Source of the DNA: Bdellovibrionales bacterium
GTDB taxonomy: Bacteria; Bdellovibrionota; Bdellovibrionia; Bdellovibrionales; UBA1609
Direction of reading: 5' to 3'
Length of the DNA stretch: 64,000 nt
NCBI GenBank assembly: GCA_965261545.1
Contig: CBDHDF010000007.1
Span: 192,001 to 256,000, forward strand
The translations under genes were made by a program, and so were the position numbers. Under the pieces are notes generated by a model. It did no database searches. It saw only the letters and a program-made list of their open reading frames with translations, and was not told where the DNA came from. Shown here one piece after another: positions 1 to 64,000 of the stretch (position 1 is the stretch's first letter; the number at the start of each line of letters is the position of its first letter).

Positions 1-1219
<1,219 letters not shown>

Positions 1220-1294
1220 CTAGCGAAGTAAGAACGCCCATGACCCAGGAAATGAACACAGCCCATGGAAGTAAATTATAATTCCTGGGGGTGA

Positions 1295-1333
1295 ACATCT
1301 TCATGGAAGTGATTCATGATTCCATGAAGATGT
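1295..1333. terminator. Perfect 14-bp hairpin between nrdB and ligA (terminator or processing stem)
   Basis: ACATCTTCATGGAA / TTCCATGAAGATGT. A second 8-bp stem CCCAGGAA/TTCCTGGG lies at 1244-1289. Confidence 0.4.
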
Positions 1334-1353
1334 ATGACCCCACGAAGTGAAGA

Positions 1354-2352
1354 TCAGAAATTTTCATTAAAACTCACATTGCCGGGGATGCCCACTTGGT
1401 AGGCTGAAACTCGTCGCTCAAAGAAATTGGCAAGTTCTTGGGTATCCTGAAGTTCCATAAATGAGAAGGGGTTTTTCTTTTTATATTGAGCCGGAATGTT
1501 CAATCTCTCTAGGCGTTGGTCAGCAACAAATTCAAGATAATTCCTCATATCCTTCATACTCAAGCCAGCCAAACCGGGTTTTAAGAATTCACTAGCAAAT
1601 CTTATTTCGCACTCAATGGCCTCGTCCATCATAACAATCACCATATCTTTCATAGGCTGATCAAAAAGCTTAGGATCTTCTTGAGTGGCAATTTCAAAGA
1701 CTTTAAAGGCAAAGTCAATATGGGCACTTTCATCTCGAAAAACCCAGTTTGTTCCGCTGGCGAGCCCATTGAGCAGGCCCTTCGAACGCAAATAGTACAC
1801 ATAGGCAAAGGCGGCAAAGAAGAAAAGTCCTTCAATGCAGCCTGCAAAGCAAAGGAGATTCATTAAGAATCTTTTTCGATCCTGGGTCGATTCGAGCCTA
1901 TCCATGTCTTTGATGGAATCCATCCATTTAAAGCTAAAATCAGCTTTGGCTTTGATGGACTCAATATTATGAATGGCAGCAAAGGCCCACTCCCTCTCTT
2001 TCATATCTGAAATGTATGTATCTAAGAGCGTCAAATAAAATTGCACATGCAGGGCTTCTTCGTAGAGTTGGCGAGAAAGATACAGTCTAGCCTCAGGGGC
2101 ATTAACATGCTTATAGAGATTGAGAACTAAATTGTTGCCGACAATGGAGTCTCCAGTGGCAAAAAAAGCGACAAGGCGATGGATGAGAAAAGTTTCATTT
2201 TTATTGAGTTTTGAATGGAGGTCTACAATATCTGAACTGAAGTCAATTTCGTCCACGGTCCATGTATTTTTAATTCCATTTTTATACATTTCAAAAAATT
2301 CAGGATACTTCATTGGTCTGAGTGTTAAATTGAAACCTGGATCTAAAAGCAC
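1354..2352 (-). CDS. nrdB: Class Ia ribonucleotide reductase beta subunit
   Basis: FFATGDSIV, EEALHVQFY (iron ligands and radical Tyr), IEGLFF, RDESAH, NFFERRVSAY. Confidence 0.95.
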   Translation of the reverse strand: MLLDPGFNLTLRPMKYPEFFEMYKNGIKNTWTVDEIDFSSDIVDLHSKLNKNETFLIHRLVAFFATGDSIVGNNLVLNLYKHVNAPEARLYLSRQLYEEALHVQFYLTLLDTYISDMKEREWAFAAIHNIESIKAKADFSFKWMDSIKDMDRLESTQDRKRFLMNLLCFAGCIEGLFFFAAFAYVYYLRSKGLLNGLASGTNWVFRDESAHIDFAFKVFEIATQEDPKLFDQPMKDMVIVMMDEAIECEIRFASEFLKPGLAGLSMKDMRNYLEFVADQRLERLNIPAQYKKKNPFSFMELQDTQELANFFERRVSAYQVGIPGNVSFNENF

Positions 2353-2440
2353 TCTACCTCCTTTTATAATTTGTTTAAAATTATAATTTATCTAAATCAA
2401 ATGATCTCACACTTTTTCTATTTTCTCAATCACAGATACC

Positions 2441-4951
2441 CTATTGACACGCCTCACAGGATTCTGGGTTTTCCAGCGAACAAGCAATATCTTGCTGAAA
2501 AGACGACGAGTCAGAAGTTTTTTCCTGAGGTTCAGACTGTGGACCGTTGGGGGTTGTGGTTGTTATCTGTGAGATTTTCGTTGCAGGTCGCGACCGTAGA
2601 TAATAAGTGGTTTTAAGTCCCTTTTGCCATGCATGCATGTACATACTTGAGAGTTTTCCAATGGTGGGATTTTCTATGAATAAATTGAGACTTTGGCTTT
2701 GGTCAATAAAAGCTCCGCGATTGGCAGCCATATCGATGAGGGATCGTTGGGAAATCTCCCACACAGTACGAAACACATTGCGAACGTCCTCAGGAATTTC
2801 AGCAATTTCTTGAATGGACCCCTCGTGGGTTTTTATTTTTTGACGCATTTCTGCATTCCATAGCTCCAACCTTTTGAGTGTTGCCACCAAGTACTTATTG
2901 ATTTGAATAAATTCACCAGACAATGTTTCGCGTTTAAAAAGGTTAGACACTTGGGGCTCTATGGCTTCGTAAACACCTGCCACCGACGCAATGGTGGCTG
3001 TGGGAGCAATGGCAATCATGAGGGAGTTGCGCAAACCATGTTTCATAATCTGCTGACGAAGGTTCTCCCAAGGAGCGAGGTTTTTGGGTTGGATGCCCCA
3101 GCTATCAAATTGAAGTTCTCCTTTGGCGGCACGAGTTTCATAAAATGCATCATGAGGGCCATATTGTTGAGCAAGTTGGCAAGAGGCTTTGAGAGCGTGA
3201 AAGTAAATGGTTTCAGAAACTTTTTGAGAGAGAGCACGGGCCTCTTCGGAGTCAAAGGGATAACTCAACTTAAAGAAAACATCTTGGAGTCCCATGAGTC
3301 CTAGGCCCACAGGTCTCCAGCGACGATTGGAACTCTGGGCTGTTGGAATGGGATAAAAGTTGATATCCACAACACGATCTAAATATTTCATAGCCACTTC
3401 AGTGGTTTCACCAAGTTTGGTGTAGTCTATTTTTCCGTTGATCACATGGTTGGACAGGTTCACAGAACCAAGGTTGCAAACAGCGGTTTCTCCCTCCGAA
3501 GTGACTTCGAGAATCTCTGTGCATAGGTTGGAGAGGTGAATCATATTTTGAGGTTGTCCCGTTTGATTGGATTTCTGGTTGCTTGCATCTTTAAATGTGA
3601 CCCAGCCATTACCTGTTTGAGCCAATGTTTTCATCATGTGGCCGTAGAGATCGCGAGCTCGCACTTGTTTAATAAAAAGTTTTTCTTCTTCAGCTTTACA
3701 GTAGGCTTTTTCAAACTCCTCTCCGAATATTTCAAGAAAATGAGGTACAACTTTGGGGTCAAAAAGGGACCACATTTCATCGCCTTGAACTCGTTTCATG
3801 AAGAGATCGGGAATCCAGTTGGCCAAGTTCAAATTGTGGGTTCTTTGAGATTCACCCCCTGTATTGTCACGAAGTTGTAAGAACTCCTCTATGTCTCCAT
3901 GCCAACTCTCTAAATAAATGCATGCAGCTCCCTTGCGACGTCCTCCTTGATTCACCGCTTGAACGGAGGAGTCTAGGGTTTTTAACCAAGGGATCAGCCC
4001 ATTGGAGTGTCCATTGGTTCCTTGAATGAGAGAGCCACGGGATCGGACCCTTGAGAAGGAAACTCCAATACCTCCTGCGAATTTAGAGAGGAGAGCAATG
4101 TCGGTGTACTTTTTATAAATAGACTCCAAGTTATCTTGGGGCGAGTCCAGCAAATAACAGGAAGACAGTTGAGGCCTTTGAGTGGCTGAGTTGAATAAGG
4201 TGGGAGAGCTTGTCATATAGTCGAGACTTGAAAGAAGTTCGTAGAGTTCTCTTGCTTCTTCAAAACTCTGGGCGAGGCCACAGGCCACACGTAGGAAAAA
4301 ATGTTGGGTGGATTCAATAACCTTTCGTGAATGGGGGTCCTTTAAAAGGTAACGATCGTAAAGAGTACGGAGACCAAAGTACTCAAACTTTCTTGTGTGA
4401 CCCTCATCCACAATAATATTGAGGGCTTCTTTGTGTTCACGTACAAAGTTATATTTTTCTTCGGAGATAATATCTTTTTTAAAGCCATATTTCACAGAGT
4501 CATAAAAATTTCTAATGTTCTGAGTGGCGACTTCCTCATCAATAAAACGAGCGAGGAGGCGTGCCGACAGCTTGGAGTAGGAAGGCTCTTCACCAATGAG
4601 AAGAGAGGCTGTTTGAATACAGAGCTTGTCGAGTTCTGCCGTTGTGGCTCCATCGTAGAGTCCACTGATCACTTTTGTAGCGACCCTCATGGGATCGACA
4701 TCCTTGAGTCCTCCCGAGCAAGCGATGACCACATTGACAATTTTATTCACATTGACGGGCTGGAGTTCACCATTGCGCTTGCATACGCGCATGATCTTGG
4801 GGCCATCTTCTTCGTTTTCTTCATCTTCTAAAGATGTGTTGATTCGTCCTTTGTCTTCCACGGCATCTGTGGATGAAATGGCTTTGGGCTTCTCCTGGTG
4901 GGAGTGCTTGGAATAACTTGGTTCATTTTTCGAAATGGGTTCTTGATTCAT
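2441..4951 (-). CDS. nrdA: Class Ia ribonucleotide reductase alpha subunit with N-terminal ATP-cone
   Basis: VCKRNG ATP-cone, SPTLFN, QLSSCYL, SNLCTEI, APTATIAS, GLKTTYYLR, C-terminal CEAC. Confidence 0.97.
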   Translation of the reverse strand: MNQEPISKNEPSYSKHSHQEKPKAISSTDAVEDKGRINTSLEDEENEEDGPKIMRVCKRNGELQPVNVNKIVNVVIACSGGLKDVDPMRVATKVISGLYDGATTAELDKLCIQTASLLIGEEPSYSKLSARLLARFIDEEVATQNIRNFYDSVKYGFKKDIISEEKYNFVREHKEALNIIVDEGHTRKFEYFGLRTLYDRYLLKDPHSRKVIESTQHFFLRVACGLAQSFEEARELYELLSSLDYMTSSPTLFNSATQRPQLSSCYLLDSPQDNLESIYKKYTDIALLSKFAGGIGVSFSRVRSRGSLIQGTNGHSNGLIPWLKTLDSSVQAVNQGGRRKGAACIYLESWHGDIEEFLQLRDNTGGESQRTHNLNLANWIPDLFMKRVQGDEMWSLFDPKVVPHFLEIFGEEFEKAYCKAEEEKLFIKQVRARDLYGHMMKTLAQTGNGWVTFKDASNQKSNQTGQPQNMIHLSNLCTEILEVTSEGETAVCNLGSVNLSNHVINGKIDYTKLGETTEVAMKYLDRVVDINFYPIPTAQSSNRRWRPVGLGLMGLQDVFFKLSYPFDSEEARALSQKVSETIYFHALKASCQLAQQYGPHDAFYETRAAKGELQFDSWGIQPKNLAPWENLRQQIMKHGLRNSLMIAIAPTATIASVAGVYEAIEPQVSNLFKRETLSGEFIQINKYLVATLKRLELWNAEMRQKIKTHEGSIQEIAEIPEDVRNVFRTVWEISQRSLIDMAANRGAFIDQSQSLNLFIENPTIGKLSSMYMHAWQKGLKTTYYLRSRPATKISQITTTTPNGPQSEPQEKTSDSSSFQQDIACSLENPESCEACQ

Positions 4952-5179
4952 GGTCCCTCCCTATGTGTCTGAGGATTAGAATAAGGACGGGAGTAGGATG
5001 TCGTCTAGATTTTTTTTGGATTTTATTTTTTTAATACTTTGCAATAGCTGTTATGGAGTTGTGGAGGCTCTGTTGACGAGCTTCGTAGAAGGCTCTGCAG
5101 TCTCATTTCAAATATTCTTCAAGTCTCCGTGGCAAGGAGCTTTCAATGCACATTTCCACGCATTCTTGACAAGCTGCTT

Positions 5180-5920
5180 TCAAGGATGGCTTTGGGAGTA
5201 GTTATGCAGTGCAATACTAGCTGCGGACACAGCGTTAAGAGAATCGATGCCCGGCGCCATAGAAATGGCAATTTTTGTGGCGTGGAGGTGGGGAGGGAGC
5301 CCTTGCCCTTCTTCCCCCATGAGCAAGCGGAGATTTCGTGGCCATTTCCAGCTTTCTATTTTCTTTCCTTGGCAACTTAAGGCGATGACGTCAAAGTCCA
5401 GGCGATTTATAGGGGGCCCCTTTTCAAGAGGGATATGGAAAATGGATCCACTGGAACTGCGAATAGTTTTAGGGTGAAAAGGGTGGGCGGCTTCTTCCAG
5501 TAGAATGAGTTTACGGGCTTTAAATGCATGGCAGCACCGAGCCAAAGCTCCTACATTTTGAGGGTCCCCAAGGCCACAGACAACTTCGAGGCCCACAGGG
5601 GGGCATTGAGTTGAAAAGTGTTTTATTTCTGGCACTTTGGCTATGAGCAAAGGAGCTTGAGTGCCAAAGATATCCAGTTTGTTAAACAGGTTTTGAGGCA
5701 GAGCGTAGTGAGGAATCAGTGAATTCCCAACGAGGTGCATTATTTCTTTGGAGAAGATGAATTCCACGGCAAGGTGGGGACGCTTGTTGATAAGCTCGCG
5801 CACAACCTTGGGTCCACTAACAAGGCACTGGGAGTGCTTTTGAATGCCTCTTCGACTTTGGAGGCTCACCCAGCGTTTGTAGTGGCGATTTTGGGAGCTT
5901 TGAACTTGTTTTATTTGCAC
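5180..5920 (-). CDS. TrmH/SpoU-family RNA methyltransferase
   Basis: DPQNVGALAR, MGEEGQGL and DSLNAVSAASIAL SPOUT motifs. Confidence 0.9.
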   Translation of the reverse strand: MQIKQVQSSQNRHYKRWVSLQSRRGIQKHSQCLVSGPKVVRELINKRPHLAVEFIFSKEIMHLVGNSLIPHYALPQNLFNKLDIFGTQAPLLIAKVPEIKHFSTQCPPVGLEVVCGLGDPQNVGALARCCHAFKARKLILLEEAAHPFHPKTIRSSSGSIFHIPLEKGPPINRLDFDVIALSCQGKKIESWKWPRNLRLLMGEEGQGLPPHLHATKIAISMAPGIDSLNAVSAASIALHNYSQSHP

Positions 5921-6020
5921 TTTCCCTCGCTTACAAACTTTTTCCTCGTTTACAAACTTTTGCCTACAGTCTCTTGCCTATAAAAAGAGGTTGAACCATT
6001 ACTAAACCTTATTATATACA

Positions 6021-7361
6021 TTGTACATGTCACCTCAAGCTCCTATGACACTAGAAGACCGGGGGGTCTATATTTCCACCTATGGTTGCCAAATGAATGT
6101 CAACGATACGGAGAGGATGTATACCCTTCTTGAAATGTCCAACTATGTCCCCGTGAGTTCTCCTGACCAGGCCAGTGTTATCATTATTAATTCTTGTAGT
6201 ATTCGTGAAAAACCCGTTCACAAGGTCCACTCAGAGGTGGGGCGCTATAAGAAATTGAAAAAGCAAAAACCCCACTTAAAAATTGGAGTGGGAGGCTGTG
6301 TGGCTCAACAAGAAAAAAAGCGTCTTCTCAAAGACATTCCCATGATTGACTTTGTCTTTGGCACCGATACCATTGATGATTTGCCGACTCTCTTAAGAAA
6401 GTTGCATCATTCAGATGAGAGGATTGTATCCGCACGCTTTGACTATCAAAACCCCTATCAAGTGGAGACCTTGGTGAGAAACCCCGGAGTTTCAGCCTTT
6501 GTGAACATTACCAAGGGTTGTGATAATTTTTGTACTTTTTGCGTGGTTCCTTTCACTCGGGGGCGGGAGCGTAGCCGTGCTTTGAGTGAGGTTGTCCAAG
6601 ACATTCACCAGTTGGTGGCCAGGGGAGTGAAAGAGGTGACCTTGTTGGGGCAAAATGTCAATTCCTACCAATCCTCCTGTGGTGCTCCTTTTGCCGAGCT
6701 ATTGCGCTCTCTCGCCTTAGAAACGGGCATTGAGCGCATTCGCTATACCACCAGCCACCCCAAGGATTTTGATCTTCTCTTGATGGAAACCATGCAGTCT
6801 TATAGAGAAAAGATTTGCGAGTATATTCATCTTCCCGTTCAGTCGGGTAATTCAGAAGTTTTAGAGCGGATGAATCGAGGTTACACTCGTGAAGAGTATA
6901 TACATAAAGCCCACCTTATTTTAGAAAAGATTTCAGGAGCCACTCTTTCCACAGATATTATTGTTGGTTTTCCCGGTGAGACGGAGGAGCAATTTCAGGA
7001 TACCATGACCCTTATGGATGTGGTTCCCTACGAAAGCATTTATGCCTTTAAATACAGTCCCCGACCCTTGACAAAGGCTGCCAGGTATCAAGAACAGGTT
7101 CCCGAAACTGTAAAGTCAGATCGCTTAAATCGCTTATTTGAAAAACATCGTCAAATAGGTCTCAAGCTATGCCAAAAATATGTGGGCATGGAGTTGGATG
7201 TTCTTGTGGAGAGTTATGATTGTGATTTAAAGCGTATCCATGGGCGCTCCACCCAAAATAAAGTGGTTCACGCCAAGGGCCATGGGGAGATGGTGGGCAC
7301 AACAGTCAAAGTTAAGGTCTTGGAAGCTTTTCCTCAAACATTGAGAGGGGTGATTTTGTGA
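6021..7361 (+). CDS. miaB: tRNA methylthiotransferase MiaB
   Basis: TYGCQMNVND, NSCSIRE, radical SAM CDNFCTFC, TTSHP, C-terminal TRAM domain. Confidence 0.95.
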   Translation: MYMSPQAPMTLEDRGVYISTYGCQMNVNDTERMYTLLEMSNYVPVSSPDQASVIIINSCSIREKPVHKVHSEVGRYKKLKKQKPHLKIGVGGCVAQQEKKRLLKDIPMIDFVFGTDTIDDLPTLLRKLHHSDERIVSARFDYQNPYQVETLVRNPGVSAFVNITKGCDNFCTFCVVPFTRGRERSRALSEVVQDIHQLVARGVKEVTLLGQNVNSYQSSCGAPFAELLRSLALETGIERIRYTTSHPKDFDLLLMETMQSYREKICEYIHLPVQSGNSEVLERMNRGYTREEYIHKAHLILEKISGATLSTDIIVGFPGETEEQFQDTMTLMDVVPYESIYAFKYSPRPLTKAARYQEQVPETVKSDRLNRLFEKHRQIGLKLCQKYVGMELDVLVESYDCDLKRIHGRSTQNKVVHAKGHGEMVGTTVKVKVLEAFPQTLRGVIL

Positions 7362-7891
7362 GAGATGATTTTGCGATGAAACATACGGAGGAAGAGGGAG
7401 GGGAGGAAGAAAAGTGGCTGGAGCTTTTTCCCTACGGAGTCACTTTTGATTCCGATGGTTTTGCATCTCCAGAGCGTCCTGTGATGTTTTTTAGAGATAA
7501 AGAAGAAACTCATACTTTGCCTGTTTGGTTGAGTCCTTTGGATGCTGGAATTCTTCTCTGTCAGCAAGATAAAAGATCCATTTCGAAAAATCCCCATAAC
7601 CTGTCTTTAAAACTTATCAAGTCCTTGGGTATTGATTTAGAAAGATGTGTTTTTGTGGATATCAAGGGACATCATCAATATGTAGACCTTCACTTTGCGG
7701 GAGCCAGTCAGTTAACCAAAGTAAGAAGTCGTGCCGATGAGGCCATTTCCTTTTGTTTGAGTGCGAATGTGAAGTTTTACTGTCAACTATCTTTTATTGA
7801 GCGTTGCCGTGTTATAGATGCTCAACTGCTTCATCAAGCACCTTTTGTAGACTCCAAATATGGAGGAGTACGTCCCACTTACTTTAATTGA
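7358..7891 (+). CDS. Bifunctional nuclease / DUF151-like protein
   Basis: P-VMF...LPVWL...PHNL...SRADEAI resembles DUF151; overlaps the miaB stop. Confidence 0.65.
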   Translation: MRDDFAMKHTEEEGGEEEKWLELFPYGVTFDSDGFASPERPVMFFRDKEETHTLPVWLSPLDAGILLCQQDKRSISKNPHNLSLKLIKSLGIDLERCVFVDIKGHHQYVDLHFAGASQLTKVRSRADEAISFCLSANVKFYCQLSFIERCRVIDAQLLHQAPFVDSKYGGVRPTYFN

Positions 7892-8447
7892 GGAGTATGT
7901 CATAATAGAGTCCGTGAAAGAAAAAACTCCCCAGCAGGGTGAAGGATGTTTTATAGCTCCCTCCGCCGATGTCATTGGTGATGTGGTGGTAGGGGCTCAT
8001 TCCTCCATTTGGCATCGCTGCGTTTTGAGAGGGGATGTCATGCCCATAAGAATTGGGGAAATGTCCAATGTACAAGATGGGTCCATCCTCCACGGCTCCT
8101 TTGGAGCCCATGGAGTGACTGTTGGGAGCAGAGTTTCTGTGGGGCATGGAGTGATTCTCCACGGCTGCTGTATTCACAATGAGTGTCTTATTGGCATGGG
8201 AAGTATTCTCATGGATGGGTGCGAGGTGGGAGAGCTTAGTTTGGTGGGGGCAGGTTCTTTATTGACGGAGAACTCTAAGTTTGAGGGCGGACAACTTATT
8301 CTAGGTCGCCCCGCCAAAGTGATGCGACCTTTGACAGAAAAGGAAAAGGCTGTTGTGAGTGGAAGAGCGGATGAGTACAAGGTTTATATGGGTTGGTACC
8401 AAGGAAGAGATGAGGAGGTAGTGAATTCAGGAGGACTTCATGGGTAA
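7860..8447 (+). CDS. Gamma carbonic anhydrase family (hexapeptide repeat) protein
   Basis: IAPSADVIGDV, VLRGD, SNVQDG, VGHGVILHGC. Confidence 0.9.
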   Translation: MEEYVPLTLIEEYVIIESVKEKTPQQGEGCFIAPSADVIGDVVVGAHSSIWHRCVLRGDVMPIRIGEMSNVQDGSILHGSFGAHGVTVGSRVSVGHGVILHGCCIHNECLIGMGSILMDGCEVGELSLVGAGSLLTENSKFEGGQLILGRPAKVMRPLTEKEKAVVSGRADEYKVYMGWYQGRDEEVVNSGGLHG

Positions 8448-9945
8448 GGTCGATAAGGTTGATGAAGTTAATAAAATCGATGAAGTTGATAAAGTTTCAT
8501 CTTCCATGGCTTTCACCTTTGATGACTTGCTTCTCGTGCCCCAATATTCAGAAGTGATTCCTTCCCAGGTTTCCACGGAGATGCCCTTTGGCAAGGATAT
8601 GGTTTTAAACACTCCTGTTTTATCAGCGGCCATGGACACTGTGACTGAAAGTCGATTGGCTATTGTCATGGCTCAGCAGGGAGGTCTTGGAGTTATTCAC
8701 AAGAATATCTCCATTGAGCAGCAAAGTCTTGAGGTGGAAAGAGTCAAAAAATATGAAAGTGGCATGATTATAAAGCCTATCACCATGTCGCCAGAGCAGT
8801 CGGTGGCAGAGGCTTTGGAGATGATGAAGCAGTGCTCAATCAGTGGTTTTCCTGTCACGACAGATGGAATTCTCGTTGGTATTCTCACCAATCGAGATCT
8901 TCGCTTTGAAGCGAATGTAAACCAGCCCATTGCCAATGTGATGACTCAAGAAAACCTTGTGACGGCAGAAGTTGGAACCACCTTGGAACAAGCTAAGAAA
9001 ATTCTCCATAAAAATCGTATTGAAAAATTGCCTGTGGTGGATACAAAGGGTCGCCTCAAGGGCTTGGTTACAATCAAAGATATTGAAAAATCCAAGGCCT
9101 TTCCTCTGGCCTCTAAAGATCGTGGCGGAAGGCTCTTGGCGGGAGCCGCCGTGGGTGTGGGCAATCGTTCTCAAGAGAGGGCCGAGGCCCTTGTTGAGGC
9201 TGGAGTGGATGTTCTTGTGGTGGATACCGCCCACGGCCACTCCAAAAATGTTCTTAATATGGTGGAGTACTTGAGTCAACGCCATAAGGACATTGTCATT
9301 GTAGGTGGAAATGTGGTGACATCCCATGCAACACAAGCCCTTATAAACAAAGGAGTCGATGTTGTAAAGGTGGGTGTTGGGCCAGGTAGCATTTGCACCA
9401 CAAGGATTGTTGCGGGCGTGGGGATGCCCCAAGCTTCAGCTATTATGGAGTGCGCAGAAACGGCGAGACAACTTGGAAAATCCATTATTGCTGATGGCGG
9501 AATTAAGTTTGCGGGAGATGTGACCAAGGCTCTAGCTCTTGGGGCCAGCTCTGTGATGGTGGGAAGTTTGCTGGCGGGAGCTGATGAAAGTCCGGGGGAG
9601 ACTGTTTTGTACCAAGGGCGTGCCTATAAGGTTTACCGTGGTATGGGAAGTTTGGGAGCTATGAAGGATGGTTCTAAAGATCGCTATTTTCAAGAAGATA
9701 TTTCTGATTATGAAAAGTTTATTCCCGAAGGAATTGAAGGTCGGGTTCCCTACAAAGGGCCCATCCATGTGATTCTCCACCAGCTTGTAGGGGGACTAAA
9801 GTCAGGGATGGGTTACTTAGGGGCTCACTCAATTCCTGACCTGCAAAAGAAAGCTCAATTTGTAAAAATCAGTCAGCAGGGCTTAAGGGAGTCCCATGTC
9901 CACGATGTAAGTATCACCAAGGAGGCTCCCAATTACCGCTTGTAG
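8440..9945 (+). CDS. guaB: IMP dehydrogenase
   Basis: TFDDLLL, SAAMDTVTE, CBS pair, GPGSICTTR, YRGMGS, PEGIEG. Confidence 0.98.
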   Translation: MGKVDKVDEVNKIDEVDKVSSSMAFTFDDLLLVPQYSEVIPSQVSTEMPFGKDMVLNTPVLSAAMDTVTESRLAIVMAQQGGLGVIHKNISIEQQSLEVERVKKYESGMIIKPITMSPEQSVAEALEMMKQCSISGFPVTTDGILVGILTNRDLRFEANVNQPIANVMTQENLVTAEVGTTLEQAKKILHKNRIEKLPVVDTKGRLKGLVTIKDIEKSKAFPLASKDRGGRLLAGAAVGVGNRSQERAEALVEAGVDVLVVDTAHGHSKNVLNMVEYLSQRHKDIVIVGGNVVTSHATQALINKGVDVVKVGVGPGSICTTRIVAGVGMPQASAIMECAETARQLGKSIIADGGIKFAGDVTKALALGASSVMVGSLLAGADESPGETVLYQGRAYKVYRGMGSLGAMKDGSKDRYFQEDISDYEKFIPEGIEGRVPYKGPIHVILHQLVGGLKSGMGYLGAHSIPDLQKKAQFVKISQQGLRESHVHDVSITKEAPNYRL

Positions 9946-9947
9946 GG

Positions 9948-10226
9948 TTATGGTACCTTTATAGACATATCTATTGAGGGGCACAACTGACAAGAAAGTC
10001 TTTCTTTTTCTGTAAAGCTTCGGGTTTCTGCCATTTCTTTTTCGAGTTCATTTCTTGGCGGAAGTTTTTGAGGTTTGTCCACATAGACTCGGCAAGTTCC
10101 ACAGCTTCCCATCCCTCCGCAAGAGTGTGAAATTTCAATATCATGACCTAAGAGAAGTTGAAGGAGGCTTTCGTCGTCCTTGGCTTCAAGGTCTAAACCC
10201 ATGGGCTCCACTCTTACTTTAGGCAC
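9948..10226 (-). CDS. 2Fe-2S ferredoxin
   Basis: HSCGGMGSCGTCRV...RLSCQ. Confidence 0.92.
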   Translation of the reverse strand: MPKVRVEPMGLDLEAKDDESLLQLLLGHDIEISHSCGGMGSCGTCRVYVDKPQKLPPRNELEKEMAETRSFTEKERLSCQLCPSIDMSIKVP

Positions 10227-10227
10227 C

Positions 10228-11112
10228 TTAAGATGGTCCTTTCGAAGCAGGTGGTTCTTTGGAGGTGAAGCCAGAGGTGGCGTCGGAGCTAGAAGTGGCC
10301 TTGGAGGCAGAGGTCGAATGGTGGGAGCTTTTTGTATGCTCCTTTAATATTGTGTAGAAATCAACGCAGCGGTGATATTTTTTGCAAAGCTGATGCCACT
10401 TGCGCCTCAGAAATTGTGAGGGTAGCATAGATGAAGGTTGGCTGGATAAGGGCCAGAGAGATGAGGGCTCATGGTGAAAAACTTTGCAGGACTCTCTTGA
10501 CGAGAGCCCCCTGTCGTCATGGGATACTAAGGGTGGGTCTATGGAGTAGGGAATAAGCCCATGGGTCCAATATTCATACAGTTGGTGGTCGGCATAGAGA
10601 ACCATGCGAGGGATTTTTTCCATAAGGATTTGAGCCCCCCGGCGAGTGATGACATAGGCCAGCGCCCCTGAGTCTGGGGGATACATCAAGCCCAAGGAGC
10701 GACCGCCCTTCATTTTGCGAAGAGGGACATATTTGCGACGGACCTTCACACGGTGCAAGCGGATGATGTCAAAATCACCGGCCTCACCTCTTTCTATTTG
10801 TTGAAGCACTGTGGGCAGGTCGTCTTTGATACAAAGGTCATCCTCTAAAATGAGAGCCATATCGTTGGGGCCATGAACTACTTTTTCATGGGCGAGCCGG
10901 TGGCTGATCCAACAGCCAATATCTCCAGGAGTCACCCTCACTCCCTGTCGAACTTGCTCTTTATGGTCCACGAGAGATTGATGGGAACTTGTTAAGTCTC
11001 GCCAGTGAATAGCGGAAAGGCGTTCCCAGGAAAGACCGAGTTCATCGAGCCGTTGGGTTGTGCGTTGAAGGCGCAGCCTGTCTTCGTCAAGGTTGATAAG
11101 AATAATTCGCAT
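10228..11112 (-). CDS. Glycosyltransferase family 25 (LOS/LPS biosynthesis)
   Basis: INL...R, GDIGCWISH, ILEDD, AYVITRRGA. Confidence 0.9.
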   Translation of the reverse strand: MRIILINLDEDRLRLQRTTQRLDELGLSWERLSAIHWRDLTSSHQSLVDHKEQVRQGVRVTPGDIGCWISHRLAHEKVVHGPNDMALILEDDLCIKDDLPTVLQQIERGEAGDFDIIRLHRVKVRRKYVPLRKMKGGRSLGLMYPPDSGALAYVITRRGAQILMEKIPRMVLYADHQLYEYWTHGLIPYSIDPPLVSHDDRGLSSRESCKVFHHEPSSLWPLSSQPSSMLPSQFLRRKWHQLCKKYHRCVDFYTILKEHTKSSHHSTSASKATSSSDATSGFTSKEPPASKGPS

Positions 11113-11133
11113 ATTGTTCGCTGTTCTTGTTCA

Positions 11134-11904
11134 CTAAGAGTCTTTGGAGTTCTCAAAGTTCGCCTTTGTTAATTTTAACATTTTATAAAAATCGGCTTGG
11201 TAATGATACTTTCTACAAAGTTGGTAAAACTTTCTTCTCATAAACTGTGAGAGATTCGCCGGCCGAGGTTTAGTGCTTGAGGTGGTGATGGAAGAGTGTC
11301 CCCCGTCCTTGTGCAGCACCACAGGGGGGTCTATGGAGAGGGGAATAAGGCCATGAATGTGATGCTGAGTGAGTTGGTGATCGGCAGAGCGAACCATGCG
11401 AGGAACCTTTTTCATAAGTGTTTGAGCCGCTCGGCGAGTGATCACATAGGCTTGGGTGCCAAGGTCCGCAGGGCGAACAAAGCCGAGGCTGCGTTCCTTT
11501 CCGATTTGGCGAACCGGCACGTATGGACGGTGGGTTCGGAAGCGATGCAGTCGAATGATGTCAAAGGAACCGATCTCCCCTCGTTCTATCTGCTCCAAAA
11601 CTTCGGGGAGGTCTTCTTGAATTTCAATATCATCTTCCATAATGAGGCCCATCTCGCCAGGTCCCTTGGCCACTTTTTGGTGGGCCAAACGATGGCTCAT
11701 CCAACAGCCAATCTCTCCGGGGAAAACCATAATCCCTTGGGCCTCCTGCCGCTCTCGGTTTACAAGAGCGTGGTGCTCCTCTGTCAAATTTCGCCAGTGA
11801 ATGGCAGGAAGGCGTTCCCAGGAAAGGCCAAGTGCACTGAGCCTTTGGGTCGTACGCTGAAGTCGCTCCTTGTCTTCATCGAGATTGATGACCATAATTT
11901 CCAT
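11134..11904 (-). CDS. Glycosyltransferase family 25, tandem paralogue
   Basis: GEIGCWMSH, IMEDD, AYVITRRAA; colinear similarity to the 10228-11112 gene. Confidence 0.9.
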   Translation of the reverse strand: MEIMVINLDEDKERLQRTTQRLSALGLSWERLPAIHWRNLTEEHHALVNRERQEAQGIMVFPGEIGCWMSHRLAHQKVAKGPGEMGLIMEDDIEIQEDLPEVLEQIERGEIGSFDIIRLHRFRTHRPYVPVRQIGKERSLGFVRPADLGTQAYVITRRAAQTLMKKVPRMVRSADHQLTQHHIHGLIPLSIDPPVVLHKDGGHSSITTSSTKPRPANLSQFMRRKFYQLCRKYHYQADFYKMLKLTKANFENSKDS

Positions 11905-11966
11905 GGCAGACTCTATATTCTTTCTCTTTCAGAGGGGCAAGGGCGAGCAGTTACGAGTAAGTATCT

Positions 11967-13076
11967 CTAGTGCTTTGTGAGCGGTTTGTTGGCGTGGGCC
12001 TTCTTTTCTGAAGGGGCCTGTGCCGCAGTCGTCTTCATGGCCTCTTGACCCTGAGTTTTCAAGGAGGCGAGACCATAAGCTTCCAAAATTTTCCCTTGAA
12101 TTTCTTCTTTCATATCGGTATGGGTTTTGAGAAATTCCTTAGAGGCATCGCGACCTTGGCCTAAGCGCTCGCCGCTGTAGCTGTACCAAGATCCTGACTT
12201 ATCAACAATATTCTTTTTAACTCCAAGATCGAGCATATCTCCCTCTTCAGAAAATCCTTCCCCATACATGAGATCAAACTCCACTTTTTGGAAGGGAGGA
12301 GCCATCTTATTTTTGACAACTTTGACAGATGTGCGGTTGCCAATGACCTCTTCACCTTTTTTAATGGCACCAATGCGGCGAACATCGAGGCGAACTGAGG
12401 AGTAAAACTTAAGGGCATTTCCCCCTGTTGTGGTTTCGGGGTTGCCAAACATAACACCTATTTTCATGCGTATTTGGTTAATAAAAATAATCAGTGTATT
12501 GCTGCGGCTAATGGCTCCTGCCAATTTACGTAGAGCCTGGGACATCAAGCGAGCCTGCAACCCCATGTGACTGTCTCCCATGTCACCCTCAATTTCTGCC
12601 CGTGGAGTGAGGGCAGCTACAGAGTCCACAACCAAAACATCAATGGCTGCGGATCGGACAAGGGTTTCAGTGATTTCTAGGGCTTGTTCACCTGTATCTG
12701 GTTGAGAAATAAGCATTTCATCCGCTTTGACTCCAAGTTTCTTGGCGTAGGAGATATCGAGGGCATGTTCGGCATCGATAAAGGCCACTGCGCCCCCTGC
12801 TTTTTGAGCCTGTGCGATCGCGGAGAGGGCTAAAGTTGTTTTTCCTGAACTTTCAGGACCATAGACCTCAACAATTCGCCCCCTAGGGAGACCACCAATG
12901 CCCAAAGCAATATCCAAACTCAAGGCCCCTGTTTTCACCACAGGAATATCTTTATAAAGACTTTGATCTCCTCCAAGCTTCATAATAGAGCCCTTGCCAA
13001 ACTGCTTTTCAATGGCTGAAATGGCAAGATCAAGGGCACGCCCTTTTTCTAAAGTATTGTTGTTCACTGTTGTCAT
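11967..13076 (-). CDS. recA: Recombinase RecA
   Basis: [48 protein letters not shown]. Start placed at ATG 13076 after an AAGGAGG RBS. Confidence 0.99.
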
Positions 13077-13320
13077 AGAAGACCTCCTTTGTAGGTGCTT
13101 GTGGGCCAATAACGAAGAAATGAAGAGCCTAAATGTGCTGCTCAGAGGTAAGCAAGATACTCTGGCAAGTTTTCTCTGCCTCTTACTGGCTTGTGTCCAT
13201 TTTTGTTTTGTTTTATTTTTATTTATCTTTTTTATCTTTTACATCTTTTTTAGGTCCTTTATGGATGATTAGCGAATATGCAAATTCATTGCCATGACCA
13301 TTGCCACTCCATCTGTTGTG

Positions 13321-13779
13321 TTAAAGTCTTCCCAGCCAATTTGTTTGTACCAGCATAACCTGTAAAATAAAATTTGTGATCACCCCCGCAAGAATATCAT
13401 CGGCCACAACCCCCAGTCCTCCTTGAATGTGACGGTCTATATAGCTCAAAGGAAAAGGCTTCAGTCCGTCAAGTATTCGAAAAATCACAAAAGCAAAAAG
13501 AAAAGACTGCCAAGTCACTGGTAGCCAAGTCATGGCAACAGCGTATCCAGCCACCTCATCAATAACAATTTCACGGCTATCATGCACGTCATATTTGTTT
13601 TCAAAAGCCTGGGCCACAAAAATGGCAACAAGTGTTAGAAGTAGAGTGGCTAATATGTACCCTGTATGTCCCCCGCAAAGAAAAACCATGGCCAAGGGAA
13701 TCCCCCCGAGGGTGCCCACTGTTCCAGGTATCCAAGGAGATCGGCCTAAATAAAAAAAAGTCGCCAATAACCGAACCAC
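13321..13779 (-). CDS. pgpA: Phosphatidylglycerophosphatase A
   Basis: PGTVGT, IVIDEVAG, FRILDGLKPFP, GGLGVVADDILAG. Confidence 0.93.
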   Translation of the reverse strand: MVRLLATFFYLGRSPWIPGTVGTLGGIPLAMVFLCGGHTGYILATLLLTLVAIFVAQAFENKYDVHDSREIVIDEVAGYAVAMTWLPVTWQSFLFAFVIFRILDGLKPFPLSYIDRHIQGGLGVVADDILAGVITNFILQVMLVQTNWLGRL

Positions 13780-13970
13780 GGACCTAGACTAACAGCATAT
13801 GTGCTGGGAACCTAGTCCTAGTATCTACAAATTTTTTATTGTGGGGATTGTGCATAATTTTTAAGCATTTTAACGCATTCATACAAGTTTTAAGGTGGCT
13901 TTCACTTCCACAATAACAACCCACAACGACAATTCACAGCGACAATTTCGATTGTTCCTTTTGTCTAAAA

Positions 13971-15275
13971 ATGGTGTTCGTAAAACTTTGGTACATGACA
14001 GGGGGGCCGGAGACTCTTAAAGTAGATTTTATGCTTAAAGATATTCTCATGATAGCTGTCCGGAGAGGGGCCAGCGATATTCACCTCAAAGCTGGCACAC
14101 CTGCGGTGATTCGTAAGCATGGAGTTCTCCAACCCCTTGTCAAAGATGGTCCCGTGGTCAGCACCGAAGAAATTGAAAAAATCGCTTTTTCAGTGATGAA
14201 TAAAAGCCAAAAGGAAATGTTCTTAGAAAAGTATCAGGTGGATATTGGCTTCGGGATTTCAGGTCTTGGACGATTTAGGTTCAATATTTTTAAGCAACGG
14301 GGGAGTATGCGTATTGTGGTGAGAACCATCTCGATGAGTATTCCCTCTCTTCCCTCCTTGAATCTTCCTAAAGTTGTAGAGCATTTAACAACATCAAAGC
14401 GAGGGCTCATATTAGTCACTGGGGTGACTGGCGCTGGCAAATCCACAACCATTGCTTCTATGGTGAACCATATGAATAGCAATTTCTGTCGTCATATCCT
14501 TACCATTGAAGACCCCATTGAGTTTCTCATCAAAGACCAAAAGAGCCTCGTGACTCAAAGAGAACTAGGCAGTGATGCGGTCAGCTTTCCAGAAGCTCTT
14601 AAGGCTTCTCTGCGCCAGGACCCCGATGTTATTTTTATTGGGGAGATGAGAGATATGGAAACTGTGGACACAGCCCTTCTTGCTGCGGCCACGGGACACC
14701 TTGTCGTTTCCACTCTTCACACCCTCCACTCCACAGAAACCATCAATCGAATCCTTGGTTTTTTTCCTGCGGAGAAGCACCAGCAAGTGAGATTTCAGTT
14801 GGCCTCTGTTCTCAGGGCTGTCATCAGTCAGCGCTTGACCAACAAGCCGGAGGGTCAGGGCTTCGCCCCTGCGGTGGAAATTCTTATCAACAATGCAAGA
14901 ATAAGAGAGATGATCGAAGTTCCCGAAAGGACAGCTGAGATACCCAAGGCTCTCGAAGAGGGAGGAGCCACCTATGGAATGCAAACCTTTGACCAGAGCC
15001 TTACTCAACTTGTTTCCAAAAAAATTATTTCCTATGAGGAGGCCATGCGCCATGCCACATCCCCTGAAGATTTTGCCATCAAGCATTCGGGCGTGATTCA
15101 CTCCAACGCAGGTAATGACCCACACGAGGAGGGAGTTACTAGCAACTACAATCAGCGCATCCAAAGCAAATGGCATAACCTCACTTCTGTAGAACTTGAA
15201 AATATTGATGAAAATACTTCTGAAACCGACAAAGACCTGCGTATTAAAAAACGCAAGTTTGGATCTAAAAGATAA
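13971..15275 (+). CDS. pilT: PilT/PilU-family type IV pilus retraction ATPase
   Basis: ASDIHL, GVTGAGKSTT, TIEDPIE, LRQDPDVIFIGEMRD, TGHLVVSTLH, GMQTFDQ. Confidence 0.85.
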   Translation: MVFVKLWYMTGGPETLKVDFMLKDILMIAVRRGASDIHLKAGTPAVIRKHGVLQPLVKDGPVVSTEEIEKIAFSVMNKSQKEMFLEKYQVDIGFGISGLGRFRFNIFKQRGSMRIVVRTISMSIPSLPSLNLPKVVEHLTTSKRGLILVTGVTGAGKSTTIASMVNHMNSNFCRHILTIEDPIEFLIKDQKSLVTQRELGSDAVSFPEALKASLRQDPDVIFIGEMRDMETVDTALLAAATGHLVVSTLHTLHSTETINRILGFFPAEKHQQVRFQLASVLRAVISQRLTNKPEGQGFAPAVEILINNARIREMIEVPERTAEIPKALEEGGATYGMQTFDQSLTQLVSKKIISYEEAMRHATSPEDFAIKHSGVIHSNAGNDPHEEGVTSNYNQRIQSKWHNLTSVELENIDENTSETDKDLRIKKRKFGSKR

Positions 15276-15333
15276 AAGAAATGTACTAAGATGCGGCCTC
15301 AGATGTTTGCTATATCCGATGTTTTCTCTATTC

Positions 15334-18300
15334 TCATTGGGGAGTGACAGTGGCAGATCTAGAGATAAGACTGTTGCTATCAGAGCTATTCACCGCTCGT
15401 ACTTGAAAGGTGTAAAGTGTCCTATTGGTAAGAGAAGTCACCACGTAGTATGTTCCATTTCTTTGATTTGGAGCACTATTTGGAATATCCTCCCAACTTC
15501 CGTACCCTTGTGTACCTGCTGTTTTTTTTCGATACTGATGTTTTATAATGGGAAATCCACCATCACTTGTTGGCGGCTGCCAGGTTAAAAAAGTTCTGCC
15601 ATCTCTAGGGTTTGCAATGAGGTTACTAGGAGATGGGAAGGTTAAATTCTGGGTTGTTTCTGGTGTGACAGTTACACTGGAGGAATCGCTTTCATTGGTG
15701 ATAATATTCACCGCTCGCACTTGAAAGCTGTAGCGTGTTCCGTTGGTGAGAGAAGTCACCAGGTAGCTTATTCCATTGGATTCACTGGGAGCACTCATTG
15801 GAATATCCTCCCAATTTTCGTACTGTTGTGCATTTTCTTCTTTTTTTCGATACTGATGCTTTGTGATGTAATGTCCACCATCACTTATCGGAAGCTGCCA
15901 GGTTAAATAAGCTCCGCCATTTCTGGGGTTTGCGATGAGGTTTCTAGGAGGTGCTAAACTCTGGGTTGTCGCTGGTGTGACAGTTGCGCCGGAGGGACTG
16001 CTTTCATGAGTGCTATTCACTACTCGCACTTGAAAGCTGTAACGGGTCCCATTGGCGAGAGAAGTCACCCAGTGGCGTTGTCCATAGGATTCATTGGGAG
16101 CACTATTTGGAATATTCTTCCAACTTTCGTATTGCTGTGCACCTTCTGCTTTTCTTCGATACTGATGCTTTGTGATGGGAATTCCACCGTCACTTGTTGA
16201 CGGCTGCCAGGTTAAATAAGCTCCTTGATTCCGAGGGTTTGCGATGAGGTTTCTAGGAGATGCTAAACTCTGGATTGTTGCTGGTGTGACAGTTGCAACA
16301 TTGGAGGAACGACTTTCATTGGCGTTATTCACCGCTCGCACTTGGAAGTTATAAATCGTCCCGTTGGCGAGAGAAGTCACCAGGTAGCTTATTCCATTGG
16401 ATTCACTGGGAGTACTCGTTGGAATATTCTTCCAATTTCCGTACTGTTGTGCATTTTCTTCTTTTTTTCGATACTGATGCTTTGTGATGGAAATTCCACC
16501 GTCACTTGTTGACGGCCGCCAGGTTAAATAAGTTCCTTGATTCCGAGGGTTTGCAATGAGATGAGTGGGAGACGAAACAGCTAAACTCTGGGTTGTCGCT
16601 GGTGTGACAGTTGTAACATTGGAGGAACGGTTTTTATTGGCACTATTCACCGCTCGCACTTGGAAGTTATACATCGTCCCGTTGGCGAGAGAAGTCACCA
16701 AGTAGCTTATTCCATTGGATCCACGGGGAGCACTCGTTGGAATATTCTTCCAATTTCCGTACTGATGCTGTGCGCCTGTTGTTTTTTTTCGATACTGATG
16801 TCTTATGATGGAAAATCCACCATCACTTGTTGATGGCTGCCAGGTTAAATAAGCTCCTTGATTCCGAGGGTTTGCGATGAGGTTTCTAGGAGGTGCTAAA
16901 ATCTGAGTTGTCGCTGGTGTGACAGTTGCAACATTGGAGGAACGACTTTCATTGGCGTTCACCGCTCGCACTTGAACATTGTAGCGTGTCCCATTGGTGA
17001 GGGTCACCCAGTGGCGTTGTCCATTGGATTCATTGGGAGCACTATTTGGAATATCCTTCCAACTTTCGTATTGCTGTGCACCTGCTGCTTTTTTTCGATA
17101 CTGATGCTTTAATATGGGAGTTCCACCATCACTTATTGAAGGCTGCCAGGTTAAATAAGTTCCTTGATTCCGAGGGTTTGCGATGAGATGAGTTGGAGAT
17201 GAAAAGGCTAAACTCTGGGTTGTCACTGGGGTAACAGTTACACTGGAGGGATCGCTTTCATTGGCGTTATTCATCGCTCGCACTTGAACATGATAGCGTG
17301 TCCCATTGGTGAGAGAAGTCACCAGGTAGCGTATTCCATTGGATTCATTGGGAGCGCTCATTGGAATATTTTTCCAATTTCCGTATTGCTGTGCACCTGC
17401 TGCTTTTTTTCGATACTGATGTTTTATGATGGAGGATCCACCATCACTTATCGAAGGTTGCCAGGTTAAATAAGCTCCGCCATTTCTGGGGTTTGCGATG
17501 AGGTTTCTAGGAGGTGCTAAACTCTGGGTTGTCGCTGGTGTGACCGTTGTAACATTAGAAGAACGACTTTTATTATTGTCACCATTCATCGCTCGCACTT
17601 GAACATGATAATGTGTTCCATTGGTGAGGGTCACCCAGTGGCGTTGTCCATTGGATTCATTGGGAGCACTATTTGGAATATCCTTCCAACTTTCGTACTG
17701 CTGTGCACCTGCTGCTTTTTTTCGATACTGATGCTTTAATATGGGAGTTCCACCATCACTTATTGAAGGCTGCCAGGTTAAATAAGTTCCGCCATTTCTG
17801 GGGTTTGCGATGAGGTTTCTAGGAGGTGCTAAACTTTGGGTTGTCACTGGGGTAACAGTGACACTGGAGGGATCGCTTTCATTGGCGTTATTCATCGCTC
17901 GCACTTGAACATGGTAGCGTGTCCCATTGGTGAGAGAAGGTACTAGATAGCCTATTCCATTGGATTGATTGGGAGCACTATTTGGAATATCTTTCCAACT
18001 TCCGTACTGTTGTGCACCTGCTGCTTTTTTTCGATACTGATATTTTATAATGGGAATTCCACCGTCACTTATTGAAGACCGCCAGGTTAAATAGGCTTCA
18101 CCATCTCTAGGGTTTGCGATAAGGCTTCTAGGAGACCCTAAAATCTGGATTGTCGTTGGTGTGACAGTTGCAACATTGGTTGAACGATTCTTATTGGCAC
18201 TGTTTACTACTCGCACTTGAAAAGTGCAAGGCTGCCCATTGGTGAGAGGAGCGACAAAGTAGCGCATTCCATTGGATTGATTGGGAGCACTATTTGGAAT

Positions 18301-19194
18301 ATCTTTCCACCTTCCGTACTGTTGTGCACCTGCTGCTTTTTTTCGATACTGATGTTTTATAATGGGAACTCCACCGTCATTTATCGAAGACTGCCATGTT
18401 AAATAGGCTCCTTGGTTCCTAGGGTTTGCCATGAGGTTTCTAGGGAGTGCTAAACTTTGGGTTGTCGCGGGTGTGACAGTTGCAACATTGGAGGAGTGAC
18501 TTTCATTGGCGTTATTCACCGCTCGCACTTGAACATTGTAACGTGTCCCGTTGGTGAGAGAAGGTAGTACTAGATAGCCTATTCCATTGGATTGATTGGG
18601 AGCACTCATTGGAATATCTTCCCAACTTCCGTACTGCTGTACACCTTCTTCTTTTTTTCGATACTGATGCTTTGATATGGGAGTTCCACCGTTATTTACT
18701 GAAGGTTGCCAGGTTAAGTAAGCTCTTTGATTCCTAGGGTTTGCAATGAGGTTTCTAGGGGCTGAGGGGATGGTTGAAATTCGAGAGGTTGCATTTGGTG
18801 TCACTATGGTAGCATTCGAAGGAGTGCTTACAGTGCCAAAAGCATTCTCTCCCCGCACTTGAAAGTTGTAGCGTGTCTCGTTGGTGAGACCCATGACGGT
18901 GAATATTGCTTCATGAATGTCCCCGTAGGAACTGTTGGGAATATCCACCCAGCTTTCGTACACTTCTGATTCTACTTTTTTTCGATATTGATGTTTTGTA
19001 ATACTTTCTTTTTGATTACTAGTGGAAGTTCTCCAAGACAAAGTTGCCTGTCCATCTCCGGGTGCTGCCGTCAAGGTATATTTGATTTTTATCGGCTTCT
19101 CAGAAATGTAAGACTTGTCTTTACTACAACCCAAGCATAAAAAATATAAAAGTATAACAATAGATACACTAAAATTCTTTATTAAATTATTCAT
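15334..19194 (-). CDS. Surface lipoprotein with about 12 tandem fibronectin type III domains
   Basis: Lipobox LCLGC. Twelve ~100-aa repeats PRNLIANP...LTW...HQYRKK...LTNGTRY.FQVRAVN. Confidence 0.9.
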   Translation of the reverse strand: MNNLIKNFSVSIVILLYFLCLGCSKDKSYISEKPIKIKYTLTAAPGDGQATLSWRTSTSNQKESITKHQYRKKVESEVYESWVDIPNSSYGDIHEAIFTVMGLTNETRYNFQVRGENAFGTVSTPSNATIVTPNATSRISTIPSAPRNLIANPRNQRAYLTWQPSVNNGGTPISKHQYRKKEEGVQQYGSWEDIPMSAPNQSNGIGYLVLPSLTNGTRYNVQVRAVNNANESHSSNVATVTPATTQSLALPRNLMANPRNQGAYLTWQSSINDGGVPIIKHQYRKKAAGAQQYGRWKDIPNSAPNQSNGMRYFVAPLTNGQPCTFQVRVVNSANKNRSTNVATVTPTTIQILGSPRSLIANPRDGEAYLTWRSSISDGGIPIIKYQYRKKAAGAQQYGSWKDIPNSAPNQSNGIGYLVPSLTNGTRYHVQVRAMNNANESDPSSVTVTPVTTQSLAPPRNLIANPRNGGTYLTWQPSISDGGTPILKHQYRKKAAGAQQYESWKDIPNSAPNESNGQRHWVTLTNGTHYHVQVRAMNGDNNKSRSSNVTTVTPATTQSLAPPRNLIANPRNGGAYLTWQPSISDGGSSIIKHQYRKKAAGAQQYGNWKNIPMSAPNESNGIRYLVTSLTNGTRYHVQVRAMNNANESDPSSVTVTPVTTQSLAFSSPTHLIANPRNQGTYLTWQPSISDGGTPILKHQYRKKAAGAQQYESWKDIPNSAPNESNGQRHWVTLTNGTRYNVQVRAVNANESRSSNVATVTPATTQILAPPRNLIANPRNQGAYLTWQPSTSDGGFSIIRHQYRKKTTGAQHQYGNWKNIPTSAPRGSNGISYLVTSLANGTMYNFQVRAVNSANKNRSSNVTTVTPATTQSLAVSSPTHLIANPRNQGTYLTWRPSTSDGGISITKHQYRKKEENAQQYGNWKNIPTSTPSESNGISYLVTSLANGTIYNFQVRAVNNANESRSSNVATVTPATIQSLASPRNLIANPRNQGAYLTWQPSTSDGGIPITKHQYRRKAEGAQQYESWKNIPNSAPNESYGQRHWVTSLANGTRYSFQVRVVNSTHESSPSGATVTPATTQSLAPPRNLIANPRNGGAYLTWQLPISDGGHYITKHQYRKKEENAQQYENWEDIPMSAPSESNGISYLVTSLTNGTRYSFQVRAVNIITNESDSSSVTVTPETTQNLTFPSPSNLIANPRDGRTFLTWQPPTSDGGFPIIKHQYRKKTAGTQGYGSWEDIPNSAPNQRNGTYYVVTSLTNRTLYTFQVRAVNSSDSNSLISRSATVTPQ

Positions 19195-19734
19195 GATTTT
19201 AACTCCTAGCCTATATACCTTTGTAGTAATATCTGAATCATCTTTTTCTCGTTTGTTAAATTTTAAGACTTCTCATCAAAAATCGTCTCAATTTCATTAC
19301 TCGGCCATAAGTTAAGTAAACTTTAGAGCGTGTCCTTTGACTAAGCGCATCCAACCTGGAAAAACCAAAAACAGAACCAAAATCTAGGATGATAAAAAAG
19401 GTTGTTATGACACCAAAAATGGCCGGAAATTATGGAGGTTCACGACTCCCAGTCGCAGATCAAATCATCAAAGGAGTTACGTACCTGAATTCCCCAGCGT
19501 TTTGAAAAAGAAGATTTTTCTCAACTAAAAATTATCGTAACATTCATGGGGGCGCCTTGCTTCCCCACCCACGCCCATGAATCTTTCTAGGCCCCCACTT
19601 CTTTGCACGAAGCAACTCGGTGGACAGCTTCGCTGGTCTATATAATTGGCCTCTTTTAGTTACTCTGGACTTTTGATGGTATTTTTGTCATGTATGATTC
19701 CGATACAATAAAGGATAAAGCAATAACATTATTG

Positions 19735-19921
19735 GAAGGTGATAAGATGAGTGGCCGTTGAATAGATTGGTAATTTTAATTCCGTGAAGTAACATGGTCT
19801 TGAGCTTTGGATCGAACCCACGCATGTACCTGCACTCTGAGTGTATGGACGTATAGTAAGTTGACCTATTTTCGCTTTAGAATTTATGGCAAAATCCCAA
19901 GGCTCTAGTTTTATCACCTTC
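19735..19921 (+). ncRNA. Putative bridge RNA of the IS110 element
   Basis: Closing stem GAAGGTGATAA/TTATCACCTTC followed by T7. Inner stems GGCCGT/ATGGTC and GAGCTTTGG/CCAAGGCTC. Loop segments match the target and the donor junction (see findings). Confidence 0.75.
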
Positions 19922-19949
19922 TTTTTTTCTAACAGAAAGGAGGAGTCAT

Positions 19950-21150
19950 GTGGATATTATTTATAGTTCTGTTTGTGGAATAGATGTTCATCAACATATG
20001 TTGATGTGTACGATTGTCAAAGTGGAAGACGGTAAGAAGAAGTTTTTCACAAAAGAGTTCAAGAATTTTCCAAAAAATTTTCCTAGAATGCGCTCTTGGA
20101 TGAAGCCACATAAGGTTGAGAGAGTTCTTTTTGAGAGCACAGGGATTTATTGGAATTCTTTATACGATGATTTGACAGAAAAAGGTTATGAAGTAGATGT
20201 TATCAATGCCTTTCATGTCAAAAATATTACTGGTAAAAAAACTGACGTGTTGGATAGCCAGTGGATTGCAGAGCTTGGTGCTTGTGGTCTTCTAAGAGCT
20301 AGCTTCATTCCTCCACGTGAGATTCGTTCTATTAGACTTTTGGCTCGTTATCGTACAAAAACGATCCGCCAAATATCTTCGGAACAAAATCGTATGTATA
20401 AGGTTCTTGAATATTCAGGCATTCGTTTAACCTATGCAATGTCTAAAGCTGACTGCGTATCTGGTATGGCCATGATTCGTGCCATAGCTAATGGAGAGAG
20501 ATCAGTTTCTAAATTGATGTCTCTTGCCAGAGGGTCTTTACGTCAAAAGACCGAAGAATTTTCTTACGCCCTGTCGGGAAAGATGACGGAAGAAAATCGT
20601 TTTGTTCTTCAACGCATTCTTGATCGAATAGATTTTTTGAAAAAAGAATGCTCTCAAATTGAAGAAGAACTTTTCATTCGTATGAAACCCTATGAAAGGC
20701 AGTGGCATCTACTCCAGACTATACCTGGAATTGACGAATTAAGTGCAGCGCTTTTGATTGCAGAAATAGGAGGCAATGTGAAGTCTTTTAAAAATAAAGG
20801 AAATTTTTGCTCCTGGATGGGGATTTGCCCATCCAATAATGAGAGCGCAGGAAAAAAAGTCTTCACGAACGAGGAAAGCGAACACATATGTGAAATCGTT
20901 GGTATGTGAGATGGCCAATAGTGCTATTAAGACGAATTCACAATTCAAAGGCAAATACCAATCACTTGTTATAAGGCGTGGGCACAAGAGATCAGTGATT
21001 GCCGTTGGTCACAAAATGATGGGAGTTGTTTATTCAGTCATAAGTAATGACACCCCCTACAAAGACCCTGGAATTGACTATGAAAAGCTCATGGTGAAAA
21101 AAAATGCACCAAGGTGGATTAGAGCGTTAAAAAAGTATGATTTCATGTAA
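19950..21150 (+). CDS. IS110 DEDD recombinase split by a +1 frameshift at A7 (20852-20858)
   Basis: GIDVH, ESTGIYW, KTDVLD (DEDD), LLQTIPGI, NESAGK. Continues in another frame as KSSRTRKAN...AVGHK. About 399 aa if fused. Confidence 0.9.
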
Positions 21151-21238
21151 TGTAGGATGATTTAAAAACTCGGACATTTGAAAAAATTCGAAGAACGGAT
21201 AGTGGATTCGTGCGTCCAAACTACCCCGGAGATTCATA

Positions 21239-22953
21239 GTAACTATTCAGGGTGTGCCGCATTAATTCGAACAATTTTTTTAAAAAAAGTATAAAAATTC
21301 TTGACAAGTTTTTGAAGCAAACGACCTCTTTCATTTGTTCTTTATCGAATATGTTCCTGCATATGCCTTAAACTCTCTGAGAGCCATAGTATTGAAAGAT
21401 TGTGAAACATAGGTCGCGGGGGGCACTTCTCATTCCTTTTGCTTCTTAGAACGAATCCTAGTGCATTTTTTTTAATGAAAAAAAGGCATGTTAATATTTT
21501 CATAAGGTAAGTATGAAAATAGAAAATATTGACGTGTCTTCAGCCATAAATAAAATCAGGAAGCTTCTTAAGAAAGAGAAGTCCCTTTCTCCCGCTTTTA
21601 TTGTGGCCATTGAGTTGTTGATCAAAATCATCACTATTCTAGTAAATCAAAAAAAATTAAATAGTCAAAACAGTAGTATTGCCCCTTCTCAAGATCCGAA
21701 TGGCCCTAAAAAGAAACCTAAGGAAGAAACTGGTAAGAAGCCAGGAGGACAACCCGGACACGAAGGAGCTACTTTAAAACCCGTGGATACTCCAGACAAG
21801 GTGGAGTTCATTTCTATTAATAAAGAGGAACTTCCTCCAGGTGATTACATTTCTTCTGGAGTTGAAAAGCGTCAAGTATTTGAGGTAGACCTTTCTGTGC
21901 ATGTCACGGAGTATCAAGGAGAAATCCTCGAAGACCAAGATGGGAATCAGTGGGTTGCAGGTTTTCCAGAAGGAATCAATAACCCAACTCAATATGGCCC
22001 TTCTGTGAAAGCTCACTCAGTTTATATGTCCCAGTTTCAGTTAATCCCTCATCTTCGAGTCGCAAGTTACTTTAATCAATGGGGTCTATCGCTTGCTGGA
22101 TCTACGGTACACAATTTTAACAAATCTGCCTTTGAGGCTCTGGAAGCTTTTGAGGAGTGGGCAAAGGAAACTCTTCTGAACTCACCTTTGATTCATGCTG
22201 ACGAAACTGGAGTGAATGTTAATGGGAAGAGGCTGTGGTTTCACCTCTTGTCCAATGATACTGTGGTTCTCTATCAGGTGGACGAAAAAAGAGGCGCAGA
22301 GGCTATGGATCGCATGGGAATTCTTCCAAAATACACAGGGATTGTTTGTCATGACCATTGGAAACCTTATTATACATATACTTCCTGCATTCATGCCCTT
22401 TGCAATGCGCACCATTTAAGGGAGCTTCAAAGAGCTTGGGAGCAAGATGATCAAAAATGGGCAAAAGAAATGAAGTCTCTTTTAGAGACAATAAACAAAG
22501 AGGTGCACGATACGCAGAACCAATGCCTTTCACAAGACCGAATTGAATATTACAAAGAGAAATATCGAAATATTCTCTTCGAAGGGGAAAAGGAATCTCC
22601 ATTAATGGAGAGGACAGAGAAAAAAAAGAAGGGAAAGGTTAAACAATCCAAATCTAGAAATTTACTAGATCGACTGAGAAACTTTGAAGATGATACCTTG
22701 CTATTTATGAAGGACCCCATAGTTCCATTTACGAATAATATAGCAGAAAATGATCTGAGAATGACCAAAGTTCAGCAGAAAATATCTGGGTGCTTTCGTT
22801 CGTTGATGGGAGCCAAGACATTTTGTAGAAACCGAAGCTTTCTCCTGACTTGCCAGAAAAATGGCATAGAACCTAAAGATGCTCTAAATATGCTATTTCA
22901 AGGAAAACTTCCCTCATTTATGACTCGAATTCGCCCACCCCCTGAATAGTTAC
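21239..22953 (+). mobile_element. IS66-family element (single-ORF, ISBst12-like), complete
   Basis: IRs GTAACTATTCAGGG / CCCTGAATAGTTAC. 8-bp TSD AAATTATC at 19529-19536 and 24662-24669, outside the two IS110 copies. Confidence 0.93.
21513..22949 (+). CDS. IS66 transposase (TnpC-like)
   Basis: NSQNSSIAPSQD, KPGGQPGHEG, HADETG, CHDHW, CNAHHLREL, PFTNNIAENDLR, KISGCFRS. Confidence 0.95.
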   Translation: MKIENIDVSSAINKIRKLLKKEKSLSPAFIVAIELLIKIITILVNQKKLNSQNSSIAPSQDPNGPKKKPKEETGKKPGGQPGHEGATLKPVDTPDKVEFISINKEELPPGDYISSGVEKRQVFEVDLSVHVTEYQGEILEDQDGNQWVAGFPEGINNPTQYGPSVKAHSVYMSQFQLIPHLRVASYFNQWGLSLAGSTVHNFNKSAFEALEAFEEWAKETLLNSPLIHADETGVNVNGKRLWFHLLSNDTVVLYQVDEKRGAEAMDRMGILPKYTGIVCHDHWKPYYTYTSCIHALCNAHHLRELQRAWEQDDQKWAKEMKSLLETINKEVHDTQNQCLSQDRIEYYKEKYRNILFEGEKESPLMERTEKKKKGKVKQSKSRNLLDRLRNFEDDTLLFMKDPIVPFTNNIAENDLRMTKVQQKISGCFRSLMGAKTFCRNRSFLLTCQKNGIEPKDALNMLFQGKLPSFMTRIRPPPE

Positions 22954-23041
22954 TATGAATCTCCGGGGTAGTTTGGACGCACGAATCCACTATCCGTTCT
23001 TCGAATTTTTTCAAATGTCCGAGTTTTTAAATCATCCTACA

Positions 23042-24247
23042 TTACATGAAATCATACTTTTTTAACGCTCTAATCCACCTTGGTGCATTTTTTTTCACCA
23101 TGAGCTTTTCATAGTCAATTCCAGGGTCTTTGTAGGGGGTGTCATTACTTATGACTGAATAAACAACTCCCATCATTTTGTGACCAACGGCAATCACTGA
23201 TCTCTTGTGCCCACGCCTTATAACAAGTGATTGGTATTTGCCTTTGAATTGTGAATTCGTCTTAATAGCACTATTGGCCATCTCACATACCAACGATTTC
23301 ACATATGTGTTCGCTTTCCTCGTTCGTGAAGACTTTTTTTTCCTGCGCTCTCATTATTGGATGGGCAAATCCCCATCCAGGAGCAAAAATTTCCTTTATT
23401 TTTAAAAGACTTCACATTGCCTCCTATTTCTGCAATCAAAAGCGCTGCACTTAATTCGTCAATTCCAGGTATAGTCTGGAGTAGATGCCACTGCCTTTCA
23501 TAGGGTTTCATACGAATGAAAAGTTCTTCTTCAATTTGAGAGCATTCTTTTTTCAAAAAATCTATTCGATCAAGAATGCGTTGAAGAACAAAACAATTTT
23601 CTTCCGTCATCTTTCCCGACAGGGCGTAAGAAAATTCTTCGGTCTTTTGACGTAAAGACCCTCTGGCAAGAGACATCAATTTAGAAACTGATCTCTCTCC
23701 ATTAGCTATGGCACGAATCATGGCCATACCAGATACGCAGTCAGCTTTAGACATTGCATAGGTTAAACGAATGCCTGAATATTCAAGAACCTTATACATA
23801 CGATTTTGTTCCGAAGATATTTGGCGGATCGTTTTTGTACGATAACGAGCCAAAAGTCTAATAGAACGAATCTCACGTGGAGGAATGAAGCTAGCTCTTA
23901 GAAGACCACAAGCACCAAGCTCTGCAATCCACTGGCTATCCAACACGTCAGTTTTTTTACCAGTAATATTTTTGACATGAAAGGCATTGATAACATCTAC
24001 TTCATAACCTTTTTCTGTCAAATCATCGTATAAAGAATTCCAATAAATCCATCCCTGTGCTCTCAAAAAGAACTCTCTCAACCTTATGTGGCTTCATCCA
24101 AGAGCGCATTCTAGGAAAATTTTTTGGAAAATTCTTGAACTCTTTTGTGAAAAACTTCTTCTTACCGTCTTCCACTTTGACAATCGTACACATCAACATA
24201 TGTTGATGAACATCTATTCCACAAACAGAACTATAAATAATATCCAC
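23042..24247 (-). pseudogene. IS110 recombinase with a 4-bp GGAT duplication and an A8 run
   Basis: ATCCATCC at 24047-24054 breaks ESTG-IYW; T8 at 23334-23341; R>C change (ENCF). Confidence 0.9.
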
Positions 24248-24275
24248 ATGACTCCTCCTTTCTGTTAGAAAAAAA

Positions 24276-24462
24276 GAAGGTGATAAAACTAGAGCCTTGG
24301 GATTTTGCCATAAATTCTAAAGCGAAAATAGGTCAACTTACTATACGTCCATACACTCAGAGTGCAGGTACATGCGTGGGTTCGATCCAAAGCTCAAGAC
24401 CATGTTACTTCACGGAATTAAAATTACCAATCTATTCAACGGCCACTCATCTTATCACCTTC
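24276..24462 (-). ncRNA. Putative bridge RNA, copy 2
   Basis: Same sequence as 19735-19921. Confidence 0.7.
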
Positions 24463-25133
24463 CAATAATGTTATTGCTTTATCCTTTATTGTATCGGAAT
24501 CATACATGACAAAAATACCATCAAAAGTCCAGAGTAACTAAAAGAGGCCAATTATATAGACCAGCGAAGCTGTCCACCGAGTTGCTTCGTGCAAAGAAGT
24601 GGGGGCCTAGATAAGATTCATGGGCGTGGGTGGGGAAGCAAGGCGCCCCCATGAATGTTACAAATTATCAAGAATAAAATATTATCAAAGTGGAATTATT
24701 CAATAGTTCCATCCTAAATTGAATTGTGAATTGTTCAACTTATTTTGACACACCTCCTTAGTTTTGGACCTAGTTCAAACTCTGGGGAATTCAATTACGT
24801 AACAAAGCAAGTTTCATATATAAATATACAAATGAGACAAGCACAAGAGACGTGATCTTTATTGAGACAAAATCAATTTTTACTAGACTTTGGTAGAATC
24901 CCTTAGTATCCTTAAAATTAAGAAGCAGCATGATAAAGATTAAGAAATATATATAAGAATACGAAACCAATAAGAATTACGAAATAAAATTAAAGACTCC
25001 ATGGACCGAAGGCTTTGACGAGTGGCCTAAGGGTCCTAGCAAAAGAAGAGAAGCGGCACAAGGAAGTGCTAAAGTAGAACGTATATGCAAAAGGAGGTGG
25101 CACGAAAAAATAAAGCTAACTTCGGGCAATTCC

Positions 25134-25226
25134 TTTCTTTGATCAAGGCAAACTAGGGGAAACACTAGGACGCAAAACTAAGGAGCTAAGGTCGTGGATG
25201 ACTAAGCTTGCCAGTTGCCAGAGAAA
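25134..25226 (+). promoter_or_regulatory. c-di-GMP-I (GEMM) riboswitch aptamer
   Basis: GGCAAA-CTAGGG-GAAA-CACTAG-GACGCAAAACT...CTAAG-GTCG/TGAC-TAAG...GCCAGTTGCC. P1 is TTTCTTT/AGAGAAA. GNRA loop and receptor are present. Confidence 0.9.
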
Positions 25227-25288
25227 ACTGATTATTGGCTTTGAAATAAAATGGAAGGATATGACCGGGGAACAATACATATCCCTGT

Positions 25289-25324
25289 AAGCCCACCTTG
25301 ATTTGCTAAGGTGGGCTTCTTTTG
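25289..25324 (+). terminator. Intrinsic terminator
   Basis: AAGCCCACCTT-loop-AAGGTGGGCTT followed by CTTTTGTT. Confidence 0.8.
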
Positions 25325-25487
25325 TTGCAACTCGCCGTGTCGCAACCCTAGGAATGTTTCAACTCGACAGTGAGAGCTAAATAAATCCACTCCGAGAACT
25401 GAAAAATGGCTCAATAGGCCCTGCGACAGCGACTAAACTATTTAATTGTAAGATTTTTATATTGCCTTATCACTTGAAGGAGCTATA

Positions 25488-26396
25488 ATGCTGCGAATGA
25501 GATGCCACAATGAAAATAAGCCTATGAAGCCATCCATGAAAGTCGAATCCACAATAAGGGAACAAATACTTGTGTTCTACATGGTGCTTCTGATGATGAT
25601 GGCGATATCAGTGGCTCATCCACTTGGTGCTGCCACAACAACCACTGCTGCCCCCCCACAACCCACATTCCAAAGTGAGAACCAAGAGCCCAAGGGGATG
25701 GTTGAACCGACAACTGTGAAGAAGGCCGTGACGAAGACTGTTGCTAGCAGCGCTTTCGATTCAACCCTTACAAAGACTCTCAAAAGATATCATCGTGCCC
25801 AAGATGTCTCTTCAACTCTGACCAAAGAGATGACCTTTCCCCTTCTTGGGAAAACACAAATGAGTCAGGGTAAATTGTATTTTTCCAAAGGCAAACTACG
25901 CATGGAAATACAAGGGGCAGATAAAATGACCTTGGTTTTGGATGGTCAGAAGCTATGGATAGAGAGAAGGTTTAGCCGTGAATTGGGAGGCCAAGTTCAA
26001 GTGATGCAAATGGCTCTCCATAGCGAAGAGAAAAGCCTTCAAAGTTTGCTGCCTCTCATTTTAGGCCAAAAGAGTTTCTTGGAAGACTTTGATATTGCGA
26101 AAAAGAATATTGTGAAAAAGAATATTGCAGAAAAGCACCTTAAGCACAAAGGCCAAAAGGGTCAGCAGGTCTTTGACCTTCGACCTAAGGCAGGGAAAAA
26201 ATACCAAAACCTTGTCCGAATGGAAATAACTATTGAACGCGAAGAACTCAAAGAACTTATTTATTGGGACGAGCTTGAAAACAAAGTTCATTACAAATTC
26301 GGTGGGCCTCAGTTCAATACCAAGATTTCCCAGAAATATTTTTCGTACTTACCTCCCAAGGGTGCAAAGGTCATAAACCACAAACTACAAAGGTAA
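25488..26396 (+). CDS. LolA-family outer-membrane lipoprotein carrier
   Basis: Signal peptide; SQGKLYFSKGKLRME...LVLDGQKLW; YWDELENKVHYKF...FSYLPPKGA. Start uncertain. Confidence 0.8.
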   Translation: MLRMRCHNENKPMKPSMKVESTIREQILVFYMVLLMMMAISVAHPLGAATTTTAAPPQPTFQSENQEPKGMVEPTTVKKAVTKTVASSAFDSTLTKTLKRYHRAQDVSSTLTKEMTFPLLGKTQMSQGKLYFSKGKLRMEIQGADKMTLVLDGQKLWIERRFSRELGGQVQVMQMALHSEEKSLQSLLPLILGQKSFLEDFDIAKKNIVKKNIAEKHLKHKGQKGQQVFDLRPKAGKKYQNLVRMEITIEREELKELIYWDELENKVHYKFGGPQFNTKISQKYFSYLPPKGAKVINHKLQR

Positions 26397-26402
26397 GTCC
26401 CC

Positions 26403-27800
26403 ATGGATTCCCCCCCTCTCAAAGATCATTCCACCAAAAAAAAAGTTCATTTTATTAGTCTTGGTTGTCCTAAAAACTTAGTGGACACAGAGATGATGTT
26501 GGGTTCTCTCACTCAAGAAGGCTATGAATTGACCGAAAATGAATCCGAAGCTGAAGCCATTGTTATCAATACATGTGGCTTTATTGGTGGAGCCAAAGAA
26601 GAATCTATAAGGCATATTCTCGATGCTTCTGAACTTAAAAAGAAAGGCTCCCTCAAAAGACTCCTTGTGGCGGGTTGTCTCACCCAAAGATACAAAGAAG
26701 AACTGCTGGAGGCCCTGCCTGAGGCTGATGCCCTTATTGGGTCAGGTGAGTTTCAGAATATCGCCCATATCATGAAGGAAATAGAAGAAGGCACCACCAC
26801 CGGGCGATCCAAGCTCAAATCTTTTTTTCACAAACCAACTTTTTTGCAACAAGACTCAACTCCAAGGCTTCGTTCGGGTCCCAAGCATATGGCTTACCTC
26901 AAAATATCAGAGGGCTGCAAAAAGAGATGTGCTTTTTGTGCTATTCCTCATATCCGAGGGAACTTGCAATCTCGAACTCTCGATGGAGTTGTCAGCGAGG
27001 CTAAGCTTCTTGTGGCCAGTGGAGTGAAAGAACTCATTGTCATTTCCCATGATTTTACAGATTACGGTTGGGACTTGCGCAGAAAAAATCATGGGGCTTT
27101 GGAATCACCCAAAGAGCTTTTGCGTCGTTTATCTGATGAATCGGGTGCCCAGTGGATTCGAGTTCTTTACCTTTATCCCGACGGCATTGATCAAGAACTT
27201 GTTGAATTAGTGAAAGAACGCCCTAACCTTGTCAATTATTTTGATATACCTTTACAACATATCAACAATGATATGCTAAAATCCATGAATCGAAGAATGA
27301 CACGACAGCAGATTGAAGAGGCTCTTCAGATAATAAGAAAAGAAATTCCCCATGCAGTGATTAGAACTCAATTTATTGTGGGTTTTCCTGGAGAAACAGA
27401 AGAATCGTTTCAAGAACTCTTGGATTTTGTCGAAGAGCAGAAGTTTGATCGTGTGGGAGGTTTTAAGTACTCACGAGAAGAAGGGACAAAGGCTCACAAC
27501 ATGGACCACCAAGTGTCGGAAGAAATAAAATCCGCAAGATATGAGCAGCTTATGACTCTTCAAAGAAAAATAAGCCGACAAAAGCATCGCTCCTTTGTGG
27601 GAAAAACCCTTTCTGTGATCATAGAAGGTCTCAGTAAAGAAACCGACCTTTTATTGAAAGGTCGGTTTTCCCTTCAAGCTCCCGAAATTGATGGAGTGAC
27701 CTATATCAACTCCGGGGAGGCCAACATAGGCGATATTGTTCCCGTCCTTATCACTGATTCCCACGACTACGACCTCGTGGGTGAGATTGTAGAAACCTAG
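26403..27800 (+). CDS. rimO: Ribosomal protein S12 methylthiotransferase
   Basis: SLGCPKNLVDTE, NTCGFI, YLKISEGCKKRCAFCAIP, YLYP, APEIDG. Confidence 0.96.
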   Translation: MDSPPLKDHSTKKKVHFISLGCPKNLVDTEMMLGSLTQEGYELTENESEAEAIVINTCGFIGGAKEESIRHILDASELKKKGSLKRLLVAGCLTQRYKEELLEALPEADALIGSGEFQNIAHIMKEIEEGTTTGRSKLKSFFHKPTFLQQDSTPRLRSGPKHMAYLKISEGCKKRCAFCAIPHIRGNLQSRTLDGVVSEAKLLVASGVKELIVISHDFTDYGWDLRRKNHGALESPKELLRRLSDESGAQWIRVLYLYPDGIDQELVELVKERPNLVNYFDIPLQHINNDMLKSMNRRMTRQQIEEALQIIRKEIPHAVIRTQFIVGFPGETEESFQELLDFVEEQKFDRVGGFKYSREEGTKAHNMDHQVSEEIKSARYEQLMTLQRKISRQKHRSFVGKTLSVIIEGLSKETDLLLKGRFSLQAPEIDGVTYINSGEANIGDIVPVLITDSHDYDLVGEIVET

Positions 27801-29951
27801 TTAGTTCCTGTCCAGGGAAGAAAGTTAAGTAGTTTTAAGTATTTACATGCCTTCCCTTTAGATTTTATGCTTTAAAATGGAGTCCATCAAACATAATCCG
27901 TGTAAATTCAGTTACTTACATAAAACGGAAAAATAAAATAAGTTCCCCCCCCTCTCTTGACGAACCTTTCACAGCCCCTCCCTTTCAGTGACTTATGTGG
28001 CTATCAACTGGTTACTTGATATGAGAGGAAGAGTTGGATCAACCTGTGTTTCCACCGTGGTGATTTCAAACCTCCTTCAGGGAAATAACATTACGTTGCG
28101 CATCAACTTCAAAAAATACTTGACGTGTTTTTTCAGAGAAATAATTTTTGATATTTTATTCTTCATTTATTTTTTATGTAGGTTTTAGGAGGCGTGGGAA
28201 CCTCTCTATGAGGTAGAATTCTTATCCATGTTCTCCGAGAACCTCTCTGATTTTTTTCTTCTTAAAAGACATCCTTGCTCACTTTTTTCCCTCAAAAAAA
28301 CGTATGTTAATATAAAAATTAAAGAGAAACTTTCACCAAAGGGGGGACTATGCGCCATTTGAAGAAGACACAGTTGGGACTCTTTTCCCAATATCCTAAC
28401 CACCAACTCAGTACAGAATTGCAGCAAATTAATAACATCATTGATCGCCATCCAGAGTTTGCCCATATGGTTCATGAAGACCTTGTTAAAGAAAAGAAAG
28501 ATTCTGGTGATATTGGTATGACATCGGAGCAAGTTCTCAAGGTGGCTATTCTTAAATCCATAAGAGGTCTTTCCTATCGTGCGTTAGCCTTTAATCTTGT
28601 CGATTCAGTATCCACCAGAGCTTTTCTGGGCCTTGAATTGGAAGAAAATTACGCTCACTCCACCTTACAGGACTTGATTGTTCAAATAAGTGAAGAAACT
28701 TGGGGAATTATTAGCGCCTCTTTAGTTTCAGATGCAAGAGATCAAAAGATTGAGCCGTGTAAGAAAATGAGATTGGACAGTACAGTGACGAAATCAAATA
28801 TTCATCATCCAACGGATGCATCGCTTTTATATGACTGCATAAGAGTTACAGAAAGAGAATTTAAAAAAGTTCGTAAAAATGTCATGAAAGATTTTTGGCG
28901 ACTTATTTCAAGAGAAGATCTTAAGAGAGCAAAAACCTTGCTTTACAAAATTAATAATTCCAAAAATGATGCGGAAAGACTACCTTGCTATAAGGAGCTT
29001 TTAAAAATCGCTACCAAATTGAACAAAGGATTACCTGATACCATCAGAAAGATAAAAAAAGAACAAAAATGTGTGAAGATGAATGCTTTGAAAAAGAGTC
29101 TAAAACAGTTAGAAAATGTTGCCTTCTACCTGGAAAAAATCATCTTTCAAACTCAAAAAAGAGTTATTGAGGGGAAAAAAGTATCTTCTGAAAAAAAGGT
29201 CCTATCCATCTTTGAACCGCATACAGACATTATTGTAAAGGGGCAAAGAGAAGTCGAGTTTGGGCATAAAATCTTTCTGACCTCAGGGCAAAGCAACATG
29301 ATTTTAGATTGTCAGATCCCTGATGGCAACCCCGCAGACTCTGATATGTTTTTAAAAGTTATGAATTCAGTGACACAAACCTATGGGGCTTGCCCTGTAA
29401 AAGTAAGTGCAGATGGTGGGTTTGCTTCAAAAGAAAATCTTGAAGAGGCCAAAGAGATGGGGGCTAAAGATGTTTGCTTCCCAGAAAAAAAAGGAATGAA
29501 AATATTAAAGATGGTTAAAAGTGCTTGGGTCTTTAAAAATCTTCTCAATTGGAGAGCCGGAATAGAGGCTGTTATTTCATTCCTTAAGAGATGTTTTGGT
29601 ATGAGAGTTGCTTACTGGAAAGGGCATGATGGTTTTAAGAGGTATGTAAAGAATGCCGTTTGTGCCTATAATTTTGTTGTCTTGGCAAGACATGAATTAT
29701 CAACTGTCACCTAAATTTATCCATTAGGAATAACAGCAATGGACCAGGTCGAAGGTGCTAAAATCTTCCAAAGGTAGGGGTGCGTCTTCAAATCGAAAAA
29801 ACTAGGGCGCAAGTCGCTTAAAGACCTTTTTCCCCTTAATCTGTAGAGTTTGTGTGGCAAATCTCCAACTCTCACTCCCCCATTGAGGCATTGGGAGGCT
29901 CAATGGGGAGTGTCAGAGAACAAAAAATGGGCCTTTCTGGACAGAAACTAA
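27801..29951 (+). mobile_element. DDE insertion sequence (ISNCY/IS5-like)
   Basis: Terminal IR TTAGTTCCTGTCCAG / CTGGACAGAAACTAA. Flanks are not a direct repeat (rimO stop on the left, IS66 3' end on the right). Confidence 0.8.
28350..29714 (+). CDS. DDE transposase (ISNCY/IS5-like)
   Basis: RLDSTVTKSNIHHPTD, SIFEPHTDIIVKG, EFGHK, SADGGF, WRAGIEAVISFLKR. Confidence 0.9.
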   Translation: MRHLKKTQLGLFSQYPNHQLSTELQQINNIIDRHPEFAHMVHEDLVKEKKDSGDIGMTSEQVLKVAILKSIRGLSYRALAFNLVDSVSTRAFLGLELEENYAHSTLQDLIVQISEETWGIISASLVSDARDQKIEPCKKMRLDSTVTKSNIHHPTDASLLYDCIRVTEREFKKVRKNVMKDFWRLISREDLKRAKTLLYKINNSKNDAERLPCYKELLKIATKLNKGLPDTIRKIKKEQKCVKMNALKKSLKQLENVAFYLEKIIFQTQKRVIEGKKVSSEKKVLSIFEPHTDIIVKGQREVEFGHKIFLTSGQSNMILDCQIPDGNPADSDMFLKVMNSVTQTYGACPVKVSADGGFASKENLEEAKEMGAKDVCFPEKKGMKILKMVKSAWVFKNLLNWRAGIEAVISFLKRCFGMRVAYWKGHDGFKRYVKNAVCAYNFVVLARHELSTVT

Positions 29952-30013
29952 ATATGCTATTTCAAGGAAAACTTCCCTCATTTATGACTCGAATTCGCCC
30001 ACCCCCTGAATAG
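29948..30013 (+). mobile_element. Right-end remnant of a second IS66 copy; the IR is completed at 34756-34764 after the IS21 insertion
   Basis: CTAAATATGCTATTTCAAGG...CCCCCTGAATAG matches 22884-22949. Confidence 0.9.
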
Positions 30014-31174
30014 TGTTAGGCGCCAATTAAAATTGGCCATTTTTAGAAGCCGTCGCCAATGAAAAACGGCCAGTTGATGATGTACTGATTTAGTTATTCT
30101 TCGTTCAGAGTTTAGTCAAGTGTCTTTATTTTGCTCATCATTTAACTCGGACTATGCCACAAGATTCTGAGGAATGATTTTCTGCCCACCACTTTTGGCA
30201 TGACCCCAAATGCATCCTTCAGCCCTATGGCAGAGGTAAATGGAGTATTTTTCAGGATTCCTTGGCGCAGCTAATGTCTAAAGCTCCGCGAGAGTGACGA
30301 GCAAATAGTACGGTAAAAGCCAGTTATCCATAAATTTATCCATGGCGACACTGCGGCTGTGACCCCGATGTCTAGCAACGCAGTGCTGCTGTGGATAAAT
30401 TTTGTGGATAACTGGCGAGTTCCTTCCCCAAAAGTGGGGATCTCTAATGAACTTCTTTGGTTGAACTTTCCTCTTTGCTCTGTTTAGACTTGGCTTTTGC
30501 CGATTCGGTTCTCCAACTTTCTTTTCCTTCAATGTTGAGGGTTTCACAGTTGTGAATGATTCGATCAACAGCAGCAGCGGTGGTAATAGGGTTAAGAAAC
30601 ACCTTATCCCATTCAGAGTATGTTAAGTTTGTAGTGATCATGAGACTTTTCCTTTCATATCGCTGAGATATGAATTGAAAGAAAAGATCTGCCCCCTCTG
30701 TGCAGGAAGCTGTATAGCCAAGTTCATCACAAGCAATAAGATCAAAACGGTCTAATTTCTTAAAAAGAGCATTCAATGAGAGTTCTTTCTTGCTTTCACG
30801 CATTGTTTCAATAAGTTCATGAGTGGTGACCCATAAACATCGATAGCCTTGTTCACAGAGTGAACGAACTAGGGACATGGCCAAATGACTTTTCCCCATT
30901 CCAAAGCTTCCGTAAAACACAACATTACAGGCTTTTCTGACCCACTCTCCCTCTGCCATCCAATTAATTTGCTGAGCTGTCACTCCCGTTCTTTTCTGGA
31001 AGTTATAAGTTTGGAGTGATTTAAGTTGAGGAAGCTTGGCCCCCTTAAGCAATCTTTTCACTCTCTGGGAATGCTTGTCAGCAAGCTCATTTTGAACGAG
31101 TATACCTAAATACTGTTCATACGTCTTTTTTGTTTTTTCGGCAACTCTAGCCGTTGCAACATATTCATCCGCCA

Positions 31175-32665
31175 CGAATTGGGTCAAAAATAACGACACC
31201 AAGACGCATCACATTAAAACACCTTCGTGGTGCCCGGGTTATGGTCCTCCACCTGGCTGGCTCATTATTCCGACACCGAGTTCCCACTTTTCTCTTTTTG
31301 AGTCAAAAATGTGCGTTGAGGAGACTCCCTCACTCAATAAGACACCGGTTGTTACGCCTTCTAAAACAGATCAGCCGAGCTACCCCTCTGTTGATCCTCT
31401 CAGTAAGATTGATCTTTGGAAACAAACAATCAACGAGGGGGTCTTCAGTGAGGGAGTCGGCTGTTAATGCTTACTTAACTGCAATTTCAGGCTTATATCA
31501 ACAAAGTTCTAAGGCTAAAAAAGGGGAGTTGCTAGATCATGCGGAACTGGTCACAAACCTCTCTAGGAAGCGACTCATAAGGAGATTAAACGAGATTCAA
31601 CAAAATAATGGCTCTGTGCCACTCAAGCGGTCAGGGAGGCCTCTGGCTTATTCTCAAGAGGAGTTACGACCCCACATCAAATATTTGTGGGAACAAATGG
31701 AAAAAATCTCGGCTGTACGAATAAAAGCCGCTCTACCGGATTGGCTCCCCAATTATGAGTCGTGTCCTCCCCACTTAAAGCTTCAGTTAGAAAAAATGAG
31801 TGCCAGCACCTTGAAGCGTTATCTGAAGGAAATTCGCTTGGCTTCATTGGTCTCTAAGGGATTGTCCACAACCTGTCCTGCCCAATATATGAAAAATAAG
31901 GTTCCCATCAATACACTGGACTCCAAGGTCACAAGGCCTGGTTATATACAAACAGATACGGTTGCTCACTGTGGAACGAGTGCCCAAGGCCCTTTTATCA
32001 GCTCTCTTACAGTGACCGACATTAACACCACATGGACAGAGTGTCGGGCTATGTTTACCAAGAAAGGGACGGAGGTGAGAAGGCAAATCAACAACATTAA
32101 CCAAGCTATACCTTTTAAACTACTGGCCATGAACTCAGACTCAGGAAGTGAGTTCTTAAACAAGCCTGTCCTTCAATTCACCCAATTATCTAACATCAAG
32201 TTCACTCGTTCTCGCCCCTACAAAAAGAATGACAACTGCTACATTGAGCAAAAAAACTTCACCCACGTCAGAGAATTGTTTGGCTATGAGAGGTTTGAAG
32301 ATCCAAGGCTAGTTCCTTTAATGAATGACATTTATAAAAACCACTGGAGTCCCCTCCAGAACTTCTTTCTCCCCACATTTAAACTTCAGGAAAAGGTACG
32401 AGTGGGAGCCAGAATCAAGAAAAAGTATGGCACCCCTAAGACTCCCTATCAGAGAGTTATTGAAAGTGGGGTATTAAACCATGAGGAGGATGAAGCACTG
32501 AGGAGGCGTAAAGCTGAACTCAACCCCTTTGAGCTAAAGAGGGGACTTGAACTAAAACTTAAAGAGTTTTTCAAATTAGTACGACAGGAAAATATCAAGG
32601 AGGTGGCATAAGATGAGCAAAATGACAAACCGCTCCTTGGTGTCGTTTACTTATGACCCAATACG
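31175..32665 (+). mobile_element. IS with an integrase-core (rve) transposase (ISNCY-type), inserted in istB
   Basis: IR CGAATTGGGTCA..AACGACACCAAG / CTTGGTGTCGTT..TGACCCAATACG; 5-bp TSD CGCCA (31170-31174 and 32666-32670). Confidence 0.88.
31448..32611 (+). CDS. Integrase-core DDE transposase
   Basis: QTDTVAHCG, LTVTD, NSDSGSEF, TRSRPYKKNDNCYIEQKN. Start moved to GTG 31448, inside the IS. Confidence 0.88.
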   Translation: MRESAVNAYLTAISGLYQQSSKAKKGELLDHAELVTNLSRKRLIRRLNEIQQNNGSVPLKRSGRPLAYSQEELRPHIKYLWEQMEKISAVRIKAALPDWLPNYESCPPHLKLQLEKMSASTLKRYLKEIRLASLVSKGLSTTCPAQYMKNKVPINTLDSKVTRPGYIQTDTVAHCGTSAQGPFISSLTVTDINTTWTECRAMFTKKGTEVRRQINNINQAIPFKLLAMNSDSGSEFLNKPVLQFTQLSNIKFTRSRPYKKNDNCYIEQKNFTHVRELFGYERFEDPRLVPLMNDIYKNHWSPLQNFFLPTFKLQEKVRVGARIKKKYGTPKTPYQRVIESGVLNHEEDEALRRRKAELNPFELKRGLELKLKEFFKLVRQENIKEVA

Positions 32666-32721
32666 CGCCATCGCTGGAAGTCGGAGTTTTTTAAGAGAAC
32701 CTATAAGTTCTTCGTGATTCA

Positions 32722-34188
32722 TTAAGAACCTCCTATGTTTGGAACAAGACTGTCATATTGAGACAATCTAGGTTGAAGTGGTTTTTGTTGGTCATTCAAA
32801 TTAATTTTGGTGGGATTTCCTAAGAGCAAATCTTTTATGGATTTAAAGTCGAAAATCTCACGACTTTCTAATTGAAGCTCCATGGCTGTAGATAAGTCCT
32901 GCCAACTCACATGCTGAATCAAGTTGATAACTCTTAAATATTCATGCTCGGCACGGCTTGAATCTTGTTGCTTGAGGTATTGATAAAAATTTTCAAACAC
33001 ATTTGTTGGAAAAAGAATGGATCGGTGAGCCCATCTTACCATGGCTTGCGGCTTACGAACTAAAGAGGGAAGGATATGTTCAAGAAGAAGACTATGCTCC
33101 CCATCAGGTTTTCTTTGATGGCGAGCGACAATTTCTTGCTTCCCTCCTGCACGATAGATCGTGACATGATAGGGACCCTGTACGGTTTTACAGGGAGATT
33201 GGATCACCTCATCAGGTATGGAATATGTGGTTTTACCTATTCTCAAAGTCCCATAACCATTACTTTGACAAATATTCACCTTACAGAGAATATCTTCATC
33301 TCGTGGAGGCAAAGGCTTAAGAACTTTGGCCTCCTCCTCAAAGCGAGATTTGGTGGAGTCACTCTGATGCTGATCCATATAAGACTCTAAAAACTGATTC
33401 AAATGATCCCAGTCTTTAAAAACAATTCCTTTGTTTCTAACAATATTTTTTATCCGAGAACTGAAGGTTCGAATATCACGCTCCACATCTCCCTTGTCAG
33501 AGCCCTTCCCTGCGCGGCAGGGAAGAACCTTAAATCCATAGTATTGGATGGCTCGATCAAAAGATTGGGTGTAAATTCGCTGATTTCCTTTAAGAACTTT
33601 CTTCACACAGGGAGATAAATTATCAATACGGATGTTCGCACTCATCCCACCTATCTTTTCAAAAAAAGCATGCACCCCATCGATGAAACACTCATAGACA
33701 AGAAAGGGGTAGGCACGAACCCAACAGGTGCCACTACAAGGCAATGTTCCAAAATGGAGATGAACGATCTGAACACCATCGGCAAATGGTAAAGCAACCT
33801 TCTCCTTAAAATCAAACTGAGCCTGTTCTCCAGGATCATATCTTTGGCTGAAAAAACGCTCCTTGGGGCGAGAACCAAGAATCTCACAAACTCTTCTCTG
33901 AACCGTTCTCTCACTCCCACGATAACCCTCCTCAACTAATAGCTCATATATTTCACGGGCGGTGTTACTTGGGTTCAACTTCAAAAAGTACTTCACCCGA
34001 TCCATATATCCATTAAGGGGATCTGGGCGAGTTCTTTTGGACCTCGCCTTGTACTTCGGTGGGGTGTTGGACTTACAGTACTTGCGCACCGTCTTACGAT
34101 TGATCCCTAATTCACGAGATATTTCTGTCTTATTTTTACCACTGTGACTCAGGTCACGAATGCGGCCGAAAGTGTATTGACTAATCAT
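32722..34188 (-). CDS. istA: IS21 transposase IstA
   Basis: HTH ISRELGINRKTVRKY, PGEQAQFDF, RIDN, DKGDVER. ATG 34188 follows a GAGGAGG RBS; TAATG couples it to istB. Confidence 0.93.
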   Translation of the reverse strand: MISQYTFGRIRDLSHSGKNKTEISRELGINRKTVRKYCKSNTPPKYKARSKRTRPDPLNGYMDRVKYFLKLNPSNTAREIYELLVEEGYRGSERTVQRRVCEILGSRPKERFFSQRYDPGEQAQFDFKEKVALPFADGVQIVHLHFGTLPCSGTCWVRAYPFLVYECFIDGVHAFFEKIGGMSANIRIDNLSPCVKKVLKGNQRIYTQSFDRAIQYYGFKVLPCRAGKGSDKGDVERDIRTFSSRIKNIVRNKGIVFKDWDHLNQFLESYMDQHQSDSTKSRFEEEAKVLKPLPPRDEDILCKVNICQSNGYGTLRIGKTTYSIPDEVIQSPCKTVQGPYHVTIYRAGGKQEIVARHQRKPDGEHSLLLEHILPSLVRKPQAMVRWAHRSILFPTNVFENFYQYLKQQDSSRAEHEYLRVINLIQHVSWQDLSTAMELQLESREIFDFKSIKDLLLGNPTKINLNDQQKPLQPRLSQYDSLVPNIGGS

Positions 34189-34760
34189 AAGATCCTCCTC
34201 ATTGCTAACCTTTTGAGTTGCAAAAGGGAGGGACTCTGTGAGCTTAGTATCTATATCAGAAGAAGAGACTTCATTGTCTAGTATTTGAACACTCCCTGAA
34301 GATTGGTCACTTTTCATTGGCGACAACCTCCATATTGAAAGTGGGACATTTTAATTGGCGACGGCTTTAAGGGAAGCCTGTCTTCAAAAAGAAATTCCAT
34401 GAAAATTGAGGCAAATGTTGGAATCTTGTGGAATTTAAATACTTTAGAAAATGGGCACAGCCTAAACAGGCTTTTCTTGACTATATATTTAACCTCATTG
34501 AAATCCAGAAACAGTCTACAAATGAGAAATATGGAACCTGAATAGGCTGTCATGGAAGGACTCTCCAACACGGAGCCCCTTTCCAGGTCGACAAGAACCC
34601 AAAAGGAGTTCTTATCAGCTCGGAGCCTTTTTATGAGTAATATCAATTGATTATATGCGTCTCGGTTGACAATGCCAAAAATCACCATAGGTCCTCCTCT
34701 GAAAAGTGGCCACTTTTCATTGGCGACGGTGGGGCATTTTAATTGTCAGCTAACAAATAG

Positions 34761-36471
34761 TTACTATGAATCTCCGGGGTAGTTTGGACGCACGAATCCA
34801 CTATCCGTTCTTCGAATTTTTTCAAATGTCCGAGTTTTTAAATCATCCTACATTACATGAAATCATACTTTTTTAACGCTCTAATCCACCTTGGTGCATT
34901 TTTTTTCACCATGAGCTTTTCATAGTCAATTCCAGGGTCTTTGTAGGGGGTGTCATTACTTATGACTGAATAAACAACTCCCATCATTTTGTGACCAACG
35001 GCAATCACTGATCTCTTGTGCCCACGCCTTATAACAAGTGATTGGTATTTGCCTTTGAATTGTGAATTCGTCTTAATAGCACTATTGGCCATCTCACATA
35101 CCAACGATTTCACATATGTGTTCGCTTTCCTCGTTCGTGAAGACTTTTTTTCCTGCGCTCTCATTATTGGATGGGCAAATCCCCATCCAGGAGCAAAAAT
35201 TTCCTTTATTTTTAAAAGACTTCACATTGCCTCCTATTTCTGCAATCAAAAGCGCTGCACTTAATTCGTCAATTCCAGGTATAGTCTGGAGTAGATGCCA
35301 CTGCCTTTCATAGGGTTTCATACGAATGAAAAGTTCTTCTTCAATTTGAGAGCATTCTTTTTTCAAAAAATCTATTCGATCAAGAATGCGTTGAAGAACA
35401 AAACGATTTTCTTCCGTCATCTTTCCCGACAGGGCGTAAGAAAATTCTTCGGTCTTTTGACGTAAAGACCCTCTGGCAAGAGACATCAATTTAGAAACTG
35501 ATCTCTCTCCATTAGCTATGGCACGAATCATGGCCATACCAGATACGCAGTCAGCTTTAGACATTGCATAGGTTAAACGAATGCCTGAATATTCAAGAAC
35601 CTTATACATACGATTTTGTTCCGAAGATATTTGGCGGATCGTTTTTGTACGATAACGAGCCAAAAGTCTAATAGAACGAATCTCACGTGGAGGAATGAAG
35701 CTAGCTCTTAGAAGACCACAAGCACCAAGCTCTGCAATCCACTGGCTATCCAACACGTCAGTTTTTTTACCAGTAATATTTTTGACATGAAAGGCATTGA
35801 TAACATCTACTTCATAACCTTTTTCTGTCAAATCATCGTATAAAGAATTCCAATAAATCCATCCCTGTGCTCTCAAAAAGAACTCTCTCAACCTTATGTG
35901 GCTTCATCCAAGAGCGCATTCTAGGAAAATTTTTTGGAAAATTCTTGAACTCTTTTGTGAAAAACTTCTTCTTACCGTCTTCCACTTTGACAATCGTACA
36001 CATCAACATATGTTGATGAACATCTATTCCACAAACAGAACTATAAATAATATCCACATGACTCCTCCTTTCTGTTAGAAAAAAAGAAGGTGATAAAACT
36101 AGAGCCTTGGGATTTTGCCATAAATTCTAAAGCGAAAATAGGTCAACTTACTATACGTCCATACACTCAGAGTGCAGGTACATGCGTGGGTTCGATCCAA
36201 AGCTCAAGACCATGTTACTTCACGGAATTAAAATTACCAATCTATTCAACGGCCACTCATCTTATCACCTTCCAATAATGTTATTGCTTTATCCTTTATT
36301 GTATCGGAATCATACATGACAAAAATACCATCAAAAGTCCAGAGTAACTAAAAGAGGCCAATTATATAGACCAGCGAAGCTGTCCACCGAGTTGCTTCGT
36401 GCAAAGAAGTGGGGGCCTAGATAAGATTCATGGGCGTGGGTGGGGAAGCAAGGCGCCCCCATGAATGTTAC
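34761..36471 (-). mobile_element. IS110-family element, copy 3 (1711 bp; GGAT duplication; recombinase pseudogene 34853-36057; bridge-like RNA 36086-36272)
   Basis: Same ends as copy 1; ATCCATCC at 35857-35864. Confidence 0.95.
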
Positions 36472-36800
36472 ACATTTTCCATATTGGTGACTTTGGAAGT
36501 ATCCCAACCACTGACATCTGGGTTTGCCTTGATGGCTCCTAAAAACATACCTTTCATATCTTTAACCATAGAGGTGTCCCACCCACTTGTATCTGGATTT
36601 ACCTCAGCGGCATTTCGAAATAAATTCGCCATATCAACAACCTTGGAGGTATTCCAGCTACTTGTATTTGGATTTGCCTTGGTGGTCCCCAAAAACATAC
36701 CTCTCATATCTTTAACCATAGAGGTGTCCCAACCATTCGTATCTGGTATGGCTAAAACAGCTCTGTGAAACATATTTTTCATATTCGTAACAGCTGACAT
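36468..36800 (-). CDS. 110-aa DUF285/BspA-repeat ORF made by duplication
   Basis: WDTS.V.DM..MF repeats; GGAGG RBS; stop codon supplied by the IS GTAA. Confidence 0.5.
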   Translation of the reverse strand: MSAVTNMKNMFHRAVLAIPDTNGWDTSMVKDMRGMFLGTTKANPNTSSWNTSKVVDMANLFRNAAEVNPDTSGWDTSMVKDMKGMFLGAIKANPDVSGWDTSKVTNMENV

Positions 36801-36815
36801 ATTTCCTCCAAGGAC

Positions 36816-38522
36816 TTACTATGAATCTCCGGGGTAGTTTGGACGCACGAATCCACTATCCGTTCTTCGAATTTTTTCAAATGTCCGAGTTTTTAAATCA
36901 TCCTACATTACATGAAATCATACTTTTTTAACGCTCTAATCCACCTTGGTGCATTTTTTTTCACCATGAGCTTTTCATAGTCAATTCCAGGGTCTTTGTA
37001 GGGGGTGTCATTACTTATGACTGAATAAACAACTCCCATCATTTTGTGACCAACGGCAATCACTGATCTCTTGTGCCCACGCCTTATAACAAGTGATTGG
37101 TATTTGCCTTTGAATTGTGAATTCGTCTTAATAGCACTATTGGCCATCTCACATACCAACGATTTCACATATGTGTTCGCTTTCCTCGTTCGTGAAGACT
37201 TTTTTTCCTGCGCTCTCATTATTGGATGGGCAAATCCCCATCCAGGAGCAAAAATTTCCTTTATTTTTAAAAGACTTCACATTGCCTCCTATTTCTGCAA
37301 TCAAAAGCGCTGCACTTAATTCGTCAATTCCAGGTATAGTCTGGAGTAGATGCCACTGCCTTTCATAGGGTTTCATACGAATGAAAAGTTCTTCTTCAAT
37401 TTGAGAGCATTCTTTTTTCAAAAAATCTATTCGATCAAGAATGCGTTGAAGAACAAAACGATTTTCTTCCGTCATCTTTCCCGACAGGGCGTAAGAAAAT
37501 TCTTCGGTCTTTTGACGTAAAGACCCTCTGGCAAGAGACATCAATTTAGAAACTGATCTCTCTCCATTAGCTATGGCACGAATCATGGCCATACCAGATA
37601 CGCAGTCAGCTTTAGACATTGCATAGGTTAAACGAATGCCTGAATATTCAAGAACCTTATACATACGATTTTGTTCCGAAGATATTTGGCGGATCGTTTT
37701 TGTACGATAACGAGCCAAAAGTCTAATAGAACGAATCTCACGTGGAGGAATGAAGCTAGCTCTTAGAAGACCACAAGCACCAAGCTCTGCAATCCACTGG
37801 CTATCCAACACGTCAGTTTTTTTACCAGTAATATTTTTGACATGAAAGGCATTGATAACATCTACTTCATAACCTTTTTCTGTCAAATCATCGTATAAAG
37901 AATTCCAATAAATCCCTGTGCTCTCAAAAAGAACTCTCTCAACCTTATGTGGCTTCATCCAAGAGCGCATTCTAGGAAAATTTTTTGGAAAATTCTTGAA
38001 CTCTTTTGTGAAAAACTTCTTCTTACCGTCTTCCACTTTGACAATCGTACACATCAACATATGTTGATGAACATCTATTCCACAAACAGAACTATAAATA
38101 ATATCCACATGACTCCTCCTTTCTGTTAGAAAAAAAGAAGGTGATAAAACTAGAGCCTTGGGATTTTGCCATAAATTCTAAAGCGAAAATAGGTCAACTT
38201 ACTATACGTCCATACACTCAGAGTGCAGGTACATGCGTGGGTTCGATCCAAAGCTCAAGACCATGTTACTTCACGGAATTAAAATTACCAATCTATTCAA
38301 CGGCCACTCATCTTATCACCTTCCAATAATGTTATTGCTTTATCCTTTATTGTATCGGAATCATACATGACAAAAATACCATCAAAAGTCCAGAGTAACT
38401 AAAAGAGGCCAATTATATAGACCAGCGAAGCTGTCCACCGAGTTGCTTCGTGCAAAGAAGTGGGGGCCTAGATAAGATTCATGGGCGTGGGTGGGGAAGC
38501 AAGGCGCCCCCATGAATGTTAC
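36816..38522 (-). mobile_element. IS110-family element, copy 4 (1707 bp; recombinase 36908-38108 with A7 shift; bridge-like RNA 38137-38323)
   Basis: Same ends and ORFs as copy 1. Confidence 0.95.
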
Positions 38523-38851
38523 ACATTTTCCATATTGGTGACTTTGGAAGTATCCCAACCACTGACATCTGGGTTTGCCTTGATGGCTCCTAAAAACATA
38601 CCTTTCATATCTTTAACCATAGAGGTGTCCCACCCACTTGTATCTGGATTTACCTCAGCGGCATTTCGAAATAAATTCGCCATATCAACAACCTTGGAGG
38701 TATTCCAGCTACTTGTATTTGGATTTGCCTTGGTGGTCCCCAAAAACATACCTCTCATATCTTTAACCATAGAGGTGTCCCAACCATTCGTATCTGGTAT
38801 GGCTAAAACAGCTCTGTGAAACATATTTTTCATATTCGTAACAGCTGACAT
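38519..38851 (-). CDS. 110-aa DUF285/BspA-repeat ORF, second duplicate
   Basis: Same protein as 36468-36800. Confidence 0.5.
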   Translation of the reverse strand: MSAVTNMKNMFHRAVLAIPDTNGWDTSMVKDMRGMFLGTTKANPNTSSWNTSKVVDMANLFRNAAEVNPDTSGWDTSMVKDMKGMFLGAIKANPDVSGWDTSKVTNMENV

Positions 38852-38866
38852 ATTTCCTCCAAGGAC

Positions 38867-40573
38867 TTACTATGAATCTCCGGGGTAGTTTGGACGCACG
38901 AATCCACTATCCGTTCTTCGAATTTTTTCAAATGTCCGAGTTTTTAAATCATCCTACATTACATGAAATCATACTTTTTTAACGCTCTAATCCACCTTGG
39001 TGCATTTTTTTTCACCATGAGCTTTTCATAGTCAATTCCAGGGTCTTTGTAGGGGGTGTCATTACTTATGACTGAATAAACAACTCCCATCATTTTGTGA
39101 CCAACGGCAATCACTGATCTCTTGTGCCCACGCCTTATAACAAGTGATTGGTATTTGCCTTTGAATTGTGAATTCGTCTTAATAGCACTATTGGCCATCT
39201 CACATACCAACGATTTCACATATGTGTTCGCTTTCCTCGTTCGTGAAGACTTTTTTTCCTGCGCTCTCATTATTGGATGGGCAAATCCCCATCCAGGAGC
39301 AAAAATTTCCTTTATTTTTAAAAGACTTCACATTGCCTCCTATTTCTGCAATCAAAAGCGCTGCACTTAATTCGTCAATTCCAGGTATAGTCTGGAGTAG
39401 ATGCCACTGCCTTTCATAGGGTTTCATACGAATGAAAAGTTCTTCTTCAATTTGAGAGCATTCTTTTTTCAAAAAATCTATTCGATCAAGAATGCGTTGA
39501 AGAACAAAACGATTTTCTTCCGTCATCTTTCCCGACAGGGCGTAAGAAAATTCTTCGGTCTTTTGACGTAAAGACCCTCTGGCAAGAGACATCAATTTAG
39601 AAACTGATCTCTCTCCATTAGCTATGGCACGAATCATGGCCATACCAGATACGCAGTCAGCTTTAGACATTGCATAGGTTAAACGAATGCCTGAATATTC
39701 AAGAACCTTATACATACGATTTTGTTCCGAAGATATTTGGCGGATCGTTTTTGTACGATAACGAGCCAAAAGTCTAATAGAACGAATCTCACGTGGAGGA
39801 ATGAAGCTAGCTCTTAGAAGACCACAAGCACCAAGCTCTGCAATCCACTGGCTATCCAACACGTCAGTTTTTTTACCAGTAATATTTTTGACATGAAAGG
39901 CATTGATAACATCTACTTCATAACCTTTTTCTGTCAAATCATCGTATAAAGAATTCCAATAAATCCCTGTGCTCTCAAAAAGAACTCTCTCAACCTTATG
40001 TGGCTTCATCCAAGAGCGCATTCTAGGAAAATTTTTTGGAAAATTCTTGAACTCTTTTGTGAAAAACTTCTTCTTACCGTCTTCCACTTTGACAATCGTA
40101 CACATCAACATATGTTGATGAACATCTATTCCACAAACAGAACTATAAATAATATCCACATGACTCCTCCTTTCTGTTAGAAAAAAAGAAGGTGATAAAA
40201 CTAGAGCCTTGGGATTTTGCCATAAATTCTAAAGCGAAAATAGGTCAACTTACTATACGTCCATACACTCAGAGTGCAGGTACATGCGTGGGTTCGATCC
40301 AAAGCTCAAGACCATGTTACTTCACGGAATTAAAATTACCAATCTATTCAACGGCCACTCATCTTATCACCTTCCAATAATGTTATTGCTTTATCCTTTA
40401 TTGTATCGGAATCATACATGACAAAAATACCATCAAAAGTCCAGAGTAACTAAAAGAGGCCAATTATATAGACCAGCGAAGCTGTCCACCGAGTTGCTTC
40501 GTGCAAAGAAGTGGGGGCCTAGATAAGATTCATGGGCGTGGGTGGGGAAGCAAGGCGCCCCCATGAATGTTAC
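38867..40573 (-). mobile_element. IS110-family element, copy 5 (1707 bp; recombinase 38959-40159 with A7 shift; bridge-like RNA 40188-40374)
   Basis: Same ends and ORFs as copy 4. Confidence 0.95.
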
Positions 40574-41931
40574 ACATTTTCCATATTGGTGACTTTGGAA
40601 GTATCCCAACCACTGACATCTGGGTTTGCCTTGATGGCTCCTAAAAACATACCTTTCATATCTTTAACCATAGAGGTGTCCCACCCACTTGTATCTGGAT
40701 TTACCTCAGCGGCATTTCGAAATAAATTCGCCATATCAACAACCTTGGAGGTATTCCAGCTACTTGTATTTGGATTTGCCTTGGTGGTCCCCAAAAACAT
40801 ACCTCTCATATCTTTAACCATAGAGGTGTCCCAACCATTCGTATCTGGTATGGCTAAAACAGCTCTGTGAAACATATTTTTCATATTCGTAACAGCTGAC
40901 ATATTTCCTCCAAGGACTTTCTTAAGGAGAGAATTACCTTTAAATGCACGAGATAGATCTTTCCATCCCATATTGCCAAAATTGACAACCTCGAAGAGTA
41001 AATTTCTTGAAGATACTGAGGTATTTTCAAAGCCCTCACAAGTACCTATTATCCTCATCGTATATTCTCCAGCTTTCGCATAGGTATGTCTCTTGTCAGT
41101 ATCCTGAAAAGATGTCACCTCGCTAACAGCAGTTTGATCTCCCCAATCCACAGTAAAATTATATTTAAGACTTGAACTTTCTTTAAGGGGAAGGGTGAAT
41201 GAAAAATCACCTTCAGGAATACGCCATTTTGTGACAAAGTGATTAATCTCGTTGGTTACGGAGGACTTGGCTACAAAATTGACGTCACTTTGACTTGCCT
41301 TGATAACAGCTGGATGAGATGATATGTCTTGCACATCAAAATTTCCTGAAAACGTGTTGTCTTGTGTGCATGATAAAATCTTTTCTACATTGGGTTCCCC
41401 AATAACAACAGTGACATCTCCAAGGTTGGAATCGCAAGTACCTTTTATGTTATAGTCTGCCATATTGGATGAAGAAATGGCAGACAATTCCTTGAAGCTC
41501 AAATCTATTGGAATGAGAATGAGATTATTATCAACAGTGACACTCTGCTTGTTTCCTTTATGGGTGACCGTAATAGTGGCTTTTTTTGAAGTGATTTGTC
41601 GGGTATCAACATATCCTGAGAAAGTATTGGAACGACAGGGTACTTCTACAGGTTTGGTTATGGGCTCTCCAATAACTATCGAAACATTTCCATTTCCCCC
41701 CAAAGCTGAATGGCAGGCTCCCCAAACAAGATATTCGCTCGCATTGGCTGAAGAAATTGGCAGAAGTGATCCATTGATACTAAGTTTTGTAACACTGAAA
41801 ACCTTTGTCTTTTTTCTATTTGATCCTTTATCACAACCCACAAAAATCATTAGAGATAAAATGAATAAAAAGTGAAACTTTAAATATTTTTTGACTATCA
41901 TGATGAATTTCCTCAAGTTGACATTTTTCAA
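40570..41931 (-). CDS. DUF285/BspA-type repeat surface lipoprotein, 3'-truncated by IS insertion
   Basis: Lipobox IFVGC; FVTKW...FTVDWGD...HTYAKAGEY (PKD-like); ~25-aa WDTS repeats ending at the TAA of the IS GTAA. Confidence 0.88.
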   Translation of the reverse strand: MKNVNLRKFIMIVKKYLKFHFLFILSLMIFVGCDKGSNRKKTKVFSVTKLSINGSLLPISSANASEYLVWGACHSALGGNGNVSIVIGEPITKPVEVPCRSNTFSGYVDTRQITSKKATITVTHKGNKQSVTVDNNLILIPIDLSFKELSAISSSNMADYNIKGTCDSNLGDVTVVIGEPNVEKILSCTQDNTFSGNFDVQDISSHPAVIKASQSDVNFVAKSSVTNEINHFVTKWRIPEGDFSFTLPLKESSSLKYNFTVDWGDQTAVSEVTSFQDTDKRHTYAKAGEYTMRIIGTCEGFENTSVSSRNLLFEVVNFGNMGWKDLSRAFKGNSLLKKVLGGNMSAVTNMKNMFHRAVLAIPDTNGWDTSMVKDMRGMFLGTTKANPNTSSWNTSKVVDMANLFRNAAEVNPDTSGWDTSMVKDMKGMFLGAIKANPDVSGWDTSKVTNMENV

Positions 41932-42111
41932 TGAGTTATCGCATGTCTATGATTCGGAGGAACAAGCTCAAAATATGAGAGTCAAGACCAAAAAGATACA
42001 TGTCAATATGATGATATTATTATCTTTAATCTTGATATTGCGAAATTTCAAGATTTTAAGGTTTCGAGAATTCAAGATTACAAGAGTGCAAGATTGAGAA
42101 TTCGGTATTCT

Positions 42112-43779
42112 CTACTTTCTCGTATAGTTCATAACGGCGACAAGACCTAAGAAACAGGCAAGACCGTAGCCGATGGCACTAAATAAAGGGAGGCTAAAAA
42201 ACATGGGACCTTTATCGAAAATAAGAATAAGAGAAGAACTTAAAAGAAGGCTTCCAATGATAAGACCTAAAAAGAGAAGATTGGAAGAAAGCTCAATGGC
42301 TCGCTTTATGTCGTTGAGTCTTTGAATCTCCACTTCAAAAGAAAAATCCGGACTGTTCATTCGGCGCAAGAACTGTTTAAGCTGTCTTGGCAAAGATAAT
42401 ATAAGGGAGTTGAAATCGCGCATGGCGATACCAGTTTCGTGAATCAATTTCTTTGGCGAATACCGCGCTTTGAGTAGTGTTTCGGAGGCAAACTCAACGG
42501 AGTAAGATAAAAAATCAAAATCCTTAAGAATGAGTTTTCCCATGGCCTCCATATCCATAATGGATTTAAAAAATAAGACAAGTTCTGAAGGAAGAAGAAT
42601 TTGGTGTCTGGAGGCAATGGATGTTGAGTCCATAAGAACTTTTCCCGCATCGATATGTTCGCTTGTCAACCCGTGGTAGGGAGAAATGAGATCCCGAAGC
42701 TCTCTGGTGAGACGGTGGACATCGACTTGACTTGTGTAGGGTGCCAGATCTACATATTCATAGGCCAACCGCTCATAGTCTTCTTGAGCTAAAGCCATGA
42801 GCATGGAAATAATGGAACTTTGAGTCCTTGGGTCCAGCCTTCCAACAGCGCCAAAATCCACGAGACCAATACGATTATTAGAAAGGAGGAGGATATTTCC
42901 AGCATGAAGATCGCCATGAAAAAGTCCATCTTTAAAAACCATTTGCATGTAACAGAGAAGACCGATCTTGAGAATTTCTTCGCGGTGGATGCTCTGGTCA
43001 TCAAAAGCCTCTTTGTGACTTAGAGGAATACCTTCCAGCCTTTCCATCACGAGAACCTGTGAGCCCGAGTGCTCACTATAAACCCTTGGAATTTTGACTT
43101 GGTGGTTATCGACAAAGTTGGCTTGAAATCGACGAATGTTGTTGGCCTCAACCATAAAGTTGGTTTCCAGAGAGATGGCATTGACGAATTCATCGATAAT
43201 ACCCACGGGGTTGTAAAGACGACTTTCAGGGACATAGCGATGGAGAAGCTTAGCGAGAGTGTAAAGAACTTCTGTGTCTTCTCGGATGAAACGATCGACC
43301 CCGGGGCGTTGAACTTTGAGAACCACAGGGTCTCCATTGTGTAAAGTGGCTTGGTAGACCTGAGCAATACTTGCAGCTCCAATGGGTATTTCATCGAAAC
43401 TGGAAAAAATGTGAATAATATCTTTTTTAAAATGATCTTTAAGAATAGGCTCCATTTGAGCAAAGGGAACCGCACGGACCTGACCGTGAAGCTTTATAAA
43501 TTCTTCGGCAAGCTCCTTGGGAATAAGGTCAGGTCTCTTTGCAATCCATTGACCTAGTTTAATAAACACAGGTCCCAATTGCTCAAAGGACATGCGCAAT
43601 CGCTCGGCAACGGTGTACTGGTTTAAGTTCGTGGAGGGAAGAAGTTTGTCAGGGACAAAGCGTCCCAGATTGGCTCTTTGCACAAGATTTTCAAATCCAT
43701 GCTTAGCAAAGACTCGAACAATTTTTTGAAGTCGTGCAGCACTTTTTAAAGGGCTCCCTCTTTTGTTTAGAATAAGCAC
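42112..43779 (-). CDS. ABC1/UbiB-family atypical kinase
   Basis: LGPVFIKLGQ, GAASIAQVYQA, KVQRPG, FHGDLHAGN, VDFG; two C-terminal TM helices. Confidence 0.93.
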   Translation of the reverse strand: MLILNKRGSPLKSAARLQKIVRVFAKHGFENLVQRANLGRFVPDKLLPSTNLNQYTVAERLRMSFEQLGPVFIKLGQWIAKRPDLIPKELAEEFIKLHGQVRAVPFAQMEPILKDHFKKDIIHIFSSFDEIPIGAASIAQVYQATLHNGDPVVLKVQRPGVDRFIREDTEVLYTLAKLLHRYVPESRLYNPVGIIDEFVNAISLETNFMVEANNIRRFQANFVDNHQVKIPRVYSEHSGSQVLVMERLEGIPLSHKEAFDDQSIHREEILKIGLLCYMQMVFKDGLFHGDLHAGNILLLSNNRIGLVDFGAVGRLDPRTQSSIISMLMALAQEDYERLAYEYVDLAPYTSQVDVHRLTRELRDLISPYHGLTSEHIDAGKVLMDSTSIASRHQILLPSELVLFFKSIMDMEAMGKLILKDFDFLSYSVEFASETLLKARYSPKKLIHETGIAMRDFNSLILSLPRQLKQFLRRMNSPDFSFEVEIQRLNDIKRAIELSSNLLFLGLIIGSLLLSSSLILIFDKGPMFFSLPLFSAIGYGLACFLGLVAVMNYTRK

Positions 43780-43797
43780 GAGATTGTTCTCCTCAGG

Positions 43798-45921
43798 CTA
43801 GCAAGGAATAAAATCAATTTTTCCGGCTTCATGGTTAATAGCCACCACTTGAATTCTCATTAAATCGCCAATGTGATAGGTTTGCCCAGAAATGGAGCCT
43901 ACAAGAGAGAGGTTCTTTTCGTCAAACCTATAACGATCTCCTGGCAAATCCTCGATTTTAACGAGGCCATCCACATCAAAGGTGCGCAAGAGGACAAAGA
44001 CTCCAAATTTTGTCACAGAGCTTATAAAACCGTCAAACTCCCGGCCTATGTGGTTCTCCATGAACCGAGCTTTTTTGATGGAAACAATTCGACGCTCGGC
44101 ATAGGAGGACCTTTGTTCGCAGGCACTGAGCCAAACTCCCGCCTTCTGAATATCTTTCTTTCCTAGAGGGGAGTATCCTTGGGGAGAGTCGCCCCGGTCC
44201 CCCTGGGGAAGACAAATGGCTTTGAGAAGCCGGTGAATTATGAGATCGGGGTAGCGCCGTATGGGAGATGTAAAGTGGGTGTAATCTTTGAAAGCAAGAC
44301 CAAAGTGCCCAATATTTTCTTCTGTGTACTGGGCCTGATTCATGGCTCTCAGGGTGAGAATATTTAAGATAGCCTGCTGAGGTGTCCCCTCAAATTCTTC
44401 AAGGGCCAGAGAAATCTTTTTCTGAAGTTTGCCTCCACTGAGTTTTTTTTGAAACCCAAATTGTTGCAAATAGACTTCAAGCTTTTTAATAAGCAGAGGA
44501 TCCGGTGCCCCATGGGTTCGGTAAATCGTGGGAATTTTTTTGTTTGAAAAGACTTGAGCCACAGCCACGTTGGCCGCCAACATAAGCTCTTCAATCAATT
44601 GATGGGCAAAAATTCGATCAGCCCTCAAGATATCTTGAACAAGGCCCGCAGAATCTACCTTGACTTCAGTTTCAGGAATCTCAAGCTGGAGAGAGCCCTC
44701 GTTGAATCTTTTTTTCATGAGAACCTTGGCGAGGTCACTAGCTTGCTTAATGACATCAAAGACATGACGGAGCTTATGGGGGCCATGTCCATCGAGAACC
44801 TCTTGGGCTTCTCCGTAGGTAACTCGCCCGTGACTGCAAATAACAGCTTCGTAAAACTGGGAACTTTTCATATTTCCATAAAAGTCAAATGTCATTTCGG
44901 CAACCATGACCAGGCGATCCACACGGGGCTTAAGGGAGCAAAGCTCATTGCTTAGAACTTCAGGGAGCATGGGATGGCAGAAATTGGGGAAGTAAGTACT
45001 CGTTCCCCGGTCGTAGGCATCACGATCTATGGCTGAGTTCACTTTGACATAGTGGCTGACATCGGCAATGGCCACCCAAAGATGAAATCCCGACTTTTCC
45101 GTTTGTATATAAATGGCGTCATCAAAGTCCTTGGCCGTTTGACCATCAATGGTGATAAAGGCTTTATCTTTGAGATTCACCCTGGACTTCTTATCACTCT
45201 CCGAAACTTCATTGGAAAAGGTCTTGACCTCCTTCATAGTCTCTGGAGAAAACTCCAAGGGAATTTGATGACTGATGAGAACCCTCAAATTATCGTTGCC
45301 GGGGTTCATACCGTCGCCAATGATTTTTTCAAGTTTTCCCTGAAAGCCCTTGGGGTCTTGGGGGTAGGAGGTGATCTTGACAGTCACCCAGTCACCTGTT
45401 TGTATCTTCACTCCCCCGATTCCACCGCTGCCCCCAACTCTCTCAACTCCCTTCGCTCCCTCTAAAGACTCTAAAGAAACGAGGAGGTCTTCCCCCCAAC
45501 TGTGGCTTTCATCACGAATATAAGCTCTATTTCCATGGATTTCGTCAAGGGGGCCCATGATCTGTATGATGGCCCTTTGAATCAATCCAAGGATTTTGCC
45601 TCGAAAGCGATTTCCGTGGCGTTCCGGATAGATTTCTGCCTCCACACGATCATTGGACATAAGACCCACCATGTGGTGCTTAGAAATATAAGCATCGGGT
45701 TGAAGGGGGTCATCGGGAATAAAAAAACCAAAGCCATCGGGGTGTCGTTTGACGATACCCGCTGACTTTGCAGAACTTCTTTTCTTGAAGGGTTTTTTTG
45801 TCTTTCTGTTTGATATCTTTTCTTTTAATGCTTTTCTGGAAGTTCCTGAAGGCTTTGCGGAAGGTCTTGAAGTTTTTGTGGAAGATCTTGAAGCCTTTGC
45901 GGAATCTCTTGAAGAACCCAT
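43798..45921 (-). CDS. rnr: Ribonuclease R
   Basis: HPDGFGF, ITIDGQTAKDFDDA, AIADVS, HFTSPIRRYPDL, C-terminal S1 domain. Confidence 0.96.
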   Translation of the reverse strand: MGSSRDSAKASRSSTKTSRPSAKPSGTSRKALKEKISNRKTKKPFKKRSSAKSAGIVKRHPDGFGFFIPDDPLQPDAYISKHHMVGLMSNDRVEAEIYPERHGNRFRGKILGLIQRAIIQIMGPLDEIHGNRAYIRDESHSWGEDLLVSLESLEGAKGVERVGGSGGIGGVKIQTGDWVTVKITSYPQDPKGFQGKLEKIIGDGMNPGNDNLRVLISHQIPLEFSPETMKEVKTFSNEVSESDKKSRVNLKDKAFITIDGQTAKDFDDAIYIQTEKSGFHLWVAIADVSHYVKVNSAIDRDAYDRGTSTYFPNFCHPMLPEVLSNELCSLKPRVDRLVMVAEMTFDFYGNMKSSQFYEAVICSHGRVTYGEAQEVLDGHGPHKLRHVFDVIKQASDLAKVLMKKRFNEGSLQLEIPETEVKVDSAGLVQDILRADRIFAHQLIEELMLAANVAVAQVFSNKKIPTIYRTHGAPDPLLIKKLEVYLQQFGFQKKLSGGKLQKKISLALEEFEGTPQQAILNILTLRAMNQAQYTEENIGHFGLAFKDYTHFTSPIRRYPDLIIHRLLKAICLPQGDRGDSPQGYSPLGKKDIQKAGVWLSACEQRSSYAERRIVSIKKARFMENHIGREFDGFISSVTKFGVFVLLRTFDVDGLVKIEDLPGDRYRFDEKNLSLVGSISGQTYHIGDLMRIQVVAINHEAGKIDFIPC

Positions 45922-46865
45922 TAGGCAAGGCCAATATCTCGCAGACGTTCCTTAAGGAAGTCATTGGCGAGAATATCGTTATACTTAGTTTCATTTCCAC
46001 GGCAGCTAGGAATACATCTTAGAAGAGCCTCGGGGCGGGGGTGAATAAAAAAGGGCATGGAGTAGCGGCTGCAATTTTGTCCATCTTGGGGGTTGACAAC
46101 TCTGTGAGTTGTGGAAGGGATCACTTCGTTGCAAATACGGGACAACATATCTCCTGCATCCACAATAAGGTTGTTGGCAGAGGTTTCCACGGCGAGCCAC
46201 TTCCCACTTCGATCCAGTAGTTCCAACCCTGAAGAAGAGGCGCTGACAAGAAGAGTGATGAGGTTGATATCTTCGTGGGCGGCGGCGCGTATACAGTGGG
46301 GGTCTTGGCCCTCTTGGATAGGGGGGTAGTGAAGAAGCCTTAGAATGGAGTCGCTCCCTAGGGTCAGCTCCGAAAAATACTCTTTTGGAAGCTCTAGGGC
46401 CGGGGAGAGGCTTTCAAGTATGGTTCGTCCCACATTGTCCAATTTTTTATAGAACTGGGTCATCTTGGTTTCAAAATCCTGTGGCTCCACAGGCCAAATA
46501 TTTTTATGGAAATGATGGGACGTCGGTTCAACCTGGCCCACATGCCAAAATTCCTTGAGGTCGGGGTGGGGGTTATCCTTGGCATGCTCTGTCCCAAAGG
46601 GGGTGTAACCCCTTTGAATCCCTTGACTCAAAATATACTTCTTTTTGGTCTCCTCGGGGAGTTGAAAGAACCCTTCACTCAGTTCATAGCATTTCTTGAT
46701 AAGCTCTATCTCAATGAAATGGTCTTTAAGGATAATAAACCCAAAGTACTTTAGACCTTCAAACAAGTCTACAGTGAATTCCTTTTGTTGTTCCTCGGAA
46801 CCGTGAGTGTATTGTTTTAAGCTGAGTTCTGGGACTTTTTCCCAGCGAGAAGCTCTATTTGTCAT
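45921..46865 (-). CDS. 2OG-Fe(II) oxygenase (isopenicillin N synthase-like)
   Basis: LRLLHYP, AAHEDINLITLL (HxD), STTHRV, RYSMPFF. Confidence 0.92.
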   Translation of the reverse strand: MTNRASRWEKVPELSLKQYTHGSEEQQKEFTVDLFEGLKYFGFIILKDHFIEIELIKKCYELSEGFFQLPEETKKKYILSQGIQRGYTPFGTEHAKDNPHPDLKEFWHVGQVEPTSHHFHKNIWPVEPQDFETKMTQFYKKLDNVGRTILESLSPALELPKEYFSELTLGSDSILRLLHYPPIQEGQDPHCIRAAAHEDINLITLLVSASSSGLELLDRSGKWLAVETSANNLIVDAGDMLSRICNEVIPSTTHRVVNPQDGQNCSRYSMPFFIHPRPEALLRCIPSCRGNETKYNDILANDFLKERLRDIGLA

Positions 46866-46988
46866 GGAGAAGGATTATTCCTTGAGAAAGGATGGAGTGC
46901 AAGGGTTACGGCAGTGCAGAAGAACCCTATACCGAGGACACGCCCTAGGTTACCCTAGGTTAGGTGTTATAGGGGAAAGGGGTGGGAT

Positions 46989-47558
46989 ATGAAAAGTTTG
47001 TTTCTTCAAACGGAATTTATGTATGATGGAAGTCAACTTCGGTCCCTTTACGCCTATTCGGAGCATGGTGTTCTGGGAGATTCCATCATCTCATGGATTG
47101 GCCCCTGTGAGGTTAATTCCTCTCATATGGTCGATGTGGAGGACCTTCGAACTCGATGCGAAATTCGAGGCCATCGGATGCTCCATTTCATTTTGGAAAA
47201 ATTTGACATTCCTTTGAGCACGGCCGTGGCTTACCAAAGACTTATGGGGAGCCTGACCGTAGATATTTTAAGAATACTAAGTCCTCAAAAAGAAGAAACT
47301 CAGAACCTTTGCCGAAGGGGAGATGATATCTACTTAGGAAAAAAAAAGCTCAATATTAGCATTGCCACCCAAAGTCCGGTGTCCTCCCTCGTTCACTTTG
47401 CTGTAAATATTTCCAACGAAGGAACCCCCGTGGAGACCCTTTCTTTGGAAGATCTTGACGTCTCCACCATTCCATTTAAAAATCAACTCCTCAAAGTCAC
47501 TTGTGCCGAGGTGGAATCTATCCATAGGGCCACTCAAAAAGTGAAGTGGGTTCCATAG
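46989..47558 (+). CDS. DUF366-family protein
   Basis: YDGSQLR, MVDVED, MLHFILE, RRGDDIY...KLNISIAT. Confidence 0.75.
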   Translation: MKSLFLQTEFMYDGSQLRSLYAYSEHGVLGDSIISWIGPCEVNSSHMVDVEDLRTRCEIRGHRMLHFILEKFDIPLSTAVAYQRLMGSLTVDILRILSPQKEETQNLCRRGDDIYLGKKKLNISIATQSPVSSLVHFAVNISNEGTPVETLSLEDLDVSTIPFKNQLLKVTCAEVESIHRATQKVKWVP

Positions 47559-47637
47559 GCCAGCATATTGGTGACATATATCTGAATTGACCTTCGTGCT
47601 ATGAGCCATTACCCTCATTATCTATATATGCCCCCCC

Positions 47638-49509
47638 ATGATACTACCTATACCTATGACGAGGAAATTTATGACAACAAATATGACAACAAAAGAGTCG
47701 CTTGAAGAAAAGACAAAACCATTTGTGACCGCACAAAAGCGAACCCATAACTGTGGGGAGCTAAACATTGACAATAGGGGCAACGAGGTCGTTCTCATGG
47801 GATGGGTGGACTCCCGTCGTGACCATGGGGGCCTTGTTTTTATTGATTTAAGGGATCGCTACGGCTTGGTGCAAGTGGTGATTAACCCTGAAGAGCTTCT
47901 CCAAATGAAAAGTGTGCGCAACGAATTTGTGTTGGCACTGAAGGGAGTGGTCCAGAAACGCCCTGATGGAATGAGCAACGAAAAAATTTCCACGGGGTCC
48001 ATCGAGGTGGTCGCCATTCAAACAGAAATATTGTCCGAAGCCAAAGCCCCTCCTCTTCAAATTGGTGACCCCAAGGTGGCCGAGTCCCTTCGCCTCAAGT
48101 ATCGTTATTTGGATCTGCGCTCCCCTGAACTACAGTCTAATTTAATAACTCGCAGCAGGGTTGTTCGCTATGTCCGTGAAGAGTTGCACAACCACCAATT
48201 TTTAGAAGTCGAAACCCCGGTGCTCTACAAGAGCACTCCCGAGGGGGCCAGAGATTATTTGGTTCCCTCTCGGGTTCACCAAGGAGAGTTTTATGCTCTT
48301 CCCCAGTCTCCCCAAACTTTAAAACAGCTTTTAATGATTGGCGGTATGGATCGCTATTTTCAAATTGTGAAATGCTTTCGCGATGAGGACTTAAGATCTG
48401 ATCGACAACCAGAGTTTAGTCAAATTGACATAGAAATGAGCTTTGTCGATAGCGACGATGTTTTTGATATCAGCGAAAGACTGGTTCGCCGCCTTTGGAA
48501 AGAAATAAAATCAGTGGATGTAGAAGAGTTTCCAAGAATTTCATTTCAAGAAGCCATGGATCGCTTTGGCTGTGACAAGCCCGACCTTCGCATTCCCTGG
48601 GAGATCAAAAATCTGTCTGAAGTGGTCAGGGGCTGTGGCTTTAAGGTTTTTGAGGATGTGGTGGCCCGTGGAGAAAGCGTTCGAGGCTTAGCGGTGCCCT
48701 CCATAAGCATTTATTCGAGAAAGCAGTGGGATCAACTGACGGAAAAGGCCCGGCATATGGGCTCCAAGGGTCTTGTGTGGATAAAGATGGATGAAGAAGG
48801 GAAGGTGGCATCTCCCATTGCTAAATTTATAAATGCCCATCATCTTCTAAAAATATTTGAAGCCGCAGGGGGTGAAAAGGGTGGAGGTGTGCTCATTGTG
48901 GCCGATACCTTTGACATTTGTTGTGCTGCTTTGTCATCCCTGCGTTTGCACCTTGCCGAGGCGTTAAAGGAAGATATTAAAACCATAGACACAAGCCGAG
49001 ACAGATTTGCGTGGGTCACAGATTTTCCGTTGCTGGAATATTCAACTGAAGAGAGACGCTGGGCGGCTAAGCATCACCCTTTTACACAGCCCCATGACGA
49101 GGACCTAGAAGACTTCTTGTCCGATCAAGCTTACTTAACCAAAGCGAAAGCAAAAGCTTATGACTTGGTCTGCAATGGCCATGAGATTGCGGGGGGAAGC
49201 ATTCGTATTCATCGCCAAGAGGTTCAAAAGATGATGTTTCATGCCCTGGGATTTTCAGAGAAGGAACGAGAAAGCAAGTTTGGGTTTTTCTTGGAGGCTC
49301 TGGAGTATGGAACTCCGCCCCATGGCGGCATTGCCTGGGGATTGGATCGTCTCGTGATGCTACTTTGTGAGACAGACGCTATTCGAGATGTCATTGCCTT
49401 TCCCAAGACAACCAAGGCCACATGCCTTATGTCAAAGGCCCCAAGTGCCGTGGACCCAGATCAACTCACCGAGTTGGGTCTTCGTCTTGCTCCCTCCGGT
49501 TACAAGTAG
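47638..49509 (+). CDS. aspS: Aspartate--tRNA ligase
   Basis: [52 protein letters not shown]. Confidence 0.98.
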
Positions 49510-49653
49510 GTTTGAGTTCCTTAATAATGCAATGCGACATCCCCTTGGAACATAACTTCATAACTGATTGTCGAGATGTCTTATTAGATGATAGATTGAC
49601 AATGAGAGTTTATTGCAGTGTTGCGGCACTGCAACACACGAAGGAGTTACTTT

Positions 49654-50484
49654 ATGCACTATGTTGTCCTGACTATTTTACTGTGTCTCATATCAGCGTC
49701 GCTTTCAATAGGGCTCCATGCTCAAACTCTAGCCACGGCGGGGAAAAAGAAAATTACACTGAAAGACTTTAACCAACGGTACTCCACAGTCAAAAGACAA
49801 GCTATTACCCCCCCTAAGCCAGAAGTTTTTTTAGAGGATCTCATTCGATATGAGATTGGCTTGCAAGAAGCTAAAAAAAGAAATATTCCCCAGGACGCCA
49901 TCGTCAAGCAAAAAGTAAATGAGGCTATTTATCGCGCCTTTATTGAAAAATCCATTAGTTCAGATGTGCAAAAAATCAAAAAAATATCTAAGTCTGATAT
50001 GAAAAAATATTACAAAAACAACCCACATTTGAAAACCAGCCATATACTCATTGAATTTCCACCGGACTCTTCTCCTCAGCAAATAGCCGAGGCAAGGAAA
50101 AGAGCAGAGGATATTTATAAAAAAGTTAAAGAAAGTAAGAGCCCCTTTCATGAGCTTGTTAAACTTTATTCAGATGACACTTTGAGCAAAGAGATTGGTG
50201 GTGATCTTGGCTATCAATCTCGCGTGACTCTTGTGCCCCCCTATTATGAGGCCGCTCTTAAAATGAGACAAAATGCCATTAAGGGACTGATTCGAACGCG
50301 TTATGGATTTCATATCATCAAGCGTACAGGACAACGCAGTTACACTGAAGCTGATAAGAGGCAAATTCGAGCGGCTGTTTTCGATTTAGAAAGAAGAAAA
50401 ATATTTGATAGTTTTTTTAATAATTTAAAAAAGAATTACGAAATCAGCATTAATCAAAGCGAATTAAAGAAAATAAAACAATGA
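49654..50484 (+). CDS. PpiC/parvulin-type peptidyl-prolyl isomerase
   Basis: TSHILI, YSDD..SKEIGGDLG, TRYGFHII; signal peptide; ATG follows AAGGAG. Confidence 0.9.
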   Translation: MHYVVLTILLCLISASLSIGLHAQTLATAGKKKITLKDFNQRYSTVKRQAITPPKPEVFLEDLIRYEIGLQEAKKRNIPQDAIVKQKVNEAIYRAFIEKSISSDVQKIKKISKSDMKKYYKNNPHLKTSHILIEFPPDSSPQQIAEARKRAEDIYKKVKESKSPFHELVKLYSDDTLSKEIGGDLGYQSRVTLVPPYYEAALKMRQNAIKGLIRTRYGFHIIKRTGQRSYTEADKRQIRAAVFDLERRKIFDSFFNNLKKNYEISINQSELKKIKQ

Positions 50485-51485
50485 CACCCCTCTCCTCCAT
50501 ACTTAAGAAGCCCTTATCAGGTTTTTTATTATTAGTTTTTTTACTATTAGGTTTCTTATTTCATACTGCGTGCCAGCCCCATGAGCCTATACTTTCACAC
50601 AAAACTGTTATTAAAGTTAATTCTTCACAATTTTTGGCTCTTGATTTTGCCAAACAGTTGTCTGAAGAATTACGCCCATTTAATGCCTTAGCTGTCAATG
50701 ACCATACAGTTCTCACAAAAACCAAAAAGAGGATTATAGATAATTATATTATTTCATCTATTATCAAAGATTGGGCATTGACTCGCAACATTTCTGTCTC
50801 TAAGCAAGAGGTGGCCGCAAGAACCCGAATGATTCAACGCCAGTATCCCGATGATTTATCCTTTAGAAAGGTGCTTGCTGAGTCAAAAATAGACATAAAG
50901 TCCTGGAGAGAAAATGTGAAAAATTTCTTACTCAAAGAAAAAGTTCACATGAAGCTTTTAAAAAAGATTCCTCCACCCACAAAAGATGAAATGCAATCCT
51001 ATTACAAAGAAAATAAAAATAAATTTAAAACAGAAGCGCAAGTTAGGATACAACAAATTGTTGTTAAAACAAGAGAAAGTGCCGAACAAATAGCGAAGGC
51101 TCTAAGAATTAAGAAAAATCCTGAAAAAATAGCTAAATTATTTTCTATAACACCAGAAGGCCCAAGAGGGGGGTATCTTGGGTGGATAAGCAAAAACTCT
51201 TCTTCTGTTTTTCAATTAGCTTTTGACTTAGAGTTAAAAAAATGGAGTTCCATCATAAAAAGTCCTTTTGGATATCATATATTTCGTGTATTAGATAGAA
51301 GGCCCCCACGAGTGAGACCACTCAGCGATAGTGATGTGAAAAATGAGATTCAACATGCTTTAAGGGAGCACAAAGAGGAAGCCCACTTTGCCTTATGGCT
51401 TAAGAAAGAAATAAGCAAGGCCAGTGTTTACAAAAACGAGGACTTAATCAAAAGCATTCTTGCACAAACTCGAGGAATTCAATGA
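50481..51485 (+). CDS. SurA-N plus PpiC foldase (probable lipoprotein)
   Basis: HTAC lipobox-like sequence; SITPEGPRGGYLG; KSPFGYHIF. Confidence 0.85.
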   Translation: MTPLSSILKKPLSGFLLLVFLLLGFLFHTACQPHEPILSHKTVIKVNSSQFLALDFAKQLSEELRPFNALAVNDHTVLTKTKKRIIDNYIISSIIKDWALTRNISVSKQEVAARTRMIQRQYPDDLSFRKVLAESKIDIKSWRENVKNFLLKEKVHMKLLKKIPPPTKDEMQSYYKENKNKFKTEAQVRIQQIVVKTRESAEQIAKALRIKKNPEKIAKLFSITPEGPRGGYLGWISKNSSSVFQLAFDLELKKWSSIIKSPFGYHIFRVLDRRPPRVRPLSDSDVKNEIQHALREHKEEAHFALWLKKEISKASVYKNEDLIKSILAQTRGIQ

Positions 51486-52465
51486 ATAATTTAGTGAATA
51501 TTTTATGGATCTTTATATTTGCCATTTCGCTTGGGGTTTATCCAAATATTTCTCATGCCGAGGTGGTTGAAGAGGTTTTGGTTGTTGTCAATGGTGAAGC
51601 CATCTTGTTGTCTGATCTTCATAAGCTTAAAAGAAATCTAAAAAATGAGACCCTTGTTTTTGAAGAGGTTTTACAGTTAAAAGACGTCAATAAACTTAAA
51701 AAACAAAAGCAGGCGCAAATCAACCACCTCATTGATACCAAAATTATTGACTCTGAAGTCAAGCGCCAAGGACTCCAAGTGACCACAGAGAAGGTTGAAA
51801 AAGAAATCCAAAAAATCACTCGCTCCAAGGGAATAACTGTTGATGAACTAAAAGGCATACTCCTTCAAAATAATATTCAATTTTCTGAGTATAAAAAATT
51901 TGTTCAACTTAGTATCCCACGCAAAGAACTCATAGAAAAAGAAGTCATATCAAGAATCAAAATTTCTGATGAAGAAATCAGTACTTATTATATTTCCCAA
52001 ACAGGGCAAGGCGAAGGCCAAGTGTTTGAATACAAGTTAGCGCATATCCTTTTTTCTCCCCAAAAGCCAGGTGGACATAAAGCTGCTAAGTCTAGGGCTC
52101 AAAAAGTACATAAGATCTTTCAAAAGAAAAAAAATACTGATTTTGTCCAACTTGCCTCTCAATACAGCGAGGATCCCTATTTTTCCAATGAAGGACTTTT
52201 GGGCCAGTTTACCTCGGAAGATATGCTTCCGACCCTAAAGAAGTCTGTGAGAAATTTACTCGTGGGTGGGGTGTCTGGCGTTGTAAAAACAGGTGCAGGA
52301 TATCACATTGTGAAATTACTAAAAAAAACCCTTGTGGTCGATCCAGAGCTACAGAGACAAAGGGATCAAATTCATAGAATTCTTATGGCCCGTGCCTTCA
52401 AGAGAGAACTTTCTAGATGGATTGAAAGAAAGCGAAAAGAAAGTTTTATCAAAATCAATGAATAA
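51482..52465 (+). CDS. surA: SurA-like chaperone/PPIase
   Basis: EVVEEVLVVVNGEAILLSD, LAHIL, YSEDP...GLLG, GYHIVKL. Confidence 0.75.
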   Translation: MNNLVNILWIFIFAISLGVYPNISHAEVVEEVLVVVNGEAILLSDLHKLKRNLKNETLVFEEVLQLKDVNKLKKQKQAQINHLIDTKIIDSEVKRQGLQVTTEKVEKEIQKITRSKGITVDELKGILLQNNIQFSEYKKFVQLSIPRKELIEKEVISRIKISDEEISTYYISQTGQGEGQVFEYKLAHILFSPQKPGGHKAAKSRAQKVHKIFQKKKNTDFVQLASQYSEDPYFSNEGLLGQFTSEDMLPTLKKSVRNLLVGGVSGVVKTGAGYHIVKLLKKTLVVDPELQRQRDQIHRILMARAFKRELSRWIERKRKESFIKINE

Positions 52466-54272
52466 GCCTAAAAAATCTAAATCTAATAAGTTAATTCGCA
52501 ATATTGCCATTATTGCCCATGTGGACCACGGGAAAACCACCCTTGTGGACCACCTTCTTAAGCAAAGCGGAACTTTCCGTCAAAGCATGGAAGTGGATGA
52601 AAGGCTAATGGATCATATGGATATTGAAAGAGAAAGAGGCATCACCATTGCCGCTAAAAATGCCTCTTTTATCTATAAGGATATTAAAGTCAATATTATA
52701 GACACTCCCGGACACAGTGACTTTGGTGGCGAGGTGGAGCGAATTTTAGATATGGTGGATGGAGCCATTTTGCTGGTGGATGCCAGTGAAGGGCCCCTGC
52801 CTCAAACTCGTTTTGTCCTTGAAAAAGCTTTAAAGAAAAATATTAAAATTATTGTTTGCATCAACAAAGTGGACCGCGCAGACGCTCGCATCAATGAAGT
52901 TCAAGATGAAATATTTGATTTATTTATTGATCTTGATGCCACAGAGGAGCAAGCTGATTTTGACCTTATCTACGCCATTGGAAAAAATGGCATGGCTGGC
53001 ACAGATCCCCATGCATTAAACCAAAATTTAGAGATTCTTTTTGATTGGGTTGTCGAAAAAATTCCACCTCCCCAAGCTGACTCCCAAGGCCCGCTGCAAA
53101 TACTGGTGGTCAATATTGACTACGATGACTATGTGGGCCAACTCGCTATTGGACGCATTCGCTCAGGCTCACTGAGGGTGGGTCAAGAAATCATGTTGTG
53201 CCATAAAGATGGCCATAAAAAAGTGAAAGTAAGTACACTTTTTCAATACTCAGCCAATCAGAAGGTAAAAACAGAAGAACTTCATGCCGGTGATATTGCC
53301 ATTGTCGCTGGCTTTGAAGAAATTTTTATTGGAGATACACTTACAGACGTCCATCACCCCCAGCCCTTGGAGAGGTTGAGGGTGGATGCTCCCACCGTGG
53401 CTGTTGTTATGTCCGTGAACGATTCTCCATTTGCTGGCCTTGAGGGCAAACAGGTGACCAGCCGTCGAATCAAAGAGCGTTTAGAGAAAGAGCTTCTCTA
53501 CAATGTGGCCATTCAAATGAATCCAACAGATAGCACAGACAGTTTTAATATCCTAGGCCGGGGGGAGCTTCAACTCTCTGTTCTTTTTGAACAAATGCGC
53601 CGTGAGGGCTTTGAGTTTCTTGTAAGTAAGCCTCAAATTCTCACCCGTAAAGAAGGTGACCAACTCAAAGAACCCATGGAGTTAGCTGTGGTGGATGTGG
53701 AGCGGGATTATTTGGGAGCCGTGACTCAAAAATTAGGTGAACGCAAAGGAGTTTTACTCAACATTCATCAACGAGGTTCAAAGCGTGTGCGTGCCGAATT
53801 TAAAGTGCCTGCAAGAGGACTCATCGGTTATCGTTCTGAGTTTCTCACAGACACTCGAGGCACAGGTCTTTTAAACACTTCCTTTGATTCCTATGTGGAC
53901 CACCGAGGTGAAATCCAAGGGAGAAGAACAGGCTCTATTATCGCCGATCGCCAGGGAGCTGCAACAGCCTATGCTCTTTTTAACTTAGAAAACCGAGGAG
54001 ATCTTTTTATTTCTCCTGGTACAAAGGTCTATATGGGCATGATTATTGGAGAAGCCAACAAACCCATGGATCTCAATGTGAATGTGTGTCGAGAAAAAAA
54101 ATTGACCAATGTAAGGGCTTCGGGCAGTGATGAGGGCATTAAACTCACCACTCCTCGAAAAATAACCTTGGAGTCTGTCCTTCCTTGGATCAAAGACAAT
54201 GAGCTTATTGAAATCACTCCCCAAAACCTGCGATTGCGCTGCGTAGAACTGAATCCTCACAAGCGAAAATAA
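52458..54272 (+). CDS. typA: Translational GTPase TypA/BipA
   Basis: [49 protein letters not shown]. Confidence 0.97.
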
Positions 54273-54327
54273 GAAAATTATAAACCCTCCCACTGGGTCA
54301 AAGGGCCGGTCGGCCAGTGAAAAGACC

Positions 54328-55788
54328 TTACTCCTTCTTTGATATAAGTTTCCTCATTGATAATGCAGATTCTTTTTTCGAAGTCAAAATAAGGCATAGG
54401 ACACCTAAAGTGCCAGAGAGGAGGGAACCAATGAGAATACCAAGTTTGGAGAGGGTGCCATCTTGCATATTTTCAAGGGCGAGGTTGCTGATAAAAAGAG
54501 CCATGGTGAAACCGATTCCACCGAGAAAGCCTGCGGCGAGAATATGACCCCAGTGAACTCCTTTGGGGAGAACGGCTAATTTCATTTTGCAAGCCAGCCA
54601 AGAAAAAAATGTGATGCCCACGGGTTTTCCAATGAGAAGACCGAAGGTCACACCCAGTGAAACGGGGTGCATGATAAAATCTCCGAAGTGAATATTGCCA
54701 ATGGCCACACCGGCGTTGACCAAGGCAAAAATAGGCATAATGACAAAGCTCACCCAAGGGTGAAGGAGGTGAATGGCCTTGTCCAAGGGAGAGTCTATAC
54801 CCGCCACAAGATGGTGAAGCTGGTGAACCTGCTGATGGGCGGCTTGAGAAAGGGCCACTTGGTTTTCGGCCGCCACAGCTTCCACCTCCTTGTCAATGGC
54901 ATCGACCAGCTCTTTCATTTTCTTAGGGGCCAATTTTTTCTTGTAAAGAGATCGAGTGGGAACAAAAAGTCCTAAAACGACACCCGCCACCGTGGCGTGA
55001 ACACCACTTTTCAAAACGAAAAACCAAGCCAGGATTCCCAGAAAAATATAAATCATGGAACGGCGAACTCCCGAAACATAAAAAAGGAAAATTAAAGCCA
55101 AACTTCCTGTGGCCATGACGAGGGCCTGGGAGTGAATTTGCTCTGTATAAAAAAAGGCAATGACCAAAACAGCGCCAAGGTCATCCACAATGGCGAGAGC
55201 TAAAAGAAAAACTCTGAGGGCCATGGGGGCTTGTTTGGCCATAAGGGCTAGGAGCCCGAGGGCAAAGGCGATATCTGTGGCCATTGGAATTCCCCAGCCG
55301 CTGATGGCTCCCCCATTTATGTTGAGAAAGGTGTAGATCAAAGCTGGAACGATCATTCCACCAAGGGCTGCAAAAAGGGGAAGGGCGGCTCGCTTCGGTG
55401 AGGAGAGGTCCCCGACCACAAGCTCTCTTTTGATTTCCATGCCGACAACAAAAAAGAAAATAGCCATAAGGCCATCATTCACCCAATGGTGAAGGGATTT
55501 CATGAGCTCCCAGTGACCCAATTTAATTCCAACTTCCGTATGAATGAGGTGTTCGTAGGATTCATGCCAAGAGGAGTTCGCCCAAAAGAGAGTGACGATA
55601 GTCACAATGAGGAGAACAATACCACTGGACGCCTCTAAGTGCATAAAGCGCTCAATGGGAGTCAAAAGGCTTCGCATGAGACTGGTGGTGAGGGGATTTT
55701 GTGGAGAAGTGTTTTTTATGGACATGATAATTCTATTAAAGCGAAAAACTTCGAAAAAGTCAAAAGCGTCAGACTTGTCAATCATCAA
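54328..55788 (-). CDS. nhaA: Na+/H+ antiporter NhaA
   Basis: WVNDGLMAIFF, GWGIPMATDIAF, LAIVDDLGA, GIGFTMALFI. True start may be 55725. Confidence 0.95.
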   Translation of the reverse strand: MMIDKSDAFDFFEVFRFNRIIMSIKNTSPQNPLTTSLMRSLLTPIERFMHLEASSGIVLLIVTIVTLFWANSSWHESYEHLIHTEVGIKLGHWELMKSLHHWVNDGLMAIFFFVVGMEIKRELVVGDLSSPKRAALPLFAALGGMIVPALIYTFLNINGGAISGWGIPMATDIAFALGLLALMAKQAPMALRVFLLALAIVDDLGAVLVIAFFYTEQIHSQALVMATGSLALIFLFYVSGVRRSMIYIFLGILAWFFVLKSGVHATVAGVVLGLFVPTRSLYKKKLAPKKMKELVDAIDKEVEAVAAENQVALSQAAHQQVHQLHHLVAGIDSPLDKAIHLLHPWVSFVIMPIFALVNAGVAIGNIHFGDFIMHPVSLGVTFGLLIGKPVGITFFSWLACKMKLAVLPKGVHWGHILAAGFLGGIGFTMALFISNLALENMQDGTLSKLGILIGSLLSGTLGVLCLILTSKKESALSMRKLISKKE

Positions 55789-55800
55789 GAAAACTCTTCG

Positions 55801-56907
55801 TTAAGAGAATTCTTTGTTGATTTCAGTGAGACAGGAGTCGGGGGTGGCAAGGTCCTTTTCAGAAAGGTGAACCAAGGGTTTTGAAGGAAGGTTGAGGGAC
55901 GAGAGATAATCTTTTTTTTCGGGATTCCAGTAAATGAGTCCCGTGAGGATTTTTAACTGATCCTGTGCTTTGCGTAGAGACTCCATGGCCCCCATGGGGT
56001 CTTTGTAATTATGGGAGGAGCAGCCATCCAGTTTCTTAAGCCACATCTGGCTTCCATCGTGAAGCGTGACGACTTCTGTTTCCCCTTCTTTATAATTCAC
56101 AGTCACTTCCTCTTGAGGTTGAATAAAACCCAATTCTTGAAGATGCATATTGTGCTCCTTCACGTAACTATAGCTTTTTGTGGAGCCCTCGTGGTTGGCA
56201 AATGCAATACAGGGGGAAATGACATCAATAAAGGCTGTGCCCCTATGGCGCAAAGCTGCTGAAATCAATGGAACCAGCTGCTTGCTGTCCCCTGAAAAGG
56301 ATCTGGCCACAAAACTGCATCCCAAGCCAATGGCCATGGAGCACAAGTCCAGTGAAGATAAGAGGGAAAAAGCACCTGATTTCAATGTGGAGCTTTCATC
56401 GGCTGTGGCCGAGAACTGCCCCTTGGTCAAACCATAAACACCATTATTTTCGGTGATATAAACCATGGGTAGATTGCGGCGAATGAGGTGGACAAAGCCA
56501 CCCAGGCCAATGTTGGAGGTGTCTCCATCCCCTGAGATTCCAATGATGGTGAGGTCTTGGTGAACCACCTTGGCCCCTGTACTTACAGGAGCCATTCGGC
56601 CATGGAGAGTGTTGAAGCCATGGGATTGCTTGAGGAAGTAGGCTGGCGTTTTCGAGGAGCAGCCAATTCCTGAAAGCTTTGCGACCTTCAAGGGGTTGAT
56701 ATGGGACTGATAAAGGGCTGAAATGAGGTGAGATGTGACACTGTCGTGACCACAACCTGTGCACAAAGTCGAGGCGAGCCCCTTGTAGTCTGATTTTTGG
56801 AGTCCCCATTGATTGGTGGAGCTGTTGGTAGAGTTATTGTTGGTAGGGCCATTGTTAGTGGAGCTACTATGGGTGGAATTTGTGGGCCTGTATGTCATTT
56901 TGACCAC
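55801..56907 (-). CDS. 2-oxoacid:ferredoxin oxidoreductase beta subunit
   Basis: LCTGCGH, SGIGCSSK, LHGR, GDGD...NNGVYGLTKGQ (TPP motif). Confidence 0.93.
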   Translation of the reverse strand: MVKMTYRPTNSTHSSSTNNGPTNNNSTNSSTNQWGLQKSDYKGLASTLCTGCGHDSVTSHLISALYQSHINPLKVAKLSGIGCSSKTPAYFLKQSHGFNTLHGRMAPVSTGAKVVHQDLTIIGISGDGDTSNIGLGGFVHLIRRNLPMVYITENNGVYGLTKGQFSATADESSTLKSGAFSLLSSLDLCSMAIGLGCSFVARSFSGDSKQLVPLISAALRHRGTAFIDVISPCIAFANHEGSTKSYSYVKEHNMHLQELGFIQPQEEVTVNYKEGETEVVTLHDGSQMWLKKLDGCSSHNYKDPMGAMESLRKAQDQLKILTGLIYWNPEKKDYLSSLNLPSKPLVHLSEKDLATPDSCLTEINKEFS

Positions 56908-58763
56908 CCTCCTTGATCGTAAAGAGTTTGGGCTGTGAGAGGTTGGCCATCGTACTGGCGAAGAGAGTGGAATTTATGGTGGTGATGGGGAAATTCTTGA
57001 GTGAGAATACGAAATAACTGTCCATCCACATTTTGTTCCACCACGTAAACTTTATCATGTTGCTCCAAAAAAGATTCGCAATCTTTTGTGAGAGGCAGGG
57101 CTCGAAGGCGCATAAAATTCATTCTTTGATGCTCACGAACTTCTTCAATGGCCAACCAAGTGGAACCAAAAGAAATGATTCCCTGGCGGATTTTTTTTTG
57201 GAATTTTATCACAGGTGGGGGGAGAGAGGTCTTTGCTCCTCGAATCTTTTTTTGAAGGCGCTCCAGGAGTCTGGCATAGTTTCTTGGGTTTTCCGAGTAT
57301 TCAGCCTTTTCATTGTGGCCACTTCCCCTTGTAAAGTAGGCGGCTCGGTGGTCGAGAGTTCCGGGAAGCGTACGGTAGGGAATGCCGTCATCGTCTACGT
57401 CTCGATAGCGTTCAAAGTTGGTCCATGAATGGACCTCTGAATTGGCCCGTGAATGAACTTCTGAATGGGTCCGTGAATGGACCTCTGAATGGATCCGCAC
57501 ATTTAAATCCTTCTCTCTGAGAACTTTACCTCTTTGTATTTTTTGTGGAAAGGCCCTCAGGGGATCACTTACCCATGGGTTCATTCCCAAATCCAAATCA
57601 GATAATACAATGACCAAAGTTTGAAACTGCTCTGCCAGGTCAAAGGCCCATTGTCCAAAATCGTAGCAGTCCTGGAGTGTCCCCGGCAAAAGGACAATAT
57701 GCTGACCGTCGCCATGGGACATATTGTAGGCCATACTTAAATCACCCTGCATGGTACGGGTGGGAAGCCCCGTGGAGGGGCCGGCTCTTTGAATTCCCCA
57801 AATCACAGCCGGGATTTCAGCAAAATAGCTGAGGCCAGCGGCCTCACTCATGAGAGAGAGGCCCGGGCCCGAAGTGGCGGTTGTGGCCCTGGCCCCACTC
57901 CAGCCGGCTCCCAAAACCATAGAGATAGCACTCAATTCATCTTCGGCTTGAATGACGGCAAATGTGTTCTTGCCATCCTTATCTTTTCTATATTTGTGAG
58001 CGTAAAGCTCAAAGCTCTCAACCAGGGAAGTGGATGGAGTGATGGGATACCAGGAGAGAAACTGACAACCTCCCTGGATCAAGCCAAGAGCCCCTGCTGT
58101 GTTTCCACTCATAAGAATTTTGTTTTTGTTTTTTTCACATGGAGGAGGAAGGCGTTTGGAAGTTTTAATTTTCTTATCCTTATCACACACAAATTTTCGA
58201 CCCACCGCCAAGTACTTTTTGTTGACATGAATAAAGTTGGGTTTGGATTTGAACTGGTGATCGACAGCCTCGTCGAGAATATCTTCATCTATATTTATCA
58301 ATTCGGCAAGAACTCCCACATAAACCATATTCATAAGAAACTTTCGAAGTTTTATGGGGGCTTCTCGAACCATTTTTTTCAAGGGGATTTCTATGGATGC
58401 TTCAAGGTTTTTGGGTATTTTGTGGCTTCGGAGTGTTTCTAGGCTTCTAAGTCCTACGACATTGGGAGGCACCTTAAGGTGAGAGCTATAAATAAAAATA
58501 CCATCTTGGGACAATTTTTGAAAATCTTCTTCCCAAGTTTTTTCGTTGATGGCCACCACCACATCATAGATTTCTTTGAAGGAGGCGCAGCCCTCATTTT
58601 TGGCTCGAATGGAAAACCAAGTGGGCAAGCCTGCAATATTTGAAGGGAACAAATTCTTAGCGCTCATGGATAAGCCCGATTTAAAAAGGCTTCGTACAAG
58701 AATTTGATTGGCTGATTGGCTCCCGCTGCCATTGACAGTGGAAACAAGGATGTTTAAGTCCAA
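56895..58763 (-). CDS. 2-oxoacid:acceptor oxidoreductase alpha subunit
   Basis: NGSGSQS, WYPITPSTS, QAEDELSA, ATSGPGLSLM, QRAGPSTGLPT. Confidence 0.93.
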   Translation of the reverse strand: MDLNILVSTVNGSGSQSANQILVRSLFKSGLSMSAKNLFPSNIAGLPTWFSIRAKNEGCASFKEIYDVVVAINEKTWEEDFQKLSQDGIFIYSSHLKVPPNVVGLRSLETLRSHKIPKNLEASIEIPLKKMVREAPIKLRKFLMNMVYVGVLAELINIDEDILDEAVDHQFKSKPNFIHVNKKYLAVGRKFVCDKDKKIKTSKRLPPPCEKNKNKILMSGNTAGALGLIQGGCQFLSWYPITPSTSLVESFELYAHKYRKDKDGKNTFAVIQAEDELSAISMVLGAGWSGARATTATSGPGLSLMSEAAGLSYFAEIPAVIWGIQRAGPSTGLPTRTMQGDLSMAYNMSHGDGQHIVLLPGTLQDCYDFGQWAFDLAEQFQTLVIVLSDLDLGMNPWVSDPLRAFPQKIQRGKVLREKDLNVRIHSEVHSRTHSEVHSRANSEVHSWTNFERYRDVDDDGIPYRTLPGTLDHRAAYFTRGSGHNEKAEYSENPRNYARLLERLQKKIRGAKTSLPPPVIKFQKKIRQGIISFGSTWLAIEEVREHQRMNFMRLRALPLTKDCESFLEQHDKVYVVEQNVDGQLFRILTQEFPHHHHKFHSLRQYDGQPLTAQTLYDQGGWSK

Positions 58764-58779
58764 GAGTCACTTTTCCTCT

Positions 58780-59517
58780 CTATTGATCTAAATGGATGTT
58801 GCTTTTGTAAGCATGGGGGTTGATGCTTGTTACCCACCCTTTATAATTTTCATTGATGTTTTTAATATTGTCGGGTTGTTGCACGGGGCCTATGTGGATG
58901 GTGATTCTTCCAGGCTGAGGCCACTTTCCCTTGGGCATCACCTTGTCTGTTCCCTCCAAGTATAAAAAGAGAATGGGCGTTTGAGTTGACTCTGAAAAAA
59001 GGCTAATTCCCTTTTTAAAATCGTGAATATAGCCATCTTTAGAGCGAGTTCCCTCGGGGTAAATAAGCATCCAAATGTAGTCCAAGCTTGATAAGAGAGA
59101 GGTGCATAGCTTGATGCTCTCACTTTTTTTTTCTTTGCGATCTATGGGAATGGCTCCGAGACAGTGGGTGGAGAAAAAGGTAAAAAGGGGGTTTGAGAAC
59201 CAATAGTCCTTGGCCGCACATATGTAGAGGTGAAGCCAGTATTTAAAAGGTATGGCGGCTGTGATGCAGGCGGTGTCCAAGTGGCTGGAGTGGTTGGATA
59301 TCACCAAGAGTCGGGGGAACTTCTTGTGTACCTCGTGGAAGTTACCAATCACATCCATTTTAATATAAAATCTAAAAGCCATTTGCTTTAGAAAAAACCA
59401 CCACATACAACGTAGAACCCAGCTTGTAAGGTCAAAGTGACGGGTGAATAAAGGCAAGTGTTTGAGGTGGCTGGGGAGCCTTGTCCACTGTTCGTTTTCG
59501 TAATTCCACATCTTCAT
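58780..59517 (-). CDS. Lysophospholipid acyltransferase (PlsC family)
   Basis: NHSSHLD, AAKDY, IYPEGTRS. Confidence 0.9.
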   Translation of the reverse strand: MKMWNYENEQWTRLPSHLKHLPLFTRHFDLTSWVLRCMWWFFLKQMAFRFYIKMDVIGNFHEVHKKFPRLLVISNHSSHLDTACITAAIPFKYWLHLYICAAKDYWFSNPLFTFFSTHCLGAIPIDRKEKKSESIKLCTSLLSSLDYIWMLIYPEGTRSKDGYIHDFKKGISLFSESTQTPILFLYLEGTDKVMPKGKWPQPGRITIHIGPVQQPDNIKNINENYKGWVTSINPHAYKSNIHLDQ

Positions 59518-59577
59518 ATTGATGATCTCGCTGATTAAAAAATAATATAAACGCTCATCTAGTCATCTAGTTTTATC

Positions 59578-60549
59578 TTACAATATAAATTGGCCCTTTA
59601 GTAAAAGCAGGACATAGTAAAAAGCAGGACCTATAAAAATAAGCTTATCCAAAATAGAAAGTATGTCGTCCCTTCCAATAATAAAGGGGCCACGGTAGTC
59701 TTTGAGACCCAAATCTTTACGAAGAGTGGCAATAGACAAGACACCAAGGCGACCAAGGATACTTACGATAAGTGCTGCTGTGATCCAGTAGATAGCATCT
59801 TCAGAGGGCAAGAGGTGCCGGAGAGCCCAAGCAAGACCCATTGTCAAAGCAAAGGCTGCGAAAAAACCCTCTAAGGTCAGGCGAGGGGCGACCTTCAAAA
59901 GGGGCTTCTTTTTCTTAATATGATGAACCCAGGAATTGAACAATCTTAGGGTATTTTCGTTGAGTTCAGAAAGAATGTAGAGATACATAATGATGTAAAT
60001 CCCATGGGACATTTTAAAAATAAGACCAAAATGCATGATAGACCACCCAAAAAACATAAAGGCCAACAACGCGAGAGCAAGGTACTGGAGAGTGTGTGCA
60101 AAGGAGTTTTTTATGATGGGTATTGTCGTAAGAAAGAGCAAATAAATCATTGGTAGTAGGGGAATGAGTTGATGAAGTTGTTGGTGTATGCAGTAGGCCA
60201 TCAAAGCAATAAATAAATAGCATGTCATCACAAAGTAAGTACGGTGATATATTCCCACCATGCGAAAAAAAGTTTTTGCAGAATACATGGCAATAAGAGT
60301 GAGGATGATGATGGGGTAGGGAGGTGGTAAACCCGCCGCAAACAGAGTGATGGGCGTGACAAAAAGCCAACTCTTCAGGCTCACCCATGCGTAAAGCAGT
60401 TTTGGTCCTTTTTTGCGAAAAAAGAACAGGCAGGCACTGATAGAAAATAAGAAGAAAAAAATGAGAAATGATGTTTCTAGGAAGAGAGTTTGAAACCAAT
60501 ACAAACCCGAAAAGTTATTCATAGCGATGACCACCGTGATGATTTTCAC
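59578..60549 (-). CDS. Phosphatidate cytidylyltransferase family (CdsA-like, divergent)
   Basis: Polytopic membrane protein; KVAPRLTLEG and LRKDLGLKD..IIGRDDILSILD are degenerate CdsA motifs; adjacent to the PlsC-family gene. Confidence 0.7.
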   Translation of the reverse strand: MKIITVVIAMNNFSGLYWFQTLFLETSFLIFFFLFSISACLFFFRKKGPKLLYAWVSLKSWLFVTPITLFAAGLPPPYPIIILTLIAMYSAKTFFRMVGIYHRTYFVMTCYLFIALMAYCIHQQLHQLIPLLPMIYLLFLTTIPIIKNSFAHTLQYLALALLAFMFFGWSIMHFGLIFKMSHGIYIIMYLYILSELNENTLRLFNSWVHHIKKKKPLLKVAPRLTLEGFFAAFALTMGLAWALRHLLPSEDAIYWITAALIVSILGRLGVLSIATLRKDLGLKDYRGPFIIGRDDILSILDKLIFIGPAFYYVLLLLKGQFIL

Positions 60550-61888
60550 TCAACGACTTCCACTCAATGGAGTGGTCTTTGATTTTTCTATAGAGAGTTG
60601 AACGAGACACTTTTAATATTTCAGAAGCTTCATCGATATCATTGGTTTTATAAAGGCATTCTTCAATGACTTCCCCTTCAAAACGATCCACTATAGTTTG
60701 AAGTCCGCAGTGAAAGTCCGCCTTAGTTTTAAGATGCATGGGAGGGGAGGAGTGAGGAAGAACCCTTGCAACATCTTCCATGCGAATCATGGGCAGGGGT
60801 GACTCTGCCAGAAGTTGCTCACATATTCTTTTGAGTTCACGTACATTGCCCGGCCATGAATAAGAGCAAAGTTTTTTCATGGCTTCTGGGCTGAAATATT
60901 TTTTTCGCACCTTGTCGAGGCTGAGGAAGTGCTGGGTGAGTTCTGGAATATCTTCGGAGCGTTCTCTGAGAGGGGGTAGATGAATTTTTTTTCCGCAGAG
61001 TCTCCACAGAAGGTCTTCCCGAAATTTTCTCTCCCTTACGAGGGCTTCTAAGCTTTTATTGGTGGCCACAATGACTTGGGCTTTCACTTCAAGCCCCTCC
61101 TTGGCTCCCACTCGACGTACCTCTCCACTCTCCAAGAATCTAAGGAGCTTGACTTGCATGGGCAAGGAAAGGGCTTCGATTTCATCAAGAAAAAGAATTC
61201 CACCATGGGCTGCCTCAGCCAATCCCATTTTATTTCGATCCGCTCCCGTGAAGGCTCCCTTCACATGCCCAAAAAACTCCGACTCAAAAAGGCTTTCAGA
61301 AATGGCCGCCACATTGACTGAGATCATAGTTTTTCCAGGCTTGAGGCTGTGCATGAGCCCCGCGACAACTTCTTTTCCTGTTCCAGAATCCCCTTCGATG
61401 AGGATGGGGCCCACCTCTCCGCTAAAGAGGGCCACTTTTTGACGGATATTTTCAGAGGTGGGGCTGCTTCCCACCCAGCCAGTGAAAGTTCCCTTGCGGC
61501 ATGTGGCCTGGCGTAGAAGAATCAAGCTCTCCACTTGATCCAATGTGAGTTTGGCTTCACCAGCACTTAAAGGCTTTGCCAAAAATCTTGACGCACCTTT
61601 TCTGAGAGAGGACTCCATGACGTCTCGTGTTAGGTCCCCAGACATAGCCACAATCTCCATATGGGGTTCTCGTCTCCTCAATTCTTGAATCACCTCCAGC
61701 CCTTCTTTTTTTGAAAGGTTTCCAGAAAGATGTATATCCACAAAAGCGGCATGAAAGGTCATGGAAGAAAGGTTTTTTCCACTCAGTGCCCCATGCATTT
61801 GCCATTGACTGGGAAGAACTAGCTTTAGAGAGTCTAAGATAAGGGGGTCATCTTCAACGACCAGAAGTTTGAACTGACAAGCTTCCAT
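60515..61888 (-). CDS. Sigma54-dependent response regulator (NtrC family)
   Basis: Receiver LVVEDD/FVDI, GDSGTGKE, GAFTGA, LFLDEI, WPGNVREL, Fis HTH. Confidence 0.95.
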   Translation of the reverse strand: MEACQFKLLVVEDDPLILDSLKLVLPSQWQMHGALSGKNLSSMTFHAAFVDIHLSGNLSKKEGLEVIQELRRREPHMEIVAMSGDLTRDVMESSLRKGASRFLAKPLSAGEAKLTLDQVESLILLRQATCRKGTFTGWVGSSPTSENIRQKVALFSGEVGPILIEGDSGTGKEVVAGLMHSLKPGKTMISVNVAAISESLFESEFFGHVKGAFTGADRNKMGLAEAAHGGILFLDEIEALSLPMQVKLLRFLESGEVRRVGAKEGLEVKAQVIVATNKSLEALVRERKFREDLLWRLCGKKIHLPPLRERSEDIPELTQHFLSLDKVRKKYFSPEAMKKLCSYSWPGNVRELKRICEQLLAESPLPMIRMEDVARVLPHSSPPMHLKTKADFHCGLQTIVDRFEGEVIEECLYKTNDIDEASEILKVSRSTLYRKIKDHSIEWKSLSENHHGGHRYE

Positions 61889-62154
61889 AGGCGAGTCCTA
61901 TAGCCTTTCTTCCCCAAAAGCAAGAACTACAATCAAAGAACAGAAATTCCCGCCGAGCTTGAAAAAACATTGAAATTCCTCCAAATCTCAGTGTGAGAAT
62001 TGCACTGCATCGAATAAGGTAAACCTCCCCGTCTTCGCCATTTAGAGGCGAATGTCCAGACTTTAGTTTAGGGCAAATACGTTAAACTCTTTGGGGCACT
62101 TTGAGAAAAATGGCTGCTCATGATGTGTCGAAAACATCTGAGGCAGCAATGGGC

Positions 62155-62558
62155 TTAATCCCATAAGCCATTATGGCGAGGAGTTCGCCAATTTTTAAAG
62201 TATAGGGTATGGAAATACCCCCTCATATGATCCCATAGATAAGATAGTCTCCTCTCTTTTTCTACCGCCTTTTGAAACAATTTACAGGCTAAATGTTGAA
62301 GTTGGTCCACTAAAAATACCAGCATCATAATCACGGCTAAATTGTTACACAAATTTTGCTTGCCGTGGCCAAAATTGTGCTCAAAGTTGTAACCCAAATT
62401 CTTTAACGTATTAAATGTTTCATTTTCTATCTTCCAGCGTGCTCTTCCCCCCCCTCATTATTTGCATTATGTTGTCTTCGTTGATCTCAATGTCAGTCAC
62501 CCAGCTAAAGTGCTGAACCTTACCGTTTGCTTTCGTTTCTTTGTATTCAATAAAATTC
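62155..62558 (-). pseudogene. C-terminal fragment of a DDE transposase (ISNCY/ISAs1-like), frameshifted
   Basis: FSWVTD...GG/RARWKIENETFNTLK...YNFEHNFGHG, across a G-run frameshift. Confidence 0.8.
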
Positions 62559-63078
62559 GGGTGTGCTAACGATATACTGTAGTATTTATGCAGCCACGGG
62601 ATACCCATATTGATCAATTTTTTGCCAGAACTGACCCCATCGACAGTCCGTATGGCTTAAAGATCGTAAAGAAATGACAGAAGCTGCTCCTTTCTCTTTC
62701 CACCTCATCCCAGAATTGCAAAGCCTTTGTTTTATTAATGTCTTACATGCTGCCTCTGTAACACCTGAGCCAATTGGAAGATTATTCTCCTGATTTTGTG
62801 CATATCTCATTTTAGACTTATTATTCTCAAAATATGTAATGGCAGACACTAACTCCCCTTTCTTGGCTTGACTCAGTCGATGAGTGTCTTTAAACCCCTT
62901 GAGCTCATTGAGTAAGCGGGTCGCTGCCCCTATATTATGCTTAAGCTTATGACATGCGTTATCAAGCCACTCCTTACGTTCAGATTTTTTCTTGTCACCA
63001 GCAAACATAGCCCCCGCAGCCCTCCCCAAGTACTCTGATGCATGCCAAAAATCAATGGTCTGATTATCTGTTTTACTC
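62559..63078 (-). mobile_element. 3' part of an ISKra4/ISLre2-type element (transposase fragment 62586-63078), cut by IS66
   Basis: IDFWHASEYL...IGSGVTEAACK..IKQRL...GMRW; terminal GGGTGTG at 62559. Confidence 0.8.
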
Positions 63079-64000
63079 GTAACTATTCAGGGGGTGCTGC
63101 ATTAATTCGAACAATTTTTTTAAAAAAAGTATAAAAATTCTTGACAAGTTTTTGAAGCAAACGACCTCTTTCATTTGTTCTTTATCGAATATGTTCCTGC
63201 ATATGGCTTAAACTCTCTGAGAGCCATAGTATTGAAAGATTGTGAAACATAGGTCGCGGGGGGCACTTCTCATTCCTTTTGCTTCTTAGAACGAATCCTA
63301 GTGCATTTTTTTTAATGAAAAAAAGGCATGTTAATATTTTCATAAGGTAAGTATGAAAATAGAAAATATTGACGTGTCTTCAGCCATAAATAAAATCAGG
63401 AAGCTTCTTAAGAAAGAGAAGTCCCTTTCTCCCGCTTTTATTGTGGCCATTGAGTTGTTGATCAAAATCATCACTATTCTAGTAAATCAAAAAAAATTAA
63501 ATAGTCAAAACAGTAGTATTGCCCCTTCTCAAGATCCGAATGGCCCTAAAAAGAAACCTAAGGAAGAAACTGGTAAGAAGCCAGGAGGACAACCCGGACA
63601 CGAAGGAGCTACTTTAAAACCCGTGGATACTCCAGACAAGGTGGAGTTCATTTCTATTAATAAAGAGGAACTTCCTCCAGGTGATTACATTTCTTCTGGA
63701 GTTGAAAAGCGTCAAGTATTTGAGGTAGACCTTTCTGTGCATGTCACGGAGTATCAAGGAGAAATCCTCGAAGACCAAGATGGGAATCAGTGGGTTGCAG
63801 GTTTTCCAGAAGGAATCAATAACCCAACTCAATATGGCCCTTCTGTGAAAGCTCACTCAGTTTATATGTCCCAGTTTCAGTTAATCCCTCATCTTCGAGT
63901 CGCAAGTTACTTTAATCAATGGGGTCTATCGCTTGCTGGATCTACGGTACACAATTTTAACAAATCTGCCTTTGAGGCTCTGGAAGCTTTTGAGGAGTGG
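63079..64000 (+). mobile_element. Third IS66 copy with an unoccupied left end (transposase starts at 63353 and runs off the window)
   Basis: GTAACTATTCAGGG followed by near-identity to 21239 onward. Confidence 0.95.

What the first reader, a model, noticed from the sequence alone, without database searches (positions are those of the whole stretch)
19537..24661. IS110 recombinase element that targets the terminal inverted repeats of an IS66 transposon
Seen: copy 1 ends GATTCATA-GTAA-CTATTCAGGG (IS66 left IR). Copy 2 has the same junction with the IS66 right IR. Copy 3 has it with another IS66 right IR once the IS21 and its AATAG duplication are removed. The left-end flanks all differ (AAATTATC, GATAATTT, GAAAATGT). 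An empty site, TTTTACTC|GTAACTATTCAG, exists at 63079, so GTAA belongs to IS66. Known: IS110/IS1111 elements are RNA-guided, and IS4321/IS5075 target Tn21-family IRs. Inference: this element parasitises IS66 ends, a target that multiplies itself. I do not recall an IS110/IS66 pair like this, but cannot check the literature.
Basis: partly seen in the sequence, partly recalled or inferred. Interest (0 to 1): 0.9.

Follow-up and report, generated by a model that had tools for sequence, protein, structure and literature searches.

The report
RNA-guided IS110 capping IS66 ends
A small RNA-guided jumping gene repeatedly lands at the very tip of another jumping gene (IS66), rebuilding that tip so that its host stays whole and more copies can stack at the same spot; homing on the ends of other mobile elements is a known habit, and this non-destructive form is a new variant of it.

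Summary
Confirmed and extended. The element is an IS110-family bridge-recombinase IS with 37 right ends in the genome. Of these, 18 abut the 11-mer GTAACTATTCA or a split or one-mismatch form, and 10 are head-to-tail joins in arrays ending at that 11-mer. It occupies 15 of 33 ends of one IS66, and 0 of 29 ends of two other IS66-type families. Its upstream RNA has stems that covary in 20 elements and guides spelling the target. The guides come in IS1111-like order although the RNA lies upstream. Because the element's own end supplies GT before the AA core, insertion rebuilds both the IS66 repeat and the target. The IS66 is capped, not broken, and copies can stack. The scan noted this element earlier on another contig, and similar IS-end targeting in other genomes. 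IS4321/IS5075 are the published precedent; eight literature searches listed no IS110/IS66 pair. No experiment or RNA data. New variant of a known kind.

The parts
19529..19536 (+). 8-bp IS66 target-site duplication, left copy (AAATTATC)
   Evidence: Same 8-mer at 24662-24669
19537..21242 (+). IS110 copy 1, written with GTAA at both ends. AA cores at 19539-19540 and 21241-21242. Left GT from the target, right GT (21239-21240) from the element
19577..19584 (+). Internal 8-bp inverted repeat ATGAATCT; its partner is at 21230-21237, 3 bp before the right core
   Evidence: Read from the sequence; both arms differ together in the 106-bp mini elements
19619..19683 (+). 65-bp piece shared with another repeated element whose gene looks like an IS256 transposase (family name recalled)
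   Evidence: 54 hits outside a standard left end; neighbouring ORF printed
19745..19875 (+). Predicted bridge RNA; limits approximate. Target-loop outer stem 19753-19756 pairs with 19796-19799
   Evidence: Aligned with 19 relatives; 11 of 13 tested pairs change on both sides. Not shown to be expressed
19758..19768 (+). First target guide; TGAATAG at 19759-19765 is the exact complement of IS66 bases 5-11
   Evidence: across 17 elements this loop complements the right flank, 0 of 20,000 permutations as high
19785..19794 (+). Second target guide: GTAA at 19789-19792 reads IS66 bases 1-4; CA at 19793-19794 equals the first two bases of the left end (handshake-like)
   Evidence: 49 of 60 matches to left flanks and 28 of 30 to left-end starts, in 15 elements
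19853..19859 (+). Donor guide ATAGTAA, identical to the element's right end plus core
   Evidence: 84 of 85 matches in 17 elements
19950..21150 (+). IS110 recombinase gene, frameshifted in this copy at the A run 20852-20858
   Evidence: Pfam PF01548 and PF02371; NF033542 on a natural intact copy; A-run census
21239..22953 (+). IS66 element, 1715 bp, one 478-aa transposase gene (21513-22949); both terminal repeats begin with an intact GTAA
   Evidence: PF03050; NF033517, 285 bits against a cut-off of 180
22950..24661 (-). IS110 copy 2, capping the IS66 right end; gene broken twice
24662..24669 (+). IS66 target-site duplication, right copy
29948..30013 (+). IS66 right-end remnant, cut on the left by an ISNCY element and on the right by an IS21
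30014..34755 (-). IS21 inserted in the IS66 repeat with an AATAG duplication (30009-30013, 34756-34760)
34761..36471 (-). IS110 copy 3, capping the IS66 right-end remnant
36816..38522 (-). IS110 copy 4, part of a tandem amplification with 344 bp of the DUF285 gene; right end joined at an off-target AA
38867..40573 (-). IS110 copy 5, same amplification
63071..63094 (+). Empty IS66 left end (GTAA at 63079) with its 8-bp duplication

Best explanation
This is an IS110-family element whose 400-aa recombinase, supplied by intact copies elsewhere in the genome, uses a bridge RNA from the element's left end. The target loop reads the outermost 11 bp of one IS66's terminal repeat as 2 bases + AA core + 7 bases. 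The donor loop reads the element's right end. Recombination at the AA core puts the element between the IS66's target duplication and the IS66. The element's right end finishes with GT, the same two bases that the target has before the core, so the right junction rebuilds GTAACTATTCA exactly. The IS66 therefore keeps intact ends, and the site stays a perfect target, so later copies stack head to tail. One-sided joins of the right end to nearby AA sites give the local duplications and nested copies. SHOWN in sequence: junctions, occupancy, duplications, origin of the GT, guide matches and their covariation in relatives. INFERRED from IS621 and ISEc21 work: that the RNA is made, binds the protein and directs recombination, and that a circle or direct strand transfer is the intermediate. 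INFERRED here only: that stacks arise by re-insertion and that capped IS66 copies stay mobile.
For: 16 of 36 exact 11-mers are occupied, including one not followed by IS66 sequence. Occupancy is 15 of 33 IS66-A ends, against 0 of 17 ends of a second IS66 and 0 of 12 ends of a third repeat family that differs by one base in the 11-mer (Fisher p = 1.2e-5 pooled). Nine capped insertions keep the IS66 8-bp duplication outside the IS110; three long-range pairs were checked against the unsplit site. The RNA stems covary. Three guide segments and the handshake pair covary with flanks in 15-17 elements, each at 0 of 20,000 permutations, and the IS621-type assignment fails (p = 0.23 and 0.98). All 10 head-to-tail joins lie in arrays that end at the 11-mer: 8 of 8 walked by script, 2 read from the map. 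Neighbours in several arrays differ in sequence. In contigs from another study, one related element keeps the guide TGAATAG and another has TGAGTAG. Catalytic residues align with IS621's.
Against: No experiment was done and expression is not shown. One of the two core-facing bases of the first guide does not match the target (AT against TT), whereas IS621 strongly prefers core pairing (PMC11208160). The fourth guide (left donor) was not identified: 5 of 6 bases match here, but there is no covariation (46 observed against 45.7 expected, p = 0.53, 18 elements). The one-base-different family should be readable through a G-U pair yet is unoccupied; a 106-bp mini element does sit at a two-base-different end. 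In several relatives (L120, L147, L167) the first guide does not match the flank. Ends are not independent events, so the p-values overstate. Haplotypes are mosaic, so independent insertions cannot be counted. Tandem copies are also known as by-products of excision (10.1101/2025.10.25.684509).
Confidence: 0.85

Rival explanations
1. Hitchhiking in addition to capping. The IS110 left end resembles an IS66 end well enough that the IS66 transposase uses it as an outer end and moves IS110-IS66 composites, and short left-end elements, as units.
For: The first 16 bases of the left end match the IS66 repeat at 11 positions without gaps. Three 44-51-bp palindromic elements made of left-end sequence carry perfect 8-bp duplications, and a fourth locus (7 tandem copies) has a near-perfect one. 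Many left junctions lie at sites that had no GTAA before insertion.
Against: Every paired left end is explained by IS66 inserting first and being capped afterwards. No identical IS110+IS66 haplotype combination stands out at two loci, though haplotypes are mosaic. The short elements also follow from deletion between the internal CCCATGAAT repeat and the far end, and their breakpoints and variants differ, which suggests separate origins. The C..TCATG start of the left end is shared by relatives with other targets.
Confidence: 0.17
2. The association is not RNA-guided: IS66 inserts next to or recombines with IS110 ends, or the recombinase recognises IS66 ends by protein contact or through the IS66 transposase.
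For: The DNA outside the left junction is variable, so only GTAA is common to all sites; GTAA is also the start of IS66 repeats.
Against: The IS66 duplication lies outside the IS110, not between the two elements. An exact 11-mer that is not followed by IS66 sequence is occupied. The guide sits in a loop whose sequence tracks the flanks in relatives that have other targets.
Confidence: 0.05
3. Capping is real, but the stacks and the high count come from local duplication, homologous recombination or assembly error, not from repeated guided insertion.
For: Tandem duplication of IS110 modules is common (10.64898/2026.08.14.744561). Copies 4 and 5 here are plainly a local amplification. The two halves of one IS66 lie on different contigs.
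Against: Neighbours in arrays differ at diagnostic sites. Nine capped insertions have nine different 8-bp duplications.
Confidence: 0.2

Closest known systems
IS4321 / IS5075 (IS1111 group; Partridge and Hall 2003, seen only as a title in reference lists)
   Same: An IS110-family element that homes on the terminal inverted repeats of another transposon.
   Different: Their target is the Tn21-family repeat and they are IS1111-group elements. They insert inside the repeat (recalled, not read). This element has an upstream RNA and a 400-aa protein, targets IS66, and inserts at the tip so that the repeat is rebuilt.
IS621 bridge-recombinase system (PMC11208160, PMC11208158)
   Same: DEDD plus serine catalytic residues, upstream two-loop RNA, 11-bp target of 7 + 2-base core + 2, handshake bases next to the short guide.
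   Different: The protein is only distantly similar (E = 2.7e-15) and 400 against 326 aa. The core is AA. The first guide complements the flank at the element's right end instead of matching the left flank. The target is an IS end, not a REP.
ISEc21 (IS110 group, PMC11187229)
   Same: Upstream RNA; targets another insertion sequence family (IS3).
   Different: ISEc21 inserts in the IS3 transposase gene and its guides have the opposite order.
ISEc11, ISKpn4, ISPa11 (IS1111 group, PMC11187229)
   Same: Guide order with the top-strand complement first; a repeat 3 bp from the right end.
   Different: Their RNA lies downstream, their sub-terminal repeats are 11-13 bp with a 7-bp left extension, and their proteins are 330-350 aa.

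Membership tests
IS110 family | RuvC-like DEDD domain plus Tnp domain with catalytic serine | tested here: met
   NF033542 245.5 bits against a cut-off of 140; D12, E62, D99, D102 and S299 align with IS621's catalytic residues
IS110 family | No terminal inverted repeats or own target duplication; recombination at a short shared core | tested here: met
   AA core shown at off-target junctions; the 8-bp duplications also flank empty IS66 copies
IS110 family | Structured non-coding RNA with a target loop matching both target strands | tested here: met
   (sequence evidence only)
IS110 family | Donor loop with two donor guides | tested here: inconclusive
   Right-end guide supported; left-end guide shows no covariation
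IS110 family | RNA is expressed, binds the recombinase and is required; circular or direct-transfer intermediate | not testable with these tools
   Needs RNA data and an assay
IS110 group (narrow sense) | Long non-coding region upstream; protein of 395-455 aa in the subgroup that holds IS110 | tested here: met
   413-bp left end, about 90-bp right end, 400 aa; ranges from PMC11187229
IS110 group (narrow sense) | Guide order as in IS621 and ISEc21 (bottom-strand match first) | tested here: not met
   Reversed in this clade; order described in PMC11187229 from one IS110-group element
IS110 group (narrow sense) | Phylogenetic placement among ISfinder reference transposases | not tested
   No ISfinder reference set was on hand
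IS1111 group (incl. IS4321/IS5075) | Downstream RNA; 11-13-bp sub-terminal repeats 7 and 3 bp from the ends; 330-350 aa | tested here: not met
   RNA upstream; 8-bp repeat, left arm about 40 bp in; 400 aa
IS66 family (the host element) | IS66 DDE transposase, GTAA...TTAC ends, 8-bp duplication (end and duplication rules recalled) | tested here: met
   matched 8-mers around 4 empty copies

The most novel reading that the evidence does not exclude
A two-way partnership between transposons. The IS110 uses its RNA to cap IS66 ends without damage, and its left end also works as an IS66 end, so the IS66 transposase carries capped composites and short left-end elements to new sites. The IS110 would then spread by its own RNA-guided chemistry and by its host's DDE chemistry, and would keep rebuilding its own target.
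Probability: 0.17. Interest if true: 0.75.

Novelty: new variant of a known kind. Interest (0 to 1): 0.45.

Why it matters
It is an unusually well-replicated natural case of bridge-RNA targeting: dozens of junctions, empty sites and near-match control families in one genome. It departs from the usual picture in two testable ways. First, insertion rebuilds the target, whereas IS110 insertion is generally said to destroy it (10.64898/2026.08.14.744561). This would let a transposon use another's footprint as a reusable, harmless landing site, and it suggests how to design re-loadable or single-use sites. Second, this 400-aa clade reads its sites on the opposite strand relative to its gene and has an AA core, which matters to anyone predicting targets or mining bridge recombinases from this large group (4,259 proteins at E <= 1e-60).

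Tried and rejected
Folding the RNA region alone gave no signal (z = -0.94); only the alignment did. My first structure string misplaced the inner stem and was corrected. The left-donor guide failed the covariation test. The sigma-70 scan of the left end found no promoter. No RNA holder was listed. No close relative was found in 60 related genomes (best 35% identity) or in 400 genomes of the phylum at E <= 1e-70. The first genome-contig scan found nothing. The closest homologues (65-80% identity) could not be fetched with their DNA. Among 160 relative loci only one held an IS66-like gene, and it was not at an element end, so IS66 targeting is not a clade-wide trait in those searched. A contig from another study (X5) reaches only 14 bases past the junction and was not counted as bridging it. 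Haplotype linkage could not separate capping from composite movement. In one search the script picked the wrong left junction for this element itself, which lowers rather than raises the scores. It used 17 of the 20 aligned elements for right-side tests and 15 for left-side tests; the rest lacked a readable end or flank, or were a circle junction. The 20 were picked by eye from 160 loci as full-length relatives with about 40% identity or more. Rejected: that the 'different left flanks' are independent evidence; that GTAA is purely IS66's; that the 51-bp palindromes prove IS66 moves the left end.

Full report
1. What is in the window. The 1706-bp element at 19537-21242 carries an IS110 recombinase gene. 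The element between copies 1 and 2 is a 1715-bp IS66 with one transposase gene. The window holds five IS110 copies, not three. Copies 4 and 5 are a local amplification with 344 bp of a DUF285 gene, next to copy 3. All five are frameshifted. In the genome, 14 of 35 copies are in frame at that A run, and 8 of 25 uninterrupted copies encode the same intact 400-aa protein.

2. Genome-wide census. There are 37 right ends. Sixteen are followed by CTATTCA, one by the IS21-split form and one by a one-mismatch form. Ten are head-to-tail joins, two are 22-23-bp duplications of the end itself, four are sites inside the element, and three (two events) are other DNA next to a capping copy. Of 36 exact 11-mers, 16 are occupied, one of them not followed by IS66 sequence. 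By family, 15 of 33 IS66-A ends are occupied, 0 of 17 ends of a second IS66 and 0 of 12 ends of a third repeat family. The pooled Fisher p is 1.2e-5, but ends are not independent: the 12 have only 7 distinct flanks.

3. Order of events. IS66's 8-bp duplication lies outside the IS110 in nine capped insertions and directly around four empty IS66 copies. A/T-rich 8-mers also pair by chance in that list, so I checked the three long-range pairs against the unsplit site. The simplest order is IS66 first, IS110 at its tip afterwards. At off-target sites the right junction always reads GTAA, while the left junction at the TTAA site keeps TT. So the core is AA, and the GT at the right junction is the element's own. 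The IS66 repeat and the 11-bp target are thus both rebuilt. All ten head-to-tail joins lie in arrays that end at the 11-mer (8 by script; 2 from the map), and neighbours often differ in sequence. This fits repeated insertion at the rebuilt site, although almost any array of this element would lie at such a site anyway. Rebuilding is not the clade default: the two bases before the core agree between right end and second guide in 3 of 16 relatives (read).

4. The guide RNA. I aligned the region upstream of the gene with 19 relatives picked from 160 fetched loci. Three stems hold: 89% of cells are paired, 11 of 13 pairs change on both sides, and slid controls give 32-44%. Two of the three stems were predicted from this same alignment, which favours them. 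The first loop segment complements the flank at the right end (65 against 46.6 expected, 17 elements). The second equals the left flank (49 against 23.9, 15 elements), and its next two bases equal the start of the left end (28 against 12.1). The donor segment equals the right end (84 against 59.7). Each had 0 of 20,000 permutations as high, and the IS621-type assignment was not supported. In this element the segments read TGAATAG and GTAA, together the last 11 bp of the IS66. Against this: one core-facing base mismatches, the fourth guide was not found, and several relatives show poor matches. Contigs of another study hold an element under 90% alike; one keeps the guide TGAATAG with changed stems, the other reads TGAGTAG. 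Their right flanks were not visible.

5. Mechanism. The best reading is bridge-RNA-guided recombination at the AA core (0.85). The chemistry, the 7+2+2 target and the handshake bases are taken from IS621 (PMC11208160, passages; PMC11208158, passages). One-sided transfers and half-matches that could give the off-target joins and duplications are described in 10.1101/2025.10.25.684509 (first fifth and passages) and 10.64898/2026.08.14.744561 (first seventh and passages). The rival that the IS66 transposase also moves the IS110 left end (0.17) rests on an 11-of-16 match to the IS66 repeat and on short palindromic left-end elements with 8-bp duplications. These can also arise by deletion of a capped IS66, and sequence alone does not decide.

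6. Comparison with what is known. It works like IS621, and it is a member of the IS110 family on protein, core and RNA. It fails the IS1111-group tests, so it is not an IS4321/IS5075 relative, though it shares their habit. It has the upstream RNA and protein length of the IS110 group but the guide order reported for IS1111 elements (PMC11187229, passages and sections 6 and 13); that paper also lists exceptions for RNA position. Eight searches of the paper library (listings only) showed no IS110/IS66 pair. 'IS66' did not occur in the five IS110-related papers where I searched for it. I also saw passages of PMC12288879, 10.1101/2025.05.14.653916 and passages and section 8 of 10.64898/2026.10.21.760802. 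Partridge and Hall 2003 I saw only as a title. ISfinder and the supplements, which may list this target or orientation, were not checked, and the library lacks most subscription papers.

7. Earlier notes of this scan (unchecked leads). One covers the same element on another contig and names another IS's end repeat as target. Others describe IS110-type elements at IS3, IS6 and IS256 ends and inside an IS66-derived miniature element. One of them gave me the identifier of PMC11187229.

8. Verdict. It is a new variant of a known kind: the host element, the non-destructive self-rebuilding site and the reversed reading direction are what is new. Interest 0.45; the novel case has probability 0.17 and would deserve 0.75.

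Noticed in passing
window 20852-20858; P0007, P0008, P0017: The A run is out of frame in 21 of 35 copies, and 3 of the 7 closest homologues aligned break at the same place. It may be a slippage hot spot, a regulatory frameshift or a long-read error; the collapsed contig of run X3 has the in-frame form.
   Followed up: partly
G000 C6:3544, C3:20865, C10:576454, C11:725851, C2:233621, C2:289234: Six 106-bp non-autonomous mini elements (left end + about 55 bp + right end). Three sit at decayed or other IS66-type ends, which suggests the targeting is older than the present copies.
   Followed up: partly
G000 C2:618569-618619, C6:99928-99978, C10:204619-204662, C2:345410-383721: Palindromic 44-51-bp left-end elements with 8-bp duplications: collapsed composites or IS66-moved miniatures.
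   Followed up: partly
window 28350-30013 and G000 C11:8807-10458: One IS66 inserted in a DUF285 gene is split by an ISNCY element, and its halves with their gene halves lie on two contigs: a rearrangement or an assembly join.
   Followed up: partly
window 31154-32611: An IS481-like element is nested between the two IS21 genes.
   Followed up: no
G000 C1:8038/12699, C7:81521/115835, C7:350469/349058: Three IS110 copies are interrupted at the same position by the same other element: either site-specific insertion or copying of a nested unit.
   Followed up: partly
window 15334-19194: A 1286-aa protein of fibronectin type III repeats; with the DUF285 gene it suggests a host-associated lifestyle (inference).
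   Followed up: no
G000 whole genome: Strong IS expansion: flanking repeats with about 114, 59, 56 and 30 copies were met.
   Followed up: no
G000 C10:577780-577810 (L002:1780-1810): An inverted piece of the left end lies directly before a mini right end and a full copy; unexplained.
   Followed up: no
L160, L164, L169; L104-L106: Multi-copy relatives in Methylomarinum and Endozoicomonas show loose targets, mostly a 4-base match, in contrast to the tight target here.
   Followed up: partly

Follow-up and report, generated by a model that had tools for sequence, protein, structure and literature searches.

A predicted IS110-family bridge RNA whose donor loop covaries with a displaced site inside the left end of its element

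Which DNA would be read by the two loops of an RNA encoded at positions 19735-19921 of the window (the whole 64,000-nucleotide stretch of Bdellovibrionales DNA that was analysed)? A first-pass annotation had proposed a bridge RNA there, with guide loops matching an end of IS66 and the circle junction of the RNA's own element. Bridge RNAs have been described before, and one more would be unremarkable in itself; the point of interest is the wiring of the donor loop. As argued below, the interval very probably encodes the bridge RNA of an IS110 element present in many copies, and one strand of its donor loop probably serves as a functional distal donor guide, both judgements being made from sequence.

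The interval lies on the forward strand within the non-coding left end (~410 bp; the right end is ~90 bp) of an IS110 element that sits in an end of IS66. Both ends of this IS66 are capped by two IS110 copies in inverted orientation, and the capped IS66 is bracketed by its 8-bp direct repeat, AAATTATC (19529-19536, partner 24662-24669). Reading rightwards on the forward strand, the left target half GT (19537-19538), with which the left terminal repeat of IS66 begins on the outside, is followed by the left core dinucleotide AA (19539-19540, placed by junction comparison) and the IS110 left-end box (19541-19584). The right end (21230-21242) consists of the inverted repeat AGATTCAT, the donor half ATAGT (21236-21240) and the core AA (21241-21242). 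The IS66 body (21243-22949, forward strand) resumes with the right target half CTATTCA (21243-21249) and carries the transposase gene (21513-22949); the second, inverted IS110 copy (22950-24659, reverse strand) has an identical RNA gene at 24276-24462. Three further tandem copies, each with an identical RNA gene, lie at 34756-40573 on the reverse strand with a spacing of ~2051 bp. About 340 bp of host DNA is duplicated with each of these three, which suggests that left and right junctions were made at different sites; short flank duplications are also seen in a Methylomarinum relative.

Across the genome the element is represented by 35 right ends and 50 left-end anchors. The claim that IS66 ends are its target is borne out: 15 of the 33 IS66-type ends are occupied at the same AA, and the other 18 are free. 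Free ends read flank-GTAACTATTCAGGG, and the empty target is flank-GT-AA-CTATTCAG. The AA (or TT) core that had been proposed agrees with both element junctions and with the empty site seen in the free ends, which indicates a 2-nt core with no target duplication; it is confined to AA, because in the homologues L126 and L030 the -1 base of the right end differs from that of the left flank. A head-to-tail junction, CATAGTAACATT, occurs 10 times within the chromosome, so that its amplification by PCR would be no proof of circles. One IS110 insertion has landed in the sequence that specifies the donor guide of the element itself. The left junction GTAACATTCATGGGGG (19537-19552) looks like the interrupted IS66 end (compared with 21239-21254); the outermost sequence after insertion is therefore almost an IS66 terminal repeat again, and this may keep the capped IS66 mobile. 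By these sequence comparisons the element is a parasite of IS66 ends, parallel to IS4321 and IS5075, which reportedly target the terminal repeats of Tn21.

Reduced forms of the element accompany it. Mini-elements of ~105 bp keep the left end exactly through the box that contains the distal site described below and have neither RNA nor gene; they consist of the left box, 45 unrelated bases and ATTCATAGTAA, and several lie in variant IS66-like ends. Three were found in one count and further ones on C6, C11 and C2; the positions in G000 are C2:233520-233620, C3:20865, C6:3544, C10:576454, C11:725849 and C2:289234. Nine palindromic remnants of 49 bp (G000 C2:618571-618619, C6:99928-99976 and seven copies at C2:345400-383720) have the IS110 left box closed by GTTAC and flanked by 7-8 bp direct repeats; these are probably collapsed IS110-IS66-IS110 composites. 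At G000 C11:1028790-1028810 a left start is joined to a right end via a shared ATTCAT, an almost empty element. Within the window copy, a 65-bp piece of the left end with a TATAAT (19619-19683) is common to another repeat of ~40 copies, and the left end is ~150 bp longer than that of compact homologues. Elsewhere in the window, a 1286-aa protein (15334-19194, reverse strand) has about twelve repeats of 104 aa, which by eye we take to be fibronectin-type-III-like, and a c-di-GMP-I riboswitch (74.5 bits) lies at 25137-25222 on the forward strand.

The recombinase gene (19950-21150, forward strand) encodes a protein with PF01548 and PF02371 that matches NF033542 with 245 bits (cut-off 140). Its catalytic residues D12, E62, D99, D102 and S299, aligned with those of IS621, are conserved (a DEDD RuvC-like domain and the Tnp serine), and its fold matches 8WT6/8WT9 (TM 0.76 by target, 20% identity). 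The frame of the window copy is disrupted by a run of seven A near 20852. Among 35 copies the run has 7 A in 18, 8 in 3 and 9 in 14, and nine of the 35 encode the full 400 aa; in short-read contigs, all from one sample, 9 A were found in 4/4 runs. Since the short-read contigs are intact, the break is probably an assembly error of long-read origin. A frame break at the A-run (20851-20858) is seen in 21 of the 35 copies and also in the homologous proteins P0006, P0007 and P0016, and slippage control may operate there.

All the motifs named in the first-pass annotation are present where it had placed them, and most of its fold holds. The closing stem (19735-19745/19911-19921) has 11 Watson-Crick pairs with pair probabilities of 0.97-1.0 and can be extended to 14 bp (19735-19748/19908-19921); the T7 after it is present at 19922-19928, a possible terminator, with AGGAGG at 19938-19943. 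(A promoter and terminator scan gave no sigma-70 match in 19500-19990 and no terminator.) The stem that closes the second, donor-binding domain (19802-19905), GAGCTTTGG/CCAAGGCTC (19802-19810/19897-19905), has pair probabilities of 0.82-0.91, and the hairpin TGCACT/AGTGTA within that domain (19831-19845) has 0.81-1.0; the domain is a multi-loop, with a second hairpin region at ~19864-19892, beyond ATAGTAA. The loop-1 stem GGCCGT/ATGGTC (19753-19758/19794-19799), which closes the target-binding loop (19753-19799) around an inner hairpin at ~19768-19784, is the exception. In the single-sequence ensemble, where the other three of the four stems are likely, its probability is 0.03-0.04 and it costs 1.7 kcal/mol; it is nevertheless conserved: of 26 aligned sequences, 23-26 retain its first four pairs, and two-sided changes occur among them. 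The closing stem and inner hairpin are likewise conserved with two-sided changes in the 26-sequence alignment. None of 200 shuffled versions folds as well as the interval (z -2.79), and two-sided change is seen in 26 of the 29 consensus pairs of the RNA, which is structured and lies upstream of the gene on the same strand. The donor stem is longer than its shuffled mean in 25 of 27 elements. No Rfam family matches within the interval at gathering score.

How readily would such an RNA match its targets by accident? Within 3000 shuffles of the 187-mer, matches as good as those claimed arose for TGAATAG in 2.6%, for ATAGTAA in 2.2%, for GTAAC in 16% and for the 7/9 match of CACGCATGT in 37%. By these rates TGAATAG and ATAGTAA beat chance alone, GTAAC needs the homologues (which are supportive), and the match of CACGCATGT is what chance provides.

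The homologues had to be taken from afar. Searches for DNA of relatives gave none with an identity between 49% and 99%; those at 65-80% are known as proteins alone (P0003-8, P0016), and a single-protein scan of genome contigs yielded 0 of 12 candidates. A DNA search of 401 same-phylum genomes gave merely short, chance-like matches, while matches were present in 13 of 61 related genomes, all others being at or below 41% identity. The homologous loci used are at 32-48% identity. A profile of 18 upstream regions matched 131 of 333 sequences, many of them copies of a few elements, and the close set holds 27 elements including the query, one representative per element. Tests compare each RNA with its own and with permuted partner DNA. 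An unbiased scan set each 5-nt RNA window near four anchors against each DNA window near three anchors in both orientations (13,152 window pairs); over the 27 elements it produced four diagonals alone, near-zero-variance artefacts aside. (The top match of the scan, z 14, is such an artefact, with 1.07 for own and 1.04 for cross partners.) Left flanks that are tandem or cut (L327, L031, L332, L032) and right flanks likewise (L327, L332) were excluded before counts, as were 4 of the 27 elements without a parsed right end and L325, without a left core; L032 was also left out of left-end tests. The duplicates L064 and L203 were kept out of the independent-pair and register tests and included in the distant-locus test. 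L030, with a repeat anchor off by one, counted 0 in the inverted-repeat covariation test.

The target loop comes before the donor loop, as had been claimed, and its guides do read in the orientation opposite to that of IS621: the 5' strand is complementary to the top strand, an IS1111-like order. The 5' target guide (19759-19767) comprises TGAATAG, complementary to CTATTCA of the right-flank top strand, and AT opposite the core, so that it pairs with one of the two core bases. Its match is 7/7 in the query and weak elsewhere, although covariation is detectable (3.00 vs 2.09 of 7 permuted, n 21, p 2e-4). In the query's genome 11 distinct non-IS66 right flanks match CTATTCA at 3.2 vs 1.8 of 7 (p 1e-4). 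The 3' side is the stricter. GTAAC had been put forward as the second guide, and GTAA (19789-19792), identical to left flank and core and pairing with the bottom strand, does track them: the last two flank bases agree in 22 of 22 elements, and overall the score is 4.14 vs 2.64 of 7 (n 22, z 7.2). The final C belongs instead to the handshake dinucleotide CA (19793-19794), which equals the first two bases of the left end; this handshake is perfect in 23 of 25 elements (1.92 vs 1.16, n 25, z 6.2).

The annotation had also placed the short guide on the variable flank, correctly: across 32 distinct left flanks of this element GT alone is specified (G in 29, T in 31), with no specificity beyond it. 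That the long guide faces the constant side is true of this element, but across the clade it is the 3' target guide that is strict. A Methylomarinum relative (G428, L042), with 62 matches in one genome, illustrates this: 47 distinct left flanks have C in 46 and T in 47, as in its own loop guide CTAA, its 5' target guide is weak (2.5 vs 1.8 of 7), and its 47 flanks hold no distal partner for that guide. With little specificity beyond CTAA, it is a good natural test system.

In the donor loop, ATAGTAA (19853-19859, forward strand) was rightly proposed as the 3' guide. It is identical to the right end plus core, and across the set the five bases before the second AA match the right end perfectly in 21 of 23 (4.91 vs 3.63 of 5, n 23, z 9.0). 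A donor-loop handshake is weak (1.00 vs 0.66 of 2, n 21, p 9e-3). The 5' strand of the donor loop is where the unexpected lies. Its bases ACCCACGCA (19816-19824) agree in 8/9 with ACCCACGCC (19567-19575, forward strand), a match reached by 0.4% of shuffles, and this distal site, set 21-28 bp in from the left terminus, shares its strand with the site of the other donor guide. In the close set the five variable bases of site and guide agree at 3.78 vs 2.83 of 5 (n 27, z 6.6). Since a distal site was first noticed by eye among the earliest homologues, the close set offers no independent test of it, and the match was for that reason retested on distant loci that had not been used. Anchored on ATGAAA, 23 distinct contexts (one of which, L200, is a near twin of a close element) score 3.0 vs 1.64 of 5 (z 7.1). 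Found without the repeat anchor, the site falls at +21 to +28 in 25 of 26 close loci and in 15 of the 18 distant loci that passed motif filters out of ~165 remaining, representing 16 distinct elements (z 6.3 and 8.0 for the two sets); in those 15 the best match falls at +21 to +24. Own against swapped partners in 16 phylogenetically independent pairs gave 13 wins, 0 losses and 3 ties (p 1.2e-4).

The match is mostly imperfect: 5/5 in 3 of 27 close elements and one mismatch in 18, with mismatches that are mostly not G-U wobbles, and L125 and L031 fail. In a sister group at ~30% identity it seems weaker (6/9 by eye). The homologues demonstrate covariation of the 5' donor guide with the distal site, and pairing between the two is what we infer from it. 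The possibility that the distal site is an alternative left end was tried and rejected: four truncated left ends near it show no guide-defined junction, and two of the four adjoin other repeats, of 38-40 copies.

Covariation might also be maintained by regulation, outside the recombining donor, if the complex damped its own promoter or if a left-end antisense RNA paired with the guide. Its placing in compact homologues would suit this: a GATACT/GAAACT hexamer that precedes the closing stem by 5-7 nt follows the site directly, which by eye occupies a promoter spacer. Antisense RNAs are described for ISPpu9 and ISPpu10 (PMC12288879). However, the site stays 21-28 bp from the core, whereas it can be close to the RNA start or far from it (~30 bp in compact homologues, ~165 bp in the query), the site is registered to an inverted repeat, and mini-elements that have neither RNA nor gene keep it. 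A regulatory role is therefore unlikely, and a functional donor guide is the reading that we prefer.

The geometry that the first-pass annotation had assumed, a canonical but flipped bridge RNA in which CACGCATGT (19819-19827) pairs beside the core at the left terminus and the distal match is incidental, fares worse. It has the 7/9 identity in the query and the precedent of IS621 (Hiraizumi 2024, as set out in the accessible part of PMC11208158), but the identity is one that, as noted, more than a third of shuffles (37%) reach. Homologues score 1-5 of 9, below their permuted partners (own 3.04 vs 3.34 of 9, z -2.5, n 25), none of nine shifted registers works (z -3.5 to 2.1), a free-register test for a core-adjacent 5' donor guide gives z 0.9 (n 42), and the distal match covaries in independent pairs; we consider this geometry very improbable.

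It would be hard to maintain that the interval is merely a 5' leader or attenuator of the transposase mRNA, with matches due to shared descent or protein-binding motifs. The T7 and ribosome-binding site downstream of the closing stem would suit a leader, and the ISPpu9 leader does regulate translation; against this, the loops follow bases of the flank, which come from the host and do not descend with the element, in 22/22 cases at two positions and in 46/47 in one genome. Equally far-fetched is an unguided association with IS66, in which capped composites are mobilised by the IS66 transposase owing to the likeness of the IS110 left end, GTAACATTCATGGGGG, to the IS66 end GTAACTATTCAGGGGG: the resemblance is there, as are the 49-bp remnants, purely of IS110 left-end sequence with 7-8 bp direct repeats, but insertions occur at the same AA in either end of IS66 and in two variant ends, amid differing surroundings, and a resemblance to CTATTCA persists at sites outside IS66. 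Movement by the IS66 transposase could be an addition to guided insertion, not a replacement for it.

A displaced donor guide is the more telling for the company that it keeps. In 31 of the 37 elements (of 42) that score at least 7/9, the distal site ends exactly 3 nt before a GAAA repeat, and its distance to the core floats between 21 and 28 while the repeat distance is fixed. The GAAA repeat has its inverted counterpart in a TTTC that ends 5 nt short of the right core; in the query the left sub-terminal copy is ATGAATCT (19577-19584, forward strand), with its partner at 21230-21237. Covariation between the two copies extends over 6-10 bp (7.1 vs 4.7 bp, n 23, z 9.4). When natural junctions are folded, the repeat stem forms with probabilities of 0.99, 0.75-0.86 and 0.68-0.72 in three homologues and of 0.14-0.42 only in the query, where the stem is weak because a local palindrome competes. 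The core-to-repeat spacing ranges from 33 to 40 without a gap, and helical phasing is thus not suggested.

How might such a guide work? Cleavage in IS621 begins on the strand to which the 3' guides are bound, and handshake pairing follows strand exchange (Hiraizumi 2024, PMC11208158); IS110 excision releases one strand as a circle that is able to integrate, according to two preprints (10.1101/2025.10.25.684509; 10.64898/2026.08.31.748434). By comparison of the sequences, the target loop here reads GT-AA-CTATTCA, the IS66 end, with a 5' strand that complements the top strand and a 3' strand that complements the bottom one; the 3' donor guide reads the right end with the core, and the handshake follows the first two left-end bases. 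If the IS621 model applies, the non-coding strand, paired by the 3' guides, would be the one cut and exchanged. The 5' donor guide would read not the core-adjacent bases but the 9 nt of the distal site, which is separated by three bases from the left copy of the repeat; the right copy abuts the site of the 3' guide, and both donor guides are complementary to the same strand, the one presumed to be exchanged. The donor could then be a loop closed by the two inverted repeats, in which the returning arm replaces the opposite strand: the two guide sites, lying beside the stem on opposite arms, would stand in for a duplex bubble. The repeats may pair in a single-stranded circle, or a protein may hold a U-turn in duplex DNA; between these we lean slightly to the single-stranded donor. 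In such a stem-loop one arm would offer the core and 5 nt to the 3' guide and the returning arm 9 nt to the 5' guide, with 12-19 nt between the guides free, the target still being read as duplex DNA. A donor loop rewired in this way, for a stem-loop of single-stranded donor DNA, throughout a widespread subgroup of IS110 is a tentative proposal, to which we give rather less than even weight.

In its protein, core, target loop and handshake, all of which agree with IS621, the element is to all appearances an IS110-family bridge system. It shares with IS621 a DEDD + Tnp recombinase and an RNA upstream of the gene (Durrant 2024, PMC11208160, in its available text; PDB 8WT6), the succession of target loop and donor loop, a 2-nt core and a handshake after the 3' guide (PMC11208158, same limit), and two target guides on opposite strands that overlap at the core. 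Unlike IS621 it has an AA core, a 5' loop strand complementary to the top strand, dominant 3' guides, a multi-loop donor domain, a 5' donor guide that reads a distal same-strand site, a 400-aa protein and inverted repeats of 6-10 bp instead of 2-3 bp. The IS621/ISEc21 order, in which the 5' strand pairs with the bottom strand, is reversed in its target loop, and no register shows the core-adjacent covariation that a contiguous donor of the IS621 type would entail.

A top-strand match that precedes the bottom-strand match is the IS1111 order, the reverse of that of ISEc21 (Siddiquee 2024, PMC11187229) and IS621 (Durrant 2024, PMC11208160), and is found in the IS1111-group seekRNA elements ISEc11, ISPa11 and ISKpn4 (PMC11187229), as far as the accessible text of these papers goes. 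Sub-terminal inverted repeats and a multi-loop donor domain (the latter after Durrant 2024, PMC11208160) are further likenesses to that group, as is being aimed at another element's terminal repeat; unlike it, the RNA lies upstream instead of downstream, the protein has 400 instead of 330-350 aa and the left repeat begins 33-40 bp from the core, not ~7. There is a likeness in layout to ISPpu9 (PMC12288879): a 43-bp left box, needed for circles in ISPpu9, that on a reading of Table S2 ends in CAAACA, an inverted copy of a right-box motif stopping 5 nt before the core; a purine core and mini-elements (MITEPpu9). ISPpu9 has no junction promoter. The sections read describe no pairing of a guide with its A and B boxes, and the comparison is one of box layout alone; circles still formed when an internal palindrome was mutated.

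Copy-out by CazIS110-1 and IS621, in the available text of the preprints 10.1101/2025.10.25.684509 and 10.64898/2026.08.31.748434, offers single-strand excision, tandem by-products and half-match junctions that fit the tandems and odd junctions seen here; unlike our element, those in these texts have canonical donor guides. By eye, ISArsp3 (L334, 34% identity) is alike in having its right end ATGTC-AG repeated in the RNA and a distal GAAA repeat, with a 6/9 distal match 3 nt before that repeat; we found no mechanistic study of ISArsp3 in the literature. A sister IS110 group (L333, L337-L341; ~450 aa) inserts at AAAAAA sites, by eye in IS3-family elements, and has a long left box with a distal AGAAAC repeat. 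Literature searches brought up neither a distal donor guide nor an IS66-targeting bridge RNA, though figures, supplements or subscription papers could show one. Specifically, the available portions of Perry 2025, PMC13626964, PMC13604230, 10.64898/2026.08.14.744561 and 10.64898/2026.03.19.712850 do not mention a distal donor guide.

What the displaced donor guide suggests is a different way of gripping the element's own DNA. The solved IS110 structures are those of IS621 and ISCro4 alone, one distant branch with a contiguous duplex donor, and whether IS110 donors are single- or double-stranded is disputed in two preprints. A clade in which both donor guides match the exchanged strand would allow a direct test of donor strandedness. 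A survey of 32,190 bridge RNAs kept only runs at most 10 nt from the core on opposite strands (10.64898/2026.10.21.760802). Pipelines with such a filter would miss or mis-assign a distal guide, and for anyone reprogramming a recombinase of this kind, the distal site would have to change too.

Follow-up and report, generated by a model that had tools for sequence, protein, structure and literature searches.

IS91/ISCR elements carry out one-ended capture with a transposase of HUH chemistry, the transposase of IS30 being a DDE enzyme. In IS30, a tandem dimer with an active end-to-end junction has been described to attack nearby DNA (PMC9333248). For the IS110 family, tandem duplications with one-sided (LD-only) donor boundaries have already been reported in a preprint (Hu, Xie, Yang, Rubin, bioRxiv 10.64898/2026.08.14.744561). 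In the half-match reaction described in a preprint on IS621 (Xie et al., bioRxiv 10.64898/2026.08.31.748434), strand exchange needs no more than the core and one donor arm, and the single-strand, asymmetric products account for off-target joins. Other preprints describe tandem cargo repeats resulting from CazIS110-1 activity in 3 of 96 colonies (bioRxiv 10.1101/2025.10.25.684509) and head-to-tail amplifications bounded by ISPpu10 (bioRxiv 10.64898/2026.03.19.712850). The array described here is probably the outcome of such an IS110 side-reaction, of a kind that is only just being described.

We analyzed a window of 64,000 nt from a Bdellovibrionales bacterium (GCA_965261545.1, contig CBDHDF010000007.1, forward-strand positions 192,001 to 256,000). 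It contains three minus-strand IS110 copies, each with an identical 344-bp segment directly after it in plus-strand order, a piece of a DUF285 gene that precedes each copy in the minus-strand reading. The features are as follows, a slash marking a join.

29948..30014, plus strand: IS66 right-end remnant, 67 bp, the original IS110 target
30015..34755, minus strand: IS21-family element (IstB, PF01695), inserted 5 bp inside the IS66 end with duplication AATAG, itself interrupted by an rve-type element
34761..36471, minus strand: IS110 copy c (distal), 1711 bp, with an additional GGAT at element position 612 that breaks the frame; its right end is joined to the IS66 terminal repeat, which IS21 split later
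36472..36815, minus strand: 344-bp duplicated flank, copy 1, with internal DUF285 repeats
36798..36843, minus strand: new junction right end-GTAA/GTCC, copy 1, join at 36816/36815
36816..38522, minus strand: IS110 copy b, 1707 bp
36908-37219: ORF, remainder of the transposase reading frame
37149..38108, minus strand: transposase ORF, 319 aa (PF01548 and PF02371), leaving frame at the A7 run 37200-37206
38199..38205, minus strand: candidate left-donor guide ATAGTAA within the non-coding 5' end, shared with copies a and c
38523..38866, minus strand: 344-bp duplicated flank, copy 2; second new junction at 38867/38866
38867..40573, minus strand: IS110 copy a, 1707 bp, identical to b
40570..41931, minus strand: 5' part of the DUF285 (PF03382) repeat gene that the IS66 insertion broke; the 3' part is on contig C11
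40574-40581: IS66 target duplication GAAAATGT, with its partner at G000:C11:10459
40574..40917, minus strand: 344-bp flank, original copy
40908..40927, minus strand: intact parental partner site CTTAAGAAA/GTCC, core AA at 40918-40919

The initial annotation described three units with a 2051-bp period. Three units are present, and the two proximal ones are letter-identical at 2051 bp each, but the GGAT insertion of the distal copy makes the first spacing 2055 and the second 2051. This allele occurs in 2 of the 37 alignments spanning position 612, the other carrier being the copy at 22950-24661. Because the distal unit carries a different allele, the array is not one element present in triplicate. 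A simple duplication of one copy in cis does not yield this 4-bp allele, common to the distal and the neighboring copy. Among the 31-mers of the 344-bp flank, 310 of 314 are present exactly three times in the assembly, and by these counts no second genomic site has flank plus IS110, as a cargo-carrying mobile unit would; the proposed capture, if it means moving the flank elsewhere, was therefore not seen.

The sequence shows the order of events at the site: an IS66-family element entered the DUF285 gene, and IS110 then inserted into the IS66 terminal GTAAC, its usual target. The split of the gene goes back to an exchange between two copies of DDE_Tnp_1 type. IS66 ends are not named as an IS110 target in the titles or abstract openings of the literature searched. 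The distal copy was also considered as a hybrid with a foreign right flank; this was dropped, since the target duplication predicts an IS66 end at this position and the flank is that end. No function is evident for the array, which amplifies a fragment of an already broken gene together with frameshifted transposase copies and in itself looks biologically inert.

On the minus strand, the junction ...GATTCATAGTAA/GTCCTTGGAGG occurs twice and the parental site ...CTCCTTAAGAAA/GTCCTTGGAGG once, at 40917/40918, with only AA in common to the left of the join. Both the new junction and an intact parental site sharing only the contiguous AA core with it, as initially annotated, were recovered. The reciprocal left-end junction is likewise absent, the parent's left half being found before none of the IS110 left ends in the assembly (42 exact left-end matches, 50 fuzzy). 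The argument drawn from this absence, that no second ordinary insertion took place, does not hold, because a crossover with a sister lacking the insertion, or segregated reciprocal products, also leave one junction. The boundary is LD-only, since the full right end runs to GTAA and is followed by GTCCTTGG versus CATTCATG in the right donor (1 of 8 matching by eye). Both hybrid junctions at a second site, a composite-transposon feature, were not found and the parent is intact, which describes the present state and not a past intermediate.

The N-terminal DEDD RuvC-like domain of the transposase scored above cut-off (PF01548, E = 2.9e-23), with D12, E62, D99, and D102 invariant or nearly so in 20 sequences; PF02371 matched at E = 6.1e-13, with the predicted catalytic serine S299 conserved. 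All three array copies leave frame at the A7 run just after S299; among other matches, 11 keep an open frame of 404-423 aa. We dropped the view that the A7 run is mere long-read error, the assembly being bimodal (18 A7, 14 A9, and 3 A8, n = 35); short-read consensus contigs show A9. The ends are of IS110 type, without terminal inverted repeats or a target duplication of their own and with GTAAC directly repeated at both ends and the target, and the off-target joins narrow the core to AA. The 5' non-coding end upstream of the ORF (413 nt) contains a copy of the right end plus core in four of four elements (7-9 nt; p 0.16, 0.05, 0.05, and <0.002); with p = 0.16 for ATAGTAA alone, the guides remain candidates. 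On the right side no guide was recognized: TGAATAG (position 224), complementary to the right target, was rejected as a guide (p = 0.17), lying upstream of the likely left-target guide, and the 5' end gave no fold signal over shuffles (z = -0.56). A single-protein scan of genome contigs found no close relatives, alignment scans gave relatives only 34-44% identical, and 11 of 60 related genomes gave distant matches only (<=40% over short stretches); as relatives are only distant, covariation could not fix the guides.

The array is not unique in its genome. Among the 35 right ends there, the IS66 repeat is the partner of 15 and repeat-like or interrupted sequence that of 3; another 8 form perfect right-left tandems, and 9 are joined to sequence whose parental copy lies upstream in cis, at 8 distinct sites. 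The right-end probe ended 4 nt before the join, so breakpoints within the last 30 nt would escape these counts. The eight perfect right-left joins in the assembly carry the circle-junction sequence. AA, which makes up 0.114 of element dinucleotides, stands at the join in all eight off-target parent sites (0.114^8 = 3e-8), and all eight lie inside IS110 or <=344 bp upstream of a left end, IS110 making up 1.4% of the genome and 4% of its DNA present in at least 5 copies. Similar one-sided junctions at other copies, which the initial annotation suggested looking for, were indeed found, six of the eight sites being one-sided, with periods of ~18, 19, 156, 1627, 1760, and 2051 bp. The other two (C7:264074/265780 and C10:1020994/1009933) are two-sided insertions, and ordinary off-target insertion near resident copies therefore does occur. 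One-sided intra-element sites do not separate the routes, because two-sided insertion followed by collapse gives them too. A second flank duplication, of ~48 bp, lies at C7:313124 (parent AGCAA/CTCT), where the two units differ (341+ATTAT, 1346+A), as do the units at C11:725957/727659 (A7 versus A9). Two unexplained right-end flanks start like the normal target (CTATTCA and CTACTCA). Moreover, a 35%-identical homologue in OY970336.1 (L174) has the layout flank (148 bp)-IS-flank-IS, with junction CCGGAG/ACCC versus parent TTTGAG/ACCC; this flank layout was seen in 1 of 175 foreign loci scanned, many being too short to reveal it. Repeats in L140, L132, L061, L062, and L105, cut by locus ends or of other layout, were not counted.

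We propose that a resident right end, alone or in an end-to-end dimer, was probably transferred to a nearby AA core and that unequal crossover then amplified the unit. The idea of a right end joined to an off-target AA core before amplification was already in the initial annotation and stands as the best reading, with AA partner sites in cis in eight of eight cases, but without flank capture elsewhere, the argument against ordinary insertion, or an origin from a single element. The resident right end would be engaged by IS110 recombinase, which in-frame copies probably provide in trans, and strand exchange would occur between its AA core and an AA located upstream of the left end at a distance of 344 bp, either on the same molecule or on the sister chromosome. 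The right end could plausibly, if short of probably, have acted alone as a left-donor half-match; it may also, more doubtfully, have acted within the right-left junction of a tandem dimer, which forms a full donor site. The product would be flank-IS-flank-IS, with the parental site kept and only the right-end junction present, the reciprocal product having passed to the other daughter or never formed. The 2-kb repeats would then cross over unequally by homologous recombination to give a third unit. To account for the allele of the distal copy, one exchange with another IS110 lineage would be needed, and a mixed dimer that collapsed would provide it. This explanation is favored by the half-match chemistry and the one-sided boundaries of tandem units that the preprints describe. 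We further suggest, tentatively, that a right end in this IS110 subgroup might accept any physically close partner that has the core dinucleotide, even if neither arm matches a guide. Since each insertion restores the target at the right end as well, end-to-end dimers would recur, and their full donor junction could drive local duplications.

An assembly artifact or copy-number error, the join stemming from a free 2051-bp circle or an over-walked graph loop, appears quite improbable. The short-read evidence consisted of contigs from four runs (X1 to X4) of one sample in one study, gaps in contig cover being left out. Units a and b are letter-identical, the genome holds another perfect array (3 x 3130 bp) without IS110, none of the listed short-read contigs spans the whole array, and the junction was found in one of the four runs, with no junction piece among the listed pieces of X1 to X3. 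That contig, X4 record 30 (403 nt, 36443-36845), shows left end, 344 bp, and right end in this order with zero differences, and has 30 letters on the IS side for a bridging standard of 31. Against an artifact, the distal unit differs from a and b, and both junction and parent are present in short-read contigs, the parental site being bridged in three runs (X1, X2, and X3). Depth, proposed earlier as a check of copy number, also speaks against an artifact: relative to single copy, the 344 bp or its left-end join reached 2.7-5.4x in X1, 2.0-2.2x in X2, and 2.9-3.6x in X4, ranges that reflect the choice of single-copy yardstick, and thus ~2-5 times single copy overall, which would fit two as well as three or four units. 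Joints at 36599-36768 and 40614-40942 were set aside (sides <30, probable paralogues). The array structure looks real.

Among mechanisms, a transposase-independent one, illegitimate recombination by the host at 2 bp of chance microhomology, would fit the mere 2 bp common at the array partner site and the many tandem duplications without IS110 in the genome. It is hardly credible, given that the join falls on precisely the base that all 35 right ends use and that all eight partner sites have AA. More serious, if still unlikely, is that an unlinked IS110 inserted normally at the off-target AA site, and that sister crossover or clean loss of the outermost copy left the right-end junction before amplification. 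On this route no further step would be needed to account for the differing alleles, provided that the crossover lay before position 612, and it is in line with the two-sided off-target insertions on C7 and C10 and with the ISPpu10 amplifications bounded by a new insertion, as described in that preprint (bioRxiv 10.64898/2026.03.19.712850). Nevertheless, no AA-only insertion away from IS110 was found among the genome's right ends, both unexplained flanks resembling the normal target, and incoming circles would therefore need attraction to resident copies; the crossover would also have to take place between sisters that are different at that time, and IS621, as described, seems to yield clean excision as the minor product.

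With parental sites still readable, this locus is a clean natural record of what is probably a side-reaction of an RNA-guided bridge recombinase. Eight partner sites from a single genome establish AA as the core and indicate that the reaction is local; lone end versus dimer junction, and half-match versus core-only, are therefore testable with defined substrates. The array is relevant to off-target duplications in bridge editing and to the way in which neighboring DNA is acquired by IS110 elements. If core and proximity alone suffice, each resident copy would be a small amplifier of its own upstream DNA, and bridge recombinases could make proximity-driven duplications missed by guide-based off-target prediction.

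Compared with the main text of Hu et al. (10.64898/2026.08.14.744561), whose supplementary figures may contain the same layout, the parental partner sites survive here, all with the core dinucleotide, the duplication takes in DNA beyond the left end, and alleles are mixed among the units. GTAAC and the right target stay intact after insertion here, whereas insertion regenerates no target in that account. The IS621 work (10.64898/2026.08.31.748434), as described, is in vitro and concerns a CT core, in contrast to AA here; its half-match site fits one arm, whereas the partner site here fits the right donor and the right target no better than chance (by eye) and a candidate left-target guide only loosely. 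The described CazIS110-1 and ISPpu10 boundaries are perfect end-to-end joins or a second on-target insertion, unlike the off-target core of this array. As in IS30 (PMC9333248) and in IS91/ISCR, whose one-ended capture Hu et al. cite, rearrangements would begin at the tip of one end, but those elements act without an RNA guide and without a common core, unlike IS110 here.

The window, C7:192001-256000 of an assembly (G000; 11 contigs, 4.3 Mb) in which repeats of at least five copies make up 35.5%, contains an array of three copies of an element that we assigned to IS110 because its ORF matches PF01548 and PF02371:

34761-36471, minus strand, IS110 copy c (distal), 1,707-bp element with a 4-bp insertion
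36816-38522, minus strand, IS110 copy b, 1,707-bp element
38867-40573, minus strand, IS110 copy a, 1,707-bp element

In transposase orientation, one and the same 344-bp stretch of a DUF285 gene (the flank) precedes the left end of each copy. As the initial annotation had described, the new junction, right end-GTAA|GTCCTTGG, is present (two occurrences in the whole assembly), the parent site CTTAAGAAA|GTCCTTGG is intact (a single occurrence) and has only AA in common with it, and the reciprocal product is absent, the parent's left half preceding no IS110 left end in the assembly. The three units also stand, but not their uniform 2,051-bp period: units a and b are letter-identical, and copy c carries an additional GGAT at element position 612, resulting in spacings of 2,055 and 2,051 bp. 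Of 37 alignments that cover this position, 2 show the allele, the second carrier being the copy at 22950-24661. Capture of the flank, in the sense of relocation, does not hold, as the 344 bp were not seen moved elsewhere in the assembly; the array amplifies nothing useful.

Fifteen of the 35 IS110 right ends run into CTATTCAGGG, the repeat at the ends of an IS66-family element (PF03050). The other 20 comprise eight perfect right-left tandems, three target-like or interrupted flanks (C7:226761, C10:579514, and C11:729292), and nine cis joins with the parent upstream in cis, representing eight distinct partner sites. AA stands at the join in all eight parents (chance, about 3e-8), and the core is therefore fixed as AA. 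All eight sites lie inside IS110 or no more than 344 bp upstream of one of its left ends, and IS110 accounts for 1.4% of the genome as a whole and for 4% of the DNA that is repeated in it. The proposed search for similar one-sided junctions (right-end junction only) at other copies was productive: six of the eight sites are one-sided duplications, and two are two-sided insertions into another IS110 copy. A second flank duplication, of about 48 bp, lies at C7:311413-314880 (parent AGCAA|CTCT). Among 175 foreign loci, L174 (OY970336.1, 35% identity) reads flank(148 bp)-IS-flank-IS, with junction CCGGAG|ACCC versus parent TTTGAG|ACCC, and L155 is a perfect tandem.

We also observed arrays of IS110 copies arranged head to tail, in which the alleles are mixed and the joins are perfect and of the circle type (C7:121213-128208, C7:263185-270025, C2:82064-85474, and C7:343399-346810). 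Two mini-elements of ~106 bp (C11:725851-725957 and C10:576451-576557) combine the IS110 left-end hairpin with a right-end-like ATTCATA; a full IS110 copy follows one of them, and an IS66-like end follows the other. Tandem duplication extends beyond IS110, with a perfect 3 x 3,130-bp array at C2:159370-168761 and about a dozen further cases.

The history of the insertion site can be read from its surroundings. GAAAATGT, the 8 bp preceding the left end at the array locus, recurs at C11:10454 behind the left end of an IS66, where the remainder of the DUF285 frame follows it; therefore, the gene was interrupted by IS66, and IS110 entered the right end of the latter. IS21 was inserted later, 5 bp inside this right end (duplication AATAG). 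Two DDE_Tnp_1/DUF772-type elements have swapped flanks (window 27804-29947 and C11:6661-8806), and the reciprocal exchange that they mark then parted the halves of one IS66 and of the DUF285 gene onto different contigs. By this history, it is the distal IS110 copy that occupies the original target. Elsewhere, at 19537-24661, IS66 bears an inward-facing IS110 on each end, with the 8-bp duplication AAATTATC on both sides. The left end of IS110, GTAAC ATTCATGGGGG, is similar to the repeat of IS66, GTAAC TATTCAGGGGG, so that either transposase might take the other's end for its own.

In all four elements tested, the 5' noncoding end repeats the right-end sequence as far as the core, as expected of a left-donor guide, which is here a candidate; the match within the array element's own 5' end is not significant taken alone. 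With orientation following the IS621 guide order, the partner site matches poorly, as previously noted (by eye, 3/8 positions for the right target and 1/8 for the right donor). It matches a candidate left-target guide at 5/8 positions, most other partner sites having no such match. At C10:1009933 and 1020994, a two-sided insertion lies exactly at the element's own candidate left-donor guide sequence (7 bases shared), a putative self-targeting of guide-coding DNA. A 65-nt piece of the 5' end (element positions about 84 to 148; window 38884-38948; query 1575-1639 corresponds to window 38374-38438) matches dozens of genomic places at about 95% and is probably common to another multicopy element.

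The transposase reading frame is lost at an A-run directly after the conserved SAG motif (window 37200-37206, 35145-35151, and 39251-39257). Over 35 copies (alignment A1), 18 have A7, 14 have A9 (in frame), and 3 have A8; the short-read consensus is A9. Frame is lost at the same lysine run in 11 of 19 aligned homologues, a set chosen to include short ones, which suggests slippage-dependent expression in this IS110 subgroup. The array copies being out of frame at A7, their recombinase was probably provided in trans; open frames of 404 to 423 aa are present in 11 other matches. The window also encodes a 1,286-aa protein (15334-19194, minus strand) with a lipoprotein-like start and about 11 to 12 repeats of about 104 aa, presumably FN3-like.

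Short-read contigs from four runs (X1 to X4; one sample, one study) contain the array region; this sample may be the source of the assembly, and the runs provide no independent biological support. A 403-nt X4 contig (36443 to 36845, zero differences) spans left end, flank, and right end; its IS side has 30 letters, 28 of them absent from the parent, one short of the bridging standard. No junction contig is among the listed pieces of X1 to X3, which bridge the parent site. Using as yardsticks the IS110 body (mean, 36.2 assembly copies), the IS21 part (60.2), and a unique X1 contig, we estimated the flank or its left-end join at 2.7 to 5.4 (X1), 2.0 to 2.2 (X2), and 2.9 to 3.6 (X4) times single copy, rough figures since contig depths are means biased where cover is low. 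These depths, the copy number check initially proposed, fit about three flank copies, not one; unit order is not visible in such contigs. An assembly artefact is, in our judgment, very unlikely.

The missing reciprocal junction had been taken to rule out ordinary insertion. It does not: an ordinary insertion that later crossed over with a sister free of it would also leave one junction, and allele differences between units keep this scenario alive. The distal-copy allele speaks against a simple cis copy, and so do the differences between units at C7:311413/313173 and C11:725957/727659. We consider the insertion scenario unlikely, and joining by host microhomology at the AA hardly credible. Off-target joining of the right end followed by amplification is the reading we retain. 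Its observed part comprises the exact end, AA core, intact parent, single junction type, and cis position; from these we infer that the IS110 recombinase would move a strand from the resident right end onto the upstream AA core, unequal crossover then amplifying the unit.

Either the lone right end would serve as a half-match donor, a reaction reconstituted for IS621 according to the accessible text of bioRxiv 10.64898/2026.08.31.748434, which treats its chemistry, or a tandem dimer would offer its right-left join as a complete donor site that recombines with the partner site on the sister while the reciprocal product segregates away. Such dimers, which in IS30 act analogously (PMC9333248, in part), are common in this genome, often with mixed alleles, plausibly because insertion, by which the right-end target seems to be restored, leaves both GTAAC and the right target in place. 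If a mixed dimer collapsed, this too would supply the GGAT of the distal copy.

Altogether, the array is a real, well-preserved case of a recently described IS110 side-reaction. As far as its accessible text goes, one preprint describes 437 cases in which complete IS110 modules are duplicated in tandem, repeat boundaries with left-donor matches only, and ends that share homology with flanking DNA, its authors speculating that the segment in between is duplicated in situ by such reactions (bioRxiv 10.64898/2026.08.14.744561). Tandem repeats and IS110-bounded amplifications likewise appear in the accessible parts of two others (bioRxiv 10.1101/2025.10.25.684509 and bioRxiv 10.64898/2026.03.19.712850). 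To what is known, this genome adds eight readable partner sites, suggesting a core-only, proximity-driven partner choice.
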